Shown here in pieces: positions 1 through 64,000 of a stretch of DNA of 64,000 nt. This DNA comes from Mobula birostris (Eukaryota). The position numbers and the translations under genes are program-made. The stretch covers positions 176,090,647-176,154,646 of the forward strand of contig NC_092370.1 of assembly GCF_030028105.1 (NCBI RefSeq), written 5' to 3'. Positions within the stretch are counted from its first letter, which is position 1, and each line of letters opens with the position of its first letter. Below the pieces are notes generated by a model. It saw only the letters and a list, made by a program, of their open reading frames with translations, was not told the DNA's origin and searched no databases.

Positions 1-3000
1 CCAACTTCAATATCCGCATCCAATCCTCTGTCATAAAAGTCAAATTAAGTTCCCTTTCCCAAATCTGTTTAATCTTAGACAAAGGACGCTTATCCCATTG
101 TAATAGTAAATTATAAATTCTTCCAATAGAACCCTTAATCAAAGAATTCATACTCATAATAGTATCTAACAGGTCAGCCTCCAATATGTAAGGGAAATTA
201 CTTAAGCATTTTTGTAAAAAATGTCTAACTTGAAGGTATTGCAAAAAGTGTATGAAAGAGCATATTTATCAATTAATTGTTCAAAGGACATCAATCTATC
301 TTCTTTAAATAAATCCAAAAAAGAATTAATACCTTTATTTTTCCAAAGTAGAAAAATTGGATCATTCAAAGAAGGCTTAAAAAAGTAATTTCGGTAAATT
401 AAAACACAAAGTTTGAATTTTTTAAGATTAAAAAAATTGCAGAACTGGAGCCAAATTTGTAAAGAATACTTAATCACAGGATATAGGTTTAAATTAACAA
501 CTTTACTTAATTGCATAGGTAAAGGAGCTCCCAATAACGAGGTTGAATAAAACTGTTTTACAACTTTTAGTTCCAGGTCTACCCAAATTGGCCGATCACT
601 CTTATCAACCCAGTATAACCAAAAAGACATATATCGCAGATTAACAGCCCAATAATACATTCTAAAATTAGGCAAAGCAAGACCTCCATCTTTTTTCAAT
701 TTTTGTAAATGACATTTACGAATTCTTGGTCTTTTATTATTCCAAATAAAAGATAAAATAATAGAATCAATCCGATCAAAAAACTTCCTGTCAAAAAAGC
801 AGGAATATTCTGAAATAAATATAAAAATTTCGGTAGAATCCTCATTTTAACTATATGAATACGACCAACAAGTGAAAATGTAAGTGAACTTCATCTACTA
901 AATAAATACTTCATAGAGTCTACTAAGGGAACAAAATTGGCTTTATAAAGATCCTTATATTTTTTAGTAATTATAATACCTAAATATCTAAAAGAGTCTG
1001 AAACTTTAAAAGGAGTAGTATCATATATAGAAACAGAATCATTTAAAGGAAACAATTCACTTTTACTAAAATTAATTTTATATCCTGAAAAGCCTCCGAA
1101 TTCATTAAATAATTTTAGCAGGGCAGAAATGGATTCGTCAGGGTTAGATATATAAACCAATAAATCATCAGCATAAAGAGAGACCTTATGCATGGTCTCG
1201 TTCACAAATATCCCATGGATATTTTTAGCCTCACAAAGAGCGATAGCAAGGGGTTCTAATATTAAATTAAACTACAAAGGACTTAATGGACAGCCTTGCC
1301 TTGTCCTCTGTGAAAGCTGAAAAAAAGGAGACTTACAATTGTTAGTAACAACAGTAGCAATAGGGGCTTTATATATCATTTTAATCCAATTATTAAAATT
1401 AACACCAAAGCCAAATTTCTCTAAAACATTGAATAAATATTTCCATTCGACTCAGTCGAACGCTTTTTCAGCCTCCAAAGATACAATACATTGTGGAATT
1501 TTAGAAGAGGGTGAATATATAATGTTAAGTAGTCTCCGAACATTTGAAAAGGAATAGCGACCCTTTATAAAGCCTATTTTATCTTTACAAATAAGTTTAC
1601 CCAAAATATTCTCCCACCGATTGGCCATTATCTTTGACAAAATCTTAGCATCAACATTTAGTAATGAAATAGGTCTATATGAAGCACAGTCAGTAGGATC
1701 TTTATCTTTTTTAAGAAATAAAGAAATAGAGGCCTCATAAAAAGTAGAGGGTAAGTCACCTTTCACAAAAGAATTCTTAAACATTTCCAACATATACGGA
1801 GAGAGCAACTTTCCAAATTTTTTATAAAATTCTACAGGATAGCCATCGAGTCCTGGGGACTTACCAGACTGCATTGAAAAAATAGCTTTATGAATTTCGG
1901 TTTCAGTAATTTGAGCATTGAGAATCTTTTGATCCTCAGCCGAGATCTTAGGAAAAACAATCTTTCGTAAAAAAGCATTCATTTTAGAGGAATCTAACGG
2001 ACATTGAGATTAAAATAGCTCAGCATAAAAGTCTTGAAAAATCTTATTAATTTCCTTATATTCCTGAGCTAAGGTACCATCTTTCCTACGAATTTTCATG
2101 ATTTGCCTTTTGACTGCAGCCATTTTTAATTGAAATGCAAGCAGTTTATTATTTTTATCTCCAGACATATAAAATTGGCTCTTTAACTTAAGCAAGTAAC
2201 CTTCAATGGGATGAGTTAATAACAGGTTATATTGTGATTGAAGTTCCACCCTTTGTTTAAATAAATCAGTATTGGGGGAAATTGCATAAATATTATCTAA
2301 AGCTTTAATTTGTTTTGAAATTCTATCTTATTCTGCTTTAGTTTGTTTTTTAAGTTTAGCTGAATAAGAAATAATCTGACCGCGTAAAAGTGCTTTAAAT
2401 GTATCCCATATAACTAATTTAGACATACCCCCTATATCATTAAAAAGAAAAAATTCTTTTATCTGGGTTTCAATGAAAGTGACAAAGTCAGAGTTTTGCA
2501 ATAATGTCTGAGACATGCGCCAAGGTGGGCGGGCAAGAGTGACATCATCAAATTCAAAAGACAAACTCAGAGGCGCATGATCAGATATAGCAATAGCATC
2601 ATATTCGCAGGTTTTAACACTAGGCAAGAAGCGGGGATCGATTATAATATTTTTTATAAATGTGTGAGAAGAGAAAATATTCTCTATTGTCGGGATGAAG
2701 ATACCTCCACAAATCAATCAACCCAAAATCAATCAAAAAGGAATTAATAAATGACGTGGATTGATTTGGAAGTTGCTGATTGGTTGAGCTCCTATCAATC
2801 ATAGGATTTAAACAACAATTTAAATTCCCACCCATTATGAGCATATATTCATTTAAGTCAGGCAGTAGAGTGAATACCTTTTTAAAAAAGGAAGGATCAT
2901 CTAAGTTAGGACCATACAAATTAACCAAAACAACTTTTCTGTTACGGATTGTTCCTTTAACAATTAAAAATTTACCATTAGAATCTGATTCAATATCCTC

Positions 3001-3977
3001 CTGAATAAATATATTAGGTTTAATGAAAATAGACATGCCTTTTGTTTTACTCTGAGAAGTAGAGTGGAATTGCAAACTATTCCACATCTAAAAAATCTAT
3101 TTTGATCTCCCGCCCTGATATGTGTCTCTTGAGCAAAAATTATATCAGGTTGGAATTGGTTAATAATTTTAAAAGTCTTCTTTCGTTTGATAGGATGATT
3201 CCAACCACATACATTCCAACTTATTATATTAATCTGTTTGAACAGCATACTATAATTTCATTCTACTTTATACATGCACAAAGCACATACCAGTGCAGGA
3301 TGATCAAAGATGGCGGTGATGAAGAATACAACCAAATAAAATACACACATGCTCCGGAACCACCCAATGGGAAAAAACTAACTCTAAACCCACCCACCCA
3401 CACCCTGAAACCCAAAAAAGGCAAGTGATCTACGATAGAATTCAAAGCTGCTGACTGCTCTGACAGTGTTTTCTTTCTCTCCCCCCAGTTAGTAAAAAAG
3501 TAGAGTGACCTTGTGAAAAAGACAATAAAGTCTCAGGAAAAAAAGGTACTTACATTCCATCGACTGATAAACAAGAAAGAACCAAAATAATGTTATCTCT
3601 TAGAGAGAAAAACCAGCGCCATGTTTAATATTAATTCCCTAAAAAAGCTTTAAATTCAATTATAAAATGTTATAATAGAACAGAAAAATATATAAAAAGC
3701 CCTATTAGTAGGAAAAACTACCCAATTAGCTACAAAGTATTAAAGTAAAAGAACAAATCGCCTTATCTTCTTCCCTCAGTCATAAAATGTCCAGAGATCA
3801 TTTGAGCAGAGATACTTAAACCATAAATCTTTCCAAAGGAAAACCAATAATATGCAATAAAGAACAACTACCCGTGTTCTTTAATTAGTCTCTCAATGAA
3901 ATATACAAGTGACCTTCATAAATCTTCTTTCCAAAATGCGAATAATATACAAATAGCCAAACAGCCTTTCAGATGGC

Positions 3978-4806
3978 TCATTCAACAGTGGTGTCGATGA
4001 CAGCGGCAGGCAAAGCCTGAACAAAATCCAGTGCAGCTTTTGGATCAAAAAAAGTATGAGGAGGAGAATTAGGAGGGAAAATTTTAAGTTTTGTCAGATA
4101 CCTCAGAGACGGGAAAAGATTCTTATCATATGCTTGTTTCATTACCAGGGCAAATTTTGATCTTTGTTCCATTATCTCTCTTGGATAATCTTCGTAGAAG
4201 CGGAGCTCAGATTCCATAAATCTAAAAACCCTCTGTTTTCTTGCCTGTCGTATTATTTGATCTTTATTTTTAAAGTGATGAAAGCAAACCAGAACAGATC
4301 TTGGTTTACTAGAGTCCTTCGATTTCGAGATAAACGCCCTGTATGCCCTTTCTATAGCAGGCGGCTTTAATAGAATGGTAGGAAATAAAGTGTGGAAAAG
4401 TTTACCAAAGTAAGCCGTTAGATCTCCATCTTCAGCTCCTTCCTGTAGCCCAACAATTCTTATATTCCTTCGTCGAGACCTAGTTTCCAGGTCTATAATC
4501 TTATTTTGATATCTTTCCAAACGAGTTGTAGCTTCAGACAGCTTTTGCTTAGCTATCTTCAATTCCCCTTCGTGTGAAATAACTTGAGTTTCCAGGTCTT
4601 TAAATTTTCCCAGAAATGACTTCATTTCATTACTATTCTTTTCCAGTTGGTCTTTAATTGATCCATTCTGATCCTTAATTGAATTCAGTGTCCAAACGAT
4701 ATCTTCAGCCCACGATGGCATTTCATCAGATCTTTCCTTTTGCACCTTTCCTTTCCCATTACCTTTATCACTAGGTTCAGGTAAATTCTTCCCACTTCTT
4801 GAAAGC
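3978..4806 (-). pseudogene. L1 ORF1p (coiled coil, RRM, CTD); start codons separated to about 6158-6165 by the HERO insertion
   Basis: ORF 3978-4745 extends in frame to 4806 (LSRSGKNLPEPSDKGNGKGKV...). Confidence 0.85.
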
Positions 4807-6157
4807 TTAGAGAGGAGGGGTTAGCAACCACCTCAGGAGATGGCTGGGGCTGCCAAAGAGCCTGAGCAGCATTGCACTCTATGGACACCACAACAAACTG
4901 CAACTGCCCTTCGAATCCTTGGAGGAAGAATTCAAGGTAACAAGAGCCAGAGAAGTGCTATAGTATAGGGACTCAAGTGACCCAAAGGTGGCTAGAGCAG
5001 GGATCCAAGTAAGTACTGGCAGGAAGTGGAGGGCAGAGGAAGCTGTTCAGGAGGCAGAGGCGAGGCTGCGTCACAGGAGGCTGGTGGGAGTGGTCACACA
5101 AGGCCAAGCTGGGCTAGGATCCTTTCCAACTCCCCAAATGGACACCAGAGGGAAGGAAAGGCGTCGTCTAGTTCAGGAGGAGGTGAGGGCAGTAGTGGAG
5201 GAGATGAGAGCCTGCAAGGCAGTGGGAATGAAGCAACAGGGAGCTTGGACAAGATGGGAGAATACGGTTGAGAGGAAAGTGACCTGGGCTGATCTTTGGA
5301 AAGCCGAACCACACCGCATCCAATTTCTCATCCAGGCAGTGTACGATGTGCTTCCAAGCCCATCAAATCTGCACACATGGGGCAAGGCAGAGTCATCTGC
5401 GTGCCCACTGTGCTCCAAGCGAGGAACCCTGGAGCACATCCTCAGCGGCTGTGCAAGGGCACTTGGTGAGGGACGGTACAGGTGGAGGCATGATCAGGTC
5501 CCGACCCTCCAAGCAGACCATTGCCTTTGTCAGAGCTGGGGAGCAGCCAATACCTGCCAAAAGAACATCGGCAGGCATTCTGACCTCTGCAAGGAACTGG
5601 CAGCTGTTGGTGGACCTCGAAGGGCAGCTGAAGTTTCCCAACCATATCGCAGCCACCACCCTGCGACCAGACATTGTCCTAGTGTCTGAGTCGACTAAGT
5701 AAGTGGTGCTGCTGGAGCCGACAGTCCCATGGGAAGATAGCTTGGAAGAGGCCTTTGAAAGGAAGCTCTCCAAGTACGCAGGACTGGTCAGCAACTGTCA
5801 GCAGACTGGATGGAGAGCGAGGTGTCTCCCAGTGGAGGTTGGTTGTAGGGGATTCGTAGCCCGTTCTTTAGTTAGAGCCTTCAGCACTTTGGGCATCGAG
5901 GGAGAGAGGAAGAGGAGAGCCATCCGCAGCACCACCAATGCAGCAGAGAGGGCCTCAGGATGACTGTGGCTCAAAAGAGGGGAGCCATGGAGTCATAAGT
6001 AGCTAGCCATCTGGACACAAGCTGGGGTCTGATCAGCCCCGGCTGGGTCACCTGGAGGAGGTTGTATGATGTTGAAAGACCCGAAACACCCGACGATTCC
6101 AGGAACATCACTGAAGATGTGTCCAGAAGCATCAATAGATATATGTACACAGTAGAC
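4807..6157 (+). mobile_element. HERO-clade non-LTR retrotransposon with restriction-like endonuclease, 5'-truncated
   Basis: LRRWLGLPKSLSSIALYG, GRKWRAEEAV, CCHC knuckle CPLC...HILSGC, RWRHDQV, RPDIVL...EPTVPWE...KLSKY; 3' end shared with the copy at 45774-45971. Confidence 0.85.
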
Positions 6158-6297
6158 ATAGACATATTGATCACCCTCAAGAATCAACAAGTAAAAATTT
6201 TAAATTCAAAGCTTAAACTAGGGGGAAAGAAAGAAAACTAAGAGCAGCAGAAAAATACTGCTACTCCATTGGCAGACAGGGGCGGTCCCCCCCGCCC

Positions 6298-6562
6298 TTA
6301 GGCTTTTCCAATACCTTAGAACTCATCTTGCGAACAGATGCACAAAATAAATCGAGATAAAGCAAGATGCTCACAGACACGAGTTTAAGCTATGTCAGCT
6401 AGAATGTAATTCCGGGGGAGGAGCTTGGCTGCTCGGAGCACACGCTGCCTTTTTTCGTAAAAGCGAAAACACTCTTTGGTTAGAGAAAACAGGTAACTAA
6501 TCTAGGTCTTTTGTAACAGCAAGCTGACGTAAAGCGAACGTTCGGAGAACGGGGGCCACCTG
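6298..6562 (-). mobile_element. 5' end of a Tigger/pogo-like DNA transposon (host of the L1)
   Basis: Ends ...CACCTG|TA; colinear with 34991-35188 plus 37215-37284 of the other Tigger copy. Confidence 0.8.
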
Positions 6563-6604
6563 TACTGCCAATCAACCTGAAAGTAACGTCTGTTCACCCC
6601 AAAA

Positions 6605-7110
6605 AATGAGAAAGTCTGCAGATGCTGGAAATTCAAAGCAACACCCACAAAATGCCGGAGGAACTCAGGCCAGGCAGCATCTCTGGAAAAGAGTAAACAG
6701 TCAACATTTCGGGCCTAGACCCTTATTCAGGACTGAGAAGGAAGTGGGAATGTGCCTGAATAAAAAAGTGGGGGGAGGGGGAAAAGGCTAGCTGGAAGGT
6801 GATGGTAGGTGGGAAAGGTCAAGTGCAGCAGAAGAAAGAATCTGATAGGAGCGGAGAGTGGACAGTAGGAGAAAGGGGAGGAGGGGGTCAGAGGGAAGTA
6901 ACAGGCAGGTGAGAAGAAGTGAAAGGTCAGAGTGGGGAATGAGGAAGGTGGGGGGGGGGGGAATTTATTCACTGGAATGAGAAATCAATATTCATACCAT
7001 CAGGTTGGAGGGTACCAGGACAGAATATAAGATGTTGCTCTGCCACCCTGAGGGTGGCCTCATCTTGGCGCAAGAAGAGTCAATGGATCAACACATTGCA
7101 GCGTGAATGG
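6605..7110 (-). mobile_element. Penelope-like element 3' fragment with pLTR (decayed hammerhead)
   Basis: Similar to 35189-35767; core reads CTGAATA...GAAA TGTT. Confidence 0.75.
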
Positions 7111-8921
7111 GAACTTAGAGAATTGGAAGGGACCTCAGTGAACTTCACAAAATCCCAATGGAAGCAGATGGATTAAATGCAGGAAAGATGATCCTTTTGC
7201 TGAAGAAGCCCAAAATCGGATATCACAGCCTGTGTATATGATAAGGAAAACTCGTTTCTCACCCCAAAGACTGGTGATCTTGTGGGATTTTCTAGTACTA
7301 ATACCTAAACAGATCAAGGGGAGAAAACAGGAGTAGGTAGTGGATTTGGGATGATCAGCCACAATAACGGCATAGCAGCCTGGAAAAGCTGAAAGGCCTA
7401 CTCCTGCAGCTATTTTCATGAAATGCTCTTTAAATCAATCTAGCCATCATCAGCAAAACCTAGATGACGGACTAACTCATCATTTAGATTTGGGACATAT
7501 GCATTTATGCACACTCTTAAAATAATAAAATGTAGAAAAGGTGAACATAGGGCTGTTAAAAATTTGATACCATGGCACATCAAGAAATACCAGGGCAGTT
7601 ATTTGAAAGGATACTCAAGTTTAAAAAAAAAATTATGTAAATACCTTGTAGGACAGGTAGCAGCTGCTGAGATAGAAACAGTTAATATTTCAAGCAGAGG
7701 ACCTTTGAAGTGAAACCTTACTGTTTTTGTTTCCATAGCTCCTGCTTAAATTGCTCAATATCGCCAGCATTTTCTACCCTTAAACTTCATAGTTTTTATT
7801 ACAGATTCCAGTATCTACAGCTTTTGTTTTGCTTTGCAGTAAGGTTTTTAAGAGCATCTTTAAAGGATTCAGGCAACTGAATCCACGGGCACCAATGAAA
7901 CAATTACAGTATAATCAGAAGAATGCAGAGGCTGGATTGGGAGGGGTTCAGACCTCAGAGAATTTTAAGAATCCATAGGTGAAAGAGAGAGACGTGCGGC
8001 CAATGAAGGACTGAAAGAGAAAAGGTACAAATTCTTAATGGGTGGCTCCTCTGAGCTAGAAGCTAAAATTGGTCTATAAGTGTAGGACTGAGTCATACTG
8101 AATCATTGTGAGAATGCTGTCCTTGGACTACAGTTCAGCATTCAATACCATAATTCCCTCCAGGCTTGACAAGAAGCTCAGAGACCTCAGCCTTCACCCT
8201 GCCTTTTGCAGCTGGATCCTGGACTTCCTGTCAGATTGCCAGCAGGTGGTAGAGTGGCTCCTTCACCTCTGCCCCTCTGCCCCTCAACACAGGTGCCCCT
8301 CAGGGTTCCGTCCTCAGCTCCCTCCTTTACTCCCTGTATACCCATGACTGTGTCGCCACCCACAGCTCCAATCTGCTAATTAATGAGGCAGCCTACAGCC
8401 TACAGAGAAAAAGTTATCACCCTGACACAGTGGTGTCAAGAAAACAACTTCTCTCACAATGTCGCAAAAACAAAGGAGCTGGTTATGGACTATAGGAGGA
8501 ACAGAGACAGGCGAACCCCTATTGACATCAATGAACCTGGGGTTGAGAGGGTGAACAGCTTTAAGTTCCTTGGCATACACGTCACTGAAAGTCTCAAGGA
8601 GTCTGTACACACCGGCTATATGGTGAAAACAACCACAACAGCGCCTCTTTCACCTCAGACGTTTGAAGAAGTTTGGTATGGGCCCCCAAATCCTAAGAAC
8701 TATCTACAGGGCACAATTGAGAGCATCCTGACTGGCTGCATCACTGCCTGGTACGGAAACTGAACTTCCTTCAATCGCAGAACTCTGCAGAGAGTGGTGC
8801 GGACAGCCCAGTGCATCTGTAGATGTGAACTTCCCACTATTCAGGACATTTACAAAGACAGGTGTGTAAAAAGGGTCTGAAAGATTATTGGGGACCCGAG
8901 TCACCCCAACTACAAACTATT

Positions 8922-11900
8922 AACATAGAACATAGAACAATACAGCACAGTACAGGCCCTTCAGTCCACAATGTTTGGCCGACCCTTAAACCCTGCCTCC
9001 CATATAACCCCCCACCTTAAATTCCTCCATATACCTGTCTAGTAGTCTCTTAAATTGCACTAGTATATCTGCCTCCACTGACTCAGGCAGTGCATTCCAG
9101 GCACCAATCACTCTCTGAGTAAAAAACCTTCCTCTAATATCCCCCTTGAACTTCCCACCCCTTACCTTAAAGTCATGTCCTCTTATATTGAGCAGTGGTG
9201 CCCTGGGGAAGAGGCGCTGGTTGTCCACTCTATCTATTCCTCTTAAAATCTTGTATACCTCTATTATGTCTCCTCTCATCCTCCTTCTCTCCAAAGAGTA
9301 AAGCCCTAGCTCCCTTAATCTCTGATCATAATGCATACTCTCTAAACCAGGCAGTATCCTGGTAAAGCTCCTCTGTACCCTTTCCAATGCTTCCACATCC
9401 TTCTTATAGTGAGGCGACCAGAACTGGACACAGTACTCCAAGTGTGACCTAACCAGAGTTTTATAGAGCTGCATCATTACCTCGCAACTCTTAAACTCTA
9501 TCACTCAACTTATGAAAGCTAACACCCCATAAGCTTTCTTAACTACCCTATCTACCTGTGAGGCAACTTTCAGAGATCTATGGGCATGTACCCCCAGATC
9601 CCTCTGCTCCTCCACACTACCAAGTTTCCTGCCATTTACTTTGTACTCTGCCTTGGAGTTTGTCCTTCCAAAGTGTACCACCTCACACTTCTCCAGGTTG
9701 AACTCCATCTGCCACTTCTCAGCCCACTTCTGCATCCTATCAATGTCTCTCTGCAATCTTTGACAACCCTCTACGCTATACACAACACCACCACCAACCT
9801 TTGTGTCGTTTGCAAACGTGCCAACCCACCCTTCTAACCCCACATCCAGGTCGTTAATAAATATCACAGAAAGTAGAGGTCCCAGAACTGATCCTTGTGG
9901 GACACCACTAGTCACAATCCTCCAATACAAATGTACTCCCTCCACCACGACCCTTTGCTTACTGCAGGCAAGCCAATTCTGAATCCACCTGGCCAAACTT
10001 CCCTGGATCCCATGCCTTCCGACTTTTTGAATAAGCCTACCGTGTGGAACCTTGTCAAATGCCTTATTAAAATCCATATAGATCACATCCACTGCACTAC
10101 CCTCATCTATATGCCTGGTCACCTCCTCAAAGAACTCTATCAGGCTTGTTAGACATGATCTGCCCTTCACAAAGCCATGCTGACTGTCCCTGATCAGACC
10201 ATGTTTCTCTAAATACCCATAGATCCTATCTCTAAGAATCTTTTCCAACAGTTTTCCTACCACAGATGTAAGGCTCACTGGTCTATAATTACCTGGACTA
10301 TCCCTACTACCTTTTCTGAACAAGGGAACAACATTCGCCTCCCTCTAATCCTCCGGTACCATTCCCGTGGACAACAAGGACATAAAAATCCTAGCCAGAG
10401 GCTCAGCAATCTTTTCCCTCACCTCATGGAGCAGCCTCAGGAATATTCCATCAGATCCTGGGGACTTAACCGTCCTAATGTATTTTAGCAACTCCAATAC
10501 CTCCTCTCCCTTAATATCAACATGCTCCAGAACATCAACCTCACTCATATTGTCCTCACCTTCATTAAGTTCCCTCTCACTGGTGAATACTGAACAGAAG
10601 TATTTATTGAGGGCCTCGCTCACTTCCACAGCCTCCAGGAACATCTTCCCATCTTTATCTCTAATCAGTCCTACCTTCACTCCTGTTATCCTTTTGTTCT
10701 TCACATAATTGGAGAATGCCTTGTGGTTTTCCTTTATCCTACTCGCCAAAGCCTCCTCATGCCCCCTTCTTGCTCTCCTCAGCTCCTTCTTAAGCTCCTT
10801 TCTTGCTATCCTATATTCCTCAATAGGCCCATCTGATCCCTGCTTCCTAAATCTCGTGTATGCTGCCTTCTTCCACCTGACTAGATTTTCCACCTCACTG
10901 GTCACCCATGGTTCCTTCACCCTACCATTCTTTATCTTCCTCACCGGGACAAATTTATCCCTAACATCCCACAAGAGATCCCTAAACATTGACCACATGT
11001 CCATAGTACATTTCCTTGCTAAAACATCATCCCAATTCACACCGGCAAGTTCTAGCCTTATAGCCTCATAATTTGCCTTCCCCAATTAAAAATTTTCCTG
11101 TCCTCTCTGATTCTATCCTTTTCCATGATAATGCTAAAGGCCAGGGAGCGGTGGCAGACAGTCCACCCTGCAAAAACTGATTTCAGGGAGACAGCATCAT
11201 CAATTTGGGTGAGACTTCCGGGAGAGGTGGGGTGTCTGCAATAGAGTAGTTCCTTAGCAGCCAGCCAGCTAGTTTAAATAATGTTAGCTATGCTAATGAA
11301 TGAATGACACCTGTTAAACTCACCTCAACATGTCTTTTACAGTCTTGACCCACCATGGGCAATAGAAAAGTCACTGTTGCAAACAGTGCAGCGAGCAACA
11401 CTGTCATTATTTTTGACCCCTATTAGGCAGGGGTACACTTTAGTGTAGCATGGAGTGACGTGCGTTTTATATTTTCTTTTTTTTTTGGAACACTCTGCCA
11501 TGGCGCGCTCTCGCTCTCTCTCGTGGTCGCTCGCGCGCTCTCTTGTGCTGTTGCTTGCTTTCTCTCTCGCGCTCTCAAAAAATTGATTTCCGTGATGTTG
11601 TATATAATTTGCGGGCATCAGGCAGCCACTATTCATATGCGGGAGACTCCCGGAACTTCCGGCAGAGGTGGGATGTCTGCGGTGGTCACTGTCCCCCAGG
11701 TGCTCACTCACTGAGAGATCTGTGACCTGACCTGGTTTGTTACCTAATACTAGATCTAGTATGGCATTCCCCTTAGCTGGCCTGTGAACACACTATGACA
11801 GGAATCCATCCTGGAGACACTTAACAAACTCTGCCCCGTCTAAACCATTGGAACTAATCAGGTGCCAATCAATATTAGGGAAGTTAAAGTCACCCATGAT

Positions 11901-12023
11901 ACAATCCTGTTATTTTTGCACCTTTCCAAAATCTGCCTCCCAATCTGCTCCTCGGTATCTCTGCTGCTACCAGGGGGCCTATAGAATACTCCCAATAGAG
12001 TAACTGCTCCCTTCCTGGTCTTG
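8922..12023 (-). mobile_element. CR1 LINE, 5'-truncated, inactive
   Basis: NYRPVSLTSVVGK, QHGFVKGRSC, VPQGSVLGP, YADD decayed to FAND, RSHLEYCVQFWSP, RFFTQRV; (TTCTATG)n tail; in-frame stops at 9505 and 10345; probable TSD actatt/actgtt. Confidence 0.93.
11155..11679 (-). mobile_element. Non-autonomous hAT-like DNA transposon inside the CR1
   Basis: TIR CAGACA(G/T)(T/C)CCACC; flanking direct repeat cggtgg; zinc-finger remnant KRKYK...YPCL...CTVCNSDFSIAHGG. Confidence 0.75.
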
Positions 12024-12993
12024 ACTGTTCCAGCTGCTACCATCCGGGAAGCGGTACCGCTGCACAAAAGCCAGGATCAACGAACTCTGAGACAGCTTCT
12101 TTCACCAGGTCATCAGACTGATTAACTCATGCTGACACAACTGTATTTATATGTTATATTGAGTGTCCTGTTGGACATACTATTTATTATAAATTACTAT
12201 AAATTGCACATTGCACATTTAGACAGAGATGTAACGTAAGAATTTTTACTCCTCATGTATGTAAAGGAGGTAAGAAATAAAGTCAATTCAAGGACCTCTG
12301 GCGACCGAAAGCGTCCGTTGTAAGGTGAGATGCTTACGCACGGCAGCAAGTAGCCAATCAAACGTAGGAGAAACAGTGGTCCGCCCATGACCTGACCAAA
12401 TGTTCCGACGCTCATCAGTTTAAACGCTATCTTTGGGGTCATTACAATGCCTTCCAGCGCAAAAGGGGCAGCTGTTCCACCAGTTTTTTTTAAATGTGCA
12501 TTTATTACAACGCGGAATTAAGTTTTGGAGATGATTTGTCACAGTTATTTCACCGCGTCAAACTGTTTATTTAGAGCGAGAAGAGATTTGAATGAAACAT
12601 ACAGGCAAATATTACCTACATTAATTCACTAAATAAAAAATATTCAAAGGTTGCATTGAAGAATTATACAAGTCGTAGCTATCCCTGTTTTATTCAATGA
12701 ACAGCATGGACATCGTAAAACTATTTCACGTCAAGTGACTTTACACTGTGATATTTTAAACATAGTTTGAAAAACACAATCATCCAAATCTCCACTGTTA
12801 TAGATTTGCTTCTCCAAAACTAAATGCAATTTATTTGCTGAAGACTGCAGATGCTAGAAAGATAACTAATGCCTGATATATTGACACCCAACAAATGCTT
12901 CAAAATATTTCAAGGGATAAATACGAACCTGATATATGGAGCAAATGCTGCTAGCAGAAGAGCAGTAATTGCACAGATCCCGATGAGGCTTAC

Positions 12994-13140
12994 GAAGAAT
13001 GACATCCTCCGATTGCAGCACCAACAGACACAAAGAAGCTGCCGATCACACGCTACCGGGTTTAAAACCGCGGTATGGAAGCAATGATACTAACAATACC
13101 CAGAATACCGCGAGAGCCCGTCCCAGCTGTCAATCACAAA
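12994..13140 (-). promoter_or_regulatory. Divergent promoter and candidate first exon of an unidentified minus-strand gene
   Basis: CpG-rich unique sequence; TGATTGACAGCTG (13124-13136), SBS-like ACTAACAATACCCAGAATA, ATG-TCA-TTC-TTC followed by donor gtaagc at 12993. Confidence 0.4.
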
Positions 13141-13269
13141 AAGCTGGCGAAGCATAGGGAGGAGCCACCTTCTGTGGAAAGAAGCGGGCTGTCGACGTTT
13201 GGGATGTCGAACCGAAATGTCCTCGTCCCTCCGCAGATGCTGCCTGACTTGTTAAGTTCCTCCAAATGC

Positions 13270-13625
13270 TGCCAGGATAATCAAGTACACGACCCACCCA
13301 GCTAACACACTTTTCGTCCATGTTCCCTCCGGGAGAAGGTTCAGGAGCTTGAAGACTCGTACGGCCAGATTTGGGAACAGCTTCTTTCCAACTGTGATAA
13401 GACTGCTGAACGGCTCCTGACCGGGGTCTGAACCGTACCCTCTAAATATCCACACCTGCCTCTCAGTTTTTTTGCACTACCTTACTTTCCCTTTTCTATT
13501 TATGATTTATAATTTAAATTTTTAATATTAACGATTTGTACTCCAGGGAGCGCGAAGCGCAGAATCAAATATCGCTGTGATGATTGTACGTTCTAGTATC
13601 AATTGTTTGTCGACAAAGTATAAAG
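13270..13625 (+). mobile_element. Rex1/Babar-type 3' fragment inside a pLTR remnant
   Basis: ccctccgggagaagg...cagcttctttccaactgtgataagact, with a short tail. Confidence 0.6.
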
Positions 13626-13779
13626 CAGTCAGTGAGTTGCACCAGATTCCAGCATTTGCAGCCACTTCCTTTCTCTAGCTGTCACTGACTTTTTGGCGGC
13701 TTCAGATTCAGTTCTAATCCACGTTAATCGATCTAACTATTTATTCCACTTCTCCTTTTGCGGATGTTATTTCCAGTCG

Positions 13780-14064
13780 ACTGGAACTACAACTCCCAAG
13801 ATGCGGCGGCCGGCCGGCTGGTTGCTAGGAGCCCGCGCGTCGGGTTAACGAGGCCAAGAACGAAGATCGGAAGAGCGGAAATTAAGACTGAAGTGTGATG
13901 CCGACAAACTCTGCATTCACTTTGCAAGATACGAGAACAGGTGGCCGCTCCATTTTTTGCGGCAAGAGGCGGGGCCCTGTCAATTGGCGGCGATGCGGCA
14001 GCCGGAAGTGTGGCGGCCGCAGTTTTGTGTGTGGTAGCGGCAGCTGGATGAAAACATCGTGAAC
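13780..14064 (+). promoter_or_regulatory. vti1b CpG-island promoter
   Basis: ZNF143/SBS-like ACTACAACTCCCAAGATGC (13786-13804), ETS CCGGAAGTG (14002-14010), GC box near 13966, CpG-rich, no TATA box. Confidence 0.75.
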
Positions 14065-14161
14065 ATGTCCTCGGAGGAGTTCGAGAAGATGCATGAGGCG
14101 TACATAGGGGTTTATGAGGAGTTGAGGAGCCAGTACGAACAAGTGACCGGGTGCTCAGGAG
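14065..14161 (+). CDS. vti1b: vti1b coding exon 1
   Basis: ATG 14065, MSSEEFEKMHEAYIGVYEELRSQYEQVTGCSG, donor G|gtgagt, in a CpG island. Confidence 0.9.
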
Positions 14162-17100
14162 GTGAGTAACTGAGTATTCGGACCCCAACTTCCGCTTTTC
14201 ATGGCGACGGAGTCTAGGCCAATGGAGCAAAACTGTGCTGACGCTGCGGGATGTGTTTACTCTTTGCTCGGAATGACAACAATAAAATACTGATTTTCCC
14301 TAAGCAAAGTGACTGCAGGAATCTGATGACAAAGCAGAGTGAATTGCACATGCTGGAAATCTGAAATAAAATAGTATTTTCACAAACAAGAAAATCTGCA
14401 GATGCTGGAAATCGAAGCAACACACGCAAAATGCTGGAGGAATTCAGCAGGCCAGGCAGCGTCTATGGAAAAGAGTAAACATGTAGACCTTTCGGGCCGA
14501 GACGCTTCATTAGGACTGGAATAGAAGATGAGAAGTCAGAGCAAGAAGGTTGGGGGGGGGGGGAGAAGTACAAGATGGTAGGTGAAAGCGGGACGGGGGG
14601 GGGGAAGGTGAAGTAAAGAGCTGGGAAGTTGATTGGGTTGGGGGGGAGGTCAGAAGACCATGGAAGAAAGGGGAGGGGCAGGTAAGGAGATAAAGTGTGA
14701 GAGGGAAACAGGAATGGGGTGGGGCCAAGTTACCAGAAATTTGAGAAATCAGTGTTCATGCTATCACTTTGGAGGCTACCCAAACAGAATAAGGTGTTGC
14801 TCCTCCAACCTGGGTGTGGTCTCATTGCAGCAGTAGAGAAGGCCATAGACTGGCATGTCAGAATGGGAATGAGAAGAAGAATTGAAATGTCCCGCTTTTT
14901 CAGTGAAGCTGTCTGCCAATCTACATCGGGTCTCACTGATTTGCAGGATGCCACACTGGGAGCACTGGATAATGACCCCAACAGACTTGGAGATGAAGTT
15001 ACGCCTCATCTGGAAGGACTGTTTGGGGCCCTGAATGGTATTGAGGGAGGAAGTGTAGGTGCAAGTGAGGCACTTGCTCCACTTGCAAGAATAAATAGCA
15101 GGAGGGAGATCAGTGGGGAGGGAAGAGCAGAGAAGGGAGTCACGTAGGGAGTGATCCCTGCAGAAAGCAGAAAGTGGGGGAGAGAGAAGGATGTGCATGG
15201 TCGTGGGATCTCTTTGAAGATAACAAAAGTTACGTAGAATTATGTGCTGTAAACTTCAAACTTCCGATAATTGCCCTCCTCTCCTTTCGCGTTCCCCATT
15301 CTTGTTTCCTTCTCTCACTTTATCTCCTTACCTGCCCATCACCTCCCTCTGGTGCTCCTCCCCTTCCCTTTCTTTCATAGTCTTCTGTCCTCTCTTATCA
15401 GATTCCCCCTTCTCCAGCCCTTTATCTCTTTCACCAATCAACTTCTCAGCTCTTTATTTCAACCCCTCCACTCTCCTGGTTTTGCCTGTCACTTATTGCC
15501 TTGTATTTCTTCCTCCCAACTTCTTACTCTGACTTCCCTTCCTTTCCTGATGAAGGGTCACGGCCCAAAATATCAAATGTTTACACTTTTCCATAGATGG
15601 TGCCTGGCCTGCTGAGCTTCTCCATCATTTTGTTTGTATTGCCCCAAAATAACATTTATTGGAAATGCTCAGGTCATGTAGCGTCTGTGAAGAGATTGGA
15701 AGATCACTGCAGATGTTGGAACTCTTGACCAACACACACAAAATACTGAAGGAATTCAGCAGGTCAGGCAGCATCAATGAGCAGTCGGTGTTTCAGGCTG
15801 TTGTCATCAGGGTCTATGACCAAAACGTTGACTTTTCATATCCCTCCATAGATTTTGCCCGACCTTCTGAGTTCCTCCAGTATTTTGTATCTGAAGATCA
15901 TTGACTCTCTTGCTGTCTCCATACTCATTGCCTGACCCACTAACTTTTCCCAACATTTTCAGTTTTTCTTGCAGCATTCAAAAGAGAGTGGAAACTCTTC
16001 TGGCAGTTCCCAGTGGATTCCACTTTATAAACTCTGCTTTTGCTGAGATTCAAAAATTATCATTCCAACACGCATTTGATATTTTTACTCCATAACAAAC
16101 CATTTCTGACTACCTCTTTTATTTTCCACTCAAATAATAGTTAGTACTGATTCATTCCAATTCATCATGCCTTTGTGGCTGTCTTACATTAAATTGGTTC
16201 CAGTCACTGCCAGGTCTCTTGTCTCAGTTTCTTTTCTGATTATTCTTCTAAACTCAAAGGTAATCAGAATCAGGTTTATTTCCACCGGCATGTGACGTGA
16301 AATTTGTTAACTTAGCAGCAGCAGTTCAATGCAATACATAATCTAGTAGAGAGAGAAAAAAGAAGTAATAATAAATAAACAAGTAAATCAATTACATATA
16401 TTGAATAGATTATTAAAAAATGTGCAAAAACAGAAATACTGTATATTTAAAAAAGTGAGGTGGTGTCCAAAGCTTCAAAGTCCATTTAGGAATTAGATGG
16501 CAGAGGGGAAGGAGCTGTTCCTGAATTGCTGAGTGTGTGCCTTCGTGCTCCTGTATCTCCTACCTGATGGTAACAGTGAGAAAAGGGTCCTGGAAGTCTT
16601 TAATAATGGACGCTGCCTTTCTGAGACACTGCTCCCTAAAGATGTCCTGGGTAATTAGTATGCTAGTGCCCAAGATGGAGCCGACTAGATTTACAACCTT
16701 CTGCAGCTTCTTTCAGTCCTGTGCAGTAGCCCCCTCCATACCAGACAGTGATGCAGCCTGTCAGAACGCTCTCCACGGTACATAGAAGTTTTTGAGCTTA
16801 TTTATCGACATGCCAAATTGTTTCAAACTCCTAATAAAGTATGGCCGCTGTCTTGCCTTCTCTATGACTACATCAATGTGTTGGGACCAGGTTAGAGCCT
16901 CAGAGATCTTGACACCCAGGAACTTGAAGCTGCTCACACTCTGAGTAATCTCCCCTCATAATACAGCCTCATAACCCCCCCACCCCATCATAGAAGTCAA
17001 ACCTTTATCACAATATACTTTTCCTTGGAGGCCAGACATGTATAGGATAGTACTGGTGGCAACAAATCACTCTTATTGATTTAAAAAAAGGATTTTCACC

Positions 17101-20100
17101 ACACAAAATGTATCTGTACTCTTGCCATCCTCAAGGATTTATTTATTTAAGTGATGTGTATGCAACATGGACTCCTGATTCAGGAGCTGCATGGAAGGTT
17201 TAGATAGTAACGCAAGTGATTTGATTCCTTAATGTGGTTGGAGGGAGATCCTTACATCAGTATTTCTGTTTTCAGAATCAGCTTTATTATCACTGACCTA
17301 TGTTGTGAAAGGTGTTGTTTTGCAGCAGCGGTACAGTGTAAGACAAAAAAAGTATTAAAAGTTACAAAAATGAATAGTGCTAAAGAGAAATAATGAGGTA
17401 GTGTTCATGGACCATTCATCCCCTCAGTACTAATCAATAAGCTTCAAAACCCGATGAGTCCTTAAACATGGCCTAGTCCACCGACACAAAGCAGATCCGT
17501 AGCCTCTTGTCTGCCTTCCATGATTATCTCTTTGTTGTTCCTACCGCTGGTACCTTGCTGTTTAGTCTTTGGCATGTAGTAGGACAGCCAGATAGTCAAA
17601 CTTCCTGAAATGCAGTTCATGGTTGGAACATTGGAAAGTTTTTGGCAAGAACAGGCCATTTGGCCCACCAAAGCTTGCCAAATTCCTAATCACATAGTGT
17701 GTTGAAATAACTATTGAGTTTAGATTTGAAAGTCTCTAGGGTGCTACTCTCAATTACACAACTAGGTTGCTTGTTCCTTGTGTTAGTCATCCTTGATAGT
17801 AAAGCAGCAGTAGTCGAGTGTTGGGTATTCTGATGCTGCAGGTTATTTGCTGCTCGTAGTTGGGTAGAGATTTCTTCAATCTAGCCTGACTGAGGTCCCC
17901 AGGAAGGATGTGAAAAGCTCAGGGCAAGCCGTTCCTTGTTTCACGGCCACTCAACTGAGTGCTGGCTCGACATCTGCCTTTGGCAGAATGTAAACTGTAG
18001 TCAGTGCACAGCAGAGAACTCCCTCGGTAAGAAGAATGGTTGGCACTTAATCATTAGCTGATCCAGATTGAGACAATATGAGTGAGACAAAACCAATATT
18101 TCCAAGTACCATGTTGAGTTTATCATGAAGCAGATGTTTCTGCCTCTATGTTTTCCTGACGGGGCTGTCCAGTCAATCCAGTGGATTAATTACTCCCTGG
18201 GTTTAAGTGTGTGTGTGTGTTGGGGGGGAAGGGGGGAAGTCATTGAGTCATGTCTCAGTGAAATAGAGAATGCAGCAATCCCACATTTCCCTCTGACGTA
18301 GCAATCTTAGGTCCTTCATTTTTCCCTCCAGGGATTGTACACTTGGTAGCCAGTTTATTAAGTATACCTGTTTATTAATGCAAATATCTATTAGCCAATC
18401 ATGTGGCAGCAACTGAATGCATAAAAGCATGCAGACATAGTCATAGTCATACTTTATTGATCCCGGGGGAAATTGGTTAATGGAGACATGGTCAAGTAGT
18501 TCAGTTGTTGTTCAGGCCAGATATCACAATGGGGGGAAAAATATAATCCAAGTGACTTTGACCATGGAATAATTGTTGGTGCCAGACAGGGTAGTTTGAG
18601 TATCTCAGAAACTGCTGATCTCCTGGGATTTCATAGGCAACAGTCTAGAGTTTAGAGGATGGTATGAAAAACCAAAAAAAATCCAGTGAGTAGCAGTTCA
18701 GTGGTTGAAAATGCCTTGTTAATGAGAGGTCCAAGGAGAATGGCCAAACTGATTCAAGGTGACAGTAACTCAAATAACCTTGTGCTACAATGGTGGAGTG
18801 CAGAAGAGCACTTCAGAATGAAAACACATCGAACCTTGAAGAAGATGGGCTACATCAGCAGAAACCTGCAGGAGGAATGTAATCAAGTGGCCACCGAGTT
18901 TATGTTGCCCAGGACGATGCTAGGGATTGGTGGCCATGTTCCCTGTCACTTCAGTCTGGCCTTAAGTTTCACCCTCCTCCCCCACTCCCAGTAACCACAC
19001 TTCCTGGAACAATCATGGCTATTCCATGGTCTCCTGGTGCCATACCTGCATCCCTGAGATCCTTCAGCATCATCCGATTTTAAAATCACTAATGCATTTA
19101 GACGATACAGAAGTGTTTCTTAAAAGGTAACTGTGGGCTGGGAATTGCAGTAACAGTTCAGATGTATATCCAGCAACACACATAAAAGTTGCTGGTGAGC
19201 ACAGCAGGCCAGGCAGCATCTCTAGGAAGAGGTACAGTCAACGTTTTGGGGCGAGACCCTTCGTCAGGACTAACTGAAGGAAGAGCTAGTAAGAGATTTG
19301 AAAGTGGGGGGGGGGGGAGATCCAAAATGATAGGAGATGACAGGAGGGGGAGGGATGGAGCTAAGAGCTGGAAAGTTGATTGGCAAAAGGGATTTGAAAG
19401 GATCATGGGACAGGAGGCCTACGGAGAAAGAAAAGGGGGAGGGGGAATCCCAGAGGATGGGCAAGGGGTATAGTGAGAGGGACAGAGGGAGAAAAAATAT
19501 GTATTATAATAATAATAAATAAATAAATAAATAAATAAATAACAGATGGGGTACGATGGGGAGGTGGGATATTAATGGACGTTAGAGAAGTCAATGTTCA
19601 TGCCATCAGGTTGGAGGTTACCCAGACAGAATACAAGGTGTTGTTCCTCCAACCTAAGTGTGGCTTCGTCTTGACAGTAGAGGAGGCCGTGGATAGACAT
19701 ATCAGAATGGGAATTTTTTTTTTGTGAATTGCCTGCAAAACATCGCCATCTACTGCCACTGCCATTTTTTTTGCCACCATTGAGTACATTTCCCATTGAG
19801 AATCACAGAAGCCTTGGTTCCACACCACCAGGTTCATGAGCAGTTATTACCTTACAAACATCAGGCTCCTGAACCAGCGTGGATAACATCATGCACCATT
19901 ACTCTGAACTGATTCTATGACCAAGGGACTCGCTTTCAAGGACTCATTACAAGTCTTGTTCGCAGTATAAACACAAAAAGATTCTGCAGATGTTGGAAAT
20001 CTAGAGCAACACACACAAAATGCTGGAGGAACTCCCCAGATCAGGCAGCATCCATGAAGAGGAATAGAGTCGATCCCTTGGCCAGAAATGTCAGCTCTTT

Positions 20101-23100
20101 ATTCCTCTCCATAGCTGCTGCCAGACCCGCTGAATTCCTCCAGCATTTTGTGTGTGATGTTCAGTATTTTCATTGGCACAATTTGCCTTCTTTTGCACAT
20201 TGGTTTTTGTCAGTCTTTGTTTATGTAGTTTTTTTTGGGTAAAATTCTGTTGTATTTCTTTTCCTGTAAGTGCCTCAAAGAAAGTGAATCTCAATGTATA
20301 TAGAGTAACTTTGACAAATTTACTTTGAAAATCCGGACCTCTCTACATGCCTCTGCAACTGTATCTTGGGTTTATCAGGAGACCAGCCAGTGCAGATTGG
20401 TAGTACTATCTCCTAGCTGACAGTCAACATAGGCACATCTCAAGTATGTGTGCTTAGCCCACTACTCTACTGTCTCTGTACACGGGGTGGCATAGTAGCA
20501 TAGCAGTCAGTGCAATCACTTTACAACGCCAACCATCACTGATCAGGGTTTGATTCCGCCTTTGTCTGTAATGAGTTTGTAGGTTCTTCCTGTGGCTGCG
20601 TGGGCTTCCTCTAGGTCAGGGGTGGCCAACCTTTTACATTCCGTGTCAATTTTTTCACGCATGAGTTCAGATGTGCCATACTCTTGTACCCCCATTCAAT
20701 TCTTGTAAAAATGCTAATATAGACATATTTAGCATTTTTATATGATATCTTGATTTAATATAAAAACAAGATAAACGTTACTTACCTTCATGAGACTTAA
20801 CAAATATGTCTTGATTTCTTCCTTTTTCCTAATCACATATTCTTTCCGTAACTCAGACCCAAGCACTAGCTTCAGTTTTCCTTCTATTTCAGTCTGATGT
20901 TGTGTTTTATAATGTCCATTAAGATCATGTCTTCTATTATGTGAGAAAGTGTTTTCACAAACAATGCACAACGGTTTTCCTGATGGACTCGCTATAAATA
21001 AGAACTCATTTTCCCACTGTTCATTGAATTCATGCTTACGATCACTTTCTGCTTTTCTTTTGCTCATTTTCTTTTGCACTGTGATGGGTAACTGAATGTA
21101 AGAACAAGGCTTAATTTTCGATCAAGTACAAAACTGCAAATGTTGACAAAGGACGAACAAAGCACAACTCCGTAGCTCATGAGTGTCAATTGTAAACTGA
21201 GTGGCAAAAACCTGCGACACACCGCTAGTGCAGATGCCTGGCGCCTCAGAATCAAACAAGTATCAAATGTGTGTTGAACAGTTACGGAATGACTGCAGAA
21301 CCAAAGTCCTTTCCTAGTTTGACTCATTGAACATTTTTTTAAAAATTGAAAACATTACTAACGTGAAAGAAGATAACATTCACCAAAAGATGTGCACAAA
21401 ATAATAAAATCACTAAAAATAATTTTCTGCAAATCGGTTTTTGGTTAATACTTTTTGCATGAGTAGGCTTACTTTCTTATTATCACTGGGGTGCAATGCG
21501 CTATTCTAATCATCCAATGCACCACTTTTGACGCACACGCCATAGGTGGGCCATCCCTGCTCTAGGTGTTCGAGTTCCCTCCCGCATTTCAAAGACGTGC
21601 AGTTAGGGTTAGCGAGTTGTACGCAATCTGAGTTGCTGCCAGAAGTAAGCACTTGCAGGCTGCCCCCAACACAAACCTTGGACTGCACTGGTCAACTGAA
21701 AAACAACACATTTCATCATTTTGATATAGATGTGATAAATAAAACTGATCCTCATACTCCTAGCTGTATGGCCAGGCACAGCTAAACACCTTTTTAGATG
21801 CAGTTACTCTGGTTAAATGGGAATACAAAGTACAGTAATTTACCATTGATAATCCATTGCATTTAGAAATTATCAATGACGTGTTATCATTATAGTTGCA
21901 AAAGGTAGTACCAGTTAAAAGATTTCATACTGTAATCATAAATATCTGCAGACTGGATAAAATGTAGTAATCAATGTCTAAGAATGTAAATAAGTTACTG
22001 CCCAATATGCACCTTGTACTAAGAGATTTTAGACACCTTGTTTCTGCTTTCTCCAGTAACTCAATAGCATCAACAGAGTTAAAATGTAAAAGGAAATTCA
22101 AGATTTTTGTTGGAATAGAGTTTGATGGTGATAATAGGTTTGTAAGAGTTGGATCATGCTACAACCTTATTACAATAGTGCTTTAACAATTATTTTATAT
22201 TATACAGAACTGAAGAAAAGATTTCTACGGGAGATAGATGAAAAAGCTGAAGAAGCAAATGAAATAGTAAGTAGTGAAGAGATTTGTCTTTTTTTAAAAA
22301 AAGTTATGGTTATGCTAGTTGCTATTGCACGAGTGTTTGCCAAGTTAATCCTGTTTCTAAATATTGGTTCTCATTTGTAAATTTGCACTCTTATTCTTGG
22401 ATACCATCATTCCTAGTTGGATGGAATGGAGAAGGAAATAAGAAATGCACCATTATCATATCGTAACCAGATGAATATCAAAATCCGATCGTACAGAAAA
22501 GAGGTCAGCAAGTTACAGCGGGATGCAAGAAATAGTGATGCTGGGTATGGAGCACGTAGTGACTTCAAGTATGCAGTGTACAGGGCTGAAAATGAACAAA
22601 GTGTAAGTACTGCAGCTACAGTATTGTATCATGAGACTTGAAATTAAGTCTGTTTGCATTGTATGTTTATTGACAATGAATTCCATATGGAATATTCCAT
22701 TTATTCTACAGTATCTTTTACCTTGCCAGTAGCACATATTTTATATGTTACTTTATTTAGTAGACATCAGTAATTTAACAATATTATAGATAATTTGACA
22801 CCCTAAGATGCTGGTGTTAGATGCATCATGAGCCGTCATATTTTGTTTCATTGTGATTAACTTATTTGCACAAACAATCTGCAGAGACTCTTAAGATTCT
22901 GTTAGTTCGCATCGTGTTGAGGAGCTGGGTCCACTTGTCATTCATTTTAAAATTGGTGGCAACTTGCTTATCTATTCAGCTTCTCATTATTTTGTCTTAA
23001 TATGATAGCCGTATGATAAAAGCCATCAAAGAGTAACGTAATGGAGTATGTGAGGATGGGTCTACTGAACATATAGCGTATATTGATTGGGTTGAATATT

Positions 23101-24304
23101 GAGTATGTTCTTCTAGACAAAATCTTGTGAAACTGAACTTAAGTTTTTCAAAAATTCCTGTTCCTTTTCATTAGGCTATGCCTAACTTTGGAAAAACCTT
23201 TAACAGTTTTTAAAGTAGGTTCCAACAACTGCATTTTGTTGCAGAATCATTTAGCCTCTCAGCGTGCTTTGCTATTGCAAGGTTCAGACAGCCTCAACAG
23301 AGCCAGCCAGAGCCTAGACCGTTCACATCAAATAGCAGCAGAGACGGATCAGATAGGTTCAGAAATAATTGAAGAACTGGGAGAGCAAAGAGAACAGCTG
23401 GAACGTTCAAAAGACAGGGTAAGTCTTCATTAGGTATGCAAGTACGAAATTTATTTGGGAAATAACTGAATAGAAAATACTCCCATCTGAAAATGTATGC
23501 ATTATGAACAAAAACAAAGGAGCAAGATAATAATTTTGTTTCTGTTCTGAAGCTAATTAACACAGGTGAGAATTTAAGCCGAAGTCGGAAAATACTTCGC
23601 GCCATGTCCAGAAGGTAAGAGTGCAGAAATTTGACAAACAGCCAACTGTTACATCAGACAAGTTTGTACTTCACACTTTCCAAAGCAAACCCCTCCCCTC
23701 CACCACTCAATTGTTAATAAATTTCAGTGGAAAAAGCCGGGAATATTTTCTGCTGCCAGTACTATCCATATATAAACAATTATAGAAGAGTAAATATTTT
23801 TTTCTGTACTCTGCATAAATTGAGTGCTGACACATTGTTAAATTTCGATTCTAAAGAATTGATTTCAAAGCTGGTCCTTCAGACACAGATGTGCACCTTT
23901 TCCCACTTAGTTTCAGGGAAGCTGGGTAAGAAAAGCTTATCATACAAACTGGTTGTAAAGCAGGCATTTTAAAACCAACTAAAAACTACTCAAGTCTGTT
24001 CTGATGGGCATCCAGAGAAAGTCACTCACCTAAAATTTAAAGATCAGAAATTATTGCTGTCTACTTTAAGGCTAGACGGATCATTGAACAACTTGGAATA
24101 AATATGTGAAATGTTCTTCAGCCTTGTTACAAAAACTAGTATTTGACCTAGGGTAATAATTTACTCTTTCAATGCAAGCCTAAAAGTTGATGTTTTGATC
24201 TCTCTAGAATTATGACAAACAAACTGCTACTGGGTATTATTATTCTTCTGGAAGTGGCAATCCTTGGAACCGTTGTATACCTCAAGTTCTTTCGCAAGCA
24301 CTGA
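14065..24304 (+). CDS. vti1b: Vesicle transport v-SNARE VTI1B, complete 6-exon CDS (join 14065-14161, 22208-22266, 22417-22602, 23245-23418, 23553-23614, 24208-24304), 224 aa
   Basis: Manually spliced at GT-AG sites; 675 nt, open frame. MSSEEFEKMHE...ELKKRFLREIDEKAEEANEILDGMEKEIRNAPLSYRN...QRALLLQGSDSLNRASQSLDRSHQIAAETDQIGSEIIEELGEQREQLER...NKLLLGIIILLEVAILGTVVYLKFFRKH: Habc domain, Qb-SNARE motif and C-terminal TM, recognisable as VTI1B. Confidence 0.96.
14382..15640. mobile_element. Penelope-like element with inverted 3' duplication, in vti1b intron 1
   Basis: Minus arm carries a decayed GIY-YIG (VGVIIQCSQCG..ISETRCRL, LEEQHLI); plus arm about 15255-15640 mirrors 14427-14745. Confidence 0.8.
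15710..15890. repeat. Short pLTR fold-back element
   Basis: Arms 15738-15779 and 15847-15888. Confidence 0.7.
16262..16942 (-). mobile_element. Rex1/Babar LINE 3' fragment
   Basis: Antisense of the VESVLTGCIT / LQKVV region; (ATCAGA)n tail. Confidence 0.75.
17780..18330 (-). mobile_element. Rex1/Babar endonuclease-region remnant
   Basis: CCILYFTET and PFFLPREFS remnants. Confidence 0.55.
18340..18900 (+). mobile_element. Tc1-like non-autonomous element
   Basis: Imperfect TIRs of the CACTCRGTGGCCACTTTATTA type with TA flanks; transposase remnant (gactttgacc...attgttggtgccagac). Confidence 0.65.
19170..19710 (-). mobile_element. Penelope-like 3' fragment with pLTR and (AATA)n expansion
   Basis: Close match to 35189-35720; [24 protein letters not shown]. 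Confidence 0.85.
19970..20160. repeat. Short pLTR fold-back element
   Basis: acacacaaaatgctggaggaactc...gaattcctccagcattttgtgtgt. Confidence 0.75.
20484..21750 (+). mobile_element. tRNA-derived V-SINE (HE1-like), interrupted by a hAT element
   Basis: A/B-box-like head (ggtggcatagtag; ggtttgattcc); V-domain gagtttgta.gttct.cc.gtg.ctgcgtggg.ttcctc...ttcc.cccgca.ttcaaagac. Confidence 0.7.
20617..21559 (-). mobile_element. hAT (Charlie/SPIN-like) deletion derivative
   Basis: Perfect 8-bp TSD CTCTAGGT; TIR CAGGGGTGGCCAACCT (14/16); N-terminal zinc finger FNEQWENEFLF...GKPLCIVC...HYKTQH. Confidence 0.9.
22208..22266 (+). CDS. vti1b: vti1b exon 2
   Basis: tatacag|...(E)LKKRFLREIDEKAEEANEI|gtaagt, 59 nt. 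Confidence 0.93.
22417..22602 (+). CDS. vti1b: vti1b exon 3
   Basis: tcctag|LDGMEKEIRNAPLSYRNQM...ENEQS|gtaagt. Confidence 0.94.
23245..23418 (+). CDS. vti1b: vti1b exon 4 (SNARE motif)
   Basis: ttgcag|NHLASQRALLLQG...ERSKDR|gtaagt. Confidence 0.95.
23553..23614 (+). CDS. vti1b: vti1b exon 5
   Basis: ctgaag|LINTGENLSRSRKILRAMSR|gtaaga. Confidence 0.94.
24208..24304 (+). CDS. vti1b: vti1b exon 6 (transmembrane anchor, stop)
   Basis: ctctag|IMTNKLLLGIIILLEVAILGTVVYLKFFRKH*. Confidence 0.95.
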
Positions 24305-24552
24305 TGCAAATTATGCATGCGTAGATAGGCTACAATGCTTGAGATTCACAGTTGAAGATGATTTAACTACATGGGACTACATAAACCGATGAACAATTTT
24401 CATGTATTTAACCTGCTTAGAGGACTTCACTGCAAGACCCACCCCATTACAGGAGTTGTTTTTACAAAGGTGAAGCAGTTTAAAGTTGCATTCAATCAGT
24501 AGTTCTTTAAATGCTACTGCCAATGACTACATTGTAGCGATGTGCATAAACT

Positions 24553-24561
24553 TTTAATAAA
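24553..24561. terminator. Overlapping poly(A) signals: AATAAA (+, 24556-24561, vti1b) and ATTAAA (-, 24553-24558, arg2)
   Basis: TTTAATAAA between the two stop codons; GU-rich tract downstream on +. Confidence 0.6.
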
Positions 24562-24989
24562 GTCATTTGATATGTAACATGTCCTATTGGTCTTGAATGC
24601 AAGTTTCTGTTGAGAGGAAAACATACAAGTTATTAAAAGGTATGCTCCAGGATTTTGGGAAGTAGTATTAGCAGTTTTACACAAGAGCAGAGCCTTTACA
24701 GATTTGACTTTTCCTGCCAGAATTCCCTCTCCCTCTACACAGTTGAATAGGGAAGTGAAATCAATTCTATTCATACTGGAATGTTTGAAAAGCTCAGAGC
24801 TGTAGGTTGTTCATAATACCTGTAGATAATTGAGATATTAGGCAATGGTCTGAGAACAATGCCTCATGAGAGAATCCCAATGAGAAAGAATGTACAGCAA
24901 GGCAGCAGTTACACAAAATACCCCAAAGTACTTTCTCAGAGTTCTGAATTTTGGGTTTATACAAACAGCCAGCTTGTCTTTAGTCAGTT

Positions 24990-25183
24990 CTAAAGCCGTA
25001 CGGTCTGTTCACTTGTTGTATCAGGAGCTGGTATTTCATCACATTTGCCATGAGATCCTTCTCGTGCCTGTCCCAAAGAAAAGGAAATAATATCCACGGC
25101 GATGTTTACTGTGGAATTAAGTTCTTTATCTGTAGTTGCAAGATGAGGATTGACTTCCACCAGATCCATTGCAGACAGCATTC
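24990..25183 (-). CDS. arg2: arg2 exon 8 (stop)
   Basis: atgcag|[14 protein letters not shown]...QTVRL*. Confidence 0.95.
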
Positions 25184-28100
25184 CTGCATGAGAAACAATG
25201 GATACAAGTGTCACATTTCAATGCAAGTGAACAACTGCAAGACTTTCACTAATCAACCAGTTGCTTCTACACATTGTTTCGTACCAGAGTTGTACACTTC
25301 TTCAGCAATATACATTCCTTCCCTGTAAGTTAGTCCTCCAATCACTGGAGTACCAGTAGCAGGAGCTAAAGATGGATCAATGGCATCGACATCAAAACTC
25401 AGGTGCAATGGTCTTTTCTTTCTATAAAGCAACATACAAGGTTAGATTCAGATTTATGTTTATCCATTAAATAAATCAAACTTTACTTTGAGATTTCAAA
25501 AGTCTAATTTACAAGCTGATCTATGAAGCAGGTTATTGCAGCCCATTATCTAAAATGGAGATTAAAATTTTGCTGATCGTAACTGATACATCTCCCTACC
25601 ACCCCCCCCATGAGAAAGTGGCTACATGAAGTTATTTTTATGACCCAAAATAAGGATACAAATAATCATTGATCATTGCTGGACAGTCAGTGTGAGCAAT
25701 ATTGTTCCGTTTAGTAGTTATTTAACTTACTTTCCAACTAGATAATCAAGTGTTTTTTCCATTACTTTCTGTATTCCAAGTTGATCCACTTCTTTCATTG
25801 AGAAGTACTGGATGCCAAAATTTTTCAGGATGTAGCTGATAGTAAGAAAAGCAATCATTACAATTTTTTCTTATTTGTTTGGGGTCAGTTTCAGGATCCA
25901 AGTAGTTCCATGTGAAGTTTATTGAATCAAGGACATTAAGATTTAAATACAATTTTGGGATTTCTAAATAGTGAAAGCTCAGAGGCCATAATTTCATATA
26001 TAATCATTACTTCTAAGTAATTATTTCCCAGCATTTACATCGATTATCACAGACAAATCATTTTTAGTTGCCACTGAGTACTTTCGCATTTGCATTTGCA
26101 TATCATGCAGCACTTTGAAATATAGTGTATACCATCATTTTTAGAAAATATTTATGGTGTAAATATTTAACAGTTAAACAAGCACATGCATCATTTAATC
26201 TGAATATCCACCACTTATATTGCAGTAACTATACGTGGCTTTTTTTGACCTCAAGCCTTGACCAATTAAGAGGAATTGTGGAACATCGTTCTCAAATTTA
26301 GCTGTCTGCAAAAATTTTTTTACAAGTCATGCCTGCAACCTAAAGGCACGGAAGTCAGGATCTTAACAAATGGACCACACAACAAAACAAATCTCAGTAT
26401 AGACAGTATCAAAACATCATCAACCAATGCCTTCCTCAAGCTTTCTCCAGAAACTTTCCCAATGGATCTGAACTAATCTACAGGACAAATGTTCAACCAA
26501 CTTCTCCTCCTCTCCAGAACCAATGTTGTTGAACTTCAGTCAGAGTTGCAGAACACTGAGGCAGAGCTTCAAATCCACTCATGTATACAGTGCAGGCCTT
26601 ACAAATAACATCTACAAAATATGGAGTAATTTAGCCCTGCTGCATGATACTGCTCAGCAATAAAGGCCTATGCCGAGAACCTGGAAAATGCAGACCACCA
26701 CCCCTAACTCAGGAACCACATCCCAATGAAGGCAATCATCATCACCTTCAAACTGCCAGCACAGATTTTTGCTGACTGAGGAAAGCACTGAAAGACCAAG
26801 ACCTCAAAGCTTATGGTAGTAGTAATCCTTGCTATCTTGTAAACCAGAGTCATGGACTACTTACAGCAAGAACCTAGAGATCCAAGAGAGTTACCATTAT
26901 CATCTCCACAACCTCTAGCAATGTATTTGGAGGATGAAGTAATCAATGTAAACATCCTCCTCTCAGTCATCAATTCAAAACACTGAGGCCCTAAGTGCAC
27001 AGACTGTACAGCCAACATTATTTTTATGTTGAACACAAGACTTTTGAAACACAGACTTATTAGAGCTCTATCTGGATACTATAAGAAACAAATAGAGGAC
27101 AGTATCAAAATCTGGAGAACATATCTGGACCAAGTTTTGGGATTCTATGGAACATGGCCAACCAAAATGAAAAAGGAGCATTCCAATTGGCATTCAGAAC
27201 TTTTAAGCCCATTCACTGGGAACAAACAAGTTCAGAATAATGAGGAAAGCAAAATTGCCTGATCAACCCACCAACCCCTCCATTAAGCATTCCTTGTTCC
27301 ACCTGTGGCAAAAAATTAGTGGGTCCCATATTGGCTTCATCACAGAAATGGAGTGGAAGCAAGTATACCTCTAAAGCAAGGGAGTACCTAAAAGGTTGAC
27401 AACAAACAGGACTGAATAAGGAATTTAAATAAATTTAAAATGAATGCAAGTGTCAAACTGTAATGCAATAAATGTTTGCATACAAATTTAACAGTATTTT
27501 TGCATCAAATTTACTTTCAGTTTAGCTTCACTGATTACAAATGGAGACGTTTGCCAGGTGTCTAAGGTGGTATTAATGTACTACAATTTTCACTTAAGTC
27601 AATTCTAGAAACCATTCTTACTATTCAGCAGGATCAACATCCCGTACTCCAATGTAAACCAAGTCCTTTGCTGATATACAAGGAGTGACCCAAGAAAATC
27701 CAGGGAGTGATGGGATCTAAAAGAAAAGCACAATTTGTAAAGTAAAAGGTATCTACTGGTAAAATATAGCTGCAGAAAACAATCTATTCCTAAGATGGAC
27801 AAATACATCATAATCCTACTAAACAAAATGGTTCATAACTGGTTTAATTCAAATATAGTTTTACCTTGTTCTGCAGCTCTTTTATAAGGAACGACACTGG
27901 CTGTCCATGCATATTTCCAGATGTGGTTGTAAGAGGTGTGTTTAGATCACAATGTGCGTCCACCCAAATGACACACAAATCTGGACGCTGTTGGGCATGC
28001 CCATGGACTGAACCAATTCCTAAACTGGTTAGGATAAGAAATTTTTAAAAATTACCAATCCACGTGCAATAGTTAAGTGTGTGTAAAAGTCAGACTATTA

Positions 28101-31100
28101 AAACTTAACTGCATGCTATCGACCTACCTATGATCTCCTCCAAGCATAACACTTATGTGACCATCCCTAACTGCCTGACTGACTGCTTCAGTTAATGACT
28201 GGTTTGCTAAACCCACTGTTCTTGGGTGGTGGATATTCTTATATGGTGTATCATTTGGTACAGTTGTGAAATTCAGGTTTCCATAGTCATGAAGGTTCCA
28301 ACCTGAAAATGAACATAGACTGATTAGAAATGGTACCATATCAAAACTCAAGTTCAAGTGTAAAGTATACTTATCTATGTAAACAGAATACAACTCTTGA
28401 GAATCATCCTCCCACAGGCAGCCGCTAAATAAAACCACCACCAACTGCAGATTAATTGCTAGATCAGTAACATTCCAAGTGTCCACAAGAGTCATGTAGG
28501 TGTCTGGAGAATGTTTTTCTGATGAAGGAGATTTGCCTTTTGTACTTGGTAACCTGTTAAGCTATTGAGTTGTTTTGTGTGGAAATCTACAACACAGATT
28601 TCAAACTACACCCATTAATTAGCTTTTTAGACTGCATGTTTCCCCCCAAAAGGGTTATCTGGAACAAGCCAATATAGTTTCAGAACTAAAGGGTTCCCCA
28701 ATTAATCTGTAAATCTTTGGGGTTCTTCATCCCCCAAATGGTTGAATATATTCAAGGCAGAGACTGATGGCTATTTAAACTATAATGGAGTGAAAGGAGT
28801 TGGGGAGACCAAGAAAGTGGTGTTGATGGTAAGAACGAATTAGTCATCATCTTACATAATAGGCTGATTGGCCACTTCCTGCTTCTAATTAATATAAACC
28901 TATTTACCTAGCCCCTTCCCAATGCCCATGGCAATGGGAGTTATTAATTTGACAAAGGTTCACAACACTGGTCATAAAGCTTGTGAGCTTCTTTCTGCTT
29001 CTTAAGTTATGTTGATCATTAAACCCGATGTTGGCAAATATTCTGCAACAACCCATGTTTACCACGTAGTGGTCAATGGAAAATTCTGACTCAAGTGAAA
29101 TCTTTAAAAGACAAACTGGACACTTAGAATTACATTTCATTCAGAGTTCATTCTAATATTTTTTAGAAGAGTTTTCATTATTATGAAATTTGGGGACAGT
29201 ATGTTGAATATTTGGCACTTATTGATTATTCACTGTCTGTATAATAATTGACAGATGGGTTACTATTTTAGTTGTGCAGAGCTGAGAACACCATGTTCAT
29301 GAGGAACAAGTTCCTAACACCAAATTACTGTTCAGCCAAAATGTTATTTTAATAATAACAACTATTGGGGATTCTGTGATGTTGGAATTTCACTCATTCA
29401 GGGATTTGAGGGAATCTGTCGTATTTCTAACTTACTTTCTGGATGAGAAAAGCTCTAGGAGGTTAGTAGTTATTCTGGGTTGTTGATAGAGGACTCAAGC
29501 TGCAAGATGCAGTGCTGTGCAAAAGTCTTATAGGCACTTAGCTTGGGTGCCCAAGACTTTTGCACAGTACTGTAGTAATTTTATGTATTGTACAATACTA
29601 CTGTTTTTTTAAAAAAAAACAAATTTCATGACACGTGAGTGATGATAAACCAGATTCTGATATGGGTCTCTACTGTGGACCGAGAGTGGGAAGGGGCAGG
29701 CAGAAGGGATGGAGTGGGAACCACCAGAGAGACATTCTGTAATGATCAATAAACCAATTGTTTGGAATCAAATAACATTGTCTGGTGTCTCAGGGCTGGG
29801 TGTGTCTGCACCCTCCCCCCAAGCACTCCTTCTCCAGTACTGCACGATTCTGCAGAAGGCAATTACAATAGTCTTCGTCTTCAAGGCCATTTGTGAAGAT
29901 GAGTTGACTGGGCTGGTTGTGCCTTTGTAATGCCTGGTACCAAAGCAAATAAAATTTACTCCTCCGAGCTTTATTACTGTATCCTTTTGATGCCAGTGGT
30001 GATCAACTAGACCTGGGCATTTTGGGGCAGGCGAGCATACTCTGGAATCCCAAACCAATTAGGGACAGCAGATTTTCTATTTTGAAGGCATTAGTGGATA
30101 CATTTTTTTTTAATGGGCCATTCTCCCTTTTTAAATAGTCTTTTTTTAAAACTCTGGATTTAATTAATGTGATAATCCTCACAATTGCTACGGTGGGATT
30201 GGTATATCAGCAGATTAGCCCAATACTAATCCAGTACCATAACTGCAGTATCTCAACACCAGCAATGGAATCTTTGTTCAATCATTTGGAATGCAAAGAG
30301 CCTATTCCCCAAAAGAAAAAAGAAGAAATAATGAAGCTGGGGGTGAGGGAAGGGAGGTAAAATAACTTTTAAAAAAAGCAAATTGTTCCAACTGTATTGT
30401 AACAGACACCAAGTTAAACAAAAAGACCAGGTTTCCGAATACGAGTCATGCGCACATTGGTAATGTGTTAAGGAATATAGGTAAACATGGGCCTGAAGTG
30501 ATTTATGCATGCACTGCATTGGACATTTCACATTTGTATTACAAAAATCATCTCTGGGACAGATTGTACTCAAACTAGGATCTAAAGCAAATGAGCGAAG
30601 AGACGCATGAAAACTTACTCACATTACACAACAATAAACCAAAGGATGTAATCTCAGAGAAAATGGTAAAATGCAAACAATAAAATAAATCAGGCAGACT
30701 ACAGTGTGCAGCTACACCAAGTAAGTTTTATTATTTTCTACCTCTTCCCTTCATTAACAAAAAGGCTCAGCAGAGGATGTGCTTCTTGCGGCTGTTGGTA
30801 AAGTTCCATCTTCCCCAGAACATACTGGTGCAATTCTACACTGCAATCATAGACAGCATCCACATAATCAGCCATTACTGTCTAGTTTGGTGCAGCATCC
30901 TCTCATAATACCAAAACTACAGTAAACTGTCAGAACAGCTTAGAATGTCATTGGCTACAGTATACCATCATGGCAGGACTCGTATGTATCGGGACAAAGA
31001 AGCCAGCAGAAAAAAATAGAGCAGACACTACTGACCCAGCAAGCTGCCTTTTCCAAAAGCTCCATTCTGGCAAGTGCTAGAGGGCCATTAAAGAAAAAAT

Positions 31101-34100
31101 TTACCAACTTAAAAGTTTCTTCCCCCCGGCCGTTAATCTGATTAACTATTCTAGTTAGCCACCACCCCCCCCCATTACCTCATTCACTAAACCACTTTTT
31201 ATAATGCTGTTTGCATTGCAAGTACACTTATGCACATTTTATTCCATACCCACACTTTTTAAAAAATATAATTCTTTGTTTAAATTGTTGAATGTTTTTG
31301 TTGTATATTGTGCCACCACAGTACACCAAATTCCCAATGCATGTAAATGTATATGGTGAAGTTGATCCTTGATTTCTTTAAAATGACACATTTCGCCACA
31401 TACACGTGGTAAATAAAGCCGGTCTCCAAGTAGGCATTGTAGTCAATGAGGATAATTTAGAAATGGAAAATAATTTATGATTCTGGAAGTTGTTACAGGA
31501 ATCACTTATGAAATATCAAAACATAATGTTGAAAATAAAACAGCCATGGCAAATAAAAAATGGTTTTAGTGTGGAATTTTTAAACCTGCATTGAGATCAA
31601 GGAATGAATTTCCAGGGTGCTCAGGATAGGTTTTTCCGCAACACTAGGTGCTAGATTCAGTAAGGAGATGGTCCATACTCGATTTAATATGCAACAAGCC
31701 AGATTTACTTTGACTGTATTTGTAATCATAATTTTAAAAGCTCAATGGTGTCAAAATTGAAGAAGGTTTGAAGGTAAAGCCTAAATGCATGCAATTAAGA
31801 CAAAACTGTTAATGATAAACACAACAAAAGCACAGTAAATTAATGGGGGCTGTTTAAAACAATGAATATGGAAAAGAAACATTTTATAAAAAGAACACGA
31901 ATTACATTTGTCCAAAGCACCACAAACAGCTTTGAACACTGACAAACCTATGTATCCTAGTGGACTAGAAAACAGAAAAAGCAAAGGTCCTCAAGATGTA
32001 ATTACACTTGTTTAATTTATAAACAGCTAAAACCAGGTTTGTGCCTTAATGTTATACTATCTTTCCTCACTGTTTAACTTTGGATTTCTAGGCACTAAAT
32101 TTCATTTGTATATTTAGCCAGCTGACGCCCTTGGCAATGTATTGTTATTCTCTTCAACGTTTTAGTCATCTGGAATTTGAATATTACCTTGCATGCTCAT
32201 GTTCAACTTGTGAACTTATTTACAAATAACAAAATTTTAAGTAAATTTCTTCTTGCTCCTAGCCCTGGGGACTATTGCCCATCATCCTCCAATATAAAAA
32301 TAAATGCTTTCCCCAACTCTTTGCATTCTTTATTCACACTATTTCTCTTCAAGCTGTCACTACTTTGATCAAAAGGTATGGTTCAAGAAGTGAATTTAAA
32401 AATACAGTTGTTCCTTTACATTAGTTTGTGAAACAATTTCTTAAAATACAGCGAGATGATATATATGCATTCCAGGAGTATGGTAGGCTCTTGTTTACAG
32501 CAATCTCCAATGAACTTCCTTTGGGAACTCAGAATATCTCTCATTCAAGACAAGTAACTGATTCATGTTAAGTTTCACCACAATTTCACTGTATCAGATC
32601 TTAAGTAATTTTCACTCCCATCTATTTTCTTCTGAGATTTTGGCAGCATCCTCTATTGGTCAAGACTGATACAAAATATTTCAGGCATTCTGCCTGATTG
32701 CATTGCTTACTTTAGTCCCTAGAACCATTCAACATCCCATCAACTACTCTCATCACCCACTTATTTGCCCACCCAAAAGTTATCCAGAACCATATAGTTC
32801 CCAAGCCAACAAACAAAAGATGTTGATTGTAGCACTGCAGCCACAATTGTAATCTTTTAAAATTCACTTCTTGAACTATTCCTTTTGATCAAAATTGTTC
32901 TCATCTGCATGGTTTTGTAGAGGTCAGCCATGCAGAATAAGCCTGTTGCCAATTACTTGGAGCCATACCTGAAGTAGGGAAATGTTTACTGATATTGCTA
33001 AAAAAATTGAAGCTCAGAAGGTAAATTATTAACACATTACAGAAGGTGGTTGAACTATAGCAACCAATGCAGATATTGGACATTTACTGACGATGGTACA
33101 ATATTAATGTCCGGTAGGAATCTGTGTTGGGGCTTAAACTATCCATTGAAGGTGGAATAGACTGTTAATTATGCATTCAAGCTTACTATGCAGCCAACAA
33201 AAAAATGTGCATCAATGCAAGGTGTGTGGATAGATGCACCAAAAACAGTAACTTAAACATATGAGCTAAACTCTCCAAAGGATTTCAATGCATTGAAGTG
33301 ATCAGAGAATTAGACGTCTCATAACTGAGATCAATTCTGGGAGTTACAACTTGGGAAGCATATTGGATTTGAGGGAATACAGTGTAGAAATATCAAAATA
33401 ACTGGACCCCCCCCCCCACCTTTTTACTGGGATATTCAGCACTATGGAGTGATCTAATCAAAGAAACCAAAGAACAAATCAGGCAAACGGGGGGGAAAAA
33501 AACTCTCCCTGGTCAATGAATCAAGGCCGCGACAGTCTAAGAGTCAGAAATGGGCATCTCAGCAGCAGTCAGAAAATGCGCTTACAAAGTATATGGTAGT
33601 TTGAACTCTTCTGCAGACAAAAAGATATGCTGCATCAACCATTAATTTTAGTCCAAATTTGATCAATTGTGAACCAAAATGTATTAAGTTTGGAGAAAGA
33701 TACATATACAGGTTTCCCCCGCCATCCGAAGGTACAGCGTTCCTATGAAACGGTTTGTAAGCTGGAATGTCGTAAAGTGAAGAAGCAATTACCATTTATA
33801 TGGGAAAAATTTGTGAGCATTCGCAGACCCAAAAAAATAACCTACCAAATCATGCCAAGTATCACATAAAACCTAAAATAACAGTAACATATAGTAAAAG
33901 CAGGAATGATATGATAAATACACAGTCTATATAAAGTAGAAATACTTTTCTACAAACATTGCTGCACTGTTCTCCGTAGCGAAAACCTCGCACAAGCGCT
34001 CTCGGCAGAAACACTCTCTCCAGTAACCTTTAAGCAATGAAGCTGCCAAATCATACCAAATAACACAAAAATACATAGCCTATATAAAGTAGAAATAATG

Positions 34101-37100
34101 TATGTACAGTTTAGTATCACTTACCGGAATCGGGAAGACAGCGAGCACACGGATGATGGTGTGTTAGGCTGAGTCGTCTGAGGTTGGGGTGGTGCAGTGG
34201 CCCCCACCCTCCAGGCCGCGGACCGATACCAATCCACGAAGCATGCAGTGGTGCAGCAGTAGCGGGGACGCACCCAACGCATCTTTAATTACAGAAAAGC
34301 CGAAATAAACAAGCTAATTAATTAGGTGCCGCCCAGCACGTAAATGTCGGCCCAGATCAGAGCTGACGCAATCGGCAATTGCCTCTGATCTGGGCCGACA
34401 TTTACCTGCCGGGCGGCACCTAATTAATTAGTTTATTTTGGCTTTTTTCTTAAAGATGTGTTGGGTGTGTCACAGCTACCACTGCATTCTCCACAGTAGT
34501 GTATCGGTCCACTTCTATGTCTTCTATGTCTGCCTGCCTTGATATCGAAGATCAAGGTTCGTTGTCTGCTGTGGAAGGCTTGAAAAACGACAGTATGCCT
34601 GACTGCTTAGCCTCACACATTTTTCTATCATACAGTTCTTTGTAAGCACTCAAACCATCTTGCAAATATGCCCTAAACCAACGTACCCTTTCAAAATTAA
34701 AGTTGTACTTTTCTGCAATCATTGCAGCGAAAATCTCATGCAGTTGCTTCACGTTCAGTTCCTGGACAACTTCACTTTCGGTCCATTCGGTTTCAATTGT
34801 TATCCTTTCCTCTTCGAATTGCATCAGCTCTTCATCCATCAGTTCTTGGTCATGGGCTGCCAAAACCTCTTCAACATCATCTTCGTCAACTTCCACAAGC
34901 CAAACTCACTTTGTCCTTACTTTGTTCACCACGGTCGAAACGCTTATTATGTCTAGTTTTTCACTAAGCGTAACACCCTTACGAGCTCTTTTAGGTTTTT
35001 CCGATACCTTAGAACTCACCTTGCTAACGGCTGCTCACAGGCACATGTTTAAGCAATGTCGGCTAGAATGCAGTTCCAGGGGAGCAGCTCAGCTGCTTGG
35101 GGCGCGCGCTCCCTTTTAGCGAGTGCTGCCTTTTTTCGTAACAGTGAAAACACCTTCTGTTAGCGAAAACAGGTAACTAACGTAAGTCAACACACATCAA
35201 AGTTGCTGGTGAACACAGCAGGCCAGGCAGCATCTCTAGGAAGAGGTACAGTTGACGTTTCAGGCCGAGACCCTTTGTTAGGACTAACTGAAGAAAGAGC
35301 TAGTAAGAGATTTAAAAGGGGGAGGGGGAGATCCAAAATGATAGGAGAAGACAGGAGGGGGCAGGATGGAGCCAATAGCTGGACAGGTGATTGGCAAAAT
35401 GGGTATGAGAGGATCATGGGACAGGAGGCCCAGGGAGAAGGAAAAGGAGGGGGGGGGGGGAAGGGGGGAAAAGCCCACAGGATGGGCAAGGGGTATAGTC
35501 AGAGGGACAGAGGGAGAAAAAGGAGATTGAGAGAAAGAAGGTGTGTATATAAATAACGGATGGGGTACGAGAGGGAGGTGGGGCATTAGCGGAAGTTAGA
35601 GAAGTCAATGTTCATGCCATCAGGTTGGAGGCTACCCAGACGGAATATAAGGTGTTGTTCCTCCAACCTGAGTGTGGCTTCATCTTTACAGTAGAGGAGG
35701 CCGTGGATAGACATGTCAGAATGGGAATGGGATGTGGAATTAAAATGTGTGGCCACTGGGAGATCCTGCTTTCTCTAGTGGACAGAGCGTAGGTGTTCAG
35801 CAAAATGCTCTCCCAGTCTGCGTCGGGTCTCGCCAATATATAGAAGGCCATATCGGGAGCACCGGACACAGTATATCACCCCAGTCGACTCACAGGTGAA
35901 ATTTCGCCTCACCTGGAAGGACTGTCTGGGGCCTTGAATGATGGTAAGGGAGGAAGTGTAAGGGCATGTGTAGCACTTGTTCTGCTTACAAGGATAAGTG
36001 CCAGGAGGGAGATCAGTGGGGAGGGATGGGGGTGGGGGACAAATGGACAAGGGAGACACGTAGGGAGCGATCCTTGCGGAAAGCGGGGGGGGGGGCAGGG
36101 AAAGATGTGTTTAGTGGTGGGATCCCGTTGGAGGTGGCGGAAGTTACAGAGAATAATATGTTGGACACGGAGGCTGGTGGGGTGGTAGGTGAGGACCAGG
36201 GGAACCCTATTTCTAGTGGGGTGGCGGGAGGATGGAGTGAGAGCAGATGTGCGTGAAATGGGGGAGATGCGTTTGAGAGCAGAGTTGATGGTGGAGGAAG
36301 GGCAGCTCCTTTCTTTAAAAAAGGAGGACCTCTCCCTTGTCCTGGAATGAAAAGCCTCATCCTGAGAGCAGATGCGGCGGAGACGGAGGAATTGCGAAAA
36401 GGGGATGGCATTTTTGCAAGAGACATGGTGAGAAGAGGAATAGTCCAGATAGCTGTGAGAGTCAGTACGCTTATAGTAGACATCTGTAGATAAGCTGTCT
36501 CCAGAGATAGAGACAGAAAGATCTAGAAAGGGGAGGGAGGTGTCGCAAATGGACCAGGTAAACTTGAGGGCAGGGTGAAAGTTGGAGGCAAAGTTAATAA
36601 AGTCAATGAGGATCTCCCAGTGGCCACACATTTTAATTCCACATCCCATTCCCATTCTGACATGTCTATCCACGGCCTCCTCTACTGTAAAGATGAAACT
36701 ACACTCAGGTTGGAGGAAAACCACCTTATATTCCGTCTGGGTAGCCTCCATCCTGATGGTATGAACATTGACTTCTCTAACTTCCACTAATGCCCCACCT
36801 CCCCCTCGTACCCCATCTGTTATTTATATACACACCTTCTTTCTCTCACTCTCCTCTTCTTCCCTCTGTCCCTCTGACTATACCCCTTGCCAATCCTGTG
36901 GGCTTTTCCCCCCTTTTCCCCCCTCCCCCTTTTCCTTCTCCCTGGGCCTCCTGTCCCATGATCCTCTCATATCCCTTTTGCCAATTACCTGTCTAGCTGT
37001 TGGCCCCTCCTGTCTTCTCCTATCATTTTGGATCTCCCCCTCCCCCTTTTAAATCTCTTACTAGCTCTTTCTTCAGTTAGTCCTGACGAAGGGTCTCGGC

Positions 37101-40100
37101 CTGAAACGTCGACCGTACCTCCTCCTAGAGATGCTGCCTGGCCTGCTGTGTTCACCAGCAACTTTGATGTGTGTTGCTTGAATTTCCAGCATCTGCAGAA
37201 TTCCTCATGTTTGCGTAACTAATGTAGGTCTTTTGTCACAGCGAGGTTTCGTAAAGCGAACGTTCGAAAAGTGGGGAACACCTGTATGGAACTAAGTTAC
37301 AGGTTTATTGTAAGTGCATTCAATAGAGGACCAGGCTGAAGGGCCGAAAAATATTTACACAAAACTAGTTATTTACTAAAGTTCAACTTTAGTTTTACTG
37401 TTCAAGTTCAACTATGGAAATAATTTACAGCTTAGTGATGAAAAAATTAATTGGATGATACTCCTTGTCAATATACAAGAACTTTGAAATCTTCGTTACC
37501 TATTCTTTATCTAACACAAGGTATTTGTTTATATATTAAATTTCATTCAAAGAACATGCAGTGTAGGGAACATTTCAACAAAAAATACTGGAAATCTTTA
37601 AAAAGGATCAAGGTAGCAAAGTTCGTTAACACTTATGGTAACTAAAGTTTAATATTTCACACTGGCGACCTTTCATTAAAGCAGTTAAAGCAGATGTGTG
37701 GGACATTTGTTTTACACAGATACTGGGAGGTACCTGGAACACACTGCAGGGGTGCTGGTGGAAGCAGATATTATGGTGCCACAATGCAAACATTGTGGGA
37801 TGAAAGCTGTGGTCCTGTGCTGTATTGTTCTATGAATGCAGGGATAGAAGTGGAGGTGTGAGCAACAGCAAGTCACGTGTAGTTTGATCAAAAAGATGAA
37901 GCAACCATGAAATATTGGAAACTCTCAGCACATCTGGTAGCATTTGTAAAACGAGAAACAAAATGTTAACTCTTGGTTGTCTTTCCATGCATATGCCTAA
38001 CCTGTTCGGTAATTCCAACATTTTCTATTTTTATCATTCATTAGATTTGTAGGTGGCAGGAGAGAAAACAAAAGTGGCTGAAACTGGCAAAAAAAAAGAT
38101 GGTAAATGTTGATTTCAACATTTAGAGAAACTTTGATAGGCACATGGACGGGTGGGGCATGGAGGGTTATAGTCCAGGTGCTGGTTGGTGGGACTACGCA
38201 GATAAATAGGTGGCACAGACTAGATGGGCTGAAGGGCCTGTTTCTATGCTGTAGCGCTCCATGACTCTAAAAACAAAAAGTCAGTTTAGTAATGAGTACT
38301 TGCTCGAGTTTGCATTATTCTGTGAAACTCACAAGTACATCAGGTTTTATAGCCAGGGCTATGCACGTTAACCATGTCATTATATTAAAGGTGACAAACT
38401 GTTCTCTGAATTTGGAAATCAAATCCTAAGCTGGCAAAAGGAGATCATACTCCAAAAAGCACAGCAATGGTGACTGATCCAATAGACTGTCCCCTGAAAT
38501 AAAGTATTAGCACTTCTTCCCCACATTTCTACAGTGCAGGCTTGACTAAAGAACAGCATGTAGAACAGACAGGGGCTTCACTGCATTATGGATTTAGAAA
38601 TTTCACAAACCAGCAAACGGCATGACTACAGCACCTCCTTCCTTAATTAGTATAATTATTAACAAATGGGACATTCAAGTGTTGGATGATCAACCAGCCA
38701 CAAAAATAATTTACAATCCTTTCTGTTGCAGCCCTTGCTTCCACCAGACAATTTATTTTTCAATTAAAGAACTTCTATAAACTATTGTCAAGACCTCAAA
38801 GCGTTCACACCACTATCCACTCGAAGTATTTTCAATGTGGTCATAGCTTTAGTATGTGAAACAAGCCATCAATTTATGCACAAGGCCCTAAAGAGCTACA
38901 GTATGCGATTAGCACAAGATAATTTTAGTGATGTTGAAGGACAAAAATGGCGCAATGTTGCCTCCGTAACACAGGAGGTCAGAATGGAGCTTCTGCCAGG
39001 AGGAGGAAGTACAGCGCTCATTTCTGCGCGCGTTAGCAACCTGGATTCCGTGTTCAAATTTCCAGATCTGTAATTTCCTTAACAGAAAAGTTCACAGCCA
39101 AAACTTACAATCAAGTCACTTGTAAATTACACACTCCAGTGAATCTTATCACCTTTCCCCCTTCTTCCCAGAGTATCTTAAGATCTTGAAGCTGTAGAAT
39201 AACAAAATAAGAGCATTTGGCCCTTGACGCCCGTTTCACCGTTCATCGCAACTAACCTAGCTCACACTCTTTTACCCGAGCTATTTTGATATCCCTTTAA
39301 CATCCTCCACACTCCTCAGAGATAAGAGTTCCAAAGATTCACCACACGCTTTAAAAATCTCCATTTCCTCCTCTTATGCGGTGATGTGACCCCTGGTTTT
39401 CGGGTCCTTGGCCAACTTCTTCCCTGCATTATCCTGCCAAACCCTGCACGAATGTTATTAGTGTCAATGAGATTGTCTCTCATTCTATTAAATACTGGTG
39501 CGACAGATCCATTCTATTCAAGCTCTCCTCAGAAGGCAAACCTGCAATACCAGATATGCAAATATGGAAATAGACAAACATTTTGAACTTTATCTAAGTT
39601 AACGAATACATATTAGCAACTACAGAAAACCTAGGAACACAGATTAGCTGTTAATCAGATAAAACGTTTTGGTTGATAATGTTTCAAAGAAATCAGAAGA
39701 TAACTTTGCTGATTTGTTGCTTTAGCTGAGAGGCTACACAAGCTTTATTAAGCAACAAAATATAATATTGCAAGAAATACTCAGCGGGACAGATGGCATC
39801 CATGGAAAGAGAACAAAGTTCGGGTTTCAGATTAACCTGGCACCTGCTCATCGTCCCCCCCCCCCCCAGTGTTTCATTTCACAATTCGGCATCTGCATTA
39901 TTTCACATCTTCGCCCCCCCCCCACTCATTTCCAATTCCTGTTCAGTGTTCTTTTCTGATTGTTTGCTTCAGACCACAGTTTACAATGTTCTGGCAGCGC
40001 GGAACTTCGCCCCCTTCCTCCACATGATATTCTACACCATGTGGTGGTGGAATAGAAGACGGACAAGTAAAGCTCAGGGATTAGTCATGTACGGCTGCCG

Positions 40101-40719
40101 CTCAGTTTTAAAAACGCTAAACACAACGGAATAAAAGCCAACCACGAGGGGGTGGAAAGCAATCGATCGATATAAAAAGAGTGAATAAACCGGGTTCTTT
40201 TCCTTCGAGACCTCGCGAGAAGGAGGAAGTAACAAGTATATGTGTAGGTAAATAAAAGTCGCGAAGTGCCTGCTCCCTGACTGAGCTGCGAACCGCGCTG
40301 ATGCATACACTCCCATCCGTTAGCTGCTGCAGCAGCCCTGTACTCACCCAGAGCTTTCAAGCGATCTATCAGCCCGGCGTCCCTGATTGCCTGGGGCCCA
40401 ACCTCGACTCCTCGCCGCTTCTATAATTAAATCAATACAAATATATAAACACCAACAGGAATCATTACAAATGTTAGCTTGCATTCTGCATGCATTTGTG
40501 CAGTCGCAATAACAAAAGATGACGTTCTTAGGTGGGTCATTGCTATCACACATTCAGTCACCCCTCCCCCGTTAGATTTTGGATAAATGAAACTCTCAGT
40601 ACCTGGCCATAGGAGAATGGCGCACCGATTATACCCAGAGAATGGACCGATCGCTTCTGCTTGGGAAAAGCGCCCAGCTGTTTCCCCAAAAGGTGCACAA
40701 TTCTCAGTCGCAAAGACAT
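24990..40719 (-). CDS. arg2: Arginase-2, mitochondrial, complete 8-exon CDS (complement join 40603-40719, 40348-40420, 28128-28302, 27865-28024, 27622-27716, 25731-25835, 25285-25421, 24990-25183), 351 aa
   Basis: 1056 nt open after splicing at GT-AG sites. Motifs [58 protein letters not shown] and DLVEVNP; Arg/Lys-rich, acid-free N-terminal presequence; tail-to-tail with vti1b as in human. Confidence 0.96.
25285..25421 (-). CDS. arg2: arg2 exon 7
   Basis: ttatag|[45 protein letters not shown]|gtacga. Confidence 0.96.
25731..25835 (-). CDS. arg2: arg2 exon 6
   Basis: tatcag|[34 protein letters not shown]|gtaagt. Confidence 0.95.
26640..27370 (+). mobile_element. Old RTE-like LINE remnant
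   Basis: Degenerate resemblance only; no intact ORF. Confidence 0.35.
27622..27716 (-). CDS. arg2: arg2 exon 5
   Basis: ttttag|[31 protein letters not shown]|gtaaga. Confidence 0.95.
27865..28024 (-). CDS. arg2: arg2 exon 4
   Basis: aaccag|[53 protein letters not shown]|gtaaaa. Confidence 0.95.
28128..28302 (-). CDS. arg2: arg2 exon 3
   Basis: tttcag|[11 protein letters not shown]...SVMLGGDH|gtaggt. Confidence 0.94.
29510..29572. mobile_element. 63-bp Tc1-type mini element (two TIRs only)
   Basis: CAGTGCTGTGCAAAAGTCTT...AAGACTTTTGCACAGTACTG|TA. Confidence 0.7.
30755..31370 (+). mobile_element. Rex1/Babar 3' fragment
   Basis: [11 protein letters not shown]..., FYTAIIDSI remnants. Confidence 0.65.
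35189..37214. mobile_element. Penelope-like (Neptune-type) retroelement, 5'-truncated, with inverted 3'/pLTR duplication
   Basis: RT thumb HPALKFT...LPFLDL...[11 protein letters not shown]...[14 protein letters not shown]; [14 protein letters not shown]...[17 protein letters not shown]; 16-bp TSD gtaactaa(c/t)gta(a/g)gtc. Confidence 0.92.
37078..37115 (+). ncRNA. Minimal type I hammerhead ribozyme motif in a PLE pLTR
   Basis: GTC-CTGACGA-AGGGTCTCGGCCT-GAAA-CGTC-GAC. Confidence 0.7.
40348..40420 (-). CDS. arg2: arg2 exon 2
   Basis: ttatag|[24 protein letters not shown]|gtgagt. Confidence 0.94.
40603..40719 (-). CDS. arg2: arg2 exon 1 (mitochondrial targeting peptide)
   Basis: [39 protein letters not shown]|gtactg. 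Confidence 0.93.
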
Positions 40720-40724
40720 GGCTC

Positions 40725-40825
40725 TAAGAGTGAAGGGGAAGCCCTGCCTTTTATAACTTGGCGTTTCATCACCCGACTGCTATTGGTTGGCACGCATCTG
40801 ACGTCCGCAGAGGGGCGGGAACCCT
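40725..40825 (-). promoter_or_regulatory. arg2 core promoter
   Basis: TATAAAA (40749-40755, -), CCAAT (40782-40786), CRE-like TGACGTC (40799-40805), GC box (about 40812-40818), Inr-like TCACTCT (40727-40733). Confidence 0.7.
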
Positions 40826-42239
40826 GGAAAGGAAAATATGTAAGAGGATACACTGCCACAAAGCAACAGAAAAGATAGACTATTTAAAAATATCTTCTAA
40901 TTTACAGCGTTGTTGCTGTATGGATACGCTTTTGCCGCCGTGACAAACTTTTAAAATGATGATCAGATAAAAGATGACCTCTCTTTCGCTCTAGTTTTCC
41001 TTACTTCGTCAGCTGTTGCTTTCTAACCTACGAAGTACTTTCATTCCCTGCCCACGCAGCCAGTTGCAATGAGGATAAGTGTATGTGTACCTTTAAGAAC
41101 TAAGTGTCCTTAGAAACTGGTACGACCTTGATACACTGTTGTAGCAGATGGTGCTGTTCGGTTTGAATATGGGTATCTGCAATGTAGGATGTTCTGTTGA
41201 TTCCCTTACTTTCGACTGCGGCAATAGCACCAAAAATAAACCTGCCGACGTTACTTTGTGGGAGGACATGAGGTTGATAGCTGTTGGAGATGTCCGAGAG
41301 AAACACGAGTTGGAACCCTTACTGAATCTGTAGCAGTGAAGCCAATGCATGAAGTGTTAGCCATCATATCTCTGCAAATCAACTGACTGACTACGTCCTC
41401 AATCTGGGCTATTATGCTTTTCACGCAGCTGTTGACCAATAAAATCTGCTGAGCCGTATCTAACAGATTATCATGTTTACCACTACAGGAGATTTTTCGG
41501 AAAAATTAGGGTAGGCAAAGGAAATTAATATGGAAGACACCACCTTTCAAGGCTATTCTGATTTCTGCCTATCTCACATGAGTAGAGGGATTTCTTGCTC
41601 AAGTTTCTCCTATATATTTTTATACACTTCCATCTTGCATCTTGATGGGTGATCTTACCATGTGGAGGAAGATGGAGGTTACTGGAGAGAGAAACACACA
41701 ATCTGTACTCTGCTAAATTGTTGGAAGCCCATCAACTTGACACAACCTGTTTCACCACTGATTTGTCTGGCCTGCTGAATGCTTCCTTAATATTTTCAGC
41801 ATAAGCTGTTTTATCTCACATTTTTAGCATCTGCAGTATTTTTCACATTCTCAGAATTTGCTGTATTTTTCTTTATTCTATTTATTTTATTTATTTAGAG
41901 ATTAAGCACAGTAGCAAGCCCTCCTGCCCCATGCTGCCAAATTACACCCAGGTGACCAATTAACTTAGTAACATGTACATCTTTGAACTATGGGAATATA
42001 CTTACATGTGGTTTCAGTTTCAATTGAATTGTTTAGGAAAGTGAATGAGACACTCTAAGTGAATTGAGGCTTCAAATCGTGTTATGTTTTATTTCTCTCA
42101 GTGCAATATTTCAAGAATTGTGTCCTGATTGATAGAGCTTTGGGAAAAAATGCCGAGGTTTTACTGGATGGATTCAAGAAGGTGCCTTCCACGACTTCAC
42201 TCCAACTGTGTTTTATTGCCACTAAAGGAAAACAGAAAC

Positions 42240-42720
42240 AGAGCACAAAAGATTCTGCAGATGCTGGAAATCCAGAGTGCCAAACACGAAATGCTGGAGG
42301 AACTCAGGCAGGTCAGGCAGCATCAGTGGAGAAGAATAAACAGTTGGCATGGATAGAAGAATTTAAAATTATGAGGGGCATAGGTAGGATAGATAGACAA
42401 AGTTTTTGCCCAGGGTGGAAATATCAAAAACCAGAGGGCACAGGTTTAAGGTGAGGGGGAAAGTTTGAAGGAGATGTGCAACGCTAGTTTTATTTTAACA
42501 CTGATTGAATTAGGTGCCTGGAACACACCACTGGGAAAGTGGTGAAAGCAAATACAATTGCAATGTTTAAGAGACATTTGGACAGGAACGTGACCAGGCA
42601 AGGAATGGAAGGATGTAAGTCACCATACCGACAGATAGAATAATTGAGACTGGCGTCGTGATCAGCACAGACATTGTGAGCCGAAGGACACGTTCTTGTA
42701 CTGTACAGTTCTATGTTCTA
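42240..42720 (+). mobile_element. pLTR fragment followed by a CR1 3' end
   Basis: gatgctggaaatcc...; FKIMRGIGRID; ttctatgttcta tail. Confidence 0.65.
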
Positions 42721-42779
42721 TCATAAGTTCCTACAGTCAGCAATGTGATAGTGACCACCTTGTCCATTAAAAAATGCTG

Positions 42780-43010
42780 ACTTGCAATTTTGATCTATGT
42801 TTCTGAAATAATCCCCAGAGATCCAAATATAACTTCAAAATTAGTGCCATGAGATTTTTTTTATGCACACATGGAAATAGTGTTGGAGGTTTTCTTCTCT
42901 GAAAGACAAACCTCCAACACTATTGTATTGAACCCTCATTCTAGTTTTATCTTCACCAGTTGTTGGAAATGAGTGGAGAACCTGCAAGCACATTGCTTGA
43001 AGTATCACCA
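42780..43010 (+). mobile_element. Possible DeuSINE remnant
   Basis: gccatgagatttttt...tctgaaagac.aacctccaaca resembles the Deu domain. Confidence 0.4.
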
Positions 43011-43284
43011 TTCATTAAAGCATTTTGGTGAATGCATCTTTCTCTAAGCCAACAGATTAGTTGATCAAATTAAAAAAGAAATTGCTGGAATGGTTTGTAG
43101 ATTCAGCAGCATCTTTGTTGAGAGATATGGTATACTTCAGACCATTAATCTTACAATGTAATTGATAATCTGGAAAAAATCAGTAAACTGGAAATCTGAA
43201 ATTGAAACAGAAAATGCTGGAAAGGCTCAACAATTCAGACAGAGTTTTCAGAGATAGCAGGAACAGTCAAAATCTAGTTATACG

Positions 43285-44470
43285 TTATGGATGCTCTTTA
43301 TCGACCACAACTTGGCATTCAATCATATCGTTCCCTCAAAACTAATTGTAAGTTTCAAGACCTTGACCTCAATACTTCCTTGTGCAGTCGGATCCTGGAT
43401 TTCCTCACTTCTAGACTTCTCAGGTTGGCAAGAACTTCTCCTCCACAACCTCCAAAGTGCACCACATGGCTATGCTTAGCCCCCTGCTCAAGTTGGTTAC
43501 ATTTATGACTACGTGGCTAAAAGTAGCTCCAATGGCATATTCAAGTTTGCTGATAATACCACCGTCATAGGCCAAATCAAAGATGGCGACGAATCAGCAA
43601 ATATGAGAGAGATTGAAAATCTGGCTGAGTGGTGCCACAACAACAACCTCTCAATGTCAGCAAGACCAAGGAACTGGTTATTGACTACAGGAGGAGGAAA
43701 CCAGGGGTCCATGAGTCAGTCCTAATCAGAAGATCAGAGTGGAGAGGGTCAGCATCTTTAAATTCTTCAGTGTTACTATTTTGGAGGACCTGCCGTGGCT
43801 CAGTACATAAGTGCAATTACAAAGAAAGTACAACAAAGCTTAAGTATGAAATTTAAAACTTTGACAAACTTCTATAGATGTGTCCTGGAGAGTATATTGA
43901 CTGGCTGCATCATAGCCTAGTATAGAAACACCTATGCCTTTCAATGGAATATCTTACAATAAGTAGTAAATATGGCCCAGTCCAGCACTAACAAAGTCCA
44001 TGACTGGCTCATGGACCTCTGGTTTTCTCCTCCGCACCACTGAGCTCATCTACGCAAAGCGCTTCACATCCATCATTAGGGATCCCTACCATCCAGGTCA
44101 TTGTGATCTTTTCACTGCTGCCATCAGGAAGAAGGTTCAGGAACCTCAGGACTAACACTACCAGGTTCAGGAGCAGTTATTACTCTTCAAACATCAGGCT
44201 CTTGATCCAAATGGGAAAATTTCACTGGACTTCACTTGTCCCGTCATTGAAATGTTCCCACAACCTATGAGGACTCATCTCATGTTCTCAACATTTATTG
44301 TTTATTTATTTATTTATTATTATTGTATTTGCACAGTCTAGTGTTTTAGCATACTGATTGAGTGCAAAGTTGATGCGGTCTCTCATTAATTCTTTTATGG
44401 TTATCATTATATTATGGGTTCATTGAGTGTGTCCGCAAAAAAAATGAGATGACATATGTACTTTGAATTT
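43285..44470 (+). mobile_element. Rex1/Babar LINE 3' half, decayed
   Basis: MLFIDHNLAFNHIVPSKL, FKFADNTTVIG, WCHNNNL, VSKTKELVIDYRR. Confidence 0.8.
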
Positions 44471-44809
44471 TGAACAATTTGTTGTTGTGGAACTCCACCT
44501 CCCCAGTTCACCACATTAACAAGCATTTCAAAATAAAGCAAAACTATTGTGTTGTTCGAAGAGTGTGGCAATCTTTTACATGCAGCTCAGCTGTTAATAA
44601 CTTTCAGCAGATCTCGGACTCCCTGGATCATGTTACCCAAAAATTCAAAGAGTGTAACTGGAAATGCGATGTTAACACTGGGGCCAGTTCATCCAGCCTC
44701 CCCTACTTGCCTGCCTTTTATTTGCTCCTCGATATATATTTGCATACTTATTTTTATCCGTTCTCCTCATTTAATGCCCTACGACAAATGGAGGAATGGA
44801 GTTTCTAGT

Positions 44810-45240
44810 TAGGCGCAACCGGTCTACCTGTCCTGTGGGAAAATTCCCGCAGTAATCCAGACATGCTGTCGAAGGAAAGGGGGGGGGGGCTGCAATTCTG
44901 ACCAATGGGCTTTAACCAAGCCGAACTGAGCCACGCAATAGGACAGGCCGCACCAAGATTCCGCCAATCAATGGGGATCCAGCTGGTACTATTCCAGCAC
45001 GTGAGTGAATAACAAGAATAAAAGTCTCTGCCCGCCGGCTGGCACGGTGTCGGTTTGGGAATTTTCCTATAGCATTCTGTGAGAAACTTGACCTGCACTG
45101 AAGTTACGTGTTCTTCCCTCCCCGGGCAAGCTCGCATGAAATCTAACTTTGCCACTGTCGATTTACGTCACTAATTCTCGCTACTGAAGTCCGTGGCTAC
45201 GAGAGTTCTAGTATTCAGTCTTTATTAGCCGGGCACTGAG
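44810..45240. promoter_or_regulatory. CpG-rich unique segment, candidate enhancer or promoter about 4 kb upstream of arg2
   Basis: Two kB/NFAT-like GGAAAATTCCC sites (44837, 45057), two CCAAT, E-box CACGTG, TACGTG, TTACGTCA. Confidence 0.45.
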
Positions 45241-45773
45241 TTCAAGAGCGCGCGGCAATGTTGCTGCTCTGTAAAACCCCGATTAAACCACACGGAGTGG
45301 AAACTTTAGAGAGGCTGCAGAGGATATTTACCAGAATGCTGCCTGGGTGACAGAGCAAGTCTTTTGGGGATAGGTTGAGTAAACTCGGGTTTTCTCTTTG
45401 AAGAGAAGAATGAGAGGTAACTTGATTGAAGTGTATATGACGGTAAGAGGCATAGATAGAGTGGACAACCAGAGATTTTCCCCCCGGTTTGAAAATGGTT
45501 AGTGCAACAGGGCATAACTTTAAAGTGTTTGGAGTAAAATACAATGGGAATATTAGAGACAACTTCCTCTAGTTTTTTTTTACAGCTGTGCAGACCAACA
45601 ATTGCTCTGAGCAAGAAAATTTTACATGGCCTGAAAACTGTACAGCAGTGCTTTAAATGTTTTGATAATGATATTTTTGAAATAACATTTACCAAAAAAT
45701 TCAGAATATACAATTTTTTCACATCAAACAAACACAAACCACAACTTGCAAAACAGGTAAATAATGTCAGGCA

Positions 45774-45971
45774 GTCTGCTGTGTACATACATCTATTGAT
45801 GCTTCTGGACACATCTTCAGTGATGTTCCTGGAATCATCGGGTGTTTCGGGTCTTTCAACATCATACAACCTCCTCCAGGTGACCCAGCCGGGGCTGATC
45901 AGACCCCAGCTTGTGTCCAGATAGCTAGCTACTTATGACTCCATGGCTCCCCTCTTTTGAGCCACAGCCAT
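45774..45971 (-). mobile_element. HERO 3'-end fragment
   Basis: About 5 differences in 198 bp from 5960-6157. Confidence 0.85.
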
Positions 45972-47475
45972 GGCTGACAGACACAGTGGCAAAAATAAAA
46001 TGTTTTGACTAGATGACATCAGCGTTCAGCAGGCCAGCTTTTTTCACAAAGAGCTACTGACTTGCATTCTGTGTTTATTGTTACAATTCAGAAGTGTTGT
46101 AATTTGAAACATTGACAATGTAAATACATTGAAGCTCTGAAATGTTTCAAAGTAAAGGTTGTGTTACATTTATTACTTAGAAAAATATGTATTATATTAA
46201 TTAATTACACATATTTCACTATGTTATTAACATAGCTTTAAAAATTATAATAACATCATATGAAAGAAAATTCCAGCTCCGCAACAACAAAGACTATGTG
46301 CTCGGGAGTATTTCAATTACTGTGTGGCCGTGCAGCCCCGTAGCTTGGAGGGAACAATGGTAAAGGCCCTTGATGAGAGCAAATCTGGAGTATTATGTAC
46401 AGTTTTGATTTGCTTATCTATTTGTTGGAGAGAAAATACTGTGAAGTTTCACTTGTTTGATTCCAAGTGCAGGGAGAAGTTGTGTGACGAAGCCTCTTTT
46501 CTATAGATTTAGAAGAATAAGAAGGGACTTTATTGTAAAAGCGTATATATCTTTCAACGGCTCAAGGGAGGATGTTTCTTCAGGTTGAGTAGCCTAGATT
46601 TAGGGATCAGAGTAACAAAATAAGAACAGGCCATTTAGAGTGAAATGAGAAATTTCTTCACTCAAAGGGTGGTAAACATGTAGAATCTTATAGCCTGGAA
46701 AGGTGTGGAGGTTCAGTCACAGGCTACACTACACTCAAAATTAAGAGCGAGAGATTTCTGAAAAATAAATGAATTGAGGGATTCATTTTAATATTCATGA
46801 ATCTGTTAGTTTTGTGACAGCAGGTCAACAAGCGAAATGGTCTCCTCCTGCACCTATTGCTTATGTCTTTATAAACACTGCTAGGACTCTGGGATTAATC
46901 CCCTTGATCATATTGCACTGAAGCATTAGCCTTTCAGAGAACAAAGCAGGAAGCTATTTAATCTGTCAAACCTGTGTCAATTTTCCAACTTTTTGATTCT
47001 TCCTCTTTCTCTGTGGTTTGACGATACCATTCCCAGCTGTAATCTGGTTGTAAGTCTGCCCTCACCTTGTCGTGCAGTTATGTATCCTACAACAAGTTCT
47101 TTGCCCACTGCAACATCATTACCTCTGATGGAAGTGCTTAGTAATTCTCCAGAAACTTTTGAGCTTCTCTGACCTGGCTCTGCCCCTATACAAATGACAT
47201 TTCTTTTCCCCTACTAATGATAGTTCTTACTTCATCTGTTTGGTCCTCGATCTGCAGGTCTTTTTATAAACACATTTGCCCTTCAGGCTCTCCTTTGAAA
47301 CTCACCTTTTCATACTTGCCTTGGTCACATGTTCAAATGCTGAGTATCGTCATTTGGGATATTTCACTATACAAATGTCAAAATTGTCGTTGTGACATGT
47401 CTGATATGGTAGTGTAGTGGGTAGTGCTTGTCGCTCTCACTTTCAGCTGCCACCGCTGGCCAGCAGTCTTGTGAA

Positions 47476-50400
47476 CAAGTCAAGTCAAGTCAAATTTATT
47501 TATATAAGACCATAAGACAAAGGAGCAGAAGTTGGCCATTCGGCCCATCGAGTCTGCTCCGCCATTTTATCATGAGTTTATACATTCCCCCAATTAGTCC
47601 CACTCCCCCACCTTCTCACCATAACCTTTGATACCCTGGCTACTCAGATACCTATCAATCTCTGCCTTAAATACACCCAATGACTTGACCTCCACTGCCG
47701 CCCGTGACAACAAATTCCATAGATTCTCCACCCTCTGGTTAAAAAAATTTCTTCACATCTCTGTTCTGAACGGGCGCCCTTCAATCCTTAAATCATGCTC
47801 TCTCGTACTAGACTCCCCCGCCATGGGAAACAACTTTGCCACATCCACTCTGTCCATGCCTTTCAACATTCGAAATGTTTCTATGAGGTCCCCCCTCATT
47901 CTTCTAAACTCCAAGTAATACAGTCCAAGAGCGGTCAAATGTTCCTCATATGTTAACCCTCTCATTCCTGGAATCATTCTAGTGAATCTTCTCTGAACCC
48001 TCTCCAACATCAGCACATCCTTTCTTAAATAAGGAACCCAAAACTGCCCACAGTACTCCAAGTGAGATCTTACCAGTGCCTTATAGAGCCTCAACATCAC
48101 ATCCCTGCTCCTATACTCTATTCCCCTAGAAATGAATGCCAACAATGCATTCGCCTTCTTCACCACCAACTCAACCTGGAGGTTAACTTTAACGGTATCC
48201 TGCACAAGGACTCCCAATTGCTGTTGCATCTCAGAATTTTGAATTCTCTCCCCATTTAAATAATAGTCTGCCTGTTTATTTATTCTGCCAAAGTGCATAA
48301 CCATGCACTTTCCAACATTGTATTTCATTTGCCACTTTGCCCATTCTCCCAATCTATCCAAGTCTCTCTGCAGACTCTCTGTTTCCTTAGCACTACCGGC
48401 CCCTCCACCTATCTTCGTATCATCAGCAAACTTAGCCACAAAGCCATCTATTCCATAATCCAAATCGTTGATGTACAAAGTAAAAAGAAGTGGCCCCAAC
48501 ACGGACCCCTGTGGAACACCACTGGTAACCGGCAACCAACCAGAATGGGATCCCTTTATTCCCACTCTCTGTTTCCTGCCAATCAGCCAACGCTCATCTA
48601 CGTATGTAACTTTCCCGTAATTCCATCGGCTCTTATCTTGTTAAACAGCCTCATGTGTGGCACCTTGTCAAAGGCCTTCTGAAAATCCAAATATACAACA
48701 TCCACTGCATCTTCTGAAAATCCAAATATACAACATCCATAGCACATTTAAAAACAACCCATGTTGACCGAAGTGCTGTACAGATCAGAGCAGATAGCTA
48801 AAATCACAAATACAAGAAACACAGACATAACCAACAAGGCAAACAGCTTATAGGCACAGAAGAAACAGCAAAAAGGCCCTGGCACAAGCCAAAAATCAGC
48901 CACATCAGGAGGATTCAAAAGTTAGTGAATAAAGGTAAGTTTTGAGCCTGGATTTAAAAGAGACAATGGAGGGGGCAGATCTGATAGGGAGGGGAATGCT
49001 GTTCCACAGTCTAGGGGCTACAACAGCAAAGGCGCCGTCACCCCTGAGCTTAAGTTTAGATCGCGGGACAGCCAGGAACCCCAAGTCAGCCTACCTGAGG
49101 GACCTGGAAGTAGAATAAAGGGTTAGAAGGTCTGTGATATAAGCGGGGGGGGGGGGGAGCCCATTTAGGGCTTTATAAGCAAACAGGAGAATCTTAAAAT
49201 TAATTCTGAACTGTACTGACAGCCAGTGGAGGGAGGCCAGGATAGGAGTAATATGGTCCCTCTTCCGCGCACCTGTCAGGGGCCTGACTGCGGCATTCTG
49301 GACCAGTTGCAGACGGGACAGGAACGACTGACTAATCCCAGTGTACGGGGAGTTGGAGTAGTCCAAGCGGGAGGATATAAGGGCATGGATGACTTTCTCA
49401 AGATCTTTGAAGGAGACAAACTGCTTGATTTTGGCAATAGTACAAAGCTGGAAAAAACTGGCTTTTACTACTGTATTAACTTGCTTGTCAAACTTAAAGG
49501 TGGAATCAAATATCACACAAAGGAATTTAACATGGGGTTTGACAAGGGTGGACAGGTTACCAAGACTGTTGGTAATCACTTTGATGGAGTCAGGGGGGCC
49601 AAGTAGGACAACTTCAGACTTGCCTTCATTCAGCTGTAGGAAGATTTGTGCCATCCAACACTTTATGCCCTCAAGGCAGTTCATGAGGCTGACTAGATTT
49701 GACTGGTCGTTTGGTTTCAGGGGGAGATGAAGCTGTGTGTTGTCAGCATAACAATGGAAAGAAATGTCGTATTTTTGAACGATTTGACCGAGGGGAAGCA
49801 TGTATATAGAGAAAAGAATGGGACCTAGGATGGAACCTTGTGGGACCCCGCAGGAGAGACTAGCTGGGCGAGAAGAGAACTTGCCTATGTTGACGGAGAA
49901 ACTTCTATTTTTGAGGTAGGATATAAACCAGTTCAAGGCAGTGCTATCAACACCAACCCTGTACTGGAGATGGTCTATTAAGATGGCATGATCCACAGTA
50001 TTGAATGCTGTGCTGAGGTCAAGAAGAATTAGGATGGCAGAGTCACCTGAGTCGGTAGAGAGGAGCAGGTCATTGTACACTTTCAGCAGGGCAGACTCTG
50101 TGCTATGATAAGCTTTAAAACCTGACTGAAATCTTTCCAAGATGTTGTTTTGGTGTAGGTAGGGCAGCAATTGACTAAGAATAACCTTTTCGAGAACCTT
50201 TGACAGGAATGGAAGTTTAGAAATAGGTCTGTAGTTACTAGGTAAGGTAGGGTCTAAGTTGGGTTTTGTCAGGAGGGGCTGGACCACGGCATGCTTGAAA
50301 CAGGTTGGAACGGTACAGTGGCCAGGGAGCTGTTGATAATAGAGAGGATGCTGGGACAGGCTATGTCAAAGACATCCTTCGGGAGGGCAGTGGGGACAAC

Positions 50401-52400
50401 ATCAAGGGGGCAGGTTGCAGGTTTCATGGTGGAAATAATTTTTGTAAGGGAGGGTAGCGTGGTGGGTTGGAAACAGTCCAGTTTAGATGAACAAACCAGT
50501 GAAACAGCTAGGTCACAGGTGGGGGGGGGGGGTGAAATATTCATTCTAATGTCCTCAACTTTGCTAATGAAGAATTTTAAAAATTCTTTGCACTTAGCAG
50601 GGGACACATCTAAAGTAATACAGGAGGGACAAATGACAGAATTTATGGTACTGAATAAGACCTTGGGATTATGAGAGTTGTTGGAAGTTAGGTCAGAAAA
50701 CTATTTTGCTCTCGCAGCTTTAACTGCTTCCTGATACTTGTGAAGACTGTTTCTCAAAATTTCAAAAGAAATTTGAAGCTTGTCACACTTCCACTTTCAT
50801 TCAGATATTCTGCACTCCCTCCTCAGGGCTCTGGTGGTGTCATTAAGCCAAGGCAAACCTTTAGGCTTAAACATTTTCAATTTAAGTGGAGCAACAGTAT
50901 TCAGAATAGAAGAGCAGGTGGTATTAAATAAGGAAGGAAGCTCCCCAGTGCTGAGATGGGAAGGGAAGCCTCAATGGTGCAAGTGTTGGGAGCAGCTATG
51001 ACAGCCCCAGAGAACTTACTGGCAGTTGAAGAATTAATACAGTGAGAATAACATACAGGAAGATGAGATTTAATAGAGGAAAAAGGCAGAGATACATTGA
51101 ACATAACAGCGCTATGATCCGACAGACAAGCGTCAATTATTACCGCATTGCAGATAGGGAAACCAGATGATAAGACTAGGTCGGGTGTATGGCCTAGCAT
51201 GTGAGTGGGTCTGGTGATAAGCAGAGCAAGATTAAAAGACTCAACCAGATACATAAAATCACTTACGAGAGGCTTAGTGGGACAGCAAACATGAATATTA
51301 AAATCGCCAAAAATCAGAACTTGATCAAAGTTGAGCGTAGTGTTTGAGAGGAAGTCCAAAAATTGAGTAATAAAATCTTTATGTACTTTTGGTGGATGAT
51401 ACACAAGAGCAATTAAGAGGGGATTGACCAGGCCCACTTTAATTAATTGCACCTCAAAGTTAGGGAAATAATCAGAGTTCAGTAGACGGCAATTAAAATG
51501 ATTATTAAACACAGCAGCTAGACCCCTCCGCGTCCAGAGGGTCTAGGCGTGCTAAAAAAGTTACAGTCATCTGGACAGACTTTAACAAGTGGAGCAAGCT
51601 CACTGGTACTTAGCCAGGTTTCCGTCACCAGGAAGAAACCCAATCCCTGGGTGGTGAAAAAGTCGTTGAGAATACAAGTCTTATTGGATAAGGACCTCGC
51701 GTTGATCTGAATCAGTTTGACTGGGATAGCAGCACAATCCAGCAATGGCTCACATGCCAGAGGGCGGAGGTTCCGGAAGACTACTCCACTGCGCTGAATG
51801 AAGAGCTGAATGTGTAAGCCTTTCCCTGCCAGTACATAACCTCTCCAACAGCAAGCCTCATGTAGTGCCTCCTTGCTGGCAACACACGTAAATCAAACTC
51901 CTTTCGGACTCAGGCTGAACTACAGAGGATGGGGAGGAGGTCTGGCCCCTGCACACATAGCGCACAGGCCCACTGGCGCGTGGACACACCCTGGTACTCG
52001 TGAACCAGATCCCCAGCTATGGGTAAATAGCCTCACTGTCTTGTGGGCAGCCTCAGGAGAGACGATGGCTATGGGAGTGAACCCAGACAGCAAATCCGGA
52101 GTGGAGCCCCTAAGGAGGCTGGACGTCATTGAACATCCTTCCGGCAGCCAAGCTGGTGCCAAACGTATTGCTTCATGAACTTTCATTTGGACTACATGGT
52201 GAGGCCAAGAGGGGGATCTTGACGACCGGGCATGTCAGGATCTCCATACCTTCCGCCCAGGCTTGAGATGATGATGATCACCCATTGTCCTCCAAGACAG
52301 GCGGATGCCAACCAACCAACCAACTATGTGAATAGTGTTACATAAATAGGCTGTTGTCACTGTTTTGGGGTGTATACCACAATTCCAACATCTATACACC
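47476..52400 (-). mobile_element. L2-clade LINE, near full length with frameshifts (5' boundary approximate); 3' tail split by a CR1
   Basis: APE INARSLSNK, VTETWL, GDFNIH, SDH; RT NYRPISKLPFLSKVLEK, QSGFKAYHSTESALLKV, GVPQGSILGP, YADNTQ, SRLDY; (CTTGA)n tail at 47476-47493. Confidence 0.9.
47504..48739 (-). mobile_element. CR1 LINE 3' part
   Basis: VPQGSVLGP, KFADDTK, RSHLEYC; (TCTTATGG)n tail. Confidence 0.92.
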
Positions 52401-52882
52401 AGCATTAAAATAAATATCAACCCCTTGCAACAGTGAGGTTGAGTGCTTTATGTCTGTTGATAACAGATGTCAAATGTTGACGAACAGTTCCCCAATAAAA
52501 GAGCACAGTACATTATTATTCCAACTGCTGGTCATTTTATTGTTGGCACTGAATGATAAGCCATGTTCAGTGAAGAGCATACATATCTTTAAATATAGAT
52601 ATCCAATGTTGTGCCACTCCAATGTGGGCTTCACAGAAGCAGCATCTGACTGACTACCTCACCACTAACTTGCAAAGAATATCCTGAAGTTGGTGAGGTA
52701 TGTACAAATACACTCTGGTGCAGATACTAAAGGAGAATAGTGTACAGACCCGAGAAAAGTTGAATGTTCAATCTTTCTGGCACCAAAACTTAATTGTTGT
52801 GAATGTGAAATATCAATTCCTCAATTAATCTATTGACATGGAGTATTTTGAAAAATGTCAAATGTTAATTTTCAAGCTTTAT

Positions 52883-55215
52883 TAGACCATAAGGCATAGG
52901 AGCAGAATTATCTCATTTACACCATCAAGTTTGCTCTGCCATTCCATCATGGCTGATTTATTATTCCTCTCAACCCCATTCTCCTGCCTTATCGCTGTAA
53001 CCTTTGATGCCCTGACTAATCAAGAACATATCAACCTCCACTTTAAATATATCCAGTGACTTGGCTTCCCAGCCGTCTGTGGCAAAGAATTCCACAGATT
53101 CACCTCTCCACCTCATCTCCATTCTAGAAGGACATCCTTCTATTCTGAGGCTGTGTTCTCTGGTCTTAGACTCTACCAATACAGGGAACGTCCTCTCCAC
53201 TTACACACTATAAAGACCTTACACTATTGGATAGTTTCAATGGGGTCACCCCTCATTCTTCTGAATTCTGGTGAATGCAGGCTTCAGAGTTATCAAACGC
53301 TCTTCATTTGAAAAGCCATTCAATCCTGGAATCATTTTCGTGAACCTCCTTTGAACCCTGTCCAGTTTCAGCTCATCCTTTCTAAGATAAAGGGCCCAAA
53401 CCTGCTCGCAATACTCCAAGTGAGGCCTCACCAATGCTTTATAAAATCTCAACATTTCGTCCTTGCTTTTATATTCTAGTCCTCTTGAAATGAATGCTAA
53501 CATTGCATTTGCCTTCCTCACCACAGACTCAACCTGCAAGGTAACCTTTTGAGAATTCTGTACAAGGACTCCCAAGTCCCTCTGCACCTAAATTTTTTGT
53601 ATTTTCTCTCCATTTAGAAAGTAGTCAACCCTTTCATTTCTTTAACCAAAGTGCATGACCATACACTTCCCAACACTGTATTCCACCTGCCATTTCTTTG
53701 CCCATTCTCCTAGACTGTCTAAATCCTTCTGTAGCCTCTCTATTTCCCCAAAACTATCTGCCCTTCCATCTATCTTCATATCATCTGCAAACTTTGCATT
53801 AAATCCATCATTCCATCATCCAAGTTATTGACATTAAATGTAAAAAGAACAGTCCCAACATAGGCCTCTGTGAAACACCACTAGTCACTGGCAGCCCCCT
53901 TTATTCCCACTCTTTGCCTCACTGCCAATCAGCCACTGCTTTATCCACATTAGGATCTTTCTTGTAATACGATAGGCCCATAGCTTGTTAAGCAGCCTCA
54001 TGTTTGGCACCATGTCAAAGGCCTTCTGAAAAACCAAATTACACAACATCACCCGATTCTCCTTTGTCTATCCTGCTTGTTAATTCTTCAAAGAATTCCA
54101 CAGATTTGTCAGACAAGATTTTCCCATGAGGAAACCCTAAAGTCCACGGCCTATTTTATCATGTACTTCCAAGTACCCTGAGACCTCATCCTTAATAATC
54201 GACTCCACCATCTCCCAAACCACTGAGATCAGACTAACTGGCCTATAGTTTCCTTCTTTTTCCTCTCTGCCTTCTTGAAGAGTAGAGTTACATTTGCAAT
54301 TTTTCAGTCTTCCAGAACCTTTTCAGAATCTAGTGGTTCTTGAAAGATCATAACTAATGCCTCCACAATCTCTTCAGCCACCTCTTTCAGAATCCTGGGA
54401 TGTACACCATCTGGTCCAGGTGACTTATCTACCTTCAGACCTTCCAGTTTCCCAAGAACCTTCTCTCTAGTTACCGTAACTTCACACACTTCATGACTCC
54501 TGGTACCTGGAACTTCCACCATACAGCTAATGTCCTCTACTGTGAAGACTGATGCAAAATACTTATTCAGTTTGCCTACCATTTCCTTATCCTCCATTAT
54601 TACTTCTCTAGCATCGTTTTCCAACGGTCCAATATCCATTCTTGCCTCTCTTTTACACTATAAGTATCTGAATAAACTTTTGGGATCCTCTTTAATATTA
54701 TTGGCTAACTTACTTTTGTATTCCAGTATGAAATACATTCACATTCTTTTGATATGAATGCTTACATTGCATTTGCCTTCCTTAGTACCGACTCAATTAC
54801 AATTTAATCTTTAAGGAGTCCTGCACTGGGACCCCATTTTGAATTCTGAATTTGCTCCCCATTTAGAAAATATTCTATACCTATAATCTTTCTACTGAAG
54901 TGCATGACCATACAAGTCCTTACACTGTATTCTATCTGCCACTTCTTTGCCCATTCTTCTAATCTACATCCGTCCTTCTGTAGACTCCCTGCTTCTTCAA
55001 CACTGCCTGCCCCTCCACCTACCTTTATATCAGCGGCAAATTTGGCCACAAAACCATCAACTCCGTCATCCAAATCATTGACAGGTAATGTTAAAAGAAG
55101 TGGAACACCACTCGTCACTGGCAGCCAACCTGAAAAGACCCCCTTTATTCCCATTTTTTTGCATCCTGCCAATCAGCCAATCTTCTATCCATGTGTGCAT
55201 TTCCTGTGATACTAT
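52883..55215 (-). mobile_element. Two decayed CR1 fragments (about 52883-54720 and 54730-55215)
   Basis: KSPGPDGVHP, RPHLEYC, AKFAAD remnants. Confidence 0.85.
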
Positions 55216-55656
55216 GGCTCTATTTACCCTTCCTTTCCATCTTTTCCCTCTCATAATCAAGTCATTCTTTCACTTTAATTATAAGGCTTTACCTGATTTG
55301 ACATTGAATTCACCCTCTGTATATTTCCTAATCTTTCAAGCTGATTAGTTAAGAAGATACCCTTTTTGTGCTACTTCAGCTACTATTATCTCACCTATTC
55401 TAGTTCTGCAGAGGTGCAGAGGTGTTAGTCCAGATACCTACTCAGTTGGGTAGTGCCTGTCTCACCCCAGCACATAGTGTGGATCCAGTATAGGATTCAT
55501 CAGTCACTTCAGTACCCATGGAACTAAGATGGAACAAGACATCTTTGATCATGAGGGAGTGTCCAAGATAAAAGAAATGCCCTGCCATAGCAGATTCTAG
55601 CCCATTTCAGAGTCCAGATTATCAGAAAGAATATTCTAGTTAATGGAACACTCACA

Positions 55657-56440
55657 AGGTGAAAAACCAGTAAGGGAAAAGATAAAGGGGTGGGGGAGGG
55701 GAGGCAGGGAGGTGATAGGCAGGAAAGGTGAAGAAAGAATAGGGGAAAACACAATGGGTAGTAGAAGGAGGCGGAACCATGAAGGAGGTGATAGGCAGCT
55801 GGGGGAGGGGGCAGAGTGACATAGGGATAGGGAAAGGGAGGGGGAGGGAATTACCGGAAGTTGGAGAATTCTATGTTCATACCAAGGTGCTGGAGGCTAC
55901 CTAGACAGTATATGGGGTGTTGCTCCTCCAACCTGAGTTTAGCCTCATCATGGCAGTAGAGGAGGCCATGTATGGACATATCTGAATGGGAAGCAGAGTT
56001 TAAGTGGGTGGCTACTGGGAGATCCTGTCTGTTTTGGCGGATGGAGCGGAGGTGCTCGACGAAGCGGAGCCTCATGTCACTCTGCCCCCTCCCCCAGCTG
56101 CCTACCACCTCCCTCATGGTTCCGCCTCCTTCTACTACCCATTGTGTTTTCCCCTATTCTTTCTTCACCTTTCCTGCCTATCACCTCCCTGCCTCTCCTC
56201 TCCCACCCCTTTATCTTTCCTGTTCCTTGTTTTTCACCTGGAACCTACCAGCCTTCTCCTTCCCACCCTGCCCCCACCTTCTTTACAGGGCCTCTACCCC
56301 TTCCCCTTACAGTCCTGACGAAGGGTTCCGGCCCGAAACGTCGACCGATCTTTTCCACGGATGCTGCCCGACCTGCTGAGTTCCTCCAGCATGTTGTGAG
56401 TGTTGCTTTGACCGCAGTATCTGCAGATTATTTTGTGTTC
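55657..56440. mobile_element. Penelope-like element with inverted 3' duplication
   Basis: Arms about 55657-55822 and 56074-56238; RFVEHLRSIR...LEEQH...GMNIEFSNFR. Confidence 0.85.
56311..56346 (+). ncRNA. Minimal type I hammerhead ribozyme motif in a PLE pLTR
   Basis: GTC-CTGACGA-AGGGTTCCGGCCC-GAAA-CGTC-GAC. Confidence 0.7.
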
Positions 56441-56896
56441 TAGTTAATGGGTCACAAAGCAAGTAAACTATAGATGCTGGAAATATGAAATAAAAACAGA
56501 TAAGTTGGAAACATTTAGAAACCCAGATACCTTTCATAGAAAAGTGAGACAGAAACACCTCGAGAATTCAAGGAGAAAACCAAGGGGCTGGCACTTTTAA
56601 TTTGGACAGTTGGTAATGGCTCCACTGACTTGAAACACTCACAATAAATTGTCCTGTGATGAAATCAAGGATAAAAGCATTCACCAGCAACTTTGATATG
56701 TGTTGCGTAAATTGGGGGTTGATAGGTGCCGTGGCTTGAAGGGCCAGAAGGACCTATTCAACACCATATCTCTAAATAAAATATACTAAAACAATAAGAA
56801 TTTAAAAAGTGGAAGTGATGAGAAAGAAAGAGGACAAAGGATAGACTTGCATAACATCTCAGGTAGTGGTCAGGTCAGGAGGCAGCTTGAATGCTT

Positions 56897-57265
56897 GTAG
56901 AGTCTTAGAAAAGTACAGCACAGAAACAGGCCCTTTGGCCCATCTACTTCATGCCAGACCGGTTGAACTGCCTGCTTCCATCAACTTGCACTGGGACCTT
57001 AGACCTCCATACCACAACCATCCATGTACGTATCCAAACTTCTCTTAAATGTGGAAATCGAGCTCGCGTGCATCACTTGCTCTGGCAGCTCATTCCACAC
57101 TCTCTCAACCCTCTGAGTGAAGAAGTTTCCCCTCGTGTTCCCCTTAAAATTTTCACCTTTCACCCTTAATCTACAACTTTTACTTGTAGTTCCATCCAAA
57201 AACTAGAGATCATGGGTTAAGGGTGAAACGTGAAATATTTAAGGGGAACATGAGGGGAACTTCAG
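56897..57265. mobile_element. CR1 3' fragment with a short inverted duplication
   Basis: RGNFFTQRV on the - strand; 57122-57170 mirrors 57213-57263. Confidence 0.7.
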
Positions 57266-58076
57266 AATAATGTCAAATAAATACCATTATTAGGTCTGCT
57301 GTTAGGTTTTTTAAGACTGTGTGTAAACTGAATATACCAGCTGACCATTCCCTCACTGCAGAGTAAGTACTTAAGATCTGTCCCATATTATATACTGGAA
57401 TTCAAAATCCACAATCTGAGTGAGGTTCCTCGAGATTTCAGTCAATTATATCACATATTCATTACAAGGTACAAAATTACAAAACAGTGAGTAACAGATA
57501 ACAAATAATCTGATTGAGATGGCACAATAAACTTAACCAGGAATTACAATTATTTTATTGCTTCATTGATGGGCACATCAATAGAACAAAATCTTCCCCA
57601 AGCCTGACTGCAATACCAAAATCTTGCAAATATTTTAAAGTACAAATGTTTGCTCTTGTGATAACACATATGCAGGGCACCCTCAGTAAAGCTCGACTTT
57701 TATTTGTCCCTGAACTGGTAGATACCATTAGCACAGGTAGAATGACACAAATGCAGAGGCCAACTGCGCCTATTTGTACTCTTGCGAGTGGCCTATAACC
57801 TCAATCAGTTTTAAGATTTGGTAACAATATTGAAAATGGAACAGTGATAATCTTCTCACAAACAATAGAAAACCTGCAGATGCTGGAAATCCAGGCAACA
57901 CACACAAAATGCTGGAGGAACACAGCAGGTCAGGCAGCATCTATGGAAAAAAAGCACAGTTGACGTTTTGGGCTGGGACCCTTAGGTAGGACCCGTAATA
58001 ATCTTTCGAATATTTCCAGCATTTTCTGTTTTCTTCTTCAGTCCTGCAGAAGGGTCTCGGCTCAAAATGTCGACTG

Positions 58077-59934
58077 ACTGTAAAAGCTTTTATAGATACG
58101 TGAAAAGAAAAAGATTGGTTAAGACAAGTGTAGGTCCCCTACAGACAGAAACAGGTGAATTGATTATGGGGAACAAGGACATGGCAGACCAATTGAATAA
58201 CTACTTTGGTTCTGTCTTCACTAAGGAGGACATAAATAATCTTCCGGAAATAGTAGGGGACAGAGGGTCTAGTGAGATGGAGGAACTGAGGGAAATACAT
58301 GTTAGTAGGGAAGTGGTGTTAGGTAAGTTGAAGGGATTAAAGGCAGATAAATCCCAAGGGCCAGATGGTCTGCATCCCAGAGTGCTGAAGGAAGTAGCCC
58401 AAGAAATAGTGGATGCATTAGTGATAATTTTTCAAAACTCTTTAGATTCTGGACAAGTTCCTGAGGATTGGAGGGTGGCTAATGTAACCCACTTTTTAAA
58501 AAAGGAGGGAGAGAGAAACCGGGGAATTATAGACCGGTTAGCCTAACATCGGTGGTGGGGAAAATGCTAGAGTCAGTTATCAAATATGTGATAACAGCAC
58601 ATTTGGAAAGCGGTGAAATCATCGGACAAAGTCAGCATGGATTTGTGAAAGGAAAATCATGTCTGACAAATCTCATAGAATTTTTTGAGGATGTAACTAG
58701 TAGAGTGGATAGGGGAGAACCAGTGGATGTGGTATATTTGGATTTTCAAAAGGCTTTTGACAAGGTCCCACACAGGAGATTAGTGTGCAAACTTAAAGCA
58801 CACAGTATTGGGGGTAAGGTATTGATGTGGATTGAAAATTGGTTGGCAGACAGGAAGCAAAGAGTGGGAATAAACGGGACCTTTTCAGAATGGCAGGCAG
58901 TGACTAGTGGGGTACCGCAAGGCTCAGTGCTGGGACCCCAGTTGTTTACAATATATATTAATGACTTAGATGAGGGAATTAAATGCAGCATCTCCAAGTT
59001 TGCGGATGACACGAAGCTGGGTGGCAGTGTTAGCCGTGAGGAGGATGCTAAGAGGATGCAGGGTGACTTGGATAGGTTAGATGAGTGGGCAAATTCATGG
59101 CAGATGCAATTTAATGTGGATAAATGTGAAGTTATCCACTTTGGTGGCAAAAACAGGAAGACAGATTATTATCTGAATGGTGGCCGATTAGGAAAAGGGG
59201 AGGTGCAATGAGACCTGGGTGTCATTATACACCAGTCATTGAAAGTGGACATGCAGGTATAGCAGGCGGTGAAAAAGGCGAATGGTATGTAGGCATTCAT
59301 AGCAAGAGGATTCGAGTACAGGAGCAGGGAGGTACTACTGCAGTTGTACAAGACCTTGGTGAGACCACACCTGGAGTATTGTGTGCAGTTTTGGTCCCCT
59401 AATCTGAGGAAAGACATTCTTGCCATAGAGGGAGTACAAAGAAAGTTCACCAGATTGATTCCTGGGATGGCAGGACTTTCATATGAAGAAAGACTGGATC
59501 GACTAGGCTTATACTCATTGGAATTTAGAAGATTGAGGGGGGATCTTATTGAAACGTATAAAATCCTAAAGGAATTGGACAGGCTTGATGCAGGAAGATT
59601 GTTCCCAATGTTGGGGAAGTCCAGAATGAGGGGTCACAGTTTGAGGATAAAGGGGAAGCCTTTTAGGACCGAGATTAGGAAAAACTTCTTCACACAGAGA
59701 GTGGTGAATCTGTGGAATTCTCTGCCACAGGAAACAGTTGAGGCCAGTTCATTGGCTATATTTAAGAGGGAGTTAGATATGGCCCTTGTGGCTAAAGGGA
59801 TCAGGGGGTATGGGGGGAAGGCTGGTACAGGGTTCTAAGTTGGATGATCAGCCATGATCATACTGAATGGCGCAGGCTCGAAGGGCCGAATGGCCTACTC
59901 CTGCACCTATTTTCTATGTTTCTATGTTTCTATG
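58077..59934 (+). mobile_element. CR1 LINE, 5'-truncated, inserted in a pLTR fold-back (57855-58076 and 59935-60020)
   Basis: QHGFVKGKSC, DFQKAFD, KFADDTK, RPHLEYCVQFWSP; 3' stem-loop ggccgaatggcc; (TTTCTATG)3 tail. Confidence 0.93.
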
Positions 59935-61109
59935 TTTATTCATTTCCATAGATGCTGCCTGACCTGCTGAGTTCCTATGTGTTGCTTGGATTTCCAGCAT
60001 CTGCAGACTTTCTTGTGATTTGGATTTTCTGTTTTTATTTTAGATTTCCAGCGTCTACAATTGCTTTGATTTTCTGTAAAATTTTATTTACTCACTCCGT
60101 TAACAAAAGCCATGGAGTACAGAGGAGTTAAAAATGATTCTGGCATCTTCCCCCTTCCTTTCCAGTACTGAAGAAGGGTTTTGGCCTAAAACATTGACAG
60201 TTCACTTCCATGGACCTGACATGCTGAATTCCTCTGGCATTTTGTGTGTTGCTTAAGAATAGCCACCCTGTACCAGAGCCTTACGAGATTATGAATAAAG
60301 CAATAAATTTTGCTAGCACTTATGCCAAATTTTCATGTTGCTACCAGAAGCCTGCAAAATGTGAACTACAGCTGAACTTTAATTACCTTAATTTTTAGCA
60401 GACAACCTTATCGGATCTCTGAAGCTCCATTCCTTTTGTCTGATAAACTCTCTGCCAACCTTTGCCATTTTCAGAAAACATCCTCTGTACAAAGAAATTT
60501 AAGTAGAATCAGTAACTGATTTCACAATAAAGACTGATGCTGCATCCAATCTAACAAAAATAAATATTGCCCTTTACAAGAAATGTTCCAACTGTTTATC
60601 AGAAAACCACGACCAAAACACTTAACTTCTCGCTGTTGTTGTCATTTGTACTCTTGTTAAGTTACCAAAGATCCATGGAAAATATGAGACAGAATTGGTT
60701 TACAGAGAAACAGCGTTAATGTCAATGACACCAGGTCAATGACCATTCATCGGAACTGGGAAAGTTTAGAAATCAGGCTTAATTTTAAGTTGCAGATATA
60801 GAGAGAGGTGGAGTGAAAAGGACTACCTGTGATTGGTGGGGGTGGGGGGTTGGGGATTAGGGTTAGAGTACCTGGATGATAGAGACTAGTGTTGGCAGAA
60901 TGACGGTGAAAATGTCTTGCAAATGGCGCTAATCTGTCCGAAGAAGGCCTAAATAAAGGGAGGACTACACAGAGAGATAAACAAATTTAAAAATATGCTG
61001 GAACCATGAAATATAGAACACAACAATTGTTGGAAATTGAAGTAAAGAAGCATAGTGAGAAAGCTGAACAGTTCAATTAGCATCCATGGAGAGAGAAAGC
61101 TGAGTAACA

Positions 61110-61385
61110 CATACATATTGCTGGAGGAACTCATTTGCTCAGGCAGTTTCTATGGAGAGGAATAAAGAGCTAATGTTTCGGCTAAGGAAACAGTAACACA
61201 CAAAATGCGGGGAGAACTCAGCAGGTCAGGAAGCGCCTGTGGAGAGGAATAAAGAGCCAATCTTTTGGGCAGAGACTGTTCATCGTAACTCCTCTCCATA
61301 GATCCTGCCTAACCTGCTGGGTTCCTCTAGCATTTTTTGTATGTGTTGCTCTGGATTTCAAGCATCTGCAGAATCTCTTGTGTTT
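61110..61385. repeat. Tandem and fold-back pLTR remnants
   Basis: Arms about 61195-61250 and 61290-61348. Confidence 0.7.
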
Positions 61386-62014
61386 AGAGAGAAAGCTGAA
61401 TTACATTAATACTTGCCAGGGATTGGAAAGCATTCACTTCACATAGCAAACCTTTCTCTCTTCCTGCTTAACCTGTGGCACACAATCAGTTCCTACTCTT
61501 ACACCAATTCTAGTTTTTTTTTCGAATTTAGACAGTTGTTCTGATGTACTTCAAAATGTTTCCACCTTACATCAGCCTTTTCTTTATCTCTGAATTCTGT
61601 CCTTGTGCCTCTTTATTCCTCAGTTATTGTCAGTATATATGTACAATTTTGTAAATTGGTTTATTACTGTAACATGTACCAAGGCAGGTGAAAACATGCC
61701 TTGCATACTTTTTATACCTTCACACATCAATCCATTGCAACAGTGTATTGAAGTTAATTATTTACTTACTTAAGCCCATCGTCTCTACTGAGGCTGCTAT
61801 CCAGTAGCTCTCCAAAATTCTCTGTTCTTGGCCTGTCTTTCAAGTTGTCCCTGGGGGTAGCTCATCCTCTTGGTGCACCCTTCCTCCCCCAGAGATTAGG
61901 ACCTTGGAGCTTCTGTTGGTGTTTCTGTAGCACTGGGATTTTATGGGATCAGGTTGCTAATCCTGTGCCTTCCTTATTTCACAGCCGGGTTTAGGATCAT
62001 CCATGGTGAGTTAG

Positions 62015-62770
62015 AGCATTGTAGTGCAAGGTAAAACAATAACAGAGTTCAGAATAAAGTGTAGCAGTTACAGAGGAATTGCAGTGCAGGTCGACAATAA
62101 GATGCAAGGGTCATAACACAATAGAGTATGAGCTCAAGGGTCCACCTTATTGTACTAGGGAACCATTCTATAATCCTATAACAGTAGTAGTAAAGAAGCC
62201 ACCCTTGAGCCTAAAGCTATGTGTTTTTTGGCTTTGTATCTTCTGCCTTATGGGAGAGGGCAGAAGAGAGCACATTCAGGGTGGGAGAGGTCGTCAATTA
62301 TTCTGGCTGCTTCACCGAGACAGTGAGAAGTGTAGATAGAGTCCATGGAGAGAAGGCTGGTTTCCAGGATAAGCTGAACTGTGTCCACAACTCTCTGTAG
62401 TCCCTGACGGTCAAGTCCAGAGTAGTCGCTCTACCAAGCTGTGATGCATCAAGATTGAATGGTCTCCATGTTGCATTGATAAAATTTGGTAAAACATGCC
62501 AAATTTCTTTAGCCTCCTGAGGATGTAGAGGTGCCGATGAGCTTTCTTGATTGTGGCACCAATGTGATTTGACCAGGATAGGCTAATGGTCATGTTCGCT
62601 CCTAGGGACTTGAAATTCACAACTCTCTTGATCTCAGTACCATTGATGTACCAGGAGCCTGTCCACCACCCACTTCATGATGATAGATACCGGGGCCACC
62701 AGGTGGTAGTCATTAAGGCACATTACCTGCTTTTTGTTAGATACCTGGTGATAGTAGTCTTTTGAAAGTA
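62015..62770 (-). mobile_element. Rex1/Babar 3' fragment
   Basis: LSWSNHI...KKAHRHLYILRRLKKFG. Confidence 0.7.
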
Positions 62771-63769
62771 GGTTGGAACCTCAGACTGAAGCAAGGAGAG
62801 GTTAAAAATTTATTTGCATGTGTGTTTCGAATCATCTACTATTCTGGCCCTGTGACCATCCCAGTTTCTTGTTCTCCTTTTCTGCTTGCCCTATTTCCCT
62901 CTCCTCAGAACCCCTCCCTTAATGCTTCTTTTCATTCTCCACCCCACCCCTACCCCTATCCTTTTGGATATCCTGCCCTCAAGGGTTCCCTGGCAGTTCC
63001 AGGCTTGACTCCTTTTCTGACAAGCCCGTGGCTTCTCTCCGTGCATCTGTTTGCATCTTTAAATACCCATCTAAGCACTTGTCATTGTCAGTTGTGCTAC
63101 TGTGAAACACAGTCAAGTCCCAATCTCTTTTGCCAAAGTTAATCATTATTCTTGGATGAATCTGAATGTAATGCTAATCCTTTTTTAGTTGTCTGGCTTG
63201 GTGGTAATGGTGAAGTGATGAATATGTTAGACCATGATATTATGGATCTGAAGGAATGACTGTTTTCATTGCGATCAGTATATAGTTTAGTGCTTTACTG
63301 ACTATCCTATTAAATTTATAGTGGCTAAGGTGAAAGATATCCACAACGTCAGTGCATGGTTGCTCTTGCCGATGCTGTTAACAGTATCAGATGTATGCAG
63401 TTGCAACAGGTAGTTTAAAAGGAATGATGGCAGATAGGTTTCCCTTGTCCTGGTGCACTTAGCAACCTATGACAGGCTCAAACTGACTCCTATCACCATC
63501 TGAAATCTGACAGCTCTGTCAATGGTGGTATTATTGAGCTGCTGTCAGCTTCAGGCCTATTCTGCACTCTTGTTTCTCAATGCCCTAGTTACCCTCAAAA
63601 CCTCTACCAAATGTACTCAACACTGAGTACTGATTCTTCGGCTGAGGGAAGGAGCAATGTGGCATTTGACATGAGAATTCCTTGTTCATGTCTGATCTGA
63701 TACCATAAGGTATTATTCTAGAGTCTGAAATTCCAGTAACCTTTACTGATGACGTGATAAATAGCTGTA

Positions 63770-64000
63770 TCAGAATCAGTTTAATATTTCTGATATATGT
63801 TGTGACATGTGTTGTTCTGCGGCCACAGAAGTACAATACATAATTTAAGAAACAATCAATTACAATAAGATATAAAAAAATGAACTTATATAAGTAGTAC
63901 AAAAAGAGAGAGAGAAAACAAAATAGTCAGGTAGTGTACATGGGTTCATTGTTCATTCAGAATTCTGATGGCAAGGGGGAAGAAGCTGTTCTTAAAGCAT
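63770..64000 (-). mobile_element. Rex1/Babar-type 3' tail running off the window
   Basis: atcagaatcag tail; ggggaagaagctgttc as at 16505. Confidence 0.6.

Follow-up and report, generated by a model that had tools for sequence, protein, structure and literature searches.

A very abundant Penelope-like retrotransposon of Mobula birostris carries a known minimal hammerhead motif, and its insertion ends may record its replication cycle

Minimal type I hammerhead ribozymes (min-HHRs) in the pseudo-LTRs (pLTRs) of Penelope-like retrotransposons (PLEs) were described by Cervera and De la Pena (PMC4209133), whose account, in the sections compared here, gives ~4,000 and ~9,000 motifs in coelacanth and Xenopus, respectively. 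An extra A after A9 is presented there as a hallmark of the PLE motifs, and cleavage is reported as none for monomers and low for dimers. The text and supplement of that study that were examined name no cartilaginous fish; its supplementary figures and alignments, and the supplements of a preprint on retrozymes (bioRxiv 10.64898/2026.07.22.740005), may list some, and the preprint, in the part consulted, reports non-LTR retrozymes in one chondrichthyan. The replication cycle was addressed by Frangieh 2024 (PMC11167929) for a Poseidon element, a member of another clade, which in the sections compared has two internal priming sites, extension of both strands, uncut RNA as the main substrate and a ribozyme that requires protein. 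Head-to-head junctions are instead read as products of self-priming in the corresponding part of Arkhipova 2013 (PMC3846280).

The window analysed here is a 64,000-nt stretch of Mobula birostris DNA, in which an arginase intron contains an insertion at 35189-37214. This is very probably a broken, 5'-truncated head-to-head insertion of a very abundant EN+ PLE. The element likely belongs to the Neptune clade and has the known minimal type I hammerhead in its terminal repeat, and the window copies are likely inert passengers. The insertion is flanked by a 16-bp target-site duplication (35173-35188 and 37215-37230; 14/16 identical). Its minus-strand arm (35189-36608) is a 5'-truncated element comprising the RT thumb, a CX4CxxC linker, the GIY-YIG endonuclease, the 3' UTR/pLTR, a hammerhead and a tail-less end. 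A frameshift together with an in-frame stop disrupts the ORF of this arm; the remaining end of the ORF, with thumb, linker and GIY-YIG (35589-36607, minus strand), is 94-95% identical to many genomic copies. The plus-strand arm (36609-37214) is an inverted 5'-truncated end copy with ~93% identity to the minus arm, running from the end of EN through the 3' UTR, hammerhead and downstream hairpin to a 38-nt PLE tail (37177-37214), which is present on this arm only (for such tails, see the relevant sections of PMC8557442 and PMC11167929). No editing signature is evident between the two arms among the 27 substitutions compared. A second head-to-head insertion lies at ~55647-56437 with a 13-bp duplication, and its minus arm is without a hammerhead.

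The protein-coding part places the family among described PLEs. In the window, Pfam assigns no family to the RT-thumb piece and matches GIY-YIG only weakly. Full-length relatives combine RVT_1 and a GIY-YIG domain at the C terminus with a DKG motif and the CX4CxxC linker; one 1014-aa open frame (L031) matches RVT_1 with E 1.6e-5 and GIY-YIG with E 0.0025, both under Pfam's cut-offs. Related proteins have the same RT and GIY-YIG domains, the best named relative being a shark protein (71%). The linker joining RT to EN occurs in the window copy and in full copies and is of a type common to Neptune and Nematis, and this motif makes Neptune the likely clade. The same domain order, with a CX2-5CxxC linker and the DKG motif, is found in EN+ PLEs of the Neptune/Nematis type, which also share with our family the partial tandem of the pLTR, the adjacent inverted 5'-truncated copy, the 30-40-bp tail at one end and the target duplication (PMC8557442 and PMC3846280, in the parts compared). 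One genomic copy, L032, is such a partial tandem, with two same-strand hammerheads ~3.5 kb apart and an ORF that starts past the tail. This is distinct from the Anolis Poseidon element PAc, whose ORF starts inside the hammerhead according to the sections of PMC11167929 compared here.

An earlier note, written from the letters of this DNA, had placed two intact cores at 37080-37113 and 56312-56345, and both are found there on the plus strand, with C17 correctly given at 37110 and 56342. The core at 37 kb reads, segment by segment, GTC, CTGACGA, A, GGGT, CTCG, GCCT, GAAA, CG, T, C and GAC, and that at 56.3 kb differs in the loop TCCG and in GCCC. The whole motifs occupy 37078-37115 (subfamily A, antisense to arginase, predicted to be cut after 37110) and 56310-56347 (subfamily B, within the second head-to-head insertion). 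The seven decayed copies of the note were also located: 6700-6733 and 14483-14516 (both minus strand, older subfamily), 15544-15577 (plus), 19237-19270 (minus, subfamily A, with G12 and C17 altered), 35251-35284 (minus), 58041-58074 (plus) and 60165-60198 (plus). An eighth, overlooked earlier, lies at 57959-57992 on the minus strand, head-to-head with the 58041 copy. The broken twin core at 35251-35284, in which G5, G8 and G1.1 all read A, belongs to the minus arm of the 37-kb insertion and is the one in sense orientation to arginase. A profile search gives 21 end-module matches within the window. Eleven window copies were scored base by base for the core, and just two of them retain it in full.

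The assignment to minimal type I hammerheads of PLE pseudo-LTRs, with a loop-less palindromic ACGT as stem III, is supported. CUGANGA, GAAA, U16.1 and H17 are present in both focal cores and predominate in subfamilies A, B and C. The palindrome at 15.2-16.2, without loop 3, is ACGT in both focal copies, with CG in 25/29 subfamily A copies. A helix I of 4-5 bp, typically 5 bp, is possible, as is helix II, and both focal copies have an A·C mismatch at 2.4-1.4. The 10.1-11.1 pair is G-C at 56.3 kb and in 51/103 copies, and G·U at 37 kb and in 42/103. The T at 11.1 that makes this wobble is the majority state in the young subfamily A (21/29); recurrent CpG decay was rejected as its origin, four other CpGs being kept in 19-25/29. 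The extra A between A9 and 10.1, which the note had regarded as peculiar to the 56.3-kb copy, is in fact family-wide (100/104 aligned copies): both cores are 34 nt long and both have AA after CTGANG. The motif lies in the pLTR, ~300 nt past the ORF stop, and in both pLTRs of L032. Type I core, absence of loop 3, palindromic 15.2-16.2, extra base at 9/10.1, 5-bp helix I, pLTR location and occurrence mostly as single dispersed copies with some close opposite-strand pairs all agree with the PLE min-HHRs as set out in the sections of PMC4209133 compared. Unlike those, the motifs here have a 4-bp helix II with a tetraloop, G10.1·U11.1 in the youngest subfamily and little variety within the genome.

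The motif is far from rare. CTGANGA-N11-15-GAAACGTC has 74,230 matches in the genome against 147 for the reversed control, and a tight 34-mer has 12,888 against 0, so the abundance is not due to chance. In a random sample (62 of 80 requested stretches, drawn throughout from large contigs, with one consisting of N only), 19 strict matches in 610 kb scale to 75,000-195,000, and total copies extrapolate to about 0.6-0.8 million; because the scaled count exceeds the direct one, the extrapolated totals may be somewhat high. Of the earlier proposal of a very large, mostly unannotated ribozyme family, the size stands, and an Rfam scan of the window gave 10 matches with E up to 5, none of them to a hammerhead. 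"Ribozyme family" is too strong a term, since decay is equal inside and outside the core and since core, palindrome and both stems are kept together in only 18 of 93 random hammerhead-covering copies. Nor is the family novel in kind: the PLE hammerhead here is real but of a known type, and only the copy number is larger than the ~4,000 and ~9,000 motifs given for coelacanth and Xenopus in the consulted part of PMC4209133, a comparison between differing descriptors.

Decay was compared between core and downstream columns. Non-CpG mismatches number 5/261 in the core versus 4/232 downstream in subfamily A, and 58/564 versus 57/521 in older copies; core decay is no slower than that of the flanks, and selection on dispersed cores is not seen. 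The covariation of stems that the note had asked for is not apparent within this genome: the score of 0.163 for 10 window copies is equalled by 88/500 shuffles, and 104 copies show 8 double changes over 9 pairs, mostly in CpG-prone columns. The power of this comparison is low, all copies being dead insertions that belong to a single lineage of close relatives. Between subfamilies, the hammerhead is the best-kept part of the element (A versus B, one copy each: 34/38, compared with 194/328 in the 3' UTR and 292/370 in the ORF), and this conservation of 38 nt could reflect a promoter or protein-binding role instead of catalysis.

Folding predictions bear on how such a motif might act. In the monomer, the core GACG is predicted to pair with the cut-site CGUC (P 0.90-1.00), and the prediction for the hammerhead alone is an inactive rod. 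For two hammerheads together, a nearest-neighbour model, which is blind to tertiary contacts, makes the double-hammerhead fold 15-24 kcal/mol less stable than an inactive duplex. The ribozyme would probably be of consequence for master elements only, where it would cut weakly and need either the element's protein or a second copy, the latter perhaps supplied through the ACGU palindrome in a partial-tandem transcript.

The 5' ends of the insertions pile up at the first one or two hammerhead bases, and about a fifth of young copies begin at the first base. Starts number 551 at A2.4 and 403 at G2.3, as against 54 at the upstream control start, with 19,922 upstream-intact copies. An unbiased sample has 42 non-edge 5' ends, of which 7 fall no more than 3 nt from G2.3; one of the seven is a homology-limit artefact. 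Among 60 front-edge loci, 24 are solo inserts of ~98 or ~133 nt, and 14 of these have duplications at least 8 bp long. In head-to-head pairs, exactly one arm carries the tail in 77/79. This near-absolute one-tail rule and the hot spot at the hammerhead's first base distinguish our data from the accounts of Neptune/Nematis-type PLEs, neither being stated in the sections of PMC8557442 and PMC3846280 compared. The literature searched, which did not extend to subscription papers, Repbase or Dfam, gave no publication dealing specifically with this shark/ray family or with the hot spot at the front edge.

Judged from these DNA ends, the hammerhead's first base is likely the 5' end of the RNA. The pLTR promoter would then start transcription at the A or G of (T/C)AGTCC, an initiator-like site that would double as the 5' strand of stem I. 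Both target strands are probably nicked ~12-16 bp apart by the element's protein, and reverse transcription is likely primed by it at two internal sites that lie downstream of the hammerhead with 38 nt between them. From there the two cDNAs would extend 5'-ward, often off the 5' end of the RNA. Their joining by microhomology or filler would yield head-to-head pairs in which one arm is tailed, and uncut RNA would usually be the template. Two internal priming sites flanking the tail, extension of both strands, an uncut main template and a weak, protein-assisted hammerhead would be shared with PAc, as far as the sections of PMC11167929 compared here describe it.

Other origins of the ends were considered. 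Fold-back self-priming is disfavoured for the short inverted pairs, since either arm may be tailed and a fold-back copy could not outreach its template arm. Stalling of reverse transcriptase at structure is disfavoured as the cause of the front-edge peak, as a stall would be expected on the 3' side of stem I. The head-to-head pairs with 11-nt spacing (L011-L013) are not a separate MITE, for their spacers differ. As a side observation, transcript contigs from four sets have loose ends on L032 at A2.4/G2.3, in agreement with the DNA hot spot; these may mark the homology limit of other subfamilies, and contigs show neither ends, strand nor level.

A further reading, possible though we lean against it, is that in vivo cutting by the hammerheads has been frequent enough for traces of it to be fossilised, with a minority of the insertions copied from the 3' cleavage product and starting exactly at G1.1. 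Among 72,436 anchors, 238 start at G1.1 versus 50 at +1 and 97 at +4, a weak ~3-fold excess over neighbouring positions, from which a fraction of the templates may be cut. The cut bond serves as a start ~40-fold less often than the first base, and the comparison uses only these two neighbouring controls. At 14 of 25 G1.1 loci the start is a joint with at least 3 nt of microhomology, 13 of them through a 4-nt stem I match with an arm that ends at the front-edge hot spot. When such joints and internal indels are removed, ~10/25 loci are left at G1.1 (~95) versus 15-18/25 at +1 (30-36); five of these ten loci have one base in common with the partner arm, and the residual rate of ~0.13% is not above the upstream control (54 versus ~20,000). 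One locus, L135, has both arms starting at G1.1 with a 5-nt filler between them. Against this, only 2/25 G1.1 loci are solo inserts, neither with a duplication, and the partners of arms starting at A2.4 begin at a non-cut stem II site more often than at the cut site (8/24 versus 4/24 pairs).

It is improbable that the front-edge AG/TCC is a splice acceptor or processing site rather than a transcription start, which would also explain the pile-up of ends. A pyrimidine tract and YAG do precede the motif in subfamilies A, B and C, and in Drosophila virilis Penelope an intron ends at helix I (PMC4209133, relevant part), and transcription starts upstream of that intron. However, the sequence ahead of the front edge varies from copy to copy, a simple pattern finds no donor-like site in the 3' UTR of one subfamily A copy, and no joint of a GT donor to this AG occurs among the joints listed for four contig sets. 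In L174, L175 and L193, moreover, the target duplication directly abuts A2.4, leaving no room for exon 1.

We give very little credence to the idea that the dispersed copies make up a large, active family of host ribozymes and cleave host pre-mRNAs. The 74,230 intact-core matches, the 18/93 random copies that keep core, palindrome and stems, and the element in the arginase intron would fit it, but the core decays like its flanks, the monomer is predicted to misfold with the double-hammerhead fold disfavoured, and published min-HHRs cleave poorly, as noted above. The arginase intron has its intact core in antisense orientation and a broken one in sense, and head-to-head partners on opposite strands provide no sense dimer within one transcript. 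Equally far-fetched is a separate non-autonomous SINE or retrozyme family, suggested by the many solo 98/133-nt inserts with duplications and by the derivation of animal retrozymes, with their type I hammerheads, from PLE pLTRs (bioRxiv 10.64898/2026.07.22.740005, part consulted), since the short copies are 91-98% matches to the autonomous subfamily and pass by degrees into long 5'-truncated ones, fillers and inversion joints vary by locus, and the copies are dispersed, solo or head-to-head, with no tandem hammerhead arrays among the window matches, unlike retrozymes with a hammerhead in each tandem unit.

The locus at 35189-37214 is itself ordinary dead transposon DNA. A hammerhead-like motif can exceed the copy numbers reported for other vertebrates, in the sources as far as compared, and yet escape Rfam. 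We tentatively propose, as one possible account, that the PLE cycle of a vertebrate germ line is preserved, fossil-like, in the insertion ends of this family: the RNA would begin with the first base of the hammerhead, priming on both target strands would come from two different internal sites, and fewer than 1% of insertions would have their start precisely at the scissile bond. The compared sections of PMC4209133, PMC11167929 and PMC8557442 treat as a standing question whether cutting by PLE hammerheads takes place in vivo and to what purpose, and the tens of thousands of young copies here allow ends to be counted base by base, which makes it computationally testable. If the proposal is true, the starts at the scissile bond would be in vivo evidence of cutting by a PLE minimal hammerhead, of a kind absent from the PLE literature in the parts compared here.

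The Penelope-like element (PLE) insertion at 35189–37214 is built of two head-to-head arms. The minus strand of 36608–35189 codes for the end of a PLE protein, comprising the RT thumb, a CX4CxxC linker and a GIY-YIG domain, in a frame interrupted by one frameshift and one stop, and this broken ORF is followed by a pyrimidine-rich 3' UTR of ~300 nt, the hammerhead and a downstream hairpin. The other arm, 36609–37214, repeats the element's last 600 nt in inverted orientation and extends 38 nt beyond as the PLE tail, and the whole insertion is bounded by a 16-bp duplication (14/16 identical). The same inverted-arm, tailed, duplication-flanked form has already been described for EN+ PLEs in passages of PMC8557442 and PMC3846280. 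The first stage of a protein search with this ORF end yielded 73,282 candidates, of which the 150 scored show 92–95% identity (self match set aside). Elsewhere in the genome, L031 carries an open frame of 1014 aa with RVT_1 and GIY-YIG, and L032 is a partial tandem with one hammerhead per pseudo-LTR and an ORF start downstream of the tail. The closest named relative is a bamboo-shark protein (71% identity), which makes a shark or ray the likely source of this 4.0-Gb genome, and the linker sequence points to the clade Neptune (or Nematis). A further PLE copy adjoins L039:531–1952 (−), an open frame of 473 aa with tandem C2H2 zinc-finger repeats.

Two intact cores of 34 nt, from G2.3 to C1.3, lie at 37080–37113 (+) and 56312–56345 (+), as the earlier note had proposed, with C17 at 37110 and 56342. 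The seven decayed copies it listed are all present, and sequence comparison in the window adds another at 57992–57959 (−); an Rfam scan of the window gave no hammerhead match. The 56.3-kb core belongs to a subfamily B head-to-head insertion (55647–56437) with a 13-bp duplication, whose minus arm lacks the hammerhead region and keeps the terminal bases. The extra A after A9, formerly ascribed to this copy, is instead general (100 of 104 aligned copies) and is named by Cervera and De la Pena as a hallmark of minimal hammerheads (min-HHRs; PMC4209133). C occupies the A9 column in 6/104 aligned copies, and within an old subfamily three classified copies (L054:6383, L062:7030, L076:3223) show CTGATGC-A (C for A9).

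The hammerhead motif is far more abundant than chance, bearing out the very large family anticipated from the window: the core pattern matches the genome 74,230 times versus 147 for the reversed control, and a tight 34-mer pattern 12,888 times versus 0. A profile search of 62 stretches of 10 kb, evenly spaced and with one made up entirely of N, recovered 125 end modules, 105 of them spanning the hammerhead, and 19 strict cores, which scales to 0.57–0.84 million hammerhead-covering copies; element matches make up ~5% of the sampled sequence. Among 93 aligned random copies, the core is preserved in 30, and in 18 the palindrome and the two stems are preserved with it. The core shows no deficit of non-CpG mismatches relative to downstream columns, either in subfamily A (5/261 versus 4/232) or in older copies (58/564 versus 57/521), so the dispersed copies are decaying neutrally. 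When master lineages are compared, however, conservation is highest in the hammerhead, as judged by alignment of A with B (34/38 identical, versus 59% for the 3' UTR and 79% for the ORF end). The majority sequences of the lineages diverge at N7, loop 2 and the stem ends, and the youngest subfamily carries U11.1. Stem covariation, named earlier as a criterion for the family, gave no signal among copies of this genome.

Insertion starts were counted in copies whose six preceding bases are non-consensus. There are 551 starts at A2.4 and 403 at G2.3, the front edge of the hammerhead, compared with 54 at a control position set 6 nt upstream of G2.3 (including 9 with one repeated flank); 19,922 copies are intact upstream of the front edge. 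Given an assumed filter pass rate of ~0.18 (the sixth power of 0.75), roughly one in five young copies begins there; in the unbiased sample, 5/26 randomly drawn copies of subfamily A do so too. Among 60 front-edge loci inspected, 24 are solo inserts of ~98 or ~133 nt; 14 of these have a target duplication of 8–13 bp, which adjoins A2.4 directly in three. Run-off at the RNA 5' end would explain these starts most simply, with transcription probably beginning at the initiator-like YYAGTCC. Front-edge templates retained the entire hammerhead and were thus uncut.

Starts at the predicted cut bond could be a trace of cleavage: 238 among 72,436 anchors begin at G1.1, against 50 at +1 and 97 at +4. 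At 25 G1.1 loci, which include one internal deletion and two solo inserts, 14 joints have microhomology of at least 3 nt, and 13 of these use stem I's own complementarity with an arm ending at A2.4. In 24 pairs with arms starting at A2.4, the partner is a stem II non-cut site in 8 versus the cut site in 4. Removing joints with such microhomology and internal indels leaves ~95 at G1.1 versus 30–36 at the +1 control, a ~3-fold excess on 25 loci per class, and these ends are ~40-fold fewer than front-edge ends. This residue hints at cleavage in the sequence record and falls short of evidence. At L116, L123, L129 and L136, a recurrent joint beside an inverted arm lacks the hammerhead core that normally separates two GAC repeats, a likely product of slippage across the hairpin.

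Exactly one arm is tailed in 77 of 79 head-to-head pairs, from loci picked for short arms and with at least two loci counted from both sides. Priming of both target strands from two internal sites, such as those found in PAc, an Anolis Poseidon-clade element (PMC11167929), would leave one tailed arm, and the one-tail rule is consistent with it.

Under a nearest-neighbour model that ignores tertiary contacts, all four copies folded are predicted to form a monomeric rod with G5–G8 paired to CGUC at the cut site, 4–7 kcal/mol below the hammerhead fold, and the double hammerhead is predicted to lie 15–24 kcal/mol above an inactive duplex. These predictions agree with the published min-HHRs, with no monomer cleavage and weak cleavage as dimers (PMC4209133), and with the Anolis ribozyme, described as cleaving only in the presence of protein (PMC11167929).

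Minus-strand arginase exon motifs at 40626, 40411, 28141, 27960, 25399 and 25160 lie on both sides of the element and thus place it inside a ~12 kb arginase intron (between 40.3 and 28.3 kb). The gene lies in 25100–40700 (−), and its nearest solved structure is arginase-2. The host pre-mRNA would carry the broken core, 35284–35251, and the intact one at 37080 lies antisense to the gene; the former has three G>A changes (G5, G8 and G1.1), a single case that cannot show selection. The inverted arms, 570 nt each, would make a long RNA hairpin in the intron. Nearby, 34307–34438 holds a 56-nt inverted-repeat element, and similar sequence near L071 7250–7345 adjoins a short PLE copy. The long near-perfect hairpin at 57117–57267, with weak miRNA-family scores far under gathering thresholds, is probably a small inverted-repeat transposon. 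LINE fragments with RVT_1 occupy 1455–2009, 9508–10344, 47756–51542 and 58483–59208, with an endonuclease domain among them at 50.9–51.5 kb.

As far as can be inferred, the hammerhead at the focal locus is inert, and the very abundant PLE minimal hammerhead of this genome is real and of a kind already known.
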